From IMG/VR virus record IMGVR_UViG_3300012917_000004, positions 1-50,768 of that record: a stretch of DNA of 50,768 bases. One strand, given 5' to 3'. Position numbers and translations under genes: made by a program. Positions within the stretch are counted from its first letter, which is position 1, and every line of letters begins with the position of its first letter. Origin of the DNA: a virus (lineage: Duplodnaviria > Caudoviricetes). The notes under the pieces were generated by a model. That model saw only the letters and a list, made by a program, of their open reading frames with translations, did not search any database and was not told where the DNA came from. This document shows positions 1 to 50,768 of this stretch, piece by piece.

Positions 1-1103
1 AATTTACTTTCTTGCGGCGCATCTGCTGGTAATGAGGCGCTAGGATCTACAGTACCACCATCGGCCATTTTGGGAGGGTTTTTCTTAAGTTCTTCCATGA
101 CAAGTTTTTGTTTTTCTTCGTAGGATGGGCCAGTTGGTGCTTTGGGTTCATTAGCATTTGTCTTTTCCACTTTACCACCTTCTGAGAAATGCTTCGCTAG
201 AAACATTCCTTTTGTTGATTTATTATCGGAATCTAAATCAGGTTTCGTGACTGATAGTTCAAGATCAGGGACCGAAGCCGGTTTGCTTTTTTGTGCGGCG
301 AGAAGCGCGGCAACTAAGGCTGCTTTCTTGTCGGCACCATCTGTCTGCGAAGCGGTAATACCTCCATCTGCCATTCCTAAATGAATATCTTTATCGGCCT
401 TAGCCTGTGATTCATTTTCAAGAAATGTTACGTGATTTTCTACTTTACCACCTTTAGCATAATTAGTCGGCGAAGCTTGACCTGGAACAGCGATAGACTT
501 TGTAGCGCCTTCGGTCATTCCTTCTGGCACTTTGTAACCATAAGATTCGAGTGTACTTTTACTAAGAGTGCTCTGCGGAGGATGCGCCCATGCTTTGCCA
601 GGCGCGGGTACTTCGTCAAGTAAATTGAATGTAGCATCTGGTGCTGAACCTTTCATTACACTAGGAGAATGGTAGGCTAGGCGCACCGGAGCACTAGAAG
701 GATGGGTAGCGGTGACAACATCACCGATTTTAAACGGAGTGATATCTTTGGTTGTAGCTCCGGCTATATCTTCTGCCATCTTTGGTGCAGCGCGACCAAG
801 TGTAATTTCGCCTGCTTCACCAAGACCTTCTAAAGCAGCGGGAATTTCTTCGGCGGCACCTTTTGCCGCAGGGCCGAGCAAATACGGCAAAAGAAAATCG
901 GAGACAGTGGCATCTTTAGCCCCTAAATCGAGTTCGCTAGGATTTCCAGCCGTAACGCCACCTTCGGCCATATTCTTTCCGCCATTCGGATGGGCATTGT
1001 GAAGCGCAGCAGCAACAGCCTGGTCATGAGGGTGGCCGCTCGCTTCCATTTCATGAATATTTTCACTAATAACTTTTTTAGACTTACCAGAATGTAATGG
1101 CAT
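1..1103 (-). CDS. Probable internal virion protein with five [FYM]xxGG motifs; runs off the window start
   Basis: Not in the ORF track because it has no stop in the window. I read 367 stop-free codons from ATG 1103 (MPLHSGKSKKVISENIHEMEASGHPHDQAVAAALHN...). Starts 1 nt after the stop of the 436-aa gene. Confidence 0.85.
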   Translation of the reverse strand, partial: MPLHSGKSKKVISENIHEMEASGHPHDQAVAAALHNAHPNGGKNMAEGGVTAGNPSELDLGAKDATVSDFLLPYLLGPAAKGAAEEIPAALEGLGEAGEITLGRAAPKMAEDIAGATTKDITPFKIGDVVTATHPSSAPVRLAYHSPSVMKGSAPDATFNLLDEVPAPGKAWAHPPQSTLSKSTLESYGYKVPEGMTEGATKSIAVPGQASPTNYAKGGKVENHVTFLENESQAKADKDIHLGMADGGITASQTDGADKKAALVAALLAAQKSKPASVPDLELSVTKPDLDSDNKSTKGMFLAKHFSEGGKVEKTNANEPKAPTGPSYEEKQKLVMEELKKNPPKMADGGTVDPSASLPADAPQESK

Positions 1104-1104
1104 C

Positions 1105-2415
1105 TTAATGTCCCCTTTTGTAGCCACTGGTGAAGCTTGTAAGATCGACTTTCTTGTTTGTCCCGCCTACAGGCGCGTGACGAGCGAATTCTTCCATAGC
1201 GGCACCCGTTTTAGGAACAGAACGCGGCACAACTAGTTCGCCAGGACTAAGCATCGCTGGAATTGTATCATTTTTTTCACTATCGCCCTCAACAGTAGCA
1301 TGTCCACCAATATGCCCACCAAATTTCATGCAAATAGCATGATCGTGCGCTACTCCGCCATCAGCATAACAGGTATAACCGCCCTGTGCGAATGATGTAG
1401 CTCCAACAGGAGCATTTCTCGCTGAATTCATTTGATAAGCAGGAGAGCTCGTATTGCCAGGTGCTATGGCTTTCGCAGCTGTACCCCCAATAGCGGCTCC
1501 TACAGGGCCACCTAGCATAGCTCCGCCAATCGTTCCCGCAGCCCCTAGAAGTGTGCCTTGCATCCCCGCTTGATTGCCAGCAGCCTGTTGAGCAGCAGTA
1601 GCTTGCTGTGAACTAACACCTGCCATTCCACCTGCTTTAGCCATTTCATTATTGAATTGCTGCTGTGGCAAATTAGCGTTATAATACGCCTTGTTTTGAT
1701 TTGCAGTAGTATTTGCCGCATTCACACCCTGAGCGACGCCTAGATTTGTGGTTTGCCCAGCCATATTATTAGCTACATTGCCTACATTGGCAGCGTTCTG
1801 ATATCCTTGATTTGTAGCATTGATATTATTCTGTGCCGCCGCTTTCTGTGCCGCTTGGCCGTAGTCGGAAGCATTGATGCTGCCACCTATATTAGCCATG
1901 CTATTTAAAGCCGCTTGCCTATTGGCTTCTGCCATAGCTGCCGCCTGCATCCCTTGATTGGCACCTGTATTAGCAGCTCCCTGAGCTGCAATAGCGCGTT
2001 GTGTAAGGGCAAAATCGCCGCCGCCTTGCCCCATAGCTTGCGCTTGCTGCTGAATAGCACCTTGGGCACCTTGGGATTGGCGATTTGTGGCATCCATGAC
2101 CTGCTGAAGGGCTAGTTTCGATTCAGCGTCAAGTCCGCCAGCATTCGCAATGCCTTGATAGCTTTGTAAGGCGTTTAACTGCGCCTGACGAGAAGCCGGA
2201 TCAAGATTAATGTTATTGTAGGCCGAACCTTCTTGATTGATGGCCTGAATTTGTTCAGGAGTGATCTGGCCCTGAACTGTTTCTTGCGGCAATGCACCGA
2301 TAGTTTCAGATGCAATAGACGGAGCCTGAATATTTTGATATTGGGCAAGAGCTTGTTTAAGATAGTCTTGCGCCGAGGAATCGGATGAACCTAACAACGA
2401 ATCGAGAAGTCCCAT
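1105..2415 (-). CDS. Probable ejection/internal virion protein (Ala/Gln/Gly-rich) with a tape-measure-type C-terminal motif
   Basis: Low-complexity helical body, glycine-zipper hydrophobic segment (LLGAAGTIGGAMLGGPVGAAIGG), and C-terminal FAQGG..YADGG..DTIPAMLSPGELVVPR. Confidence 0.7.
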   Translation of the reverse strand: MGLLDSLLGSSDSSAQDYLKQALAQYQNIQAPSIASETIGALPQETVQGQITPEQIQAINQEGSAYNNINLDPASRQAQLNALQSYQGIANAGGLDAESKLALQQVMDATNRQSQGAQGAIQQQAQAMGQGGGDFALTQRAIAAQGAANTGANQGMQAAAMAEANRQAALNSMANIGGSINASDYGQAAQKAAAQNNINATNQGYQNAANVGNVANNMAGQTTNLGVAQGVNAANTTANQNKAYYNANLPQQQFNNEMAKAGGMAGVSSQQATAAQQAAGNQAGMQGTLLGAAGTIGGAMLGGPVGAAIGGTAAKAIAPGNTSSPAYQMNSARNAPVGATSFAQGGYTCYADGGVAHDHAICMKFGGHIGGHATVEGDSEKNDTIPAMLSPGELVVPRSVPKTGAAMEEFARHAPVGGTNKKVDLTSFTSGYKRGH

Positions 2416-2416
2416 A

Positions 2417-2656
2417 TTAATTAGCTCCTAAAGAGTTTACTAGCCCTTCAAACGGCTTACCTTGGGGCGCAGGTGCAGCCTGGTTCACATTTGGCTTCTG
2501 CTGTGCAAGAGCCATAGTTAAAGCTTGCAAAGCTTCTTGGTTGCTTAGATCGGGATGCATTTTGGCAAACTCCTGTATACCTGCCATAAGCTCCTGGTCT
2601 GAATACCCAGGAACAAGTTTTTTAACTTCCGGCAATAACGATTTAGGGTCTAGCAT
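2417..2656 (-). CDS. Hypothetical protein, 79 aa
   Basis: SD-like AGAGGA upstream of the ATG; tightly packed in the late operon. Confidence 0.75.
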   Translation of the reverse strand: MLDPKSLLPEVKKLVPGYSDQELMAGIQEFAKMHPDLSNQEALQALTMALAQQKPNVNQAAPAPQGKPFEGLVNSLGAN

Positions 2657-2981
2657 TGTTTATCCTCTTAGATGTAACGGTTTTAAATTCTGTATCTTCA
2701 ACCACTTCCATGCCGAAATGTCTATGCAAGCGAAGAATATAGTCATACAACGGATCCGACTTATAGATTTCTGCACAAAACTGTGTGCAGCCTTTATCTT
2801 CTGCTCGCTTAATGGTTTGGAGCGTAAGTTGAAGAGCCGCCCCCGTCCCCCGGTACTCCGGCTTTACGTAAAAATTGTCCACGTAACACACTTGTCCGTT
2901 AGTAATGGACGCCATAAAACCGCGTTCTGTTTCGACGATTAAATGGCCTTTTTCCCGCCAATACTCAGCGAAAAGACTCAT
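2643..2981 (-). CDS. GNAT-family acetyltransferase
   Basis: Acetyl-CoA-binding motif A (YVDNFYVKPEYRGTGAA) and a C-terminal HRHFGM segment resembling the FYxxxGF motif. Confidence 0.8.
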   Translation of the reverse strand: MSLFAEYWREKGHLIVETERGFMASITNGQVCYVDNFYVKPEYRGTGAALQLTLQTIKRAEDKGCTQFCAEIYKSDPLYDYILRLHRHFGMEVVEDTEFKTVTSKRINNARP

Positions 2982-4941
2982 ATTTATTCATCTCCGCAAG
3001 CGATTCGTCGAGATTTAGGTTTTCGTAATCATCGGTTTCATGCTCATCAGCAAACTCATTACCGTTAGACCATATACGATGATTTTCTGTTACAAGATTG
3101 CAAACAACTTCTGTTAGATATTTAAAATGCCGCGCACCATTTGAGTTTTCTACACGAACCCATTTACCATTTTCCTTAACCGCATGTTTACCAGTAACGA
3201 GAACACCGTTATACCAGTAAAAATCTGTACCAACGCCACGTGTAGTCGCAAGCACTTTCCCGCCACGTGTTATGTCACCGATTTTAATCTGCCATATCGG
3301 CTTTAAAGAACCGTCTAGCATGTCAATGAGCGTCCAAGGGTGAAAGCAAAATATATTTGTGACAGTACTTACAGCATTTTGAACGCCTTTTGCAACCGAT
3401 TGAACCGGCGTAGAAAGACCGCCTGTTAGGACATTGAGACCGATATTTTTAGCAGCATTTGTCGGCGTAGAGAATTGCTGCCCAACATTTTGTCCCGCCG
3501 TTACTGCGCCATGGGCCACCGCATTTGTAGCTCCCACGGGCGTCTGCGCTAATCCAGCGATATTCTGCATAGTCTGACTTTTTTGAGCATTCGCGGCAGC
3601 AAGTTGAGCATGTTGTTCGTCCGCGCCAGATTGCAAGGCATTTACATAAGCCTGAGCAGCGGCATTAGAGGCCGCTTCCGTGGTTTGAGCATTTTGTAAT
3701 GCACCTTGATAGTCAAAAGCATTGAGATTTGTCGGAGCTGTACCAGCCTGAGAAGCAGTAGCTGGGTTTATAGTCATTTGCGGCGTTTGAAGATTAAGAC
3801 CATTGACTAATGACTGAAATGCTTGGGCCTGTTGATACTGCTCCGGCGTCGCCGTGTTATTAGCATTAAGCACCGCATTTGGGTCTTGCTGCGTTAACCA
3901 AGCGGAAGGATCAATAGTAGCAGTACCAGTATTAGCTCCAAACTGTCCGTTAGCCGAATTTACCACATCAGATGTAGCTGCAGCTTTTTGGGCAGCACTA
4001 AATGTGTTCCATTGATCGCGTGTTATGCCTAATGCCTGTAAATTTTGGTCAGAAAGATTGCCACTAGTAAGATTCTGCTTAAGGGCTGCATTTTGAGCGG
4101 CAGCAGCGGCTTGTTGTTGAGTTAATTGATTCTGGACAGCAGTATTTAAGCCTGTCATTTGTCCGGCGATTTGACCCTGAGCAGCCTTACTAGATGCAGC
4201 AGCATCGGCTTGCTCTTGGGCGATCGTTTTGTTAACATCCTGAGCGCCAGTGCTTAGGCCACCAACTAAATTTTGAAACGGTTTATAAGCATCTTGTACA
4301 GATTGTAAAGCTTCGGGACTTTTAGAAAGAATAGCCGAGTTTAACGCTGTGACTCCGGTTGTAGGTGCAGCAGAGTTTTGGGCTACAAGTTGTTGACGAC
4401 CTGCTGCCGTTGTAGTTTGAGCTTGTCCCTGAGAAATTGCATTATTAAGCTTGGCTTGCTGAGCTTGATATTCATTAGTACCTTCGGCAGATTGAGGACC
4501 GCCATAATTATTTGTAAGTTGCTTCTGAAAAGCCGATACATTGCCTGTATCACCAGCAAATGACACAGGATTAGCCGCTTCTTGAGTGAGAATATCTGCG
4601 TTGCCTTTTGTATAGCCCGGAGCATTCGACACCTGTCCGGCAATATTTTGAATCGTTCCTTGATTACCTTGGTTAAGGCTATTATACTCTTGGCCGATTG
4701 ATCCTGTAATTTTACCGGCTAGGGGCTCGGCCTGTCCCTGATTAGCAGTAAGATACTTATCTAATGAAGCAAATTGACCACCAGCTTCTTTCGGTGCAGC
4801 AGTAGTTCCACCACCCGCACCTGTAGAACCCACACCCGCACTAGGGGCAAGATGTACAGCTCCATTACCCGCCGGAGCGACGGCTCCTTGGGCTTGTTTT
4901 TGTTCATCATCTGGAATGTCATTCGCCACATATGCCATCAT
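2965..4941 (-). CDS. Probable internal virion/ejection protein with a C-terminal Hint autoprocessing domain
   Basis: Gln/Ala/Asn-rich N-terminal 531 aa, then CFHPWTLIDMLDGSLKPIWQIKIGD (block A), VTGKH (block B TxxH) and VCNLVTENHRIWSNG (block F). Confidence 0.85.
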   Translation of the reverse strand: MMAYVANDIPDDEQKQAQGAVAPAGNGAVHLAPSAGVGSTGAGGGTTAAPKEAGGQFASLDKYLTANQGQAEPLAGKITGSIGQEYNSLNQGNQGTIQNIAGQVSNAPGYTKGNADILTQEAANPVSFAGDTGNVSAFQKQLTNNYGGPQSAEGTNEYQAQQAKLNNAISQGQAQTTTAAGRQQLVAQNSAAPTTGVTALNSAILSKSPEALQSVQDAYKPFQNLVGGLSTGAQDVNKTIAQEQADAAASSKAAQGQIAGQMTGLNTAVQNQLTQQQAAAAAQNAALKQNLTSGNLSDQNLQALGITRDQWNTFSAAQKAAATSDVVNSANGQFGANTGTATIDPSAWLTQQDPNAVLNANNTATPEQYQQAQAFQSLVNGLNLQTPQMTINPATASQAGTAPTNLNAFDYQGALQNAQTTEAASNAAAQAYVNALQSGADEQHAQLAAANAQKSQTMQNIAGLAQTPVGATNAVAHGAVTAGQNVGQQFSTPTNAAKNIGLNVLTGGLSTPVQSVAKGVQNAVSTVTNIFCFHPWTLIDMLDGSLKPIWQIKIGDITRGGKVLATTRGVGTDFYWYNGVLVTGKHAVKENGKWVRVENSNGARHFKYLTEVVCNLVTENHRIWSNGNEFADEHETDDYENLNLDESLAEMNKYESFR

Positions 4942-4950
4942 AGTTACCCT

Positions 4951-5376
4951 CTAATTTGTTATTTGCGGCCACCAAACACGTAAAGTAATTTGGTAGCGAG
5001 TGCCAGTTGTAAGGCCAGAAACACCTAAAACATTAAACATACCGTTTCCAAAGCTCCAACTAACGTATGGAGCGGTTGTAAACACTACCGCACTACCACT
5101 AGCTAGTCGAACATCCAGTACATCTCGTCCTATTGGCTGATAAGAGTATGAAGTAGTGAAACTATATGTATTGTCGGCGGCTGTTGCCCCCGCTATAAGC
5201 TGAAATGTTTTTGTTTGAGCAATACAATTCTGTTCTGGCGTTAAATTGTTGGACAAGCCTGAATAGATTTGCTGGAAAAATAGATTCATGGCGTATAACA
5301 AACGCTCTTTCCAACTTCCTTTCGGTGCATCTGCTAAATCTTCTTGGGTTAGTCGTCTATAAAGCGGAAGTTGCAC
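4951..5376 (-). CDS. Hypothetical tail-associated protein, 141 aa
   Basis: TAGTG stop/start coupling with the upstream tail gene; position in the tail module. Confidence 0.7.
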   Translation of the reverse strand: MQLPLYRRLTQEDLADAPKGSWKERLLYAMNLFFQQIYSGLSNNLTPEQNCIAQTKTFQLIAGATAADNTYSFTTSYSYQPIGRDVLDVRLASGSAVVFTTAPYVSWSFGNGMFNVLGVSGLTTGTRYQITLRVWWPQITN

Positions 5377-8003
5377 TATTTACTCCGAATAGTCGTCGGT
5401 TGATAAACTAAAACGCAACCGCCATAAGTAAAATTAGTCATAGCTTGATTCAAACTTAATTCTACATTTAACCAATGTGCTCTTCGTGCTGATAAGGGAA
5501 TATACGTACGGATAGATTGCACGATGAAGTCTGCATTTCCCCCCCATGGTACTTGACCCCAAGGAAACTGACCCCAACCAATGCTCGCTAAGGTAGGCAC
5601 GAGGTCTAATGGTGCCCCGCCGGGCACAAAATCGCTACTTATACGAATTGTAACGAAATCAAAGTCGACATTCTGAAAGAAAAACTGTATTTCTTTGAAG
5701 AATTTAATGACGCCTGGATTGCCAGGGGAAGCAGAATTCATTTCGCCGCCAACAATCGGGCAATAACGAACATCCACTGGGATTGGTTGTTCTATAGCGG
5801 TGTAGGATACCATTGTAAGGTCCCAATTAATGATATCGCTAACTTCTATTGTGGTGGCGTCTACGACTCGTGTAATCTTCGAAAGATTCAAAATTTGTGA
5901 AGGCACACCGCCCACTAGAATCAGTTGAGCGAGACTCCACCCCACTGTTACGTTTGCGGTACTTATAAGATTAACCGTTAGACCGTTAAATGCAGTAATT
6001 GTTACAGGTAATTCAATATCGGCAAAATCAAGACGCGTAAAGCTTTTGCGTTCTTGAAATACATATGGATAGGCTGGCGTAGCGGAGGATACATACAGTC
6101 GATGTTCTGTAGGACTTTCATGTATGTCATGAACAGCTATTGGATAAGTATATGTAGTCCAAGATTCAGTTATTGTGTCATATGCGTATTGAATCGTAGC
6201 CTTAACGAAGTTGTCGCCTTCGGCAATTGTACTCATAATATACTTACGATCTGTCTCATAAGCTGTGCCAAATGTACGCTCTGGAAATGTAATAAAAAGA
6301 TAAGAGCTAATTCGCTGAAGAATATTTTCAATTGGCCGCGATAAAATACCAGGTCCGGTTTCAGTGATTCCAACAACCCCTTGATTTGTATACGCAAACA
6401 CTTGATTATTCATAACTGCCGGACTTTCCGGCGCAGTTAAAATTGTGCCAGTATCAAGTGTTGTCACAGTAAAGGGAAATACACTACCTGTCAATTGAAA
6501 CAACCCATCAGCTTTGAGCACGATAACACTATTGCGGAGCGGCAATACTCGTAACCATTCAAAATTGGGATTGCCTACATTGATTGTATTAGCCAGCGGC
6601 ACGGCTTCTGGTTGCTGAAATTTAGAGCAAAAACCCATACCTTTCCCACCACCAGCAAGGGATGGGACGCCAACTGTAGGATCTAAAACAGGAGTCCAGC
6701 AGGTTGTTCTAGAGGATTTCACTTCGAAAGGGCCGCCGCCGATTCCTTGTTCTTGTAGAAAAAAATCACCGGGAAGAGAAGTAGCACTATTTACGTCTGT
6801 GGCATCAAAGGCGTAAACAATATCTTGTGCGACTAGATTTAGAACATGAATCAAAGAACGTTTAGTAAATAAAATATCGCTGCCGGGATCACCGCCTGTA
6901 AATACTTTAAACTTGTTCATAGATACATCTTCGGCTGCTGCACCCGTTAGGGTGAATGTATCTGTACCACGCGTAACGGTGAAAGTATCACCTACTTGAA
7001 TACCTAGTGGAGGTTCGCTAGACAACAAAGAAAGCAGGAACTTCTGTTGTGTAGTACAAGAGCCATAGATCAAGTAGCCAACAAAGAAACATACATCGTT
7101 TGATAATGGCGGAATAGTATTAGCTTGGGATATACCTTCCTGTCCCGAATTCGTATAAAGAAAAGCTCCTAACTCACTTTCTAGAGTTGTATCTGTTACT
7201 GTAAAATAGCCGTTTGTAATATTAGTGCTGCTTGGATTACCAACAATAACAAGTTGTAGCTCGTCGGATGGTTCAGTGATCGCCGAAGCAGATATTGGCG
7301 ATCTATAAATTTTATATTGATAGGCAGTTGTGGCAATATTTGGAATGGTAAAAGTCAATTGCACATTCCGTGTTCCGCCAGAACTATTTGCAATGACTAC
7401 ACGAGTACTGGGTACGCCTTCTACCGCATTATTATTAGCATCAGTAATAACCCACGTCATACGATAAGCGACTTCCGTATCGGTTTCCATAAAGCCCGCG
7501 ACATCAACGAGAGAAGCACTACCATCAAGTCCTGGCGGCGAACCAGCCGCGTAAAGAGCATTTGCGGGATCGTCAGTTTTCCATATACCAGCATTTGTAG
7601 TGAAATAGATATTATTGTTACTTTGCGCCGAACGATAAGTGTTTGTTAGCGCATAAGCTGGAGAGGGAACATTTGTACTGGTTTGGCTCCATGTCCCTGC
7701 GCCATCAGTATCATAGGCAAAATTATTACGAGCGGGATTGGCATCTGCGAGCGAGGCATTTCCATACCAAACAAGCTTTGAATCTTTATAGAAAAAGGTT
7801 TTAAACACTTCAAAATTAGTACCAGAAAGTGCGCTACCAAACTGTTTTATGCCACGCCGAACCGAAAGAAGGCCGTTATAGTCTACAACAACATTTTCCG
7901 CGACCAAAAGGCTACCCTTCGGCACCTTAGACAGTGCATTGGGCATCGTAAAGAGCCCTTTACAGTCTAGTTGAATTTCTTGTGGGTCTGAAGCTAAAGT
8001 CAT
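5376..8003 (-). CDS. Probable tail nozzle/hub protein (tail tubular B or P22 gp10-like role)
   Basis: 875 aa, beta-rich, directly after the putative adaptor. Role inferred from size and podovirus synteny. Confidence 0.6.
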   Translation of the reverse strand: MTLASDPQEIQLDCKGLFTMPNALSKVPKGSLLVAENVVVDYNGLLSVRRGIKQFGSALSGTNFEVFKTFFYKDSKLVWYGNASLADANPARNNFAYDTDGAGTWSQTSTNVPSPAYALTNTYRSAQSNNNIYFTTNAGIWKTDDPANALYAAGSPPGLDGSASLVDVAGFMETDTEVAYRMTWVITDANNNAVEGVPSTRVVIANSSGGTRNVQLTFTIPNIATTAYQYKIYRSPISASAITEPSDELQLVIVGNPSSTNITNGYFTVTDTTLESELGAFLYTNSGQEGISQANTIPPLSNDVCFFVGYLIYGSCTTQQKFLLSLLSSEPPLGIQVGDTFTVTRGTDTFTLTGAAAEDVSMNKFKVFTGGDPGSDILFTKRSLIHVLNLVAQDIVYAFDATDVNSATSLPGDFFLQEQGIGGGPFEVKSSRTTCWTPVLDPTVGVPSLAGGGKGMGFCSKFQQPEAVPLANTINVGNPNFEWLRVLPLRNSVIVLKADGLFQLTGSVFPFTVTTLDTGTILTAPESPAVMNNQVFAYTNQGVVGITETGPGILSRPIENILQRISSYLFITFPERTFGTAYETDRKYIMSTIAEGDNFVKATIQYAYDTITESWTTYTYPIAVHDIHESPTEHRLYVSSATPAYPYVFQERKSFTRLDFADIELPVTITAFNGLTVNLISTANVTVGWSLAQLILVGGVPSQILNLSKITRVVDATTIEVSDIINWDLTMVSYTAIEQPIPVDVRYCPIVGGEMNSASPGNPGVIKFFKEIQFFFQNVDFDFVTIRISSDFVPGGAPLDLVPTLASIGWGQFPWGQVPWGGNADFIVQSIRTYIPLSARRAHWLNVELSLNQAMTNFTYGGCVLVYQPTTIRSK

Positions 8004-8006
8004 GTC

Positions 8007-8948
8007 TTAGTCCCAGCCGTACAAACTTCCCGGCGTAGTAAGGCGAATAACATTAGCATCAACACGCGGGGTAAGTACAGAAATGAAGTAAGTTTTCATA
8101 TCAGCGGCTTGTGACATTGCAACATTAAAGCCCTGGACATCTCCATGAATTTCAAGACATTTCGCCGCAGATAATTGTAAAAGAAGCTGGAAGCCAGGAT
8201 TATACGGAATTTGCGGAATTGGACTCTGACCCGCTAGGCACACCCAATCACCTATTTGTAGTCCTGACGGGACAGTTCCATTAGTAAAAGTAATCGTGTT
8301 CAACCCTGTATTAATAGCTGTTATTGTTGCATCGTCTAACAAACTATCAAACATAACAGGTGAATTAGAAATCAAATCATAAGTTTCGCTAATGGTAAAT
8401 GTACTAGGTATTGCGTCTACAGTTACAACATTTCCGGTGATATTGGTTACTTCACCGCAGGCGGTTGAAAGTACAAGAGTATTAGGCTGTCGAATATAAC
8501 GTAGGCGTAAAAATACAAAACCGCTAGTACCGCCAGTAGTGCTGCCGAGATAAAGAACAATCTTATCGTTGCGGATGTAGAATCCCCACAGTGCGGGATT
8601 TATTGTAAGACCCGTAGCATTTGCATTCGACATCGTATCTTCTAAACGTAAGCGAGGGATTCGTACTTCATTGTTATTTGCGTCAACAAACGTAACAGAT
8701 CGTAATTTACCAGCAACAGCGCGGCTTGGAATTTGAAAGGTCGTTGCTCCGCTTATATAAGGAATATCGTCAATATGTACAAAATACTCCTCGGCTTGAT
8801 TATCTATAAGCGGTGTAATCTTGCTTGACATTTCAAATGTCATAATTGTAAGAAGGTTTGCATCTGTGAAAAGATTTTGTACAGACGGCATAAGTGGCAA
8901 TAGCCGAAGTGTTGGTATAAGAGTGTCAGTGATGTAAGGGTTTGCCAT
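8007..8948 (-). CDS. Probable head-tail adaptor (tail tubular A-like)
   Basis: Helical N-terminus and C-terminal LLLQLSAAKCLE helix typical of adaptors; synteny; SD GAGGA. Confidence 0.55.
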   Translation of the reverse strand: MANPYITDTLIPTLRLLPLMPSVQNLFTDANLLTIMTFEMSSKITPLIDNQAEEYFVHIDDIPYISGATTFQIPSRAVAGKLRSVTFVDANNNEVRIPRLRLEDTMSNANATGLTINPALWGFYIRNDKIVLYLGSTTGGTSGFVFLRLRYIRQPNTLVLSTACGEVTNITGNVVTVDAIPSTFTISETYDLISNSPVMFDSLLDDATITAINTGLNTITFTNGTVPSGLQIGDWVCLAGQSPIPQIPYNPGFQLLLQLSAAKCLEIHGDVQGFNVAMSQAADMKTYFISVLTPRVDANVIRLTTPGSLYGWD

Positions 8949-8960
8949 TGTTTCCTCGGA

Positions 8961-10196
8961 TTAAATTTTTATGATCTTCAAAACGATAGCGGCGGGTTGA
9001 ATAATGCTATGAGCATTTCCTCCGCTTGCATTAGTAATTGTTGTATTTACAGTGATACCAGTAGGAGATGGATTAATAAAAGGAATACCTAGCGGAGGAC
9101 TATTGATTTCATAGGCTCCGGTTCCGGCGCTAAATCCCGAGACAGATCGAGAGTTTGTATCGTTTAATGCAACGGCTACAGCCCCGCCCGTTGTATTTAC
9201 GCCTAGTACTTGATGAGAATGCTGGGGATCAGTAACGCTACTTGAAGCAGTACCTAAAGCTGTTGAAAGTTCGGCTTGTGTTAAAGTATGAGTTTCAGCT
9301 CCGCCAGTATTACCAACAGTATTGCCTATCGTAGCCGTTCCACTTCCACCTGAACCCATTCCGATGCGCCGAGTCATGCTGGGGACGTTAAAATTTGCAC
9401 CCGAACCGCCCCATCCGTAGCCAATGGCAGCGAAAAGAGCGGGGTAAATAGCTGTCGCATAACTCGAACCATCGCACAAGAGCCAACCAGAAGGAGCAGC
9501 GGTGCCTGCAAAATCAAGCATTGCGCCGGAAGGAACAGTAGTAGCAGCAATAGCGTTTAATTGTGTCTGAATCGAAGATGTTACGCCGCTTACATAACCT
9601 AATTCTGTTGTTGTAACAGCCGAAACAAGTAAGAAACCGCTGGAATCCGACAGTATTGCACGATTTGCGGTTAAACTGGCGAGTTTATTTACGGCTATAG
9701 CCGCACCGGAAGCCACTTTTACGTTATTTATAGCCCCATTTGCGATTGTAAGCGCACCAGAAGCCACTATAGTAGCATCACCTGACATTGCTACATCTGT
9801 AGGGACATTTGATCCATTGCCCACGTATATATGATTATTTGATAGCGACGTCAGACCAAGTGCCGACCCATTAAAGGTAAGCATATCGCTACCATTTACA
9901 GCCAAAAGAAGATTGCCGCCGCCAGCATTATTACGCCAGCCGATTGTGTCAGTTTTAGCAAGTTGAATGTAACCGCTAGTTGATGGGCTTGCGGTTTCTG
10001 TTAGGATAGACTTAACTTTAATGCCAAAAGACGTACCAAAATCTACTTGATTAGTTAGGGGAAAATTACCGCCAGAAAGATATAATGCACCGGCTGTAAC
10101 AGCTTGCGCCCAGCCAGTCGCATTTACGCCCCATTCTTCGTCAAAATTTTGGGGGTACTCAAACACCGCGCCGTTAATTGTCAGTGGGATAGCGAT
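8961..10196 (-). CDS. Tail fibre 2 with phage tail collar domain; proposed ATC start at 10196 (track start is GTG 10166)
   Basis: Tail-collar signature VPSGAMLDFAGTAAPSGWLLCDGS..YPALFAAIG..FNVP; N-terminus is paralogous to the upstream fibre. Confidence 0.85.
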   Translation of the reverse strand: MAIPLTINGAVFEYPQNFDEEWGVNATGWAQAVTAGALYLSGGNFPLTNQVDFGTSFGIKVKSILTETASPSTSGYIQLAKTDTIGWRNNAGGGNLLLAVNGSDMLTFNGSALGLTSLSNNHIYVGNGSNVPTDVAMSGDATIVASGALTIANGAINNVKVASGAAIAVNKLASLTANRAILSDSSGFLLVSAVTTTELGYVSGVTSSIQTQLNAIAATTVPSGAMLDFAGTAAPSGWLLCDGSSYATAIYPALFAAIGYGWGGSGANFNVPSMTRRIGMGSGGSGTATIGNTVGNTGGAETHTLTQAELSTALGTASSSVTDPQHSHQVLGVNTTGGAVAVALNDTNSRSVSGFSAGTGAYEINSPPLGIPFINPSPTGITVNTTITNASGGNAHSIIQPAAIVLKIIKI

Positions 10197-10630
10197 GGAA
10201 TTCTACCTCCGATTAAATAATCACACGCAAGATTTAGCGTAAAAATGGAGTCTTTAAATTTGCCCAGACCCGTATTACAGTCATGGCAAAGTAAACCGCG
10301 TATTTTTTTAGTTTTATGGTCATGATCCACACTTAAAGCTATTTTAAATTCGCTCCTATTTCTCCCGCAGATTGCACAACAGCCTTTTTGCTCTTTATAC
10401 ATTTTTTCATAGGCTTCGAGTGTTAAACCAAACGTCCATTTAAGTTTAGTTTTTCGCATCGCCAATGCGATTTCTTTTTTATGAGCCAGTCGCCAAGGAC
10501 GCTCATCTCTATTTCTGCAATCACGACATTCAGGTCGAAAACCACCGCGAGTCACGCTATTTTTATTAAAATCCGACAACGGTAGATAAAGAAGACACCG
10601 ACTACAGCACTTTTTAGAAGAAATAGCCAC
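10181..10630 (-). CDS. Endonuclease VII-family homing endonuclease
   Basis: QKGCCAICG..LSVDHDHKTKKIRGLLCHDCNTGLGKFKD signature plus N-terminal CxxC zinc motifs; sits between the two fibre genes. Confidence 0.92.
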   Translation of the reverse strand: MAISSKKCCSRCLLYLPLSDFNKNSVTRGGFRPECRDCRNRDERPWRLAHKKEIALAMRKTKLKWTFGLTLEAYEKMYKEQKGCCAICGRNRSEFKIALSVDHDHKTKKIRGLLCHDCNTGLGKFKDSIFTLNLACDYLIGGRIPSLSH

Positions 10631-12873
10631 TAGAAAGCGACCTCCTGGGCGGTTATATAGCCGGTCACGCCTGAACCCGCACCGGCAGGGAAGGAAACCG
10701 TCGTAGTATTATCAGAATTACGGATATAAACAGCATAAGTTTGAGCAGAAGTAGAGGCCGGATTGTCAAATACCTGAAGTGTAAGCGGAGTGATGTCCAA
10801 ACTAAGGCCAGATACAGAAACGCGCACCATTGCGCCACCAGCACCGCCGAGTAAGCTGCTACCGCCGCGAGAAATAGTTGCAAAACCATTGACGCCTGAA
10901 GCATTCATTGCGAAAGCACCGGAAGCTGTTACGAAAATTTTATGCGTAGTCGCTTTGGGTGTAATACTCAAAGTAACACCAGTAACGGTAAAAGTACTGG
11001 ACGTTACTGAAGTATCAGTAGTTGTTGAAGCTGTAACAACCTGAACAATAGAACCGATAACATATCCAGCAGCATTGACAGTAGCATTCGCTTGTCCGCT
11101 GACGGCATTCGTTGATGTGGCATAGTAGGCTAATTGATTGGCAGTTCCGCTGTTAACTGTTCCTGAGCCGCTCGGTGCAGCCCACGTCGCGTCGCCCCGC
11201 CAAAACGTACTTGAACTTGCAGATGTACCGCTATTGAGATTCGCTACCGGAAGATTTCCCGTTACGCCATTCGATAGGTCCACTTGCGCCCAAGCTGGAT
11301 TATTAGAAGTTCCTGTATTTGCCAGATAGCGCGTTGCAGAAGCGGATTTAGCCAAAGCAGAAAAAGTGTTGGAAGCGGAAGCATAGACAATATCCCCTTG
11401 AGCAAGAGATGATAAGCCAGTACCGCCGTTTGGCACAGTAAGGGGACTGGATAGCGTCAATCCTGCAAATGTGGGGCTGGAGCCCGTCCCAATGCTTTGG
11501 GGGGTAGAAAGGGTAATGGTGGCCGTTCCATTTGTGACAACGACTTGATTAGCCGTCCCTGTAAGTGTTGCCTTAGACAATAGCCCCGTATCTGTTCGCC
11601 CAATAAGCAACTGTCCATCCGTATAACTCGTTTGCCCCGTTCCACCATTCCCAACTGGCAAGGTACCCGTAACCCCCGTGGTAAGCGGCAAACCCGTACA
11701 ACTGCTTAAAATTCCGGCTGTTGGTGTTCCGAGTGCCGGAGTAACTAGTGTGGCATTCGTCCACGTTCCAGTTAAAGTGTAGTTGCCTTTATCCATAAGA
11801 ATATTGGCATTTGCGCCAGCATCAGGGAAAGTATAAGTACGCGACGCCGCTGGCGCGGTTGCTGAAATACCTATCTGATTTCCTGTTCCAAGAACTAATT
11901 GCGTAACAGAAGCAGTTAAATACATTCCAGCAAATGTCGGAGTCGATCCTGTTCCAATATTCTGAGGCGTGGATAATGTAACATCCCCGGTAGCGGAACT
12001 GGCGATAATTTGATTGGCCGTGCCGGTAATAGAATTGACATCGCCGGTACCCGTAGCAATAACATCTCCTCGCCACGTAAGATTACCAGACCCATCGGTT
12101 GTTAAGGGATAATTACTCGTACCAAAGGCTATGGCGTCCGTCGCCGCTAAACGAAGTACGCCAGTAGTCGCCGGTGACGCGGAAGCGGATTTAACATCCG
12201 TAACAGTTATTTCCCCGGAAGTGGCGAGCTTTGATAACGCAATTGCGGCAGAGGCATTAATATCTGCATTTAAAATTGAATTTGATAGGGATAGTTTGGA
12301 ATAGACGATAGAGGCACTAGAGCCGATATCATTATTTACAATCTGTCCCGCAAGATTTAGTTTGGAATAGGCAATCGCGGCGGAAGCATTAATATATGCA
12401 TTAACTATTACGCCTGATTGAATGGCTGTAACACCAGCATTCGTGATTCCGATATCTCCGGTCATTGCCGTATCGGTGGCTATATTTGAAGCATTCCCAA
12501 CAAAAATATGGCCACTAGTAAGAATGTTAAATTCCAGCGGCGAGCCATTATAGATAAGTTGATCTGACGAATTAACGCCAAGCGTATTGTTGCTAGCATT
12601 AGCAAAATTCCGCCATTCGACTAAATCAGTATTAGCCAAACGTACTACGCCAGCAGATGCGCTATTAGAAGATCGCGACTTAAAGTAGGCCGACACCAAG
12701 CCATAGGTGGCACCAAAATTCGCATCCGCTGTAAGTGTGAATGCACCTCCGGTCTTTTGGAGACATCCAGCCGGAATAGCAACAAGGAAGTCCGTTACAT
12801 TTTGTCCCCAATTCTCGTCATCTACGACAGGAATTATGAACGTTGCCCCATTGAATACAACAAGATCAGCCAA
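10630..12873 (-). CDS. Tail fibre 1; likely TTG start at 12873
   Basis: Gly/Ser/Thr-rich; LPVxNGGTG repeats; duplicated TGTANQ..LSTPQxIGTGSxPTFAG segment; SD AAGGAG 5 nt before the TTG. Confidence 0.8.
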
Positions 12874-12894
12874 ATTAACTCCTTTAAAGCTATG

Positions 12895-12915
12895 CCTAGC
12901 CACTCATCGGCTAGG
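12895..12915. terminator. Stem-loop between head and tail genes (possible attenuator/terminator)
   Basis: CCTAGCC-N7-GGCTAGG inverted repeat; T-run follows on the + strand, only a weak tail on the - strand. Confidence 0.45.
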
Positions 12916-12938
12916 GCTTTTTAGTCACATGCTATGAA

Positions 12939-13331
12939 TTATTTTTTCTTCTTTCGTGGCAAAAACGCTTGAAAAGCAGACTGATTATTGTCTTCGTCTT
13001 CATCCATAATATTTTCATTATGAAGAGCCTGCATCTCATCTTTCTCTTTTCCTTCGTCCTCTATTGAGCCTGGAAGATTGGCGACTGCTTCTGCATCCGC
13101 CGAGCCATCAGCAGATTGCTCGGGCATACTGTGCAATTCACCTGGTTCATCCGACGCCGCTGGCATTCCACCGTCAGCCATCTTATGAGGAATAACACTT
13201 ACTTTCTCGACTGATAAGCCTTTGGCATCCGCTGGCGGCTTCATTCCGTCAGATACTTCTTTTGATGCAGAGCTTTTTAGCATACCAAGAAGCATCTGGA
13301 TCATTTTATGCTTTTCGTCCATATTATCCAT
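12939..13331 (-). CDS. Acidic hypothetical virion-associated protein containing a MADGG motif
   Basis: SD AGGAG; 130 aa; acidic body with a basic C-terminal RKKKK. Confidence 0.8.
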   Translation of the reverse strand: MDNMDEKHKMIQMLLGMLKSSASKEVSDGMKPPADAKGLSVEKVSVIPHKMADGGMPAASDEPGELHSMPEQSADGSADAEAVANLPGSIEDEGKEKDEMQALHNENIMDEDEDNNQSAFQAFLPRKKKK

Positions 13332-13349
13332 TTTGTTTATCTCCTAAAA

Positions 13350-13529
13350 TTATGAGATAGAAGTCGTGACAGATGTTTGACCAAATGCACCTGACGCTAC
13401 TCCGTCTACATATCGTGATATACGATCAATAGCGGCAGAATCGTTTGATATTGTTCCAACACCTTGCAACTGGTCTGTCACCATATTAACCGTATCGGGG
13501 GTGACAATCGTGATAATGAGCGTGGACAT
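13350..13529 (-). CDS. Small hypothetical protein, 59 aa (MSTLIITIVTPD...)
   Basis: Read manually, below the track cut-off; SD CAGGAG; follows the capsid gene. Confidence 0.7.
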   Translation of the reverse strand: MSTLIITIVTPDTVNMVTDQLQGVGTISNDSAAIDRISRYVDGVASGAFGQTSVTTSIS

Positions 13530-13562
13530 GATGTATGTTCTCCTGGTTTTTAGATTATGTGT

Positions 13563-13609
13563 CCTAACATTCTTGCCCCCCGTGGGGATACGAGAGGCAA
13601 GAGATTAGG
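13563..13609 (-). other. Long hairpin downstream of the capsid gene (mRNA stabiliser, processing site or tail-less terminator)
   Basis: Minus strand CCTAA..TCTTGCCTCTCGT-ATCCCC-ACGGGGGGCAAGA..TTAGG; the G-U pairs work only on the minus strand; no U-tract. Confidence 0.6.
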
Positions 13610-13620
13610 ATTTCTACTGC

Positions 13621-14907
13621 TTAAGCGCGAGGAACAATGCCCGTGATGTAGCACATATGCGAAGGAGTCTCGCAGAACACGGTATTATCCGCCCATAGTC
13701 TCACCTGATAGCCAGCAAAGTCTCCCAAAGGAACCTGGAGATAGCTGTCCGTCGAAGTGCCAGGAAGCTGGAATGTAAGCTCGCTGGAACCAATACGAGT
13801 GATGGCATCCGTCGGATAGATCAAAGCCTGGCCTCTCTTAATAAGAGGATGAGGAACAATGGTCATCGTGCCGGAAGGAGAGTAGAATTCGAGGGCATCA
13901 GCGCCATTGTCGAATTTCTTTCCTTTCACATCACCATACCGTCTCGCCGCCGCTTGTTCGGTCAATAGATCGCTGAATGTGGTAAGGGGCACTAGAACCG
14001 TGCAATCCTCGCCCATTAAGCCTTTATCGCCCGGAAGCGTGATAGCTTTCTGAAGTTTGCCGAAAGACAACGGAGCCGATCCAGAGTCATACGTATTACC
14101 CGCCCAAAGAGGGAAAGTAGCCGCATCAACGCTGAATAGAGAACCAGTGTTCGAAGCAATTTTCATGAGTCCAACGCCTTCAATCCAAGTGGTGCTTGAG
14201 TTTGTAGCCGCACCATTGAAATAAACATTCAACGCCGTAGCATCTTCAGCCTGAAGGGCCGTAGTACCAGTCGTAGTACCAGTCACATCAATCGTGAAGT
14301 TCGTGAAATCAACTCCAACAACCTGGAACACTGAATCAGCAGCGCTAGAAACCAGCGCACCGCTCGATACCACGAAGAACTGAACCTGCGCTCCTAATGA
14401 AGAAGCCCAAATACCAGTAGCCCAAGTAGCGGCGGTAATGGTAACAGTGCTACGAGTCACAGACACAACATCAACGTCAGATGTCACACCAAGACCCTGC
14501 TGACCATGAAGATACGTACATTCGAGGCGGAATCCCGCGCCCTCAGTCATATCGTTCAAGGTAATATCAACAGCTTTGCCGAAACTATTCTTTCCAGCCG
14601 ACCGTGAGATAGCCGTATAAGAAATGTTATCCCTGCGGATCAAGCTGAACGCCGGAACAAGCGCGTTTTCCATCTGAAGCGCGATGGCAGAATTCAAAGC
14701 GAACGCCGAACCATCCGTATTATACGTATAGCCTTGGCCGGATTGAACTTTGACCGGAGCATTGAACTTGTCTCCGAGCTGTTTCATTCCTTTTTCTACT
14801 GTGGTGTTTTTCAAAACATAAGCATAATTCGGGACGAGATCTTTAATCTTATCCTGATAGGCTTGTTTGAAGTCACCGTTAAGGGCTGACAAATCTACAT
14901 CAGACAT
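13621..14907 (-). CDS. Major capsid protein
   Basis: 428 aa directly after the scaffold-like gene; capsid-like C-terminal pattern (YQVRLWADNTVFCETPSHMCYITGI); SD AAAGGA. Confidence 0.8.
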   Translation of the reverse strand: MSDVDLSALNGDFKQAYQDKIKDLVPNYAYVLKNTTVEKGMKQLGDKFNAPVKVQSGQGYTYNTDGSAFALNSAIALQMENALVPAFSLIRRDNISYTAISRSAGKNSFGKAVDITLNDMTEGAGFRLECTYLHGQQGLGVTSDVDVVSVTRSTVTITAATWATGIWASSLGAQVQFFVVSSGALVSSAADSVFQVVGVDFTNFTIDVTGTTTGTTALQAEDATALNVYFNGAATNSSTTWIEGVGLMKIASNTGSLFSVDAATFPLWAGNTYDSGSAPLSFGKLQKAITLPGDKGLMGEDCTVLVPLTTFSDLLTEQAAARRYGDVKGKKFDNGADALEFYSPSGTMTIVPHPLIKRGQALIYPTDAITRIGSSELTFQLPGTSTDSYLQVPLGDFAGYQVRLWADNTVFCETPSHMCYITGIVPRA

Positions 14908-14929
14908 GGTTATTTCCTTTGCTACATGA

Positions 14930-15072
14930 TTGTCAACTAAGCGAGAGACGTACTAGGTTGGAGTAAGGATAGGTATTAACGTCCGCATCCAACTATTCGG
15001 GATAGCCGTATAGTTGCCATTCTTGTCATGCTATACTTAATCTGGTTCCTCGCATGACTGAGGAATGCAGAT
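14930..15072 (-). ncRNA. Candidate structured RNA leader of the capsid gene with an H-type pseudoknot
   Basis: Hairpin 15040-15072 whose loop GTCATGC is complementary to GCATGAC (15031-15025); further stems at 14990-15016 and 14947-14983. Confidence 0.5.
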
Positions 15073-15146
15073 AAATCGGTGCGCCCGTTTTTATATAGAA
15101 CCGACGCGTAAAACTATGAGACAGGTAGATAAATACCTAAGAGCTC

Positions 15147-15217
15147 GGTCCCAGGTTCGACTTGCACGAACAACCTCGTCTAAAAAGACGCCTCTCTCGT
15201 TGTTGAGTTACTGGTAT
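15147..15217 (-). tRNA. Degenerate tRNA-like element (Lys-UUU-like; pseudo-tRNA)
   Basis: TAACTCAA..GAG D-arm, CGTC-TTTTTA-GACG anticodon arm with a 6-nt loop, GTTCG-TGCAAGT-CGAAC T-arm; acceptor stem only partly paired; no CCA. Confidence 0.45.
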
Positions 15218-15291
15218 GCAGCTTGCGCTGTTCAGTTGACCAATCTGAAATGGTAGTTTATTTATAGACGCTCCATCTATCCCGTCTTACA

Positions 15292-15366
15292 TGGTTGCGA
15301 AGCTGTGGAATCGCACCACATTTAATCAGCTTATGAGGCTAACTGGATACTAACCCGCCGCCCGCG
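15292..15366 (-). tRNA. Atypical tRNA with CAT anticodon, initiator-like acceptor end
   Basis: CGCGGG...TCGCAACCA ends (C1:A72 mismatch, encoded CCA), anticodon loop CTCATAA, T-arm TGTGG-TGCGATT-CCACA, very small D-arm. Confidence 0.75.
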
Positions 15367-15373
15367 AAACGGT

Positions 15374-16336
15374 TTATTCTCGGCCTGGGAACATACCAAC
15401 ACCAGCTTCTGATTTCATTTTCCGCATAGCCGCCCAATACGCCTTACCTTTAAGCTTAGAAAGGTCGACTTTATCACTGGGGGTAGAGTTCGTAGCTGGT
15501 TTTTTAGCCGGTTCTGTAACTGCTTGAGATTTCTTATAGCGTTCTACACGAGCTTTTGCAATCTTATTTGAAATAGCCTCGCCCACATAGTCTAAAAGCT
15601 CATCGCCCTCTAATTTCCCCATCGTAGAGACATGAATTTCTTTTAGATCTCGCGCCACGTACGGAAGAACGTCACTTACCGAATATTCTTTATCGTCTTT
15701 AAGGCCAGCATCAACATATTGAGCAATAAGAGCCAAACTAAGACGAGTTTTCGGTAGTTTATTAGCCGCTAGAGCCTCTTGACAATCTTTTTCGAACTTC
15801 TGGGCCCAATCTTGCGTCTTTTTAGTAGTCTCAGCCACTTTCGCGGCTTCTTCAGTGGCTTTAGCTTTAGCAGCAGCCTCGGCTTCTCGTTCTTTGTATT
15901 CTTCTAGTTCACGCTGTTCTGGTGATAGACTATTAAGACGAATCTGTTCATACAAAATATCGGTAGCAAGCTTCTGCGGGTCAATGCCAGAAGTTTTGCA
16001 TTGTTTGACGAATCCTTTATAGTCTGTAGTCAGAAGAGTAACAAGTTTATCGGCATTTTCTACCTTTTCAGCGGTCGTACGAGCTTTTTCTTCAATACCA
16101 AAGACTTTTTGAATATCATTCTTTAGCTTACTTTCATCAGAAGCATCGTACTCCACTTCTTTGCCATTAACGTTAAGTTTCCAGATTTTCTTCGGCTGTT
16201 CGGCAGCTACTCCATTATCATCTACCTTGGTAACTGGGGCCGTAGCCCCTTCAGTTTTAGACGAGACGGCGGGAGCGGCGTCAGATTTTACAGTATTTGC
16301 TGTAGTAGCAGGTGCGGCGGCTGTAGGTTCATTCAT
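15374..16336 (-). CDS. Probable capsid scaffolding protein
   Basis: Charged coiled coil with a KLNVNGKEVEY motif typical of podovirus scaffolds; immediately upstream of the capsid gene. Confidence 0.7.
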   Translation of the reverse strand: MNEPTAAAPATTANTVKSDAAPAVSSKTEGATAPVTKVDDNGVAAEQPKKIWKLNVNGKEVEYDASDESKLKNDIQKVFGIEEKARTTAEKVENADKLVTLLTTDYKGFVKQCKTSGIDPQKLATDILYEQIRLNSLSPEQRELEEYKEREAEAAAKAKATEEAAKVAETTKKTQDWAQKFEKDCQEALAANKLPKTRLSLALIAQYVDAGLKDDKEYSVSDVLPYVARDLKEIHVSTMGKLEGDELLDYVGEAISNKIAKARVERYKKSQAVTEPAKKPATNSTPSDKVDLSKLKGKAYWAAMRKMKSEAGVGMFPGRE

Positions 16337-16347
16337 ATTATTTCCCC

Positions 16348-16614
16348 TTAGAAGTTTTCGCCAAGAATCGTTCTGGCGCGTTCAGAAACATTATTAATAT
16401 CTTTCGTTAGCATTTCCATTTTTGCTTTATGCGAGGCTAACGTAGCTTGAATGTCGGCTATATCTATATCTCTATTTTTCCGTGTAAGCACATCTTCAGC
16501 AGCACGTACTCCCCAAAGCATAACAATTGAAATAGCAATCATCGGAGAATGAAGCCAAACCGCTGCCGCTAGAAGAGCTACCGTAAGGAAATATAACGGA
16601 ATGTTTTGCTTCAT
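16348..16614 (-). CDS. Small membrane protein (two hydrophobic segments plus coiled coil)
   Basis: LYFLTVALLAAAVWL and MIAISIVMLWGV segments. Confidence 0.65.
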   Translation of the reverse strand: MKQNIPLYFLTVALLAAAVWLHSPMIAISIVMLWGVRAAEDVLTRKNRDIDIADIQATLASHKAKMEMLTKDINNVSERARTILGENF

Positions 16615-16859
16615 ATGATGATCGCCTTAAAATAAGCGTCAGGCGTGATTTCAATTTCGGAGAACGCCCAACCATCCATCGCCTCATCTGCCGCAGCAAT
16701 AGCATGACCAAGAGTCGTGTAAACTCCTGTCCGCTTTTCCACCACCACATCTCCTACCATCAAAAGCATCTGAGCGGCATATAATCCATCTTGACCAGGC
16801 ACCACTCTAAATGCCAAAGAAACAACTTCAGTCGCCTTTTCTTTTTCTTCTAGTTTCAT
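16611..16859 (-). CDS. Hypothetical protein; likely start ATG 16859
   Basis: SD-like GGAGATGGGG before MKLEEKEK; ATGA overlap with the next gene. Confidence 0.65.
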   Translation of the reverse strand: MKLEEKEKATEVVSLAFRVVPGQDGLYAAQMLLMVGDVVVEKRTGVYTTLGHAIAAADEAMDGWAFSEIEITPDAYFKAIII

Positions 16860-16887
16860 ATCCCCATCTCCTTTGGAATTTTCATTT

Positions 16888-18636
16888 TTAAAAAACAAGA
16901 TTAGTCGAAGCTTTCTTTTTAGCGGAAGCTCCGGTAGCGGCAGGAAAGAATACTGCACCTGTAGCAACAGAAGCCCCGGAAGTTGTCGGCGTAAATGGGC
17001 ACTGTTGTGCGCTTAAAGGGGCATTAACATAATACCCCGCCGCAAAGCCGTCTACCGATGATTCATGATCTGAGGCGGTCCATGGCGAATTAACGCCTGT
17101 TAAAAAGAAGTCATCCGTGAGGGCAGCACTCGTAAGCAATTCACCGGTGGCGCTAGGTGTAAGAGAGGGTCCTACTGTAGAGCCTGCCGCCGTATCTAGA
17201 GCGTTCGCTGTATCTAACGCTCCTGAAGTTTTAACGCCAGAGTACTCTTCAACCGACACTATTGAATTACAAGACCCGCTAAAGTTCACCGTTACCGTTG
17301 TTGCACCTGCGGAACAATTTTGACAATACCAAGTATCAATAACGTGATTTGTAGTAATTTGATGTGAGCCCGTCGCAAAAACATACATATTCGAGACATT
17401 GTCAGTAACGCTCGAAACAGTACGTGTACCCACATTTGATATTTGCGCTACAATTAAGTTTCCTGCGGAAGTTGCGGAAATAGTAATCGTAGGGCTGGCG
17501 CTACTTAGTGTGCCTTTATCTACTGCTTGAACTTGTGTTATTGCCATAGAAGGCGGTGCTCCTGTTTGATACAATTCTGTTGATGTATAAATTGTTCCGA
17601 CATTATCTGCCCCACCCGCCCACAATGGAGTGCCATTCGCTAATTGAATGCCACCATTTAAAGGGCCGGTGCCTCGTGCCGCATTTAAACTATTAACAAC
17701 TGTCCACAGTTCAGTATTGGGATTATATAGTTCAGTCGTGGTGATGGAGTTTTCGGGGCTGACACCGATTTGACCACCTGCATATAATACTGTACCGTCA
17801 TTTAAATTGTATATACATGCTTCACCAGTGCCGGTGCTTAAACTACCAGTTGAAGCAAAACTATCGGTATTTGGATCATACAGTTGACAAAGTTCTCTGG
17901 CGGCATGAACGTTGTTAACACCGCCTGCCGAAAGCACTTTACCAGACGGAAGAGTAATGCAAGTATTCCCGCCATCAAACTCAACACCAAACACCGGAAC
18001 TCCGGCAGTAGCACTCCACGTTCCGCCGCCTACACTGTATTTCTCAGCGGTATTAGTTTCCCCACCACCATTCTTACGACCAGATATAATTAATGGTGTA
18101 CCATCCTGAAGCAAAACAAATCCGGCGTTTTGTCTCGCTACGTTTAAAGCTCCGGTTGCTGTCCATAAGCCCGTGTTTGGATCAAAAAGAGCACAGGTGT
18201 TCGCTACCGTATTAAACGAGGTTCCGCTAACGGTTCCCCCCGCCTGAAGTACTTTTCCGTTTGCAAGAAGATACAGCGCATTAACGGCTGTGGCAGCAGG
18301 CAGACTACCCGTCGTACTCCATGTTTCAGCTACAGGATCATAAATTTCACACGTTGCTGTGCAGGTTCCAGAAGAGAATGTAGTAACACCCCCCACCATA
18401 AGTACTGTACCATCGTGTAACTTAACACAAGTATGAAACGACCGAGCTACACTTGCACTTCCTGTAAAACTCCACGTCCCCGTATTTGGATCATACAATT
18501 CGCACGTATTAGTCGGCGTACCAGGATCATCAATTTCGCCGCAAGCAATGAGTATCTTGCCACTATTTAATAAACATCCTGCGTAGGCGGCTCTTGGTGT
18601 GTGAAGTGAGCCGGTAAAATTCCAAGTACTCGCCAC
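16888..18636 (-). CDS. Kelch-repeat (7-blade beta-propeller) virion protein with a beta-rich C-terminal domain
   Basis: Seven repeats of roughly ELYDPxTxxWxxTGSL..LxxGxVLxAGG; likely GTG start at 18636, 1 nt after the upstream stop. Confidence 0.85.
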   Translation of the reverse strand: MASTWNFTGSLHTPRAAYAGCLLNSGKILIACGEIDDPGTPTNTCELYDPNTGTWSFTGSASVARSFHTCVKLHDGTVLMVGGVTTFSSGTCTATCEIYDPVAETWSTTGSLPAATAVNALYLLANGKVLQAGGTVSGTSFNTVANTCALFDPNTGLWTATGALNVARQNAGFVLLQDGTPLIISGRKNGGGETNTAEKYSVGGGTWSATAGVPVFGVEFDGGNTCITLPSGKVLSAGGVNNVHAARELCQLYDPNTDSFASTGSLSTGTGEACIYNLNDGTVLYAGGQIGVSPENSITTTELYNPNTELWTVVNSLNAARGTGPLNGGIQLANGTPLWAGGADNVGTIYTSTELYQTGAPPSMAITQVQAVDKGTLSSASPTITISATSAGNLIVAQISNVGTRTVSSVTDNVSNMYVFATGSHQITTNHVIDTWYCQNCSAGATTVTVNFSGSCNSIVSVEEYSGVKTSGALDTANALDTAAGSTVGPSLTPSATGELLTSAALTDDFFLTGVNSPWTASDHESSVDGFAAGYYVNAPLSAQQCPFTPTTSGASVATGAVFFPAATGASAKKKASTNLVF

Positions 18637-18637
18637 A

Positions 18638-19456
18638 TTAGAAACCTTGAATGACGGATACCACATCCCAACGGGACGCGCCATTATTCCAGATAGCTCC
18701 TATATAATCTGTCAAAGAAACGGAATTGGTATATGAAGTAATGTCCGTACCAAACCTAAAGTTTCCAGAGCCAGAAGCTAGAGTCACAGAATGCGAAGCA
18801 TCATTTAAAATACGGAATGTAACTTTTTGACCGTCCACGCCGCCAGTAGGACCATTAAGTGTAAGAGCCCCCGTAACCGTTGTAAAAAATGTCGGACCTA
18901 GCGTAGCATCCGCCGTAATAGTTCCTGTACCCGTAATTGATGTAGCCGCCAAAGAAGGTGCCTTTTGAAATACAACTGTTCCCGTTGTCGTTCCCCCTGC
19001 CAAAAGCAGGCGAAGGGCATCATTTCCATTAAGCTTATTAATTCCCTGTAAGATAGTATCCGTAGATGCTACCGTTCCAGAACCAGACACATAACCAGTA
19101 AGAAGCTTGCTCGTTACCGCCGCATCTGTAAAAGAGGCGGAAGGTAAAGCCGCATTAGCCACAGTAGAGATGGCGGCGGCATTGCCATTTAATTTATTGA
19201 TACCTTGAAGAATAGTATCGGTGGCGGCTACAGTTCCAGCGCCCGATACATATCCCGTCAAAAGCTTACCTGTAACGGTAGCGGCAGAAATAGTCGCAGT
19301 AGCCGTGCCTGGACCTGTTGCCGAAACATCACCCGTCAAAGCATCTATAGCATTCGCAATAGCCGGAATAGTAATATATCCAGTTGCAAATTCATAACGC
19401 AAGCCATTGTCTGTATCATAAACTACATTGAAGGGTGCTGGTGTCGCTGAACTCAT
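18638..19456 (-). CDS. Fibre-like structural protein with an internal ~35-aa duplication
   Basis: VTxKLLTGYVSGxGTVAxTDTILQGINKLNGN occurs twice; LTGDVS motif. Confidence 0.75.
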   Translation of the reverse strand: MSSATPAPFNVVYDTDNGLRYEFATGYITIPAIANAIDALTGDVSATGPGTATATISAATVTGKLLTGYVSGAGTVAATDTILQGINKLNGNAAAISTVANAALPSASFTDAAVTSKLLTGYVSGSGTVASTDTILQGINKLNGNDALRLLLAGGTTTGTVVFQKAPSLAATSITGTGTITADATLGPTFFTTVTGALTLNGPTGGVDGQKVTFRILNDASHSVTLASGSGNFRFGTDITSYTNSVSLTDYIGAIWNNGASRWDVVSVIQGF

Positions 19457-19468
19457 TTAGGTGTTCTC

Positions 19469-19828
19469 CTATTGATAAAATATCGTTACAATTACTTCGT
19501 TTGCAGCGGGGGCTCCGGTATTATTATCTGCAACGCCTGTTGTTGCACCGATACCTATCCCGTTTAAAAATGTAATACCGTTTGATGTTTCCATTTGAAT
19601 TGGGGCATTGCCACCATTCAACAAAATAGTCATTTTAGGAACATCGGTACCAACAACAGGTGCGGTAGCTTTATCATAAAACTTGATATAGCGAGCTGCA
19701 TTAGCCACACTCTGCAATAACATGCCATATATAGCACCCGGTGTGTTCTTTACTGCTGACCCGGCGTTAAGAACACTAATATTTTTATATACTAGTAGTC
19801 CTGACGGTCCTTCACTTTCTATACTCAT
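19469..19828 (-). CDS. Small beta-rich virion/decoration-type protein
   Basis: VKNTPGAIYG..YIKFYDKATAP..GITFLNGI pattern seen in phage structural proteins. Confidence 0.65.
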   Translation of the reverse strand: MSIESEGPSGLLVYKNISVLNAGSAVKNTPGAIYGMLLQSVANAARYIKFYDKATAPVVGTDVPKMTILLNGGNAPIQMETSNGITFLNGIGIGATTGVADNNTGAPAANEVIVTIFYQ

Positions 19829-20335
19829 TTACACCATTTCTGTGACATCTGCTAGTTTTCCAGACGTGGTACATAAAGCGTCGATTTGACCTATCCACGT
19901 AGGAATTTCTATCGTGGTATTAGCAGCAGTTACCATATAAGTTTTACTAGAAGCTGAAGCAGTTGTTCCGAATTTAACATGCCAGATACCGCTTTCAAAA
20001 AATATAATGGCTCTTTTTCGACTTGCATTTGTCGCTAACAAAGTTTGATTGCTGCCAGTTGAAGTAACCTGAGTAACAGTTGAGGTGCTCGATACACTCG
20101 GTGTAGTAGTTACTGTACCACTAATAGGTTGAGTATGCGCTGAACCATCTACTAGCATCGTACCCGTTCCAGCATTAGCGGTTACTGTACCGCTTATTGG
20201 TTGCGTAGCCTGAAAGAAAGTACCTGATACTGGCTGCGTAGCTTGAAAAAATGTACCTGAAACAGGTTGCGTATGCGCTGAACCGTCTACTAATACTTCA
20301 TTATCTACAACTATATCACTTGTGAATAAAGACAT
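19829..20335 (-). CDS. Structural protein with QP[VI]SGT repeats
   Basis: Four TQP[VI]SGT units, including tandem 11-aa (33-bp) repeats. Confidence 0.7.
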   Translation of the reverse strand: MSLFTSDIVVDNEVLVDGSAHTQPVSGTFFQATQPVSGTFFQATQPISGTVTANAGTGTMLVDGSAHTQPISGTVTTTPSVSSTSTVTQVTSTGSNQTLLATNASRKRAIIFFESGIWHVKFGTTASASSKTYMVTAANTTIEIPTWIGQIDALCTTSGKLADVTEMV

Positions 20336-20347
20336 TATTATTTCTCC

Positions 20348-20869
20348 TTAATTCCAGTCTAAAGCTCTATTGTCCCAACTTATCAAATTTTGAAATTGTA
20401 CCCTTGTTTTTCTATTATTGATCCAGCTTTCACGCACAATAGCCCACACAGAACTTGATGTGGAACTCCCGGCTAAAGCAACTCCTACATAGGAAAACGT
20501 TCTGTCAAAAGTTTGGGGCAAGTCTATTCGTGCTTCTTCGTTATCATTAAGCTGTTCAGACAATATACGACTAAAAGTTTGTGTTGCAGAAGCATTAGAA
20601 ACGACTACAGGCCATGGCTCCGTCCCAGCTTTTCCTTGATCGACAGTACCAATCTCTATTGTTGGATTTGTAGCTAGATTAACTGTCCATGTGCCAGATT
20701 GAACAGCCGTTACAGATATAGGTGTGGCTCTAAGCTGTAAATCGGTTAAACCTGCATTCCATACACTGACTTTAAAATTTCCATCTGGATCAGTTAAAAG
20801 AGCATGACTAGCGCCGTAGATATCGACGCCGTATACAATCTGATTAGATGGTTGACTATTATCGCCCAT
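20348..20869 (-). CDS. Hypothetical structural protein, 173 aa
   Basis: Late-operon position; QSGTWTV and YVGVA..SSVWAI..WDNRA motifs. Confidence 0.65.
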   Translation of the reverse strand: MGDNSQPSNQIVYGVDIYGASHALLTDPDGNFKVSVWNAGLTDLQLRATPISVTAVQSGTWTVNLATNPTIEIGTVDQGKAGTEPWPVVVSNASATQTFSRILSEQLNDNEEARIDLPQTFDRTFSYVGVALAGSSTSSSVWAIVRESWINNRKTRVQFQNLISWDNRALDWN

Positions 20870-21026
20870 GACGATCTTGGGCGGACATAAGAATAATAGC
20901 CTTAGCGACCTTTTTACTTATGCGTTCGGCGTGTTCTTCTTTAACGCCTTCTACAATTAATTCAGCTTCAATAAATTGAGCGATGAATTTTGTATAATCT
21001 TCAGTTGTGGCAACTGATATCCCCAT
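20859..21026 (-). CDS. Small hypothetical protein, 55 aa
   Basis: Read manually (MGISVATTEDYTKF...); fills the gap between late genes. Confidence 0.55.
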   Translation of the reverse strand: MGISVATTEDYTKFIAQFIEAELIVEGVKEEHAERISKKVAKAIILMSAQDRHGR

Positions 21027-21033
21027 TTTATAT

Positions 21034-21651
21034 TTACTGATTGACTATAGCTTTAGATGCTACAATTACATCAAGATTAATGGTTCCAGTGGTCGGTGTA
21101 ACAACGATTTGATGGAATACAGTAGGCGGCGAAGTTATCAACCATAAAGTATTACCCGCTGCCGTAATCGTGACAGTTAGACCCGATACATCAAAATACG
21201 TAACACCATCATTCGATTGCTGAAGCTTTACAACTTGTCCAGTCGTTGCAAGAAGAGCAGGAGTAAGAGTGGCATCCGCTGTAGTTCCCTGTGAGGTAAT
21301 ATCCACTACGACTGGCGGAGTAGCACTAGCATTAGCCAAAGAAGTAGCAAACTGAAGTCGATTAACTGTAAGTGCCACCATCCAATAAGTCGTTGCAGAA
21401 AGACCGGCTGGAAGATTTGTACCGCTAAGAGCTACTTTTGTACCAGTGCTATACCCATGCGCTGTAATAGTAACATAATCACCAGCCGTATTCACATTTG
21501 CCGCCACAAACGTTTTAACGCCTGGTGTAGCATCTGAATAGTTTAACTGATAGCTAATCGTATCTGCGCCGCCCACAGGATACACTTTTGATACGGCAAT
21601 AGCTGAATTTGCGAGAGGTAGGATATCTCGATTGTCAAGTAGATAGGACAT
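21034..21651 (-). CDS. Hypothetical virion structural protein, 205 aa
   Basis: ITAHGYSTGTKV-type insert common in phage structural proteins; SD AGGAG. Confidence 0.65.
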   Translation of the reverse strand: MSYLLDNRDILPLANSAIAVSKVYPVGGADTISYQLNYSDATPGVKTFVAANVNTAGDYVTITAHGYSTGTKVALSGTNLPAGLSATTYWMVALTVNRLQFATSLANASATPPVVVDITSQGTTADATLTPALLATTGQVVKLQQSNDGVTYFDVSGLTVTITAAGNTLWLITSPPTVFHQIVVTPTTGTINLDVIVASKAIVNQ

Positions 21652-21667
21652 TTTTATAACTCCTGGG

Positions 21668-23749
21668 TTATTTTGGCATCGTGGGGGTCATTACGCCATT
21701 TAAACTAGCGGCGGCATTCCCTACCATCGGCGACGTCTGGTGCGGCAAAATTGGGGCGTGAGGTTCCCATGGTGCGCCATGAGCGGCATTTAATGGCGGC
21801 GTAGAATTAGCTACAGCAGCAGAACCACCATCAGGCATAGGATTTGCCACCGGACCAGGCGTCGGCTGTTGCTGCGGGGGTGCCACATTATTACCTAGAA
21901 TAGCAAGCAATCGTGGATCATCTAAACCTGTTACATCAGGAATAATAACTCTAGCATGATTCAAAATATGAGTAAATGTTCCGGCCATAATAGGATTATT
22001 TTGAGTTTGCCGTAAAGTAGGGTCCATCAAAATAGTGGCGTGTTGTTTTATATGCAATATAGCATTATCGAATGGGCTTGCTATTACGGGTTCGCCTCTG
22101 CGAAGCTTCTCATTCTCTTCAACAATCAACATATTCTCGGCTTCGGGGCCTTCGATCATTGAATCAAGTTGCCCTGTTTCTAGTACTTGAAAATACTCCT
22201 GATTTGTCACCACTCCTTTCGCCATTAAATCTTGTGCAATCTGAAGCTTGCCAGCTTCGGAACGTGTAGCAGGATTGCCAGCAGAACATATAACGCGGGC
22301 GATATTAGAAAGGTCTTGGCCAGAGAACTCACCCATATAAGGCTTCTTACTTTGCCCAGCAATTGCAATCATACGTTTCGTATTTGCAAAGCTCTTTAGA
22401 ATATTGAAGAGGCCTGTTGCACTTCGTTCTAAGAAAGAAATATATGCTTGCTGAATAGGACTATTAAATACAAGTGCTTGAGCCTGTAGGAAAGCCATCG
22501 CAGTACCAGACTCTACCCCTGTAGGCGGTTGGCCGCGCAAAATGGAGGGAAGACCAGAAAGCTTTTCCATCTGTTGCTCAAGCACTGTAAGATAGTTAAA
22601 TACTTCGGCAGGAGTTTTGCATAGCTCCAAACCGATTGGTATTCCCTGCTTCATGTTCGTACGGATAAAATTAAGCCCCTCGATTACTTGTTCGGGTTTG
22701 GTCTGCGTAGACTCATCAACCACAATGTTTTGAAGGGCAAAAGCTTGCTGATTTGTAACGATTAAGCTCAATGTTTTATCGTAAGCATATTGCAGCTTAC
22801 AGAGCGAAGTCATTACTGTACAACCAAAATTATTAAATGGCATAACGTCAGGCATACAGGGATAGAGCGGAATTTCATCATACGGTAAATCTGTATCAAG
22901 AATCCAAGTATCACTATCAATGTATTGGGTCAAACGCCCTTTGGGACATGCCTGCGTCTTTCGATGAATCAGCGAATAGACCGGAATAATATCAACATTA
23001 GATGTTTGTGCATCTACAATATGCCCAAAACGAAAGCGCTGAATAGTAGTGGGCATGGTGTAGCCCTTTAGTTCATCTTCCAGATCTGGCCGTTGAGCTA
23101 TTAAATCCCATTTATTCAGATATTCTCGGACAATATACCAATCGTTATCCACATCCATACGAGTGTAATCACGAATAACATCCATTGGGCCAACAACCGA
23201 AAATTGTACGTCCCCTTCTTTTGTCGGTGTCTGCATTCCTTCTGGATTGGTAGTGACGTCCGTTATTTCGCCAATATCAGAATTCCACTTCTCGTAAAGC
23301 CAGCCTTCGCCAGTAATAAGCCCATAGGTTAGGCCAGTCTTATAGGCATCTTCCATTCGTTTTACTTTGAGATAGTAATTGCTTACGGCATCAAAAACGA
23401 GGTCTTGTGATAGGCTCTTGTAGTCAGAGTTTATCGCCTCTGGTTGAAATGACGGGCGCTGATTGGCAATAACACTTACAAGGCCAGTAACGATAGAACG
23501 ATAGATATTAGACTCGATGAGTTTATACTGTCCTCTATCGCCGCCAAAACGAATCCCAATCTTCATCTCGGAACGCATCCACATTTCCCAGTTTGTGCGC
23601 CATGTGGTGAGTTTACCAGTTCTTAGAACATAATCCTGGTAATCCTCAACGCGTCGCTCGCATTCCGCAAGTAAATCTTCGATGGGAAGAGTAGCAAAAT
23701 ATTGCTCTGGCTGTCCGCCAAATGTTCGTTGCATGCTACCAGAGGCCAT
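21668..23749 (-). CDS. Portal protein
   Basis: 693 aa immediately downstream of the terminase; MEKLSGLPSILRGQPPTGVESGTAMAFLQ matches the portal stem/clip pattern. Confidence 0.85.
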   Translation of the reverse strand: MASGSMQRTFGGQPEQYFATLPIEDLLAECERRVEDYQDYVLRTGKLTTWRTNWEMWMRSEMKIGIRFGGDRGQYKLIESNIYRSIVTGLVSVIANQRPSFQPEAINSDYKSLSQDLVFDAVSNYYLKVKRMEDAYKTGLTYGLITGEGWLYEKWNSDIGEITDVTTNPEGMQTPTKEGDVQFSVVGPMDVIRDYTRMDVDNDWYIVREYLNKWDLIAQRPDLEDELKGYTMPTTIQRFRFGHIVDAQTSNVDIIPVYSLIHRKTQACPKGRLTQYIDSDTWILDTDLPYDEIPLYPCMPDVMPFNNFGCTVMTSLCKLQYAYDKTLSLIVTNQQAFALQNIVVDESTQTKPEQVIEGLNFIRTNMKQGIPIGLELCKTPAEVFNYLTVLEQQMEKLSGLPSILRGQPPTGVESGTAMAFLQAQALVFNSPIQQAYISFLERSATGLFNILKSFANTKRMIAIAGQSKKPYMGEFSGQDLSNIARVICSAGNPATRSEAGKLQIAQDLMAKGVVTNQEYFQVLETGQLDSMIEGPEAENMLIVEENEKLRRGEPVIASPFDNAILHIKQHATILMDPTLRQTQNNPIMAGTFTHILNHARVIIPDVTGLDDPRLLAILGNNVAPPQQQPTPGPVANPMPDGGSAAVANSTPPLNAAHGAPWEPHAPILPHQTSPMVGNAAASLNGVMTPTMPK

Positions 23750-23761
23750 TATTTATCTCCG

Positions 23762-25234
23762 CTAATCATAAGATTCATTGTGATCCTTAAAACTAAATTC
23801 TTGGTTCATTGCTGCGTCTAGGCCAGCCGATACAATCTCTCCGGTCTGCGCTGCATCGCCTTCTAGCAGCTTCTTCGGTATAAACGTGTTTTCCTCATCA
23901 GCCCTAAAAGAAGGCGGCAAAGGATTCGTACGCATATCAACTGACCGAATGAGGTACATTAACATGGCAAAGCCATCGTAATGTCCGAATGTCTTGGAGC
24001 GCGAGAACTCTTTACCTCGTGCGCCGCCCTTCGTTTTAGTCCAGACACCATTCTTTAGGCATCCAAGCGTCTGCACACATCGGGGACTAACAATTACTCG
24101 GCCTTCTTTCACAAGCTCACGCACATCAGACACCATCACGTCTAGATAGGTCTTGCTCTCAACAGGCGAAAAATATAGATGATGACGCAAATTAAAGTCT
24201 TGCAGAAGAGAAGGAGTATTATTATCTGCAATTCGCTTCTTTATCTCCGCGTCTGCAAACACTTCTTTTTCTTTGGCAATGATACGTTCAGCCAATAAAT
24301 CGGTGGTTTGTTCGGGGCTTTTCATACATACTTCGTCTCGAAGCACAAGTACAGACTTTCCCTTAACCCATTCTACGCTAGCAAACCCACAAACAGAGTT
24401 ATCAGTCCAGCCTTGATCCAGCGCGGCATACTTGAACCAAAACTTGAAGTTGTCCGTTTTGGGCAACTCCTTCTCATAGGCAACATTCCATTCTGGGCAG
24501 AGCTGGAAGTCTGTATCAATGACAAACTCACAGAAGAACTCTCTGCGTACCTTGTGGGAAAGGATACCACCGAGGTCTTTAATGAACTTCTCTTGCCGCT
24601 CCAACGAGTAATGGCTATCTCGTATGGTGAGCTTCATATAGGCCCCGTCTACTGCAGCTTGATCGCAATAGCTCTTAAATGCGTGATCCGGCGTGACGGG
24701 GGGAGTGGACAACAAAAGTATATTGCCATTACGCGGTATAAGCGTTGCAACTAACGCTCCATCTACAATCTCGTCTAGATTGGCACTAAATCCTGCTTCG
24801 TCTAGAACGATAAGGTCAAACGCAAATGAACGTAGATTGTTATACGACGTACCTACGCCCTTCCCCACTCCTCGAAATAGTATCTTCGAGCCGTTGGGAA
24901 ATACTATCTGTGTTTTCCGTAATTTAGGACGCAGATGCTCAGGACAACTAGCAAACACCACGTCATAGAGCTGCCTCACATACTCCTGAACATCGTCTAC
25001 TGTGGGGGCAATAAACGCTACTAGAGCGTTCTTATTAGCTATACACGTCTCTGCGCTAAGGAACAGGCCGAGGACACTCTTCCCGATCTTGCGGCTGCAA
25101 TTGACAACGAACTTCGAATTGCTTGCCGTACTTATCTTGAATGCTTCGTATATCTTGCGTTGTGACGGATTGAGATGCACATATAGCCGTCCTACTTGCC
25201 AAGAGGCTTCAATGGCCTTCTCAGCATCGGTCAT
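23762..25234 (-). CDS. terL: Terminase large subunit; likely start ATG 25234
   Basis: Walker A NCSRKIGKS, Walker B LIVLDEA, coupling motif LLSTP, nuclease acidic motifs ALDQGWTD and HYD. Confidence 0.93.
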   Translation of the reverse strand: MTDAEKAIEASWQVGRLYVHLNPSQRKIYEAFKISTASNSKFVVNCSRKIGKSVLGLFLSAETCIANKNALVAFIAPTVDDVQEYVRQLYDVVFASCPEHLRPKLRKTQIVFPNGSKILFRGVGKGVGTSYNNLRSFAFDLIVLDEAGFSANLDEIVDGALVATLIPRNGNILLLSTPPVTPDHAFKSYCDQAAVDGAYMKLTIRDSHYSLERQEKFIKDLGGILSHKVRREFFCEFVIDTDFQLCPEWNVAYEKELPKTDNFKFWFKYAALDQGWTDNSVCGFASVEWVKGKSVLVLRDEVCMKSPEQTTDLLAERIIAKEKEVFADAEIKKRIADNNTPSLLQDFNLRHHLYFSPVESKTYLDVMVSDVRELVKEGRVIVSPRCVQTLGCLKNGVWTKTKGGARGKEFSRSKTFGHYDGFAMLMYLIRSVDMRTNPLPPSFRADEENTFIPKKLLEGDAAQTGEIVSAGLDAAMNQEFSFKDHNESYD

Positions 25235-25510
25235 GTTCAACCGACATTCTATCAACGCCACATTTCCAGCAGAACCAAGGACCGCCTATGATGTGCTGCC
25301 ATCCATGATAACAAATAATGCTATCGGTCACGATCTAACACCAAACACAATTATGCGGATAGTTCCTACCACACCAATAGAGCGGTAATGGTTGTACTGG
25401 TGGCCCTGAATAGTATGGCACCGAGGGCAAAGGCGTCTGTAGCAATTCCTTTGCTCGTACCTGTGTGCATTCATGGCATTCACATCTCGGATGATTACCA
25501 GTGAGGTCCA

Positions 25511-25792
25511 TTAGGCTTTAGGTGTGTGCTCAACGAAACCAGCTAATGCCGCATCCGTAGCTGTTTTAGCTGCTTCTACATCTACCGTGCTCAGCTCAGC
25601 CTTAGCTATCACTTCGGCGCGTCCCTTGAAATCATTATACTGATACGCGAGGAATTGCATCACCTCAGCTACTTTCGGGCTCACGTGTCCTGGAAACTCA
25701 GCCTGCGCGATAAGATCATGCGCTAGTCCGAATAAATCACGCACCTTCTCTACGTCTGCTTTCGATGCACCGACTTGTTGTCCTTCGCTCAT
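25511..25792 (-). CDS. Hypothetical protein
   Basis: SD GGGGAG upstream; helical composition. Confidence 0.65.
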   Translation of the reverse strand: MSEGQQVGASKADVEKVRDLFGLAHDLIAQAEFPGHVSPKVAEVMQFLAYQYNDFKGRAEVIAKAELSTVDVEAAKTATDAALAGFVEHTPKA

Positions 25793-25812
25793 TGTCATAT
25801 CTCCCCACATCA

Positions 25813-25881
25813 TATTCCCGATCAGGTATACCGACAGGGTTTAAGGCTAAATATTATGCGCATTATTCCCGATAAGGTATA
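25813..25881. repeat. Two copies of an 18-bp quasi-palindrome TATTCCCGAT[C/A]AGGTATA
   Basis: Copies at 25813-25830 and 25864-25881 are 17/18 identical, intergenic, 51 bp apart. Confidence 0.85.
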
Positions 25882-25893
25882 ATAGCGTTTACA

Positions 25894-26136
25894 CTACTGT
25901 TCTAAGCCTAAACTGTATCCACCACCTTCACGTTGGCACCAATACTCACCGCGCATCTCTTGATCCGGCGACGGCCGCAGCCAATGCTCCATTATCTCAT
26001 TGCCACACGTTACGCATTTGCGGCCAGCGAAGCGAAGCACACCTCGAGGATTGAAGTCACGTAGCAGCATTGGTCCGCCTTCAAGCAATAGCTGCGGATC
26101 TGTATTTAAGCTAGATCGTACTCGTTCGTCGCTCAT
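25894..26136 (-). CDS. Hypothetical protein with a CxxC motif
   Basis: ORF track; packed gene arrangement. Confidence 0.55.
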   Translation of the reverse strand: MSDERVRSSLNTDPQLLLEGGPMLLRDFNPRGVLRFAGRKCVTCGNEIMEHWLRPSPDQEMRGEYWCQREGGGYSLGLEQ

Positions 26137-26305
26137 ACTCGTTTCAATGGCTCATTGCTATCGAACGCTCTAGGCTGCTCGCCATTCATCCAACATGCAA
26201 GAACATACGGCGATAGTATGTCTCCGCGCTCACAAAGCCACCAATCATACTGGCGACTAAGCGTAGAGCCGTCATATGGACACACTAACACGTCGCGTAG
26301 CTCCG

Positions 26306-26731
26306 TCATATGCGTGTCTTTAGCACATGCTCAACGAAGCGATTCTGTATAGCCACACGAATGTTCCTACGTGGCATCTTCCCCATCATTCGGCTCATCT
26401 GCTCATTGTCTTTCGGCTCAACAGCGCCCACACGCAGTGTGTTCTTCCCCATCGGTGCTAAGAAGTCATGCTTTAAATCTAATACGTTAGACGATTCGTA
26501 CATCGCTACAGCCTTTAGATCAAGCGGGAAGCTGTCTAGCGACATGCCTATCATGTGATATGACCCCACACCAGCAAACATGTCGTACTTGTACAGTTCG
26601 CCTACGTAATGCCCATTAGCGTCAACGTAGCGACGTGCTATTGTGAAGTAGATCGGTGTAGTGTCGAATAGGCTCGTAACCCATGCGGCGAAGCGACGTA
26701 TCATGTAGCCCCGACTCCAAGACCTAGCCAA
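26306..26731 (-). CDS. Hypothetical protein, 141 aa
   Basis: ORF on the late strand; start uncertain. Confidence 0.55.
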   Translation of the reverse strand: MARSWSRGYMIRRFAAWVTSLFDTTPIYFTIARRYVDANGHYVGELYKYDMFAGVGSYHMIGMSLDSFPLDLKAVAMYESSNVLDLKHDFLAPMGKNTLRVGAVEPKDNEQMSRMMGKMPRRNIRVAIQNRFVEHVLKTRI

Positions 26732-26892
26732 GTGACAATCTTCGGTGTAATCGGACTACCCAAGCTTGACACATAGACTGCTTCTCTTTGCCGCCCTGAT
26801 ACGTCTTGACAGCCGATATCGGATACATGATGGAAGTATCGGCAATAGCTACATGCACGCCATGCGGAACAATGATTGTCTTGTGGCTGCAC

Positions 26893-27225
26893 CTATTCCC
26901 CCTCCAATTCGGCTAATGCTTCAAGTGCCGCCTTACTTGCTTTACCTTTTGACTTCTTTATCCGCTTGTGGTTCTGCGTTACAATGAGATACGGGAGCAA
27001 GCGCAGCCACATGTTAATTCTTGTTTCATTGTTCGCTTTGATGGCCAACGCTAGATCAACTACCCAATCGACGCCAGCGGCTTTAAGACGTGTCGCAATG
27101 CTGCTGGGTTGCTTGCTATACAAATTAACGCTATTTATCGGCCTACCAGAGCTCTTAGCGAACTGTTTGCCGGGAGTATGAGGAACGTAGGCGATGGGTT
27201 GAGTAGGTTGTATTTCCGCGTCCAT
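26893..27225 (-). CDS. Possible terminase small subunit
   Basis: First late-strand gene; PGKQFAKSSGRPINSVN resembles the GRPxGSxN N-terminal motif of small terminases; basic. Confidence 0.5.
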   Translation of the reverse strand: MDAEIQPTQPIAYVPHTPGKQFAKSSGRPINSVNLYSKQPSSIATRLKAAGVDWVVDLALAIKANNETRINMWLRLLPYLIVTQNHKRIKKSKGKASKAALEALAELEGE

Positions 27226-27738
27226 ATGCCGCCTATTCGATTAAAAGTGTGTTATATTCGTTTATTCAACCAACGTAGTAGTTTAATGTCAGTCTGTAAG
27301 CGATTCTATTGCCCTACCGCCCGGTAGGCTAATGATTACAGAGAAATCTTATATCTTGATGGATAACAATCAATGCGTAAACAGTAGCCGATCTGTTACA
27401 CTTGTCCCACGGTATCAACGTTGGGATGAAGAAGAGTATCGGTGCACCCTTGGTTTCTCGGCCAGCAGGGGCACGAGAAGAAGCATATTTCGAATGTATG
27501 CTCCTACCATCAACCCCGCCAGCCGCGTTCGTTCTTTTGTCCAAGCGTACGAGAGGCGCTTAACTCGCTTAGCTACTTGCTCGCTTGCAGCATAAAAATA
27601 AGAAGCTGCGCTGTTAAGCGTCAGCCTCTCTATCCTTTGTCCCGTACATCGTCAAACGCATGACAGCGGCAATCGCTTAAATAAGATAAATCGTAGCATG
27701 ATTTCGTCTATTTCACGCTATGAATAATTTATAAGGGG

Positions 27739-27767
27739 TTGCAATTTAAATAGATTCATGATAGACT
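27739..27767 (+). promoter_or_regulatory. Sigma-70-type early promoter
   Basis: TTGCAA-17 bp-TAGACT, with an ATG 5 nt downstream. Confidence 0.7.
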
Positions 27768-27772
27768 ATAGT

Positions 27773-28015
27773 ATGAATAAAACACTCGAGAGCAAGACGC
27801 GGCACAAAATGGATTGCGAACGGGTTTTTAAGCATTATGATCTATCGTGCTTACGTTGCGTTGAATTATCTGGCGGTGCGGCTCCTAGAGCCGGGTGGAG
27901 CGACTGGAAAAGAGAACAAGAACGGCGCACTAATCTAGCAATTGATGCACATTTTAGCAGCGAAAAGCATAAGAGTGGCGGATGTGGCGTAGTGTGCACG
28001 TTTGGAGATTGGTAG
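27773..28015 (+). CDS. Early Cys/His-rich hypothetical protein, probably leaderless
   Basis: In-frame ATG at 27773 right after the -10 box. Confidence 0.7.
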   Translation: MNKTLESKTRHKMDCERVFKHYDLSCLRCVELSGGAAPRAGWSDWKREQERRTNLAIDAHFSSEKHKSGGCGVVCTFGDW

Positions 28016-28311
28016 ACGTGGAACAAGATGAATGGGGTAGAACATGCTTTTTATGTGGTATATTGAAACGCACCGATGAATTTCACCATGATGTTTGTCT
28101 AGATTGTCATGACTATGATCAAAGTCAATGTGAAGAATGTTACCCTTTGTCAGTAAAATAAACAGGAGACTAAAATGAACAAAATAACTGTAGTACGAAA
28201 GCCAATGGATGCGCCAAGCGTCATATTGCTTCTGTTGTTAGGACCGTTAGGATGGGTGATGTTGTTAGTTGCCTGGGCGGATGGCTGGCGACCTTAGAAG
28301 GAGACAATAAT

Positions 28312-28479
28312 ATGTGGCGATGGTTAAAATGCTTAGTAACAGGTGGACATATGTGGTATTTACCAAATGATATTCGCAAGAGATTTAATAAAATAAATAT
28401 CTACAAGCAATCGCTTATGCGCCATTCTTGTAAGAAATGCGGCGTCGAAGAAGATAATAGCTGGGCATACGATGTATAA
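28312..28479 (+). CDS. Small zinc-binding-type protein
   Basis: SD AAGGAG; WLKCLVTGGHMW..CKKCG pattern. Confidence 0.6.
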   Translation: MWRWLKCLVTGGHMWYLPNDIRKRFNKINIYKQSLMRHSCKKCGVEEDNSWAYDV

Positions 28480-28496
28480 ATGGGCCGTTTGACCCA

Positions 28497-28525
28497 TTGA
28501 CTTTATAGCATTTTGGGGGTATACT
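28497..28525 (+). promoter_or_regulatory. Sigma-70-type early promoter
   Basis: TTGACT-17 bp-TATACT, with an ATG 5 nt downstream. Confidence 0.8.
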
Positions 28526-28530
28526 AAATT

Positions 28531-28842
28531 ATGAATAAACTAACTAAGAATAGCCAGCACACGCCGATGCCGTGGACTGCTCTATCAAATGTTGCCATAA
28601 CAATAGGAATTCCTGGAGTAGGAGCTATTGGTCAATTATTTGAAAAAGAAACGTTAGGCGGTTTGGATTTATCAAGAGAAATTGCTTCAGCCAATGCCGC
28701 CTACATCGTTAAGGCTGTGAATGCTCATGAGGCTTTATTAAAACTTGCCGTAGAGTTAAAAAAGCGTGTAAGTCTTAATCATGATGGGGAAGAGTTTTGT
28801 GAGTATATAGAAAGAGTTATCACTAGAGCGGAGGGTAAATAA
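28531..28842 (+). CDS. Early hypothetical protein (HTPxPW...ANAxxIVxAVN type)
   Basis: Motif widespread in phage early genes. Confidence 0.75.
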   Translation: MNKLTKNSQHTPMPWTALSNVAITIGIPGVGAIGQLFEKETLGGLDLSREIASANAAYIVKAVNAHEALLKLAVELKKRVSLNHDGEEFCEYIERVITRAEGK

Positions 28843-29703
28843 TATGAACATATGCTATCATTGCAAAAAAGAAATAATTGACTTCCGCTTTGCGGATTAC
28901 CTCAATGACTTGGAGATGTGCCTTAAAGAAATTGTGGAGGATATTCCTAGAATCGACAAAAAGAGATTCTATCGACAAATCCTCGACAAAGCGGAGGGGA
29001 AATAACAATGATTGTTTGTTCCAAATGCAAGAGATTCGTTAAGGCTATCGAGTACATGATTAACGGATTAGAAGAAATCAAAAACGTTACTGGCGTCTGT
29101 AAAATACACGGAACAATCTTAGTCGATTGGAATGATTATGATGAGATTGTAGGCGAAGCCACCACTAAAACGGAGAATAAATAATATGAAATACATAGCG
29201 ATTCTAATGTTTCTTTCAGTGGCATTCACATTCGGCGCATCGGTCAAAGCAGGTCACCATAACAAAGTCACCTATGGGAGGAAATAACATGTTCTATAGC
29301 CAAACGTTGACAAAGCAGCAGATTGACAATCTTTGTGTGCGATGTGATGTACGATTCGAGCGATGGTCGGAGTATCACGTTCACACTTTAGCAAAGACGT
29401 GTCAGGCGAAGATTAAGCCAATGAACACAAGTGGACGTAGCAAAACCCAAATCGTACACGATTGGGAATCTAATCAGAAAGAAGGAGCGATAATTCAATG
29501 AGCCATTTTTACTATAAAGGCGGCTTAAAAGATAAATATTGTGAACTTTGTGGCAATAAAGTGAAAAAGGTATCGTGTTATTCAGGGATTTATAATACAC
29601 AAACTGGCAAAAAACTGATTGACACTCTTGTTATTTGCGTAAATGCAGGTTGTTACGGTGTAGCCCCCGATGATTTAATGATTGTAAAAAAGGAGATAAT
29701 TCA

Positions 29704-30210
29704 ATGAGAGATAAAATACTTAAAGTCGTCGGATTTGCGTTGCTGGCTGTAAGTTTGTCCTACGGCTTGGCACATGCAAATTGTGGTAATGACAACGGAA
29801 ATGGCAATGGGTGCAGCGGTGACACAGGCGTACAAGGCCCTACAGGGCCCCAAGGATTGCCTGGAACGAACGGAATCAACGGAACTAATGGTACGGATGG
29901 TAAAACGGGGTTAAACGGTGTACAAGGCGTTGCAGGGCCTTCGCGTATTGATCCTAGAATGAATGAGGCGAAGTTTGGTATTGATACGGCTGTACGATTG
30001 TATGATGGTAAGAGAGTACAAGTGCAGGCGTATAATGTTTATTCGCCTAGCACACATGATAGAGAAGATGTAATCGGCGATGGGCGTAATCTACAATACG
30101 GTGTACGCATTGTGTTTAAACTAGGTCGGTCATGGGAAGAAGAGCTTATAGATAAGCAAGCGAAGCAGCTTGTAGCCTTAGAAGCTGTGGTGTCACGGCT
30201 TAGCCAATAG
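29704..30210 (+). CDS. Exported collagen-repeat protein
   Basis: Signal peptide ending AHA, about 13 G-X-Y triplets, then amphipathic beta-strands and a coiled-coil tail; SD AAGGAG. Confidence 0.8.
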   Translation: MRDKILKVVGFALLAVSLSYGLAHANCGNDNGNGNGCSGDTGVQGPTGPQGLPGTNGINGTNGTDGKTGLNGVQGVAGPSRIDPRMNEAKFGIDTAVRLYDGKRVQVQAYNVYSPSTHDREDVIGDGRNLQYGVRIVFKLGRSWEEELIDKQAKQLVALEAVVSRLSQ

Positions 30211-30216
30211 TCTTTC

Positions 30217-30243
30217 GCCTGCCTCTGCGTAGCGGGGGCGGGC
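30217..30243 (+). other. GC-rich 12-bp hairpin after the collagen gene
   Basis: GCCTGCCTCTGC-GTA-GCGGGGGCGGGC, with G-U pairs on the + strand; no U-tract. Confidence 0.55.
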
Positions 30244-30528
30244 ATAAGGACTAAGGGGGGACATAATGGACATTATACGTAACTTCGAGCAGGAACTTTT
30301 CGATGCAGAACTTGGTCGACAAGAGCGAATGATAATTCGCGCCGTTGCAAGTGGGCTTATAACGCAAGAAGGCGCAGACACTCTACTTAAGGAGATATGG
30401 AATGGATAGCTGCATAGCGAATAGCCATCGTGTAGAATATATAGAAGATTATCAAGGCATAACGTGGTATCGTTGTATGACGTGTGGCGAGGCCTATCCA
30501 GTCTATCGTGACACGAATGGAGGATAAA

Positions 30529-31146
30529 ATGAAAATAACGAAAGAATGGCTACAACAACAAAACGCATGTCAAGCCGGTCAATTATGGTTTGCTTCACAA
30601 AAAACAATGCGTGTTGATTTAGTAGTGAAAAAATTAATAAAAAAAACGAGATTTGATTGGGCAAACTGGACAATAACGCATTTAATGACACATAAACAAA
30701 ATGTGCAATACGCTTGTTTTGCCTCATTACAATCTATAGAATATTTCGAAAAAGTATTTCCGACCGATAGCCGACCACGTTTAGCCATTAAAGCTGCATT
30801 AGAATGGGTGAATAGTCCTACAGAAGAAAATAAATTAATGGCGTTTTCGGCGGCATTGTTGGCGGCATGGTCGGCGGAGCCGACGGCATTGTCGGCGGCG
30901 GAGTCAGCAAGGTCAGCGGCGGGGTCAGCGGCGTTGTCGGCAAGCTCGGCGGCATTGTCGGCGGCGGAATCGGCATTGTCGGCGGCGGAGTCGGCGAAGT
31001 CGGCGGCGTGGGCGGCGTGGTTGGCGGCGACACTGTCGGCGAAGTCATCGGCGGAATCAGTAATGTGGAAAAAAATCCTGATGTTCGGTTTGGACATTTT
31101 ATCAGGAAAAGTTTTAGATAAGGTATTTTTAAAATGGATAAATTAA
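30529..31146 (+). CDS. Imm5-like-domain protein with an Ala/Ser low-complexity repeat
   Basis: FEKVFPTDSRPRLAIKAA motif followed by SAAES/SAALS repeats; SD GGAGG. Confidence 0.7.
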   Translation: MKITKEWLQQQNACQAGQLWFASQKTMRVDLVVKKLIKKTRFDWANWTITHLMTHKQNVQYACFASLQSIEYFEKVFPTDSRPRLAIKAALEWVNSPTEENKLMAFSAALLAAWSAEPTALSAAESARSAAGSAALSASSAALSAAESALSAAESAKSAAWAAWLAATLSAKSSAESVMWKKILMFGLDILSGKVLDKVFLKWIN

Positions 31147-31466
31147 AAAGTGGGTGGGCCATGAATCGAGAAATGTTTTCTAGTAAAGCACGAAATGTGT
31201 TCGACGTAGCGATAAGCCATAGGCGGATAATGCTAAAATTAGCGGATGATGTTTTGCGTGGGCATCGTTTCAATGATGATAGTGCTATACTTGCTCGATT
31301 AGAATCTATGTTCACTGAAGAGGAATTTATGGCATGTCCAGGCTTACGAATAGACAGCGCATTGATTGATGCAGCGCAAACGGATCATTGGTATGCGCGA
31401 GAAAAAGATTGGGGTAATGAGTATTCGCTAGATGAAACAGAAGTCATTGGAGACGAAGATGACTAG
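31134..31466 (+). CDS. Hypothetical protein
   Basis: ORF in the early operon. Confidence 0.6.
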   Translation: MDKLKSGWAMNREMFSSKARNVFDVAISHRRIMLKLADDVLRGHRFNDDSAILARLESMFTEEEFMACPGLRIDSALIDAAQTDHWYAREKDWGNEYSLDETEVIGDEDD

Positions 31467-31710
31467 AGAAGGTGAGATCGCGTTTGGGCAACACTCACGT
31501 ATTCCGGCATGTTGTATAGAATTTTACATTACAGAATGGGACAACGAAAGAAGCGCAGATAGTGCATACATGGAAGCTGTGCATTTAAGCGACTATGAAT
31601 ATGTACCTTGTCCACCTTGTTTTGCTACAGGTACAAAAGTGCGGATTAAAATATGTGCAGAAGAATGTGGACGCGAATGCTGGCGTGATTATTGATGCAA
31701 AGGGGGACAT

Positions 31711-32073
31711 ATGTTTATCGAAGCCGTATTACTTGGCACAATGACCATAACCGCCTATCAAGCGGCTCCTCAATACACTCGGCCCGAATGCAAGAACAAT
31801 CATGAATGTGTCACAAGTATTGGCGAAAACGTTAGCGAGCTTGGCGTTGCTGTATCGCAAGACTTATTGGCTAGTGGAAGAGTGCATTATCGTGATGTTC
31901 TATGGATTCCTGGGATTGGCTATCGGATTATTTTTGACACTATGCACCCTCGTATACATAATGCTGTGGATGTATTCGTATATTCGAGGATGGAGGAAAA
32001 GCGAATAGGTATTCGGCATCGAAAAGTGTGGCTCATTAATCGGCCATTTAAAATAAATCCAAAGGGGAAATAA
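31711..32073 (+). CDS. 3D-domain protein (peptidoglycan lytic transglycosylase-like)
   Basis: TITAY..VTSIG..VAVSQD..IPGIGYRIIFDT..NAVDVF. Confidence 0.8.
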   Translation: MFIEAVLLGTMTITAYQAAPQYTRPECKNNHECVTSIGENVSELGVAVSQDLLASGRVHYRDVLWIPGIGYRIIFDTMHPRIHNAVDVFVYSRMEEKRIGIRHRKVWLINRPFKINPKGK

Positions 32074-32437
32074 AATGACTACAGAAAAAGCTATTGAAAA
32101 ACTCGACAGAGAGTATATAAAAAAGCGAAAGTTATTGTTTAAAAAGCTGACGCGTAATTGGAAGTATTGTCAGCATCAAGGATGTGACGATTGTTTCCAG
32201 AATAATGGATTAGTTCCTCCCGGCCATCCTTATGCCGAAACAAATGTGTGGCCTAGGGTATAAATATGCAATCTTATCCAACACGTAAAACAATGGCCCG
32301 ACGCATGTCTAGAAAAACCGCACGGCTCAGCGTATTTCTCGCAAACAAGAAGGCGGCTAAGATACGCCGCAAGGCTGAAAGACTAGAACGAAAAGCGGCT
32401 GTCGCAGAACATAGCGAAAATTAGCATACAATTCTAT

Positions 32438-32467
32438 AGGTCTATAGACCTGTCATACGTTTGACAG
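32438..32467. promoter_or_regulatory. Overlapping palindromes (operator-like) with a TTGACA box before the sigma-like gene
   Basis: Perfect 14-bp AGGTCTATAGACCT; CTGTCA-N6-TGACAG; TTGACA at 32461. Confidence 0.5.
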
Positions 32468-32492
32468 TATAGCGGATAAGAGGTATAGGCAT

Positions 32493-32894
32493 ATGAAAAA
32501 GCACACGAAGGGCCAGAAAATAAAAGAAAGAAATGGGAAACCGTTCCACGGCGAACGCTCTCCTTACTGGGAGTGGATGCAAGAGCGACAATCATTTACA
32601 GATAGTCGGAATAGCGATGGAACAACAGAAATATCGCAGGCAAATCCAGATGTGCTACCCGAAATGAAGATCAGCAGCCCGTCTACACCGCAACTTATTT
32701 ACGGTGAGGCGGTAGACCATCTGCAAGGACGGCAGCGTGAAGTATATTTACTTGTTATGCGCGAAGGACGATCTCTTGCGGAAGCTGCTGATATGCTAAA
32801 TATAGAAAAAGGTAGCGCACAGAAATATAAAGAGCGAGCTATTAGATTCATCGAGCAATATTGCCAGGCTGCTATAGCGAAAGGACGAGTATAA
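32493..32894 (+). CDS. Sigma-70 region 4-like HTH transcription factor
   Basis: AVDHLQGRQREVYLLVMREGRSLAEAADMLNIEKGSAQKYKERA. Confidence 0.85.
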   Translation: MKKHTKGQKIKERNGKPFHGERSPYWEWMQERQSFTDSRNSDGTTEISQANPDVLPEMKISSPSTPQLIYGEAVDHLQGRQREVYLLVMREGRSLAEAADMLNIEKGSAQKYKERAIRFIEQYCQAAIAKGRV

Positions 32895-33109
32895 TGGGCG
32901 ATAAAATAAAACAAGCGTGGGCTTATATTCAAGATTTGGCTGATGTCAAAGGTGACACGATCATGGCTTTAATGTCAATTGTGTTTATAGGGCGAGTAGC
33001 TGCATCGGCGTGGGCGAAGTACCCGCCGCTAACGGTTAGTGAAGCTGCATTCTATTCTTCAGCGATTGCAAGCTTTGCTTATAGCAATACAGGAAGACCA
33101 AAATCATGA
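32894..33109 (+). CDS. Small membrane protein (holin-like)
   Basis: Two hydrophobic segments and a basic C-terminus; TAATG coupling. Confidence 0.5.
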   Translation: MGDKIKQAWAYIQDLADVKGDTIMALMSIVFIGRVAASAWAKYPPLTVSEAAFYSSAIASFAYSNTGRPKS

Positions 33110-33339
33110 AATTCACAGATAACGATTTGAAGCGACTGAAAAATCGAAGACAAGAAATTATGGAATACCCTGATGACACAGATTTAAAATCCGTATATGT
33201 TACTTCTCTACTTATGGATATTCCTGCCATCCTCGTCCGTCTGGAAGAAAGCGAGAAGCTAAACGACGCCTTTATTAACGGCTTTCCAGATGCCATAGAG
33301 TTTCGTTTGAAGACCTGGCGCAAGGCGGTAGGAAAATGA
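33106..33339 (+). CDS. Hypothetical protein, paralog A1
   Basis: Shares MxFTxxDLK, LxRLE and WRKAxGK with 33472-33696. Confidence 0.7.
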   Translation: MKFTDNDLKRLKNRRQEIMEYPDDTDLKSVYVTSLLMDIPAILVRLEESEKLNDAFINGFPDAIEFRLKTWRKAVGK

Positions 33340-33471
33340 CAGACATTAAAGTGAGGGTAGAAAAATGATCGACACTTTTGAGTATGCCGTACGCTTCGAT
33401 ATCAATGATATGCCTTTTATAGTTAAAATAGTTTCAGGTGTTGAAATACTCCTGACGGCGGGAGACACGAA

Positions 33472-33696
33472 ATGATCTTCACCAATGACGATTTGAAGCA
33501 TTTCCACGAAGAAGCGAATGCTATTGACGATGATCTAGCACGACCCTGGATCGCAGCTTCCAAACTGAAATCTCTCCTCGCTCGGCTGGAAGCGGCGGAG
33601 AATATAATAGAATATCTGAAAACGGATGCTGTTTTGCGTAGTTCTTGTAATTTTAATCACTATTTAGCTTTGTGGCGCAAGGCGGCGGGGAAATGA
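33472..33696 (+). CDS. Hypothetical protein, paralog A2
   Basis: Same shared motifs as A1; SD GGGAG. Confidence 0.7.
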   Translation: MIFTNDDLKHFHEEANAIDDDLARPWIAASKLKSLLARLEAAENIIEYLKTDAVLRSSCNFNHYLALWRKAAGK

Positions 33697-33879
33697 TTAC
33701 ATTTTATGCGATGATCGCCGGTGCCCTAACTTCAGCCGCATGGATTGCGCCGCAGCCCGTTTGTTATTTGTATGGGGCAATCGCAAGTATATTTTTCATC
33801 GTCGTACGGAGATCACAATGATTCTATGGGCCATATGGGGAGTAGTTGCGGCGTTGATTTTGGTGGTCGGTGGTAATCA

Positions 33880-34413
33880 ATGAGTTTAAACACTTTTCCT
33901 TTTTCGTCGCATTTCACGCATTCGCTGGCTGCACTTTGCACCGCTATCATTTTGTTTATTGCCGGATGGCTAGGGCTGCGTCATATTTTAGAAGGTCAGC
34001 CACAAACAGTGACATTGCGGCCACAGGATAAAGAACGCGTATCTTATAATTCCGTATCGCATATTTTAACTGTAACAACGGCAAAAGAGACGACAAAATC
34101 ATACGCACGTGGCTTTGAGATAGTTATAGAGAAGAGTGGGGAAGTGATTGTCAAAAAGCATATAATCGGCTTTGAACGCTCACCGTTTATGGCTATCGGC
34201 ACATCATTTGACGGCATATCACTGAAGAAGAACGGCTATGTTGGTTTTAATTTCGTCGAACTATGGCGCTTTGACTTAGGTCCGGCGCTAGCACTAGGAG
34301 AAGTAGGAGTGCGACCGCTGGTACAAGTCCAATACAATGTTATCTCAAATACAAGCATCATGACTGGCTGGTGGTTCGGAACGTATCATATCGCAGTAGC
34401 CGTAAAATTCTGA
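33880..34413 (+). CDS. Membrane-anchored protein with C-terminal amphipathic beta-strands ending in Phe
   Basis: TM segment ALCTAIILFIAGWLGL; C-terminus YHIAVAVKF. Confidence 0.65.
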   Translation: MSLNTFPFSSHFTHSLAALCTAIILFIAGWLGLRHILEGQPQTVTLRPQDKERVSYNSVSHILTVTTAKETTKSYARGFEIVIEKSGEVIVKKHIIGFERSPFMAIGTSFDGISLKKNGYVGFNFVELWRFDLGPALALGEVGVRPLVQVQYNVISNTSIMTGWWFGTYHIAVAVKF

Positions 34414-34429
34414 AAAGGAGAATATAAAA

Positions 34430-34786
34430 ATGGGACGAATGATTAATGATACAAGTGTGGGGGGAGATTTTCCGCCTACTGCCGAGTTACGAGAAAAAGA
34501 CGCGATGCTGAAAGGCATTATTATGGGAAAAGAAGAGCGAGATTTGGGATTTGGCTTAACGCCAGTCTATAAATTTCAAGTGCTCGAGGCATCGTGTAGG
34601 TTTCTACTACAAAAACAAGAAGTACAGCCAGAAGAAGGAGCCATTGTTGAAGTGATTGCTCCTACTCGCCTTGCGCGACAACTAGGACAGTTGAATGTAG
34701 GAGATACCGTAACTATAAAGAACGCAGGAACCAAGCAAATTGGGCGCGGTAAACCCGCCCATATTTTTTCTGTGGAGGTGGCGTAA
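34430..34786 (+). CDS. Possible OB-fold ssDNA-binding protein
   Basis: LARQLGQLNVGDTVTIKNAGTK..AHIFSVEV pattern; next to recombination genes; SD AAGGAG. Confidence 0.5.
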   Translation: MGRMINDTSVGGDFPPTAELREKDAMLKGIIMGKEERDLGFGLTPVYKFQVLEASCRFLLQKQEVQPEEGAIVEVIAPTRLARQLGQLNVGDTVTIKNAGTKQIGRGKPAHIFSVEVA

Positions 34787-34787
34787 T

Positions 34788-35123
34788 ATGCCGCTTTTAA
34801 AGCGTAGTTTGCCCCCAGTTGTCGAAGAAACACAGCCGCAACAAGGTAGCGTTTTAGATGCACAAACAGTTGAAGTTGTTGTTAAAAAAAGCCCTACGAA
34901 GAAACACATAGCGTCTAAAGACGAGTATTGGACAAATCGTGAAGAGCGTGATATTCATCGTGACAAAGATATGGCCTGGTCAGGTTTAGCTCAAGCCGCG
35001 TTAAGTAGCGTGTCTGTGGCTCAACTTAATGTCGACAACACAAAAGAAGGACTCGTGAAACTCGTAGCAGAGCTTACTGCGCTTTTATTGAAAGAAAGGG
35101 ACGCCTTCAATTCCGCACACTGA
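34788..35123 (+). CDS. Hypothetical protein
   Basis: SD GGAGG before ATG 34788. Confidence 0.65.
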   Translation: MPLLKRSLPPVVEETQPQQGSVLDAQTVEVVVKKSPTKKHIASKDEYWTNREERDIHRDKDMAWSGLAQAALSSVSVAQLNVDNTKEGLVKLVAELTALLLKERDAFNSAH

Positions 35124-35766
35124 AACATTTATTGATGGTGTTTGGTATCCAAGTGTTACGACTATTCTCGATGCACAGCCAAAGCCATGGCTTGAAGCTT
35201 GGCGGGAAAAGTGGGGATATTTGGCTGAGCGGAAAGTGAAAGCCGCTGGCAGCATCGGTGCGGAGTTTCATAACTGCGTCGAACAGTATCTTGATACAGG
35301 TACGTTTACTGTTGGTTTAGCCGGTAATGTGCGTACACGAATAACGGGTATGATGGCATCATTTGTTGACTGGGCTACCGGCATAGATGGTGTGGTGCAT
35401 TCTACCGAACTAAAAGTGATAAGTAAACTTCACACATATTCTGGCACACTTGATTCAGTAGGAACGCTTGATGGGAAGCCTATAATTTGGGATTGGAAAA
35501 CAAGTAGTCGTATATATCCTGAAATGGCGCTTCAGCTAACGGCTTATGCACAGGCGTATAAGGAGCAGGTCGGTGTAGATATTAAACAAGGATTGATTGT
35601 GCATGTGAGTAAAGATAAACCTCATTTTAAACTAACAGTAAAGGAGTTTAAATTAGGAAAGCGAATGCTCAACAAGTTTTTAAAGCTGCGTGCAATGCTT
35701 GATGATATGAAAACACCAGATTTAAATGGAGATATTGGCGATGCCGAAAGTAAGTCTGACATTTAA
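35110..35766 (+). CDS. PD-(D/E)XK exonuclease; proposed ATT start at 35110
   Basis: YPSVTTIL, GAEFH, E..YSGTLD, IWDWKTS and LQLTAY motifs. Confidence 0.85.
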   Translation: MPHTETFIDGVWYPSVTTILDAQPKPWLEAWREKWGYLAERKVKAAGSIGAEFHNCVEQYLDTGTFTVGLAGNVRTRITGMMASFVDWATGIDGVVHSTELKVISKLHTYSGTLDSVGTLDGKPIIWDWKTSSRIYPEMALQLTAYAQAYKEQVGVDIKQGLIVHVSKDKPHFKLTVKEFKLGKRMLNKFLKLRAMLDDMKTPDLNGDIGDAESKSDI

Positions 35767-35971
35767 TTTACCGGATGAACGTATTGAATACTTGTGCGCT
35801 ATGCACGGGGAAGATTGGAAATTAATTGTGTACGATCTTGCCATGTTTCTGCGGAATGCACTTAAATACGGACATACATTTAAAACAGCAGACGAAGCAT
35901 TTGAAGCAGCGAAAGCCGCACTTTGGGAACGATGTAAAACGTCTAATCTTGACCCGTGGGGGGATGAATGA
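35741..35971 (+). CDS. Conserved-type phage hypothetical protein (LTFNLPDE..LRNALKY)
   Basis: SD GGAG; motif common in phage genomes. Confidence 0.65.
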   Translation: MPKVSLTFNLPDERIEYLCAMHGEDWKLIVYDLAMFLRNALKYGHTFKTADEAFEAAKAALWERCKTSNLDPWGDE

Positions 35972-36261
35972 AAAAACCTATGTCAACGAAGCATCAAGCA
36001 CTTAAACAACTTAAAACTTGTATAAGGCTTGGACGAAAGTTAGCCCGGCAGATCAATAGAAAGCTAGAATCATTGGCCCAAATTAACAAGATGCAAGCTT
36101 CAGCGAAAGAAGCGTTGGTAAAGTTATGTGGCTTAAAGTAATAGATTTATTCGACGCTGCTGTGGAAAGGATTATCATATGGGCGCTAAGATAAAAAAAG
36201 TCAAGAAATGTCGCTGTAAATATTGCCGCGACCGCGAAGCATGGATAGACCTGGGAAAATA

Positions 36262-37779
36262 ATGCTTATGAATTACGCTCTTAACTACGCTGCCGATGGC
36301 TTCGCCGTGTTCCCTTGCCGTCCAGGCAACAAAGAACCTATGGGTTCACTCGTCCCTAACGGCTGCCTTGATGCGACAACAGATGCCGAAACGATTAAAG
36401 GATGGTGGACTAAATGCCCAAATGCAAATATAGGACTAGCGACGGGAAAGAAAAGCAAAGTAGCTGTTGTAGACCTCGATGGTGCTTCTGGCATACTTTC
36501 AGGTACGCGGCTAAAGTTTTTTTCCGCAGTTACTTCTTTGACTGGGACCGGCAAACAACTTTGGTATGCAGACCCAAACGGAAGCTTAAAAAACTCTGTG
36601 AAAAAGTTAGCGACAGGAATAGACATACGCGGAGAAGGCGGTTATTGCGTGGTACCACCAAGTCTGCACCCAAACGGAAAAAGATATGCATGGGCTTCGC
36701 TGCCGTTGATTCGCGCCCATTTATCTCCCCTGCCGGATTTATTCAAATCCGAAACGCCCAAACTACTGCAAAACACACTACGAAAACCAGAAGGATGGAT
36801 AGCTGCTGCACTTGAAGAGATGAAGAAAGGACACGTGCATAACACGCTTATCAGTGTTCTCGGAAAGTTTCGTATTCATGGGTTCACCGAAGAAGATACA
36901 TATAAACTACTAGAACCATATGCATTTGAGAACGGGCGACCTTTTGATGGATTGCGTAATAAAATTACAGAAATATGGCAGCGTTATCAGCCAGGATTGG
37001 CAATGCAAAGTTCGTCTAAGTCGGAGACTATTGACACATTTTTAGAGGATATCAAGGAGCCGGAATGGATATGCAAACCGTTTTTCGCAAAAAGGTCAAT
37101 AGGCTTCGTAGTTGGATTGCCAGCAACACTAAAAACCTGGTTATGCGCCGATCTAGCTGTAGAGTGTGCGGGGCCGAGTGGTTTGTGGTTAGGACTGTTT
37201 CCCGTGACAAACTGCAAAGTCTTATTTATAGATCAAGAGCGATGGAAAGGCGAAACTCAGAGACGCTTCATGGCTATAATTGCTGCGAAAGGTTCAGCCC
37301 CTATTCATATGAAAGAACAACTACGTATGAAATCTGGGACAACTATTCGCTTGAATATAGATATGTCTTATCAAGCTTTCCGAACTGAATTACTAGAAAT
37401 GCGCCCAGATTTAGTTATAGTTGATAGCTTTGCCACATTTCATACAGTGCCCGAAACAGATCGTACAGAGATACAAAAAGTATTAGAGCGCATAAAAGAG
37501 CTGCGTAATGAAATCGGCTGCACTTTTCTTTTTATTAATCACGAATCGAAAGCGGCGTATCCTAACGGGGAACCGCAAGGCGTGCCCACACTTGCTACGA
37601 TGCTTGGTAGCACGGGTATAGGGGCAGCGGCAGAGTTTTGTTTAACTGTTCGCAAAGTAGACGAGAATACATCACTTGTCTACCATACAAAGTCTACGCT
37701 TGCATCTACCGTGAAAGCGTTTTATGCATCGGTAACAGATGTGCCAGAAGGAATCATTGTTCGCGGGCTGAATGATTGA
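36262..37779 (+). CDS. Bifunctional primase-polymerase fused to an AAA/RepA-like helicase
   Basis: GFAVFPC..KEP, PNANIGLATG, VVDLD, GIDIRGEGGYCVVPPSLH; variant Walker A GLPATLKT; LVIVDS; FINHESK. Confidence 0.9.
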   Translation: MLMNYALNYAADGFAVFPCRPGNKEPMGSLVPNGCLDATTDAETIKGWWTKCPNANIGLATGKKSKVAVVDLDGASGILSGTRLKFFSAVTSLTGTGKQLWYADPNGSLKNSVKKLATGIDIRGEGGYCVVPPSLHPNGKRYAWASLPLIRAHLSPLPDLFKSETPKLLQNTLRKPEGWIAAALEEMKKGHVHNTLISVLGKFRIHGFTEEDTYKLLEPYAFENGRPFDGLRNKITEIWQRYQPGLAMQSSSKSETIDTFLEDIKEPEWICKPFFAKRSIGFVVGLPATLKTWLCADLAVECAGPSGLWLGLFPVTNCKVLFIDQERWKGETQRRFMAIIAAKGSAPIHMKEQLRMKSGTTIRLNIDMSYQAFRTELLEMRPDLVIVDSFATFHTVPETDRTEIQKVLERIKELRNEIGCTFLFINHESKAAYPNGEPQGVPTLATMLGSTGIGAAAEFCLTVRKVDENTSLVYHTKSTLASTVKAFYASVTDVPEGIIVRGLND

Positions 37780-37883
37780 TGACACGACTAATACTATGTT
37801 TCTGGTGCGGGAAGCGTAATAGGCAAGGTTGTTGTTCTATATGCTGGCTCGATTTTAAACGATGGCTGTGTAAGGAATAGATT

Positions 37884-38309
37884 ATGAACGATAAACTAGA
37901 TAAAAAATTATGCAAACTTGCGCCATATCTATTCGCGGCTAGATATGCGCCAATGACAACAACTGCGATGTGTTGGGGGTTTGAATGCGGAGATGGCTGG
38001 TATAAGATCATCGAAGAAGCTGCCAAAAAGTTAGAGTTGTTAATCGTAGCTGCTATAGTCAAAGATTCGCAAGGATGGGGATATAGTTTCTATCGCGCTA
38101 GTCAAGTTAAGGAGAAGTACGGCACCTTGCGCTTCTACCTCTCGGGCGGCACTGACGATATGTATGCTATTACAGACGAGGCGGAAAAGCAAAGCGCTAA
38201 AACGTGTGAAATATGTGGAAAGCTGGGTAAATTACGCGGACGAATGTGGGTTTCTACTCGATGCTCTCCGTGTTGGAAACGAGAACAAAAAGAGCGAGGA
38301 ATGATATGA
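37884..38309 (+). CDS. Conserved-type phage hypothetical protein with a C-terminal zinc ribbon
   Basis: GFECGDGW..QVKEKYGTLRFY..TCEICG. Confidence 0.75.
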   Translation: MNDKLDKKLCKLAPYLFAARYAPMTTTAMCWGFECGDGWYKIIEEAAKKLELLIVAAIVKDSQGWGYSFYRASQVKEKYGTLRFYLSGGTDDMYAITDEAEKQSAKTCEICGKLGKLRGRMWVSTRCSPCWKREQKERGMI

Positions 38310-38623
38310 CTGATCCCGACAAGATCGCGAGGGGGATTCACATTCCAAGCTATGCGCTAGATGACGCAGACAAAGAGGATATTTGGAACGACATCGCCGC
38401 CACCCTGCGGGAGTATGGGGAAGAGTGCGTTGAGGAACAATACTGTAAACAGCCCGATTTTGCTCGATGGTTTCAGCAAGGAGAGACCGAAGGATATCGA
38501 AGAGGTGTGGAAGAGGCAGTCAAAAGATTGGTCTATCAGTTTGGAGATAATCCGAATGCTTTAGATCGCGGAGCTATCGCTGTTGTCGAAGCACTACAGC
38601 TCAACCAGGAGGGTGGGAAGTGA
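38306..38623 (+). CDS. Hypothetical protein, paralog B1
   Basis: MTDxDxIAR and LREYGE are shared with 39464-39733. Confidence 0.65.
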   Translation: MTDPDKIARGIHIPSYALDDADKEDIWNDIAATLREYGEECVEEQYCKQPDFARWFQQGETEGYRRGVEEAVKRLVYQFGDNPNALDRGAIAVVEALQLNQEGGK

Positions 38624-38648
38624 AAACTAAAATAAAAGGAGAAATAAA

Positions 38649-38849
38649 ATGGCATATGACGAATTAGCTAAATACTCAGAATTATCACAGATTTGTACTT
38701 CAACTCGTCAAACTCTAAGAGAGCGATTGGTTGAACGTAAACGTATCGTAGAAGAGCATTTGTCAAATGCGACGCAAGCGTTAGAATTCTTGGACAAGAA
38801 TCCGGCTTTTGAGTCATTTCATAATTTGATTGGTAAAACTGGATTCTGA
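38649..38849 (+). CDS. Small coiled-coil hypothetical protein
   Basis: Strong SD AAGGAG. Confidence 0.65.
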   Translation: MAYDELAKYSELSQICTSTRQTLRERLVERKRIVEEHLSNATQALEFLDKNPAFESFHNLIGKTGF

Positions 38850-39026
38850 GCCTACCCAGGCGGGGGAGTGAGGATGACGCGACGAGAAATGATGTGGAAG
38901 CAATTCGATGAACATGTCAAAGATAGATCCTTTAGCTATGCCTATGAAATTCTTGTACTCATTCAGCAATACGATGAGGTGGCCGATGAAAACGATCAGA
39001 TTGCACAAATCTAAGCGGAGAGCGCG

Positions 39027-39440
39027 ATGAGGAAAGGATATGAGTTTTGGACGAGAGTAAGTAAATCCGATACTTGTTGGTTGTGGACTGGTGGTAAGAC
39101 AGGAAAGAAAAACAAGTATGGTATTTATTTTCATGCCCCAGCTAGGCCTGTAGAAGCACATCGTTATGCTTATGAACAACTCAGAGGCCTGATTCCTCTA
39201 GGAATGGAACTCGACCATTTATGCCGTGTAACTCTTTGTGTGAATCCCAGCCATCTTGAAATTGTTTCGTCGAAAGTTAACACGCAGAGAGGATTGGCTC
39301 CTAGTGCCATGAATAAACGTAAAACAGTCTGTGGCAAATGTGGGAATCTATTCGATCACATAAGACCAAATGGCCATAGAGCGTGTAAGCCTTGTGACCG
39401 CAATAGAGCGCATGATAGATACTGGAGGAATCGTGGATAA
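39027..39440 (+). CDS. HNH homing endonuclease
   Basis: CWLWTG..YG..AHRYAY..LDHLCRVTLCVNPSHL..N. Confidence 0.92.
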   Translation: MRKGYEFWTRVSKSDTCWLWTGGKTGKKNKYGIYFHAPARPVEAHRYAYEQLRGLIPLGMELDHLCRVTLCVNPSHLEIVSSKVNTQRGLAPSAMNKRKTVCGKCGNLFDHIRPNGHRACKPCDRNRAHDRYWRNRG

Positions 39441-39463
39441 TGCAAAACGGGCGGGAAAATGAT

Positions 39464-39733
39464 ATGACCGATATCGACCGAATTGCACGCAGAGTTTACG
39501 ATTATATTGAGCTTCAATTCGATGAAGATCCTACGTATGAAACGATTGAAGCTGGAGTAGAGAAAATCATCACCGCTCTGCGCGAGTATGGAGAAGCAGA
39601 GCGATTGGCGGGCTTCGCCGTTGCGCGAGAGAAGGCGGTTCAGATTGCGGGAGAGCTAGAATGGAAAGATTTTGGCGATGATAATTGTTTAGAAATCACC
39701 GAGCGTATTCGGGCGATGGAGATGAATAAATGA
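39464..39733 (+). CDS. Hypothetical protein, paralog B2
   Basis: Same shared motifs as B1. Confidence 0.65.
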   Translation: MTDIDRIARRVYDYIELQFDEDPTYETIEAGVEKIITALREYGEAERLAGFAVAREKAVQIAGELEWKDFGDDNCLEITERIRAMEMNK

Positions 39734-40230
39734 TTTTAAAAAAGTATCGGCTATCGTCTGGAAATATTTATTGGCATAAATTATATTTCGCTATCATGCC
39801 GAAATGGATGAAAAAGTATTCGCCACCATTCGGTGATTACAATTATGCTGCTTATCTCTATCAACCCCATATATACTTGATCGAACTTTACGATAATGTT
39901 AAATGGTTCATACAGCGGGGTTGTAGAGGCTACAGTGAGCGTGATGTGTGGGGATGGTGCACTCATCATGCGAATATGATGATTGGTGTGCTGCGGCACC
40001 TCCGAAAGTACAAGCATGGCCACCCTATAGGCCTAACCCCCGGAAAGTGGGCGAAGAAGTTAAATGTCATGGAGCAGGGTTTCCAGGCATTCATGGACGA
40101 CGAGAACGATGTAACATCGTACAAGCAGCTATCGCACAAGGAATACAGAAAGCTGATCTTCCGCCGCCAGCGTAAGCTTATGCTTGGGCTAAAGTATTTT
40201 CGAGCATATTACGCTAATCTATGGGACTAA
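39730..40230 (+). CDS. Hypothetical protein
   Basis: WFIQRGCRGYSERDVW motif; ATGA coupling. Confidence 0.7.
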   Translation: MILKKYRLSSGNIYWHKLYFAIMPKWMKKYSPPFGDYNYAAYLYQPHIYLIELYDNVKWFIQRGCRGYSERDVWGWCTHHANMMIGVLRHLRKYKHGHPIGLTPGKWAKKLNVMEQGFQAFMDDENDVTSYKQLSHKEYRKLIFRRQRKLMLGLKYFRAYYANLWD

Positions 40231-40639
40231 AGGAGCGCATGTGAAAAAACTGCTGCCTTTTTTACTTGTTATCGTTTATATGAACTCTGGAAAAGTATAC
40301 CGTTATCCTGCTGGTGTTCATACCTACTTGGTCGGTGGCTCACAGTCGCTTATAGGAGCAGACACACCTAATAATGTTATGCAAATACAGGACAATGAAT
40401 ACCGCACAATAGCGGAATTTCCTATTAGTGGTGTGGAACGTTGGGAGTGTATATGATTAAAAATTGTCCGGTTTGTGACTATCCTTTTCGAGACGGCGAT
40501 GATGTTGTGGCTATGATGGTAGCCAAATTTAAAGTGATTGATAGCGATGTGAACTATGCGATCGAACATCCTACTAAATGTGTCGAAATAGTGCATATGG
40601 AATGTTCAGACTGGAAAGATTGCGATAGTGAGGAACACA

Positions 40640-41086
40640 ATGGCGACTAAGGCGCTTTATGATTGCTATTTGGCAGGGGCGATGCACAAGCGTCTTGGCC
40701 GAGATGTGCTAGCCGAACGCGATAACGCTAAAATAATCTGTAAACAACTTGGCCTCACATACTATGATCCGGCAGAAGATGAACTAATAAAGTCTAATAG
40801 CATTATTGATGGTAAACCTGATATTCGACTTATGAGACTATTCGTTAAAAAAGACTTTAAAAACCTCGATAAATGCAAATCAATTGTTGTTCTTACTGGT
40901 GATCGTTCAAGCGCGGGGACGGCCTGGGAAATGGGCCGAATGTACTTTAAGCATCGCCGTCCCATCGTTTTAGTAGCACCAAGTATGTATGATAGGCAGC
41001 TCACAAACTTTTCCACCGTTCTTGCTACGAAAGTTTGCGCGACGCAACTAGCCGCTTTTCGTTATCTTAAAAGGAGACTAAAATAA
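40640..41086 (+). CDS. Nucleoside 2-deoxyribosyltransferase-like protein
   Basis: YLAGAM, YYDP, D..LDKCKSIVV, SAGTAWEMG (catalytic Glu). Confidence 0.8.
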   Translation: MATKALYDCYLAGAMHKRLGRDVLAERDNAKIICKQLGLTYYDPAEDELIKSNSIIDGKPDIRLMRLFVKKDFKNLDKCKSIVVLTGDRSSAGTAWEMGRMYFKHRRPIVLVAPSMYDRQLTNFSTVLATKVCATQLAAFRYLKRRLK

Positions 41087-41271
41087 TGCACGTTTATCAG
41101 GTGATTGACGACTGTATACAAAGCGACGATGTTTATGCAACGAAAGAAGCGGCGGCAATGAGACTATTCGAGATTGTGATGAAAGCTAAGCTCGGAAGCA
41201 CTTTAAATGACTTATTGCGTGTGTATGAGCTCGATGTCAGATAAATATACCATAACAAAAGGAGCAAAATA

Positions 41272-41589
41272 ATGCCATTTACGACTAGCGAAGCAAGACG
41301 AATGACGGATACGGTTGGCCCGAAAGAGGTTGGTGACCAATGCTTTTTATATTATAGAAAAATGCTCAGGGCGTGGCGTGCATCTCCGCGCTGGACAACC
41401 GCCCATGATCTTTATCGTGACTTAATAGTAATTCCTAGGCTGCATGACGCAGATGTCACCGATGGTTTTTCCCAAAGACCTCTCGATGAAGTAACGGCGT
41501 CGGAACTGGCCTGGCAGGTGTTTTTTCAGCTGCACGTAATGCCCTATGAGCTTCAGAAGCGAACAATTAATGGCGAAGTGGACTATTGA
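41272..41589 (+). CDS. Hypothetical protein
   Basis: SD AAGGAG; PYELQKRTINGEV C-terminal motif. Confidence 0.7.
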   Translation: MPFTTSEARRMTDTVGPKEVGDQCFLYYRKMLRAWRASPRWTTAHDLYRDLIVIPRLHDADVTDGFSQRPLDEVTASELAWQVFFQLHVMPYELQKRTINGEVDY

Positions 41590-41769
41590 TGAATCTGTCA
41601 ACAATCTATAAGATATCGTTTACATTGGCGGCGATAGATTTAATGATCGCTACAGTTTGTGCAGCGAGCGGTGATACACACTTCATACCTTTCATGATCT
41701 TGGCAGGTATTATGTGGGCGCATGGCTTATATATCAAATCGAAAACACAGGAAAAGGAAGGAGAATAGA

Positions 41770-42132
41770 ATGGATGGTCAGTCGAGAATGGACGGAAAAA
41801 AGTTTGATGAAGGAAAACCTAAAATGAGCTTTGTTGCCAGATCATTATTGATCGCCATAGCTTATATCATGGAACCTGGCGCGATTAAGTATGGTCGCGA
41901 CAACTGGAAGGGCGGTATGCTGTGGAGTAGGCCATATGATGCTCTTCTTAGGCATTTAACAGCATGGTGGGATGGAGAAAGCGTGGACAGGGAAAGCGGA
42001 AAGTCGCACCTTTGGCATGCAGCTTGCGAGCTTATGTTTCTTATAGAGTATGAAGAAAAGAAAATCGGTAGTGACGATAGGCTACAGAAGTCTATCGCGG
42101 TAGATATTTTATACAAAAAGGAAACAGTTTGA
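41770..42132 (+). CDS. dATP/dGTP diphosphohydrolase-domain protein (DUF5664-type)
   Basis: KFDEGKP..GAIKYGRDNW..ALLRHL..DRESGKSHLWHAAC. Confidence 0.88.
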   Translation: MDGQSRMDGKKFDEGKPKMSFVARSLLIAIAYIMEPGAIKYGRDNWKGGMLWSRPYDALLRHLTAWWDGESVDRESGKSHLWHAACELMFLIEYEEKKIGSDDRLQKSIAVDILYKKETV

Positions 42133-43958
42133 ACTACGTCGATAAACGTATCGTAGTGGTGGATTTCGAGACTTATTATGATCGTAAGAAAGGATATGAT
42201 TTACGTTCTATGAGTTGTACTGAATACGTGCGAGATTGCAGATTTTGGCCCCACGGGCTTGCCTATCATTTTCTTGACGATGAGCAAACGCATTGGTTAG
42301 CCGGTAATCATGCAATCGAGGCGTGGATTGATTCGGTAGATTGGCCGAATACAGTCATTGTGGCGCATAATATTCGGTTTGACGGGGCTATTCTTGCTTG
42401 GCGATACCAAGTTAAGCCGTTTGCTTGGATGGATACATTAGGCCTGGCGAAAGCTGTCTTAGGCGAGAATGTATCCGGCTATTCACTTAAACGTTTGGCT
42501 GAATACCTCGGTTTGCCTGCTAAAGGGGAGATATCGTGCGAAGGTGTGTTACATCCATCACCAGAACAATTATCCGTTTTAGGCGAGTATTGTAAGAACG
42601 ATGTAGAACTGTGCAAAGGAATATATGAAAAACTTATCGGTCAATTCCCAATGTCGCAATTGTGGTCTATGGATTGGACAATCCGGGCTTTTATCGGAGC
42701 CAAACTCTGTTTATCGGAAAGTGTGCTTACGAAAGGGGTGCAAAATGAAAAAGCGCGGCGCGAAGAAATCATCAAAAAAAGCGGAATTGATAAAACCATC
42801 CTATCCTCCAATAAACAATTTGCAGAATATCTACGGAACCAAGGAATGGATGTCCCTACCAAGTTGTCAGGGCGCACGGGCAAGCAAATCCCAGCTTTCG
42901 CGCGGACAGATGAAGGCTTGTCTGTCATCATGGCCGTGGCCCCAGACCTCTATGCCGCCCGCATCGCCAGTAAAAGTAATCTCTTGGAAACAAGAGGCGA
43001 AAGCCTACTTATGGTTGCAAAAACAGGTTCTTTTCCGTTTGATGTGGGTTTTTCGGGAGCAGTTCAAACGCATCGGTATTCGGGGGGAAGTGGTGCTGGG
43101 GGTAATCCTCAAAATTTCACTCGTAATAGTTTTCTTCGTGATGCTATATGTGCTCCTAAAAACCATAAACTTATCGTTGGGGATTTTGCCGCCATTGAAC
43201 TACGGCTATTAGCATGGTTAGCGAAAGAGCCGAAGCTCATGGGTAAGATTATCAACGACGAAGACGTGTACTCTGACTTTGCATCTCTCAAGTATGGGCG
43301 GAAGATCACAAAGTCTGACAAAATAGAGCGCCAATTCGGGAAATGTTCCATCTTAGGCTTGGGTTATAATATGGGTGCAAAAAAGTTTAAATTCACCGTT
43401 AAAACACAGACGGGAATGGACATAAGTGAGGAGGAAGCATGGAAAACAGTAGATTTGTACCGAACTACATATTTCAATGTCCCGAAGCTGTGGGAGCAAG
43501 TCCATGCACTTTTACCGCTTTTTGCGGCGGGGAAAATAGGGTGTATTTGGTTTGCTCCATTCATAAAAGTAAAAAAAAACTCGCTTGTATTGCCTTCCGG
43601 CTTGACGGTTCAATACCCAAATCTTAGACAGGTAGGCGATGAATGGGTGTACGATACATACAAGAAAGTGTATGAAGCCGAGCAAACAAAGCTTTATGGC
43701 GGAAAATGCGTGGAAAATCTTTGTCAAGCTCTGGCGGGAGAATTAACTAAGCTGGCCATCGAAAGAGCAGAAGCGGCAGGATTACAGTGTGTTTTTCAGG
43801 TACACGATGAGATAGGTGTTATTGCCCCTAATAATCAGGCCCAAGAAGCTGCCGCTATTCTGAAGCGATGTATGGAGCAACCGCCTTTGTGGCTTCCTAC
43901 AATTCGTTTGAAAGCAGAAATCGGCATAGGGGACAACTGGGGAAATGCTAAATGTTGA
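42129..43958 (+). CDS. polA: DNA polymerase family A with 3'-5' exonuclease domain
   Basis: ExoI DFET, ExoII HNIRFD, ExoIII YCKND; motif A DFAAIELR, motif B RQFGKCSILGLGY, motif C VHDE. Confidence 0.95.
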   Translation: MNYVDKRIVVVDFETYYDRKKGYDLRSMSCTEYVRDCRFWPHGLAYHFLDDEQTHWLAGNHAIEAWIDSVDWPNTVIVAHNIRFDGAILAWRYQVKPFAWMDTLGLAKAVLGENVSGYSLKRLAEYLGLPAKGEISCEGVLHPSPEQLSVLGEYCKNDVELCKGIYEKLIGQFPMSQLWSMDWTIRAFIGAKLCLSESVLTKGVQNEKARREEIIKKSGIDKTILSSNKQFAEYLRNQGMDVPTKLSGRTGKQIPAFARTDEGLSVIMAVAPDLYAARIASKSNLLETRGESLLMVAKTGSFPFDVGFSGAVQTHRYSGGSGAGGNPQNFTRNSFLRDAICAPKNHKLIVGDFAAIELRLLAWLAKEPKLMGKIINDEDVYSDFASLKYGRKITKSDKIERQFGKCSILGLGYNMGAKKFKFTVKTQTGMDISEEEAWKTVDLYRTTYFNVPKLWEQVHALLPLFAAGKIGCIWFAPFIKVKKNSLVLPSGLTVQYPNLRQVGDEWVYDTYKKVYEAEQTKLYGGKCVENLCQALAGELTKLAIERAEAAGLQCVFQVHDEIGVIAPNNQAQEAAAILKRCMEQPPLWLPTIRLKAEIGIGDNWGNAKC

Positions 43959-44166
43959 TTGACCCCGCACGGAGGAACTATGAAAATAAAGTCTAGACGA
44001 CAACAATGTATTGATGCCGAACTCGGCCTAATTATTGACGAAATGGGACTAGCTATGTGGAACGCAGATAAACAATATATTGCACGGTCAGAAGCACCAC
44101 TTACGCTCAATATGAATGCTGCTTTATGTAAGTTTCAGAACTATTGCGTGAAATACTACGGAAAAA

Positions 44167-44487
44167 ATGAAAAAGCCTAAAACACTTGAGACGAAGCTTC
44201 GGTCGGCCATTCGGCTTATATGGTCCAGAAGCGCAGAGCGGCGAAACATATTGACAGAAGCAAAACAAAAAGATCCGTCGGTAGGCGGCTATGGTTTTGA
44301 TTGTCCCATTTGCGAACACTATTGGCCTATTCAGATGGCTGAAGTAGATCACGAACCGCCACTAGGCACATTTGATGACTGGCATAAAGTCGAGGACTAT
44401 ATTGCTCGTATGTTTTTCGGTCCTCAAAGAGCGATTTGTAAATTGTGCCATAAAAAAAAGACAGCAGAACAACGGAGGAAAAAGTGA
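44167..44487 (+). CDS. HNH-type nuclease
   Basis: CPIC..EVDH..ICKLCHKKKT. Confidence 0.75.
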   Translation: MKKPKTLETKLRSAIRLIWSRSAERRNILTEAKQKDPSVGGYGFDCPICEHYWPIQMAEVDHEPPLGTFDDWHKVEDYIARMFFGPQRAICKLCHKKKTAEQRRKK

Positions 44488-44912
44488 TTTATGGAATAAA
44501 TGGCGGAGAAGTTCTTATCGATCAAGAAGATTTAGCTCGTATTTCTTTGTTTACTTGGCGCGTTACACCGCAAGGTTATGCGCGGCATGACAAAAGAATT
44601 GGGGGAAAGCTTTATGCGATTCATATGCATAACTTTTTAATTGGTCGAGCATTAAAGCCAAATGATATAGATCATATTAATCGTAATAAATTAGACAATA
44701 GAAAAATAAATCTTCGTGTTGCTTCAAAAAGTCTGACAAAATTCAATCAGAATATGTATAAAAATAATAAATCTGGTGTCAAGGGTGTTTTCTTCAACCA
44801 TAATCGTAACCAATGGCAAGCAAGTTATGCTGGACTTCATTTAGGCTGGTTTCGAACTAAAAATGAGGCAATTCAATTAAGGGAGGAAGTCTTATATGGC
44901 AATAATCTTTGA
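44484..44912 (+). CDS. HNH homing endonuclease with AP2-like C-terminus
   Basis: MHNF..IDHINRNKLDNRKINLR..NKSGVKGV..HLGWF. Confidence 0.9.
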   Translation: MIYGINGGEVLIDQEDLARISLFTWRVTPQGYARHDKRIGGKLYAIHMHNFLIGRALKPNDIDHINRNKLDNRKINLRVASKSLTKFNQNMYKNNKSGVKGVFFNHNRNQWQASYAGLHLGWFRTKNEAIQLREEVLYGNNL

Positions 44913-45207
44913 GTTGGATACAGACCAAGGCAAGACACGAAAGATTGCATGGGTCGGATGTACTTCAGTGATTGGCGCAGATAAAGATGAAACGGACAAT
45001 ATTTATGAACAACTTGTTGCCCATGAGTGTTTTTTAGATGAATGAGCCATCAGAATTAGACATAGCGCAGTTGAGAGTCGAGATGCGTACTTTGTATAGT
45101 CATATTGGCTTTATTGGTTCATTGCAGGTACTATACGAAATAATGTACAGCGCCAGAGTACTCGCAGAAGTGATTCTCGAAGAAAAAAGTAAGAAAGGGG
45201 CCGATTA

Positions 45208-45963
45208 ATGACGAAACTAAAAGTGTTAGTTTTTGATATTGAAACTGCGCCTATGACGGCCTATGTTTGGGGCAGACACGATGTCAATATTGCTCTCGGA
45301 AACATACAGAAAGATTGGTCGATCATCGCTTGGTCTGCAAAGTGGCTCGGAAGCCCAGCATCAAGCATCATATACTACGATCAGCGAAACGCAAAAAACA
45401 TCGAAGATGATAAAGCTATTCTCAAGCCATTGTGGGAACTTTTAGACGAAGCCGACATTGTTGTAACGCAAAACGGTAAGAATTTCGATAGTAAGATGCT
45501 TAATGCGCGGTTTATTTCACATTGTTGGGCTCCCCCTAGCCCATATAGGCATCTTGATACCTATCAAATTGTTCGCCGCGTCGCTAAATTCACGTCAAAC
45601 AAGCTTGAATATCTTACTGAAAAGCTTTGTGTGCGCTATAAAAAGCTTTCCCACACGAAATTCCCTGGTATGTTGTTGTGGAGCGAGTGCCTCGCCGGTA
45701 ATAAAGCGGCATGGCGCGAGATGCAACGATATAATATCCATGATACCCTAGCGACGGAAGAGCTCTACGAGAAGGTGAAAGCTTGGGCTCCGGCTTCTAC
45801 CCCAGTCTTTTATGTAAAAGATACCTCAACGGAATGCCATAGATGCGGAAGCAACGACAAAATGCGGCGTAAGGGCCGAGAGATGACAAAAAGAGGTTTG
45901 ATGCAAAAGTATCAATGCCAGGGGTGCGGCGCATGGACACAAGGAAAGGCGAGAATACGATGA
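45208..45963 (+). CDS. RNase H-fold (DnaQ-like) exonuclease with a C-terminal zinc ribbon
   Basis: FDIET, QNGKNFD, HLDT, YNIHD; CHRC..CQGC. Confidence 0.85.
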   Translation: MTKLKVLVFDIETAPMTAYVWGRHDVNIALGNIQKDWSIIAWSAKWLGSPASSIIYYDQRNAKNIEDDKAILKPLWELLDEADIVVTQNGKNFDSKMLNARFISHCWAPPSPYRHLDTYQIVRRVAKFTSNKLEYLTEKLCVRYKKLSHTKFPGMLLWSECLAGNKAAWREMQRYNIHDTLATEELYEKVKAWAPASTPVFYVKDTSTECHRCGSNDKMRRKGREMTKRGLMQKYQCQGCGAWTQGKARIR

Positions 45964-46168
45964 GCGACGAAGGCTTTCTTGTCGATATACGAATAGCTGA
46001 GCTTTTCTTTAGGGTTTGTCGCCGCTATCGTCTTGAAGGCTTAAAGGAGCGAACGGCTCTTATGCGCGGGCTAGTAAAACGCAAAAAAGCACGGTATTTA
46101 AGAGATATTCAGCCTTTTTTAGCTGGAAAGAAAGTGTTAAAATTTGAGTCTAGGTCAAAGGAGCAACA

Positions 46169-46897
46169 ATGAGACGAATAATCGGAATAGTTGCCATTTT
46201 TTTCTTGCTGGGGGTTGGACTTGGGACATGGACTAAAAATAGAGAGCCAAACCCGGACATTAAAGGACCAACGACACATTATCATGGTTATGAACTCAAT
46301 CGTTTGGCTATTAAACGGGCTAAAGAGTTTACAGTTCTTATTTCTAACGAAGGTTTTTACAATGGGGAACGTGGAACTGGTGTTCTTATTGATGCTACAC
46401 ACGTTCTTACATGTGCTCATGTAGTTAAAAATATTGACGATGATATATGGATTTTTCCCTATCCTGGTAGGATTTTAGTTAAGGGAAAGCCTGTAGTTTT
46501 TGATCGTAGCGTTGATTTGGCCGTTCTTGAACTTAATAGATCGGTTCCATTGGCACATTATGCGACATTTCAAGAGATGCATTATGATGGGGAACCTATA
46601 ACAATTATAGGGAATATGATGGGATCAATGAAATGGTTTGTGAGTTTTGGTGTTATAAGTAGTGATTTTAAAGGGTTTCTTTTGACAGATGGCCTGATTA
46701 ACGGCGGCAATAGTGGCGGTCCATGGATTAATGAACAAGGTGAAGTTGTGGCACTGACAGATTGGACATTAGTTCATGATAATATAGACAGAGGTATACA
46801 TGGTGGTGTAATGGCGAAAACGATTCATGAATTCTTAAAGAGTTGGCGGTCGCCGCCCTTAGGTGCACTATTACAAATGTTACTTGGTAGTAAATAG
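46169..46897 (+). CDS. Trypsin-like serine protease with an N-terminal signal/anchor
   Basis: Catalytic triad motifs TCAHV, DLAVL and GNSGG. Confidence 0.92.
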   Translation: MRRIIGIVAIFFLLGVGLGTWTKNREPNPDIKGPTTHYHGYELNRLAIKRAKEFTVLISNEGFYNGERGTGVLIDATHVLTCAHVVKNIDDDIWIFPYPGRILVKGKPVVFDRSVDLAVLELNRSVPLAHYATFQEMHYDGEPITIIGNMMGSMKWFVSFGVISSDFKGFLLTDGLINGGNSGGPWINEQGEVVALTDWTLVHDNIDRGIHGGVMAKTIHEFLKSWRSPPLGALLQMLLGSK

Positions 46898-47235
46898 TGA
46901 AGTTATTCGTCGATGATGTACGAAACCGCCCCGAAGGGTGGTATATTGCTCGGACTGTTACAGATGCTATTCGTATATTGGCCAGTATGCCAGTAAAAGA
47001 AGTTAGTCTCGACCATGATATTGCGTTTCAGGGGCGGCATGGCGCAGAACTAGAAACTTTTGAGGGTGTCGCTTGGTATATTGCTGGAATGGCGATTGAT
47101 AAACGCCCAGTTATAGTATATATTCATACAGCTAATATGTTAGCGGCAGCACGTATGGCTCAAATTCTTAGCGACGCAGGTATAAACGCAGTAATACGAT
47201 CAGTTGATGAGAGTTTGCCGGAGAGGGAAATATGA
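46897..47235 (+). CDS. Cyclic-phosphate-processing receiver-like domain protein
   Basis: KLFVDDVR..W..AR..VSLDHD..IHTAN signature. Confidence 0.8.
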   Translation: MKLFVDDVRNRPEGWYIARTVTDAIRILASMPVKEVSLDHDIAFQGRHGAELETFEGVAWYIAGMAIDKRPVIVYIHTANMLAAARMAQILSDAGINAVIRSVDESLPEREI

Positions 47236-47298
47236 GAGGACTACTCTTTATTGCGGCGGGATACTTCGTGGTGATAGGATTTTGCTTCTGGATGATGC

Positions 47299-47820
47299 TT
47301 AAATTCCAATGATTTCTATGGTGAAATGAGATGGGAGTAGTGCCATTAATTTACAAAACGCCTCTTTACTGTTGCCCAGGGAAACATTATCTCTGGTGGT
47401 TCCTACAGCAACACAGCCCAAAAGCTGCATTGGATAATTTGCCGGATGGATTTCGATGTATGTTCTCGACGGAACAACAATGTGTGGAGTTTGCATGTCG
47501 AAATGCGGCGAATATTCAAGATGGACGTCGTAAGAACCAGATAGAATGGCTCTCGCTTTATTCTCCATCGAATAACATATCACCGTCGGATCAGGCTTAA
47601 TCGTAATCCTTCCAAAAAGACCCTCCGCTGTTTCTTGATCCCGTGTTACGACCAGGATTGTCACATTTTTCGATGTCGATGTTGAAGGCGCATCGCTCGC
47701 GGGGACATTTGGTAATGCGCCACCATTGGGCACTATGCTTTGAGCGTTCGAAGACGCGAACAGGTTCGACACGAAGGTTGCAGCCTGGACAAACCATTGC
47801 ATCCATACATTAGGCTCCAT
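47299..47820 (-). CDS. DUF5675-type putative endolysin; start at ATG 47820 or GTG 47664
   Basis: GSYDVHLEYSPHF..VPSRTYIEIHPANYPMQLLGCVAVG His/Cys motif. Confidence 0.75.
   Translation of the reverse strand: MEPNVWMQWFVQAATFVSNLFASSNAQSIVPNGGALPNVPASDAPSTSTSKNVTILVVTRDQETAEGLFGRITIKPDPTVICYSMENKARAILSGSYDVHLEYSPHFDMQTPHIVVPSRTYIEIHPANYPMQLLGCVAVGTTRDNVSLGNSKEAFCKLMALLPSHFTIEIIGI
47597..47806 (-). CDS. Small zinc-ribbon protein overlapping the lysin ORF
   Basis: CPGC..CPRERC; SD GGAG 8 nt upstream. Confidence 0.5.
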   Translation of the reverse strand: MDAMVCPGCNLRVEPVRVFERSKHSAQWWRITKCPRERCAFNIDIEKCDNPGRNTGSRNSGGSFWKDYD

Positions 47821-47822
47821 GA

Positions 47823-47996
47823 TTACTTTCCCGTCATGTGAATATGCTTAACTGCTTCGATTATTAAAGGCGAACTAAGTACAAACCATAAAAACTTTTT
47901 TAGCCATTTCAAATCGGCACGTATTTCCCCGGATTCCACAAGATGTTTTTCAACGGTTTCTTCAAGCTTCGTCATACGCTTATCGAGACTCGGCAT
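47823..47996 (-). CDS. Small coiled-coil plus TM protein (XhlA/holin-like), 57 aa
   Basis: Read manually: MPSLDKRMTKLEE..LKWLKKFLWFVLSSPLII; SD AAAGGA; upstream of the lysin. Confidence 0.6.
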   Translation of the reverse strand: MPSLDKRMTKLEETVEKHLVESGEIRADLKWLKKFLWFVLSSPLIIEAVKHIHMTGK

Positions 47997-49821
47997 TGGT
48001 TTTTCCTTTCTGACTTAAAATAAAAGCTTTCATCTTATCCTCCATAGACGTGTTGAACGGTTCAGCCGCCTTTTGGGTAGTACGCACCTGTTGGGCAGCA
48101 GGACTATCGGCCATTTTTTGCTTCGCCGCTGCATATGCAGGATCACGCTGGCTTAATGTGAAATCTGTGATAGCCTGAGATTTGGCTATCTCACCAGAAT
48201 CTTTGGCATTCGCGGCATTTCTTTGGAAAACGGGCTTCCAAGGGGCTAAAGCCGGATGATCGATATTTATAGTCGTAGGAGAGGGAGAAGGCGTTCCTAT
48301 AGGCGTTGTAGTTGCATGGACTGGCTTAGTTTCACCCATATTTTGCTGCATTGGTGCATTTGCATCCATAAGCTGCGCTCCAAGCACAGGTAATTTTCCT
48401 GTTAGTTTTGGGATAGTGTTTGCTGCACTTTGGGCAGCCGAAGCCATAACTTTAGGATTATTGAGTGTAGCAGTAAAAGCTCCGATTCCCCATAAAGGGT
48501 GCCCTGCACCAATAAGACCAAGAGACGTTAATGCATTGATCGAAGGGTCAGTTTGCCCAGGCATAGAAGCAGCGAGTTTCCCCATCATACCAAAAGCTCT
48601 AGGCTGCACTGTACCAGTCCTTTCCCTCCCTAGAACGTCTTGAAGGCCATCTACTACAGGATATAGCTTAGAGTAGCCAGTCATGGCGTCTTTTAGTTGG
48701 TCAGGGAGATCAGGATTAGTCGCTGCTTTGTTAACAATCTCTTTCTGCCCCGCACCAAGTTGACTATAAACATCTGCCGCCGCTGGATTTTTTACAGCAC
48801 CATTTTCGAACGCAGATGTGCCATAAGATTTCTTTAATTGTTGAAGCTGATCGAAAGTGATAAAGCTCGGAGCCATATTTGATTCAGCGATATCTGGTCC
48901 TACACGTTCTGCTCCATTGCGATTAGCCATCGTCATGATATCGGCCATTCCGCGCTTATAAAATAAAGCTGCTTTTCTTTCATCTGGATTAGCGAGCGCA
49001 GATGCGGCGTTATATTTCTCACCGAGCATATCAAGCAATGGTTTTGTATCAGCGGTAAGACCAAGGTCAGTGGCTTGATTGCCAATTTGCCCAATCGTAT
49101 TACCATATTGTTCATGTAAAGCTTTGGCTGTATCAAACATTTGTTGCGTAGAAGCCCCCGGCTTGATAATACCTTTATCCATAAGCATCTTTCCTGTGTC
49201 GATGACTTCTTGCTGGCTCATATTACCTAGTTTATCAGCACCAAGACCGACACTTTGGGAAGCCTTTTTCGCCGCAAATCCTTCAATAGCGGGAACCGTT
49301 TCGTTAGCGAGCCCACCGAGTTTCTGCCCAATTGCGCCCCCCGCCGCACCTAGGCCAGCCCCTAGAGCAACATCGCCTACGGCTTTTGCGCCACTTCCCC
49401 CCGCCGCCAACGTATCTATAGCATTACCAGCTCCAAATCCAGCCCCAATCATCGCCCCTTCGCCTGCTGCTCCTGCCATACTGGCTGGAACTGAAGAACC
49501 ACCAGTAAGAATGGCTGGTGCAGCTACCCCAGCAGCTTGTCCAGCAATACGCGCCACTTCATGATTTGCTTTATCTGCTTCGATTTCTTTTTCTAGTTCT
49601 TGACGTTCTTGCAGATAAGGCTTTTTCTCGGCTACACCCGCAGCCGCAGAATAGGCCTGCTCCCCAAGAGGAAGCATACCCGCTGCACCACGACCTGCAG
49701 CCCCTAGAGCTGTAGTTTCGTCGGTAGGTTCATCTTGACCGATAGCTGGCACACCGCCAATAGCAGAAAAATCTATTTTGCCGCTATGCGCGGGTACTGC
49801 ACCAAGAGATGAGAAGTCCAT
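47980..49821 (-). CDS. Probable ejection/internal virion protein, 613 aa
   Basis: DFSxxGxVPA N-terminal repeat, glycine-zipper hydrophobic segments, helical body. Confidence 0.7.
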   Translation of the reverse strand: MDFSSLGAVPAHSGKIDFSAIGGVPAIGQDEPTDETTALGAAGRGAAGMLPLGEQAYSAAAGVAEKKPYLQERQELEKEIEADKANHEVARIAGQAAGVAAPAILTGGSSVPASMAGAAGEGAMIGAGFGAGNAIDTLAAGGSGAKAVGDVALGAGLGAAGGAIGQKLGGLANETVPAIEGFAAKKASQSVGLGADKLGNMSQQEVIDTGKMLMDKGIIKPGASTQQMFDTAKALHEQYGNTIGQIGNQATDLGLTADTKPLLDMLGEKYNAASALANPDERKAALFYKRGMADIMTMANRNGAERVGPDIAESNMAPSFITFDQLQQLKKSYGTSAFENGAVKNPAAADVYSQLGAGQKEIVNKAATNPDLPDQLKDAMTGYSKLYPVVDGLQDVLGRERTGTVQPRAFGMMGKLAASMPGQTDPSINALTSLGLIGAGHPLWGIGAFTATLNNPKVMASAAQSAANTIPKLTGKLPVLGAQLMDANAPMQQNMGETKPVHATTTPIGTPSPSPTTINIDHPALAPWKPVFQRNAANAKDSGEIAKSQAITDFTLSQRDPAYAAAKQKMADSPAAQQVRTTQKAAEPFNTSMEDKMKAFILSQKGKTNAESR

Positions 49822-50768
49822 TAGGGTTGCACCGTGAGATTTGGATCCATTTGCTTTGCTTTAGCAATATTAGCGGCGGGAATCCACTGAGACGGTCCTC
49901 CGTCTGACGGCTTTACAAGGATATTGCCTTGCGCTCGATGAAAGTATTGATCTGCTAATTTAGCACCACTAGCCTGTAATTGCGCGGCACTTGGTTTCAT
50001 GCTTAGAATAGAAGCATTTTTCGTCGCATTATCTACATCAGTACCCGCTTGAGCATGTGCTTTCATGTAAAGATCGGCGTCTTTTTCTTGTTTGGCTACT
50101 TGAGCCGATAGAAGCGAAAGATATGATGGTAAATCTTTTTTCATCGTGCCTTTAGGAGCTCCAATCATGCCATTCAAATGTTCGTCAACGCCATAAGCAT
50201 CCGCAGCAGCGGCTTGCTTTAAGGCATTGTCGCCCATTTGGGTCTGTAGCTGTAGTTTTTGAATCCTATCTTGCCGAGCTTTGTCAAAATTAGCTAACGC
50301 TTCATCGCGCTGCTGCTTTTGCATACTAAATATGCCTTGTAGCGAGTGCTGTTCCCGGCCACCTTTTGCCGCAATAGCATCGCCAAGACCAGAAATCGCT
50401 TCGGCAATTACTGAGCCGATACCATGCTGCTGCTCTTGCATTTTACCAGTGAGGGCTTGTCGATCTTCTGGATTCACGCCAGCCGTTAATTTAGACGTAT
50501 CTTGATTAAACATGTTTCCAATATTGGGCATATTCGATGGAGCGGTTGATCCAGGTGCAGGCGGTGCGACAATGGGCATAGGAGTTGGTAAAGGCTGCAT
50601 TGGCGGCGCGGGCGTAGGTGATGGCGGAGCAGCTTGGATAGGCGCAGGCGAAGCTGGTATTCCCGCCATAGCTCCGGCAATAGGAAGTGCTGCCTTCGCT
50701 TCTTGACCTACGATATTCTGAATTGGGGCAGATTGGGCAAAGTCGGCTATTGCTCCCATTGGATTCAT
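49821..50768 (-). CDS. Probable ejection/internal virion protein, 315 aa
   Basis: Pro-rich N-terminus and coiled coil; TAATG coupling to the next gene. Confidence 0.7.
   Translation of the reverse strand: MNPMGAIADFAQSAPIQNIVGQEAKAALPIAGAMAGIPASPAPIQAAPPSPTPAPPMQPLPTPMPIVAPPAPGSTAPSNMPNIGNMFNQDTSKLTAGVNPEDRQALTGKMQEQQHGIGSVIAEAISGLGDAIAAKGGREQHSLQGIFSMQKQQRDEALANFDKARQDRIQKLQLQTQMGDNALKQAAAADAYGVDEHLNGMIGAPKGTMKKDLPSYLSLLSAQVAKQEKDADLYMKAHAQAGTDVDNATKNASILSMKPSAAQLQASGAKLADQYFHRAQGNILVKPSDGGPSQWIPAANIAKAKQMDPNLTVQP

Follow-up and report, generated by a model that had tools for sequence, protein, structure and literature searches.

A minimal C-terminal Hint domain with a conserved acidic tail as a putative self-processing module of a phage protein

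The window analysed here, the full 50,768 nucleotides of a Caudoviricetes record (IMGVR_UViG_3300012917_000004), carries on its minus strand a gene whose product ends in a Hint-type domain, together with a small set of neighbouring genes on the same strand (Table 1). In a full-length AF2 model this protein consists, from N- to C-terminus, of a disordered N-terminus, a helical domain, a linker, the Hint domain and an acidic tail, and all sequence strings quoted in an earlier sequence-only reading of the locus were found within its reading frame. A set of 5.8 billion proteins yielded 170 homologs of the N-domain and 70 of the C-terminal part.

Table 1. Features of the Hint-bearing gene and its neighbours (window positions; residue numbers refer to the 658-residue protein)
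Feature	Positions	Strand	Remarks
79-aa gene	2417..2656	−	From ORF list; overlaps GNAT stop; absent from most Hint-less loci
GNAT-like gene, 112 aa	2643..2981	−	Start overlaps last 17 nt of Hint gene; possible cassette partner
Hint-bearing gene	2965..4941	−	658 aa; from ORF list
Stop codon of Hint gene	2965-2967	−	
Acidic tail E633-R658, 26 aa	2968..3045	−	Conserved
Tail helix 644-657	2971-3012	−	DSSP helix at 137-150 of domain model
D632 (end of F630-A-D632)	3046..3048	−	GAT; structural position of intein C-terminal Asn
Hint fold proper C532-D632, 101 aa	3046..3348	−	AF2 domain pLDDT 94-98
H621, block-F-like His	3079..3081	−	Within VVCNLVTENHRIW
Block B T583-G-K-H586 (TxxH)	3184..3195	−	Reverse complement ACT GGT AAA CAT
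Cys532, predicted nucleophile, block A position 1	3346..3348	−	gca, reverse complement TGC
F531 codon (−1 residue)	3349-3351	−	
Linker, residues 467-531	3349..3543	−	Low confidence, pLDDT 27-52; ends in VQSVAKGVQNAVSTVTNIF and F531
Helical N-domain, residues 60-465	3547..4764	−	AF2 pLDDT mostly >90
Upstream neighbour, 141 aa	4951-5376	−	Conserved
Upstream neighbour, 875 aa	5376-8003	−	Conserved

The N-domain, which includes a 72-residue helix (residues 222-293), could be assigned no specific fold: Foldseek matched only the Hint part of the protein to the PDB, VIA-align against 48,161 representative chains returned generic helical bundles at Z ≤ 9.5, and no match, to known ejection proteins or otherwise, was found in PHROGs or Pfam. 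The best BFVD match to the protein is an uncharacterised 508-residue protein of an uncultured phage. Podovirus ejection proteins are described as usually being matched by size and synteny (available text of PMC8954989). An arrangement of genes for proteins of ~850 residues, ~141 residues and the Hint protein recurs at loci L003, L011, L013, L019 and L037-L044, and continues past the Hint gene with Ala/Gln/Gly-rich proteins, the neighbours in this order being without annotation. Only this synteny points to a role inside the virion or in ejection. The 875-residue neighbour resembles clusters containing crAss muzzle families (score 0.91), which is no more than a lead.

On the other side of the Hint gene, the GNAT-like protein scores 28.4 bits against Pfam Acetyltransf_1 (cut-off 20.7) and matches phrog_1249 at 1.4e-10, and its homologs immediately follow the Hint gene at L003, L004/L037, L006, L013 and L019. 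Within the window's synteny class it is found at six of eight Hint-bearing and none of six Hint-less loci, a split with an exact probability of 28/3003, or ~0.009, in which independence is overstated because the loci are related. The other phage synteny class lacks it (0/6; L007-L010, L012, L014), and the distant homologs at L013 and L019 do not retain the acetyl-CoA motif. Counterparts of the adjoining 79-residue protein (72-90 residues) occur at L003, L037, L038 and L043, with none at L039-L042 or L044.

The sequence-only reading had proposed a compact Hint domain devoid of an endonuclease, and this was borne out by the AF2 model, Foldseek, VIA-align and profile comparisons alike, confirming residues 532-632 as a complete, unusually small Hint fold at the level of models and profiles, with no endonuclease insert between C532 and D632. 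The AF2 domain model has a mean pLDDT of 88.7 and a pTM of 0.80, the Hint domain itself exceeding 94. When this model was compared with solved structures, the top matches were all Hint folds: 12 of 12 Foldseek matches at E ≤ 1e-3, and all 50 listed VIA-align matches (Z 10-14, rmsd 1.6-2.1 Å, 98-110 residues), with Z of 12-14 and rmsd of 1.6-1.8 Å for BIL2, inteins and Hedgehog HhC (14.1 for BIL2 6y75_A, 12.2 for Hedgehog 1at0, 12.3 for the Clostridium thermocellum BIL). Model residues 25..125, equivalent to 532..632, align to the first through last residues of many inteins, pairing C532 with intein residue 1 and D632 with the terminal Asn. A VIA-align run against the 48,161 representative chains that bypassed Foldseek again had Hint folds throughout its 24 highest rows (Z 9.9-13.6), residue 1 to last of the Hint chains pairing with 532..632/633. 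Among the 215 family copies retaining both Cys and Asp this span measures 99-117 residues (median 102); each of the 50 solved Hint chains listed as matches has at least 125 residues, compared with 101 here.

Sequence profiles converge on the same assignment. A profile of 29 relatives gave ten matches to PDB sequences at E ≤ 1e-3, all Hint-type (best 1.2e-5), and at E ≤ 10 Hint-type chains made up 22 of 23, the exception being a stathmin-like chain with no matched stretch. In Pfam the window protein alone stays below threshold (Vint 17.2 bits, cut-off 27; Hint 14.9 bits, cut-off 29.7), while its 29 relatives match Vint in 26 cases at E ≤ 0.1 (best 1.8e-8), Hint (PF01079) in 18 (best 1.4e-6) and Hom_end_hint in 11. 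The ESM Atlas clusters closest to the family contain viral ‘Hint-domain’ proteins, 21-52% of the members carrying Vint.

The putative catalytic residues, Cys at position 1 and the His of the block B T-x-x-H motif, are both kept in every complete single-domain relative, in support of the sequence-only reading. Position 1 is Cys in 217 of 235 domain copies and in 70 of 70 close homologs; the 18 copies without it are either second copies that have degenerated or fragments truncated at the N-terminus, and only four single-domain proteins lack it, all of them fragments beginning inside the domain. Block B opens with Thr (182/235) or Ser (41/235), together 223 copies, and its His is present in 220 of 235 and invariant in alignment A2. 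The position of H621, which from its location and from intein motifs we take to be block F, holds His in 198 and Asn in 20 of the 235 copies. An internal control for selection on these residues was provided by 18 proteins with two tandem Hint copies. The first copy keeps Cys and the block B His in all of them, while in most of the second copies the Cys position is occupied by Gly (9 of 18) or Ser (1) or is not aligned (4), and the His is replaced in 15 of 18. This strictness in first or sole copies, accompanied by decay in second copies, argues for selection for catalysis. At the other end of the domain, the structural alignment confirmed that ‘FAD’ stands in place of the intein His-Asn, as the sequence-only reading had noted: the penultimate residue (A631 in the window protein) is His in none of 235 copies, and the +1 residue (E633 here) is never Cys or Ser and is Thr in only two. 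With no +1 nucleophile, intein-type splicing is not expected, and classical splicing by this Hint is unlikely.

The most invariant residue of the family is D632 itself, Asp in 233 of 235 copies and a gap in the other two. The sequence-only reading noted that only an acidic tail follows it; the tail is indeed acidic, with no significant amphipathicity, but ‘only’ does it little justice, for it is conserved (E635 in 223, D637 in 176, Y639 in 149, E640 in 165, L648 in 179 and N652 in 194 of 235), is confidently modelled as part of the domain (AF2 pLDDT 93-94), and occurs only with a Hint. A tail HMM matched 81 of 84 Hint-bearing orthologs and gave no significant match in 48 Hint-less ones (best E 0.067), so that no ‘empty allele’ with joined exteins is seen. 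Second copies devoid of both Cys and His still retain D632, E635 and the tail motif, which suggests that their conservation is partly structural or serves another function.

At 50% identity the family numbers at least 1493 clusters, and it was found on viral contigs only, both phage and giant-virus-like. The patterns used retrieved no member from 185,579 prokaryote species genomes; none was found in 50,697 GenBank phage records, where no cultured phage carries the family, and a literature search found no experimental study of it. Its architectures include phage proteins with varied N-termini and, on giant-virus-like contigs, multi-pass membrane proteins, yet the Hint domain is always C-terminal, stopping 15 residues or fewer short of the C-terminus in 192 of 217 proteins and 16-50 residues short of it in the other 25. 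A survey of 132 N-domain orthologs found Hint in 84, no C-terminal module in 36 and another module in 12; thus the protein can work without a Hint. The 12 share the protein up to and including the pre-junction segment (VQSVAKGVQNAVSTVTNIF in the window protein) and switch exactly at the junction to an unrelated module, while the Hint-less forms stop earlier, in the linker, and not at the F531 equivalent. Among close orthologs the Hint module was lost or swapped at least 10-17 times, marking it as an exchangeable accessory and not a fixed part. The earlier description of a domesticated rather than selfish element therefore holds with respect to the lack of homing or intein-like splicing, and fails insofar as it implies a fixed component.

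The segment leading into the junction was previously described as an amphipathic helix. Its amphipathicity is pronounced, the hydrophobic moment of the 19 residues before Cys532 being 0.576 if helical, a value reached by none of 2000 shuffles, and it extends across the family (in 157 of 212 proteins the segment ranks among the top 5% of that protein's shuffles); the helix, however, was not reproduced by AF2, which models the segment as non-helical at pLDDT 27-38. In giant-virus-like members a true transmembrane stretch directly precedes the predicted scissile bond. Phe occupies the −1 position in 164 of 235 copies.

In view of the modelled structure, the conserved residues, the C-terminal position, the exact switch of modules at the junction and the family-wide amphipathicity before it, residues 532-658 are probably a self-processing module acting by N-S acyl shift and hydrolysis, with a single cut after F531, and serving as a removable pro-domain of a virion protein. 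This module would comprise the minimal Hint fold C532-D632 and an acidic tail helix packed against it. Cys532, aided by T583 and H586 of block B, would attack the carbonyl of F531 in an N-S acyl shift across the predicted scissile bond F531/C532, and water would resolve the resulting thioester, cutting the chain once after F531. Cleavage would yield two products: a virion protein of 531 residues, helical for the most part and newly ending in the amphipathic segment with its terminal Phe, and a separate 127-residue fragment of Hint plus tail, the pro-domain shed from an internal or ejection-type protein of a podovirus-like gene module. Precedent exists in Hint domains without a +1 nucleophile, the BILs and Hedgehog proteins, described as cleaving at their N-terminus via a thioester (available text of PMC4031507 and PMC9163320). 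A fold and its conserved residues do not prove activity, and the chemistry, site and timing of such a cut, like the virion or ejection role and any covalent adduct, are what we infer here. Simple hydrolytic N-cleavage also does not account for the conservation of D632 (233/235) and E635 (223/235). The orthologs that do without a Hint, and whose ends fall before the F531 equivalent, likewise speak against this reading.

It is possible, though unlikely, that the F531-Cys532 thioester is not hydrolysed but attacked by a specific outside nucleophile, such as an amine or hydroxyl of a lipid, an amine of peptidoglycan, some small molecule, or a lysine of another virion or host protein, so that the helical protein would become covalently anchored through its C-terminal Phe in Hedgehog or BUBL/BIL2 style. 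The acidic tail, D632/E635 or the GNAT-like neighbour could then bring in the acceptor or activate it. Among solved structures the nearest is BIL2 from the BUBL1 locus of Tetrahymena thermophila (6Y75/6TMM; Z 14.1, rmsd 1.7 Å, 110 residues, 22% identity), also the best profile match (E 1.2e-5), which shares Cys1 and the block B His and puts its Hint thioester to a use other than homing-intein splicing, forming an isopeptide bond to lysines according to the available text of PMC8616854. Still, BIL2 ends in Asn (mutated in the solved chain, N143A), spans ~150 residues and lies between two ubiquitin-like domains of a eukaryote, whereas the phage domain has 101 residues, a terminal Asp and a 26-residue tail at the protein end.

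Hedgehog HhC (1AT0; Z 12.2-13.4, rmsd 1.6 Å, 100 residues) offers a second parallel to such transfer, as it too is a C-terminal, non-splicing Hint fold with Cys1 and TxxH followed by a helical element. An Asp general base and a helical post-Hint region bring in cholesterol in Hedgehog (as far as the available text of PMC9163320 describes), and an invariant Asp and a conserved helix likewise follow the Hint core here. The likeness goes only so far: the window protein scores 14.9 bits against Hog (PF01079, cut-off 29.7), its −1 residue is Phe and not Gly, and in place of a sterol-recognition region it has a 26-residue acidic tail with one helix, not significantly amphipathic and similar in position only; no equivalent of the Hedgehog general base D303 was identified. 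The amphipathic, membrane-surface-type segment that most of the family has before the predicted scissile bond, replaced by a transmembrane stretch in giant-virus-like members, would suit anchoring, as would the GNAT-fold gene overlapping the Hint stop (6/8 Hint-bearing versus 0/6 Hint-less loci). Against this, no acceptor was identified, D632/E635 are kept in copies incapable of forming a thioester, and the GNAT gene is absent from the other synteny class (0/6) and lacks the acetyl-CoA motif in L013 and L019. Carried to its end, and at longer odds, this reasoning would describe a viral anchoring device in which the Hint thioester and the Asp/Glu tail, joined in some phages by a mini-GNAT, transfer the Phe onto an amine or hydroxyl of the host envelope or of a second virion protein, a Hedgehog/BUBL-style covalent attachment in assembly or ejection performed by the smallest natural Hint yet seen.

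Persistence of D632/E635 and the tail in second copies, independently of Cys and His, implies that some function of the module lies beyond thioester chemistry. In a further reading the Hint would be non-catalytic, a binding or packaging module (e.g., for procapsid targeting or as a channel plug) retained in a mature form of the full 658 residues; swapping for unrelated C-terminal modules is as expected of an interaction or cargo module. We consider this quite improbable in view of the strict retention of Cys1 and the TxxH His in complete first or sole copies and their decay in second ones. Least probable by our estimate, and hardly to be expected, is processing at both ends or a BIL-A-like ligation, in which D632 cyclises and the D632/E633 bond is cut, either releasing the 26-residue peptide or letting its amine attack the thioester to join the tail to F531 and excise the Hint: D632 is nearly invariant at the Asn position, the tail is conserved in the way of an extein, and in the available text of PMC4031507 cyclisation is possible for inteins that end in Asp, Gln or Glu, and type A BILs ligate their flanks without a +1 nucleophile via a freed amine. 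Against this, type A BILs have His-Asn, and none of the 235 copies here has a penultimate His; the tail is confined to proteins with a Hint (0/48 Hint-less versus 81/84 Hint-bearing orthologs) and is modelled as part of the domain (pLDDT 93-94), and second copies without Cys preserve D632 and the tail motif.

Returning to a module that cuts itself off by hydrolysis, its relationship to other Hint systems can be outlined. Hint domains are already known from inteins, Hedgehog proteins, BILs, Vint proteins and polymorphic toxins. BILs reside in bacterial proteins, often secreted or hypervariable, while the present family has its own invariant Asp and tail motif, and was not found in the 185,579 prokaryote genomes with the patterns used. 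Its features, with motifs A and B and neither a C-extein nucleophile nor an intein-type block G, are compatible with type B BILs, and the C. thermocellum BIL (2LWY) matches at Z 12.3-13.4; cleavage would be expected to be uncoupled from splicing (available text of PMC4031507). Assignment to type A BILs was rejected, A631-D632 standing in place of the C-terminal His-Asn and the penultimate His being absent throughout (0/235). Class 1 inteins were likewise set aside, as the window protein has E633 at +1 (family: Cys 0, Ser 0, Thr 2 of 235), and an insertion is at odds with a Hint always at the protein end and a tail found in 0 of 48 Hint-less orthologs. At the position of their terminal Asn stands Asp (233/235, the penultimate residue never being His), a residue that can cyclise in some inteins (PMC4031507).

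Vint (PF14623) is the best Pfam family for the relatives and also C-terminal, and the structural alignment to Tetrahymena Vint 8R2C continues into the tail region (model residues 23..143). Nevertheless, the window protein reaches only 17.2 bits (cut-off 27), matching through motifs A and B alone (profile positions 2-78 of 166), and Pfam detected no VWA or Vwaint at E ≤ 1 in the 658-residue protein, whose architecture is thus not VWA-Vwaint-Vint; eukaryotic Vint domains are about the size of Hog domains (available text of PMC2362128), compared with 101 residues here. The HINT of polymorphic toxins is described as autoproteolytic and as lying towards the C-terminal end of large modular proteins whose C-terminal parts can be exchanged (available text of PMC3417536), a placement the phage module resembles. 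The toxin HINT, however, precedes and releases a toxin domain, while here a 26-residue tail follows and the N-terminal side is variable; a downstream toxin domain was rejected, as the module is followed by no more than 15 residues in 192 of 217 proteins and by 50 at most in the rest.

The Hint of phages and giant-virus-like contigs forms a large uncharacterised family with a ~101-residue core, an invariant terminal Asp, an acidic tail helix and, directly before the predicted scissile bond, an amphipathic or membrane segment as its hallmarks. If self-cleaving, it would provide phage internal proteins with a protease-independent maturation step and make an attractive minimal self-cleaving tag; if its thioester is transferred, phage infection would have its first covalent anchoring chemistry of this kind. 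The spread of Hint domains is a wider question, touched by the recurrent loss and exchange of the module exactly at the junction and by its occurrence both in phages and in membrane proteins of giant-virus-like contigs. By analogy only, a removable C-terminal domain that would cut itself off a phage structural protein recalls peptidase S74 of fibres and spikes, intramolecular chaperones that use a Ser-Lys dyad to detach once their job is done; their fold is unrelated, the phage Hint would employ a Cys thioester, and the part preceding it is helical and not a beta-helical fibre.

Taken singly, the window protein matches the Pfam families Vint (E 0.0045, 17.2 bits) and Hint (E 0.021) at scores under both curated cut-offs, and neither the protein nor its C-terminal part has a match in PHROGs. 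A profile built from A2, an alignment of the last 151 residues of the window protein with 23 translated loci and five short representatives, retrieved ten chains at E<=1e-3 from all PDB sequences. All of these were Hint-type, including Tetrahymena BIL2 (1.2e-5), the Nanoarchaeum split intein, Tetrahymena Vint, PI-SceI and a V-ATPase subunit with an intein, as were 22 of the 23 chains found at E<=10. Scanned individually, the 29 members of A2 matched Vint in 26 cases (best 1.8e-8), Hint in 18, Hom_end_hint in 11 and Hint_2 in eight. The AlphaFold2 model computed from A2 (mean pLDDT 88.7, pTM 0.80, and 94-98 across the Hint domain) gave 12 Foldseek matches at E<=1e-3, every one a Hint fold, and the 24 highest rows of a Foldseek-independent search of 48,161 representative chains were Hint folds as well. 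VIA-align superimposed the model on BIL2 (6y75_A) with Z 14.1 and an rmsd of 1.7 A over 110 residues, followed at Z 12-12.6 by mini-inteins, a bacterial intein-like domain (BIL) of Clostridium thermocellum and Hedgehog (1at0). The C-terminal part of the window protein is thus a Hint domain, as the sequence-only reading had proposed, an assignment that is suggestive from the single sequence and clear once relatives are included.

Every string quoted in that reading is found in the translated ORF at the position assigned to it. In structural alignments Cys532 coincides with the first residue of inteins and Asp632 with their final one, as with Mtu RecA (1..440), PI-SceI (1..454) and gp41-1 (up to 125). 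'FAD' thus does occupy the place of the intein His-Asn, and the whole fold lies within 101 residues. This compactness, already remarked upon from the sequence, is a family trait, the Cys-to-Asp span ranging over 99-117 residues (median 102) in 215 family copies, against at least 125 residues in all 50 solved Hint chains listed by VIA-align.

Coordinates of features in the window, in the Hint protein (residues) and in loci of relatives (L numbers)
Feature	Position	Strand	Remarks
Hint gene	2965..4941	(-)	ORF, 658 aa
Cys532 codon	3346-3348	(-)	
Block B (TGKH)	3184-3195	(-)	
Asp632 codon	3046-3048	(-)	'FAD'
Stop codon of Hint gene	2965-2967	(-)	26 residues between Asp632 and stop
GNAT-like gene	2643-2981	(-)	112 aa; Acetyltransf_1 28.4 bits, cut-off 20.7
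Upstream neighbour	5376-8003	(-)	875 aa
Downstream low-complexity protein	1105-2415	(-)	
Downstream low-complexity protein at window start	3-1127	(-)	runs off record end
ORF at window end	49821-50768	(-)	begins at very last bases
Portal	21668-23749		
Large terminase	23762-25261		
Family-A DNA polymerase	42129-43958	(+)	609 aa, phrog_17
Exonuclease-subunit-like gene	45208-45963	(+)	251 aa, phrog_403 (E 6.7e-83)
N-terminus	residues 1-58		full-length model, disordered
Helical domain	residues 60-465		full-length model, confident; includes 72-residue helix
Linker	residues 467-528		full-length model, low confidence
Hint domain and C-terminal helix	helix 644-657		full-length model
1660-aa Hint-ending proteins	L022:2515-7494, L023:3570-8558, L025:2705-7684, L027:113-5098		
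GNAT-like homologs, same place	L003:9979-10305, L004:9970-10305 (L004/L037), L006:587-916, L013:8402-8728, L019:9925-10257		108-112 aa, window included

Residues 500-658, run against a word index, brought up 70 proteins, all keeping the Cys, and an exhaustive phmmer search of 1.84 billion cluster representatives yielded 1493 at E<=1e-3 (704 at E<=1e-10), establishing that homologues carrying the module form a large family. The family's neighbours in the ESM Atlas belong to Nucleocytoviricota and Uroviricota and are viral clusters named 'Hint-domain'. Many BFVD entries from uncultured phages and from giant viruses, CroV among them, bear the name 'Hint domain containing', so that some viral proteins are already annotated as Hint-containing. 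By tblastn, 50,697 GenBank phage records gave no match to the whole window protein, nor to the Hint ends of a 1660-aa relative and of a distant phage relative, and patterns from the 40-sequence alignment A1 matched 52 times in 185,579 prokaryote species genomes, none of these matches being confirmed. Among the matches listed by an open-access literature search there was no paper on the family or on Hint in an ejection protein or internal virion protein of a phage, and none of the best 12 of 38 matches combined Hint with an ejection protein; the phage papers among them that mention Hint domains deal with terminase or RNR inteins (PMC3556154, PMC5259590).

The module always lies at the protein end. 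Of 217 proteins, 192 have an alignment that stops at most 15 residues short of the C-terminus, and in the other 25 the distance is 16-50 residues and never greater. Its N-terminal partners vary, and include the helical protein of the window and shorter phage proteins of 390-490 aa. It also terminates phage proteins of 1660 aa that match DUF4815 (E 1e-44) and phrog_358 (E 1.8e-265), indicating that the module was joined to unrelated large phage proteins. On giant-virus-like contigs, partly labelled GVMAG (L015-L021, L024, L026, L029-L035), tandem paralogous genes encode multi-pass membrane proteins of ~420 aa that close with a member of this Hint family. A transmembrane helix immediately precedes the Cys, and some of these proteins have a second degenerate Hint copy lacking Cys and His.

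The helical N-domain preceding the module has no assignable fold. In the full-length model from A1 (mean pLDDT 79.7) Foldseek against PDB matched the Hint part alone, a wide VIA search with the N-domain gave just generic helical bundles with Z<=9.5, under the level that is meaningful for helical proteins, and its best match in BFVD is an uncharacterised 508-aa phage protein. An amphipathic helix had been read immediately before the Cys. The amphipathicity is strong, the hydrophobic moment of the 19 residues before Cys532 (0.576) being reached by 0 of 2000 shuffles, but the predicted model contains no helix there. Amphipathicity is a general pre-Cys feature of the family, this segment falling in the top 5% of its own shuffles in 157 of 212 members. 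A Gly-zipper or transmembrane segment before the Cys was rejected as a general rule, being confined to minorities (19-residue Kyte-Doolittle mean >=1.6 in 12 of 211 proteins, at least two GxxxG in 42 of 211).

The Hint domain is not a fixed part of this protein. A search with the N-domain only (residues 60-466) found 170 proteins, and among the 64 new matches within the 120 listed, 48 were without Hint. The resulting 132 N-domain proteins divide into 84 with Hint, 36 ending in the linker and 12 with an unrelated module of ~110 residues (P0220, P0222, P0223, P0225, P0226, P0228, P0229, P0232, P0234, P0236, P0238, P0241); some of those ending without a module may be broken gene calls, and one ends in an apparent frameshifted tail. 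The 12 swapped orthologs align with the others through the pre-junction segment and diverge exactly at the Hint start. Their alternative module, which has a Ser-Gly-Gly-Thr-Trp-Val/Ile-Cys motif at its start and a Trp-rich end, has no family in Pfam, nor have several neighbouring proteins. A quick maximum-likelihood N-domain tree of all 132 rows, flagged for seven long branches and several open forks, has 17 or more changes of C-terminal state. For the Hint label, the well-supported branches by themselves require a minimum of 10 changes, compared with a mean of 39.3 after shuffling. The earliest-branching rows all carry Hint in this tree as drawn, its midpoint root serving for drawing only. 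An HMM of the acidic tail matched 81 of the 84 Hint-bearing proteins at E<=0.01 and none of the 48 Hint-less orthologs significantly (best E 0.067); since it co-occurs with Hint, the tail belongs to the module and is no host-protein extein. Short Ala/Glu-Asp/Glu/Lys-Gly-Gly motifs followed by a hydrophobic residue recur several times in the two downstream low-complexity proteins, and the same Gly-Gly motif type recurs at the ends of some Hint-less orthologs, e.g., P0247, P0253, P0258, P0269 and P0277.

Key positions were counted over 217 proteins (235 domain copies aligned to an HMM built from A2). Cys1 is kept in 217 copies, the block B Thr/Ser in 223 and its His in 220; the block-F-like His621 is His in 198 and Asn in 20. 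Asp632 is found in 233, the other two being gaps, and Glu635 in 223. The -1 residue is Phe in 164 copies and the penultimate residue Ala in 177 and His in none, while position +1 is mostly Glu (135), Tyr (31), Gln (26) or Phe (19), with Thr in two copies and Cys or Ser in none. The core of the earlier interpretation, a domesticated, non-splicing Hint, is supported. Known chemistry of Hint domains without a +1 nucleophile, established for BILs and Hedgehog (passages of PMC4031507 and PMC9163320), together with this conservation pattern, makes a single autocatalytic cut after Phe531 the best-supported reading. By analogy, Cys532 would attack the Phe531 carbonyl with the aid of the block B Thr and His, and the thioester would be resolved, most simply by water. 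The helical protein would then be freed with an amphipathic C-terminal end, the 127-residue module leaving in one piece.

A less likely reading has the thioester passed to another nucleophile, as in Hedgehog, where the acceptor is cholesterol, or BIL2, where it is a lysine that forms an isopeptide (PMC8616854). BIL2 is the closest structure, the invariant Asp and the helix after the core would suit such a transfer, as would the amphipathic or membrane segment before the scissile bond and the GNAT lead described below. Asp cyclisation, leading to cleavage or ligation at the C-terminal junction, is chemically possible, but the absence of the penultimate His and the strict co-occurrence of the tail with Hint argue against it. 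A non-catalytic binding module is argued against by an internal control, in that Cys and His decay in redundant copies only. Two tandem Hint copies occur in 18 proteins, all of the AT-rich multi-membrane-span type, and the first copy keeps Cys1 and the block B His in 18 of 18. In the second copy the Cys1 site is Gly in nine, Ser in one and not aligned in four, and the His is replaced in 15 of 18, mostly by Gln. Single-copy proteins without the Cys number only four, all fragments starting inside the domain. Such retention is the pattern to be expected under selection for chemistry in whichever copy works. Asp632 and Glu635 are retained even in the degenerate second copies, so that their near-invariance is not explained by the thioester step alone. 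Classical intein splicing was rejected, +1 Cys, +1 Ser and penultimate His each occurring in 0 of 235 copies.

Relative to known Hint families this viral family is a distinct variant, set apart by its minimal core, terminal Asp, conserved acidic tail helix, strictly C-terminal position, frequent modular exchange at the junction and, within the genomes and records searched, exclusively viral hosts. The Hint observation itself is confirmed and the non-splicing core supported; cleavage, adducts and an ejection role are predictions made from the sequence.

Gene order around the Hint gene is kept even in relatives at ~27-40% identity, and runs from an ~850-aa protein through one of 141 aa and the Hint protein to small genes and Ala/Gln/Gly-rich proteins of ~400-600 aa. 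This resembles the podovirus order of tail followed by internal proteins, and podovirus ejection proteins are, according to PMC8954989, typically recognised by size and synteny; by this analogy the synteny is consistent with a virion or ejection role, and no proof of one. Neither Pfam nor PHROGs has a match for the 875-aa upstream neighbour, which lies in the ESM Atlas near clusters carrying crAss-phage muzzle families (score 0.91, with 178 features in common), a likeness taken as a lead only. Base composition reveals no foreign-looking island, GC being 0.41-0.43 over 2400-3400, inside the genome range, and higher in the flanking Ala/Gly-rich genes.

The GNAT-like gene starts 17 nt before the end of the Hint gene, overlapping its stop. 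It is present in six of the eight Hint-bearing loci of the window's synteny class with downstream sequence (window, L003, L004/L037, L006, L011, L013, L019, L038), in none of six Hint-less loci (L039-L044) and in none of six loci of the other phage synteny class (L007-L010, L012, L014). Its acetyl-CoA motif R-G-T-G-A/S is kept in close relatives only. Complex prediction of Hint plus tail with the GNAT-like protein, run without controls, scored 0.00 (mark 0.32) and speaks neither for nor against binding, and a Hint-GNAT link may be regarded as a lead from gene distribution.

The IMG/VR virus record that makes up the window, 50,768 bases long, is linear and complete (CheckV 100%), with gene content of the tailed-phage type. 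Besides terminase and portal it encodes tail and tail-fibre-like proteins and endonuclease VII, with a primase-helicase and the family-A DNA polymerase on the strand opposite to the terminase, portal and tail genes. Given the ORFs at its two extremities, the run of virion-module genes probably extends over the record ends, implying a permuted or circular map, though the record is classed as linear and 100% complete. The exonuclease-subunit-like gene lies ~1.2 kb from the polymerase gene, and polymerase functions appear to be split between separate genes in the window.
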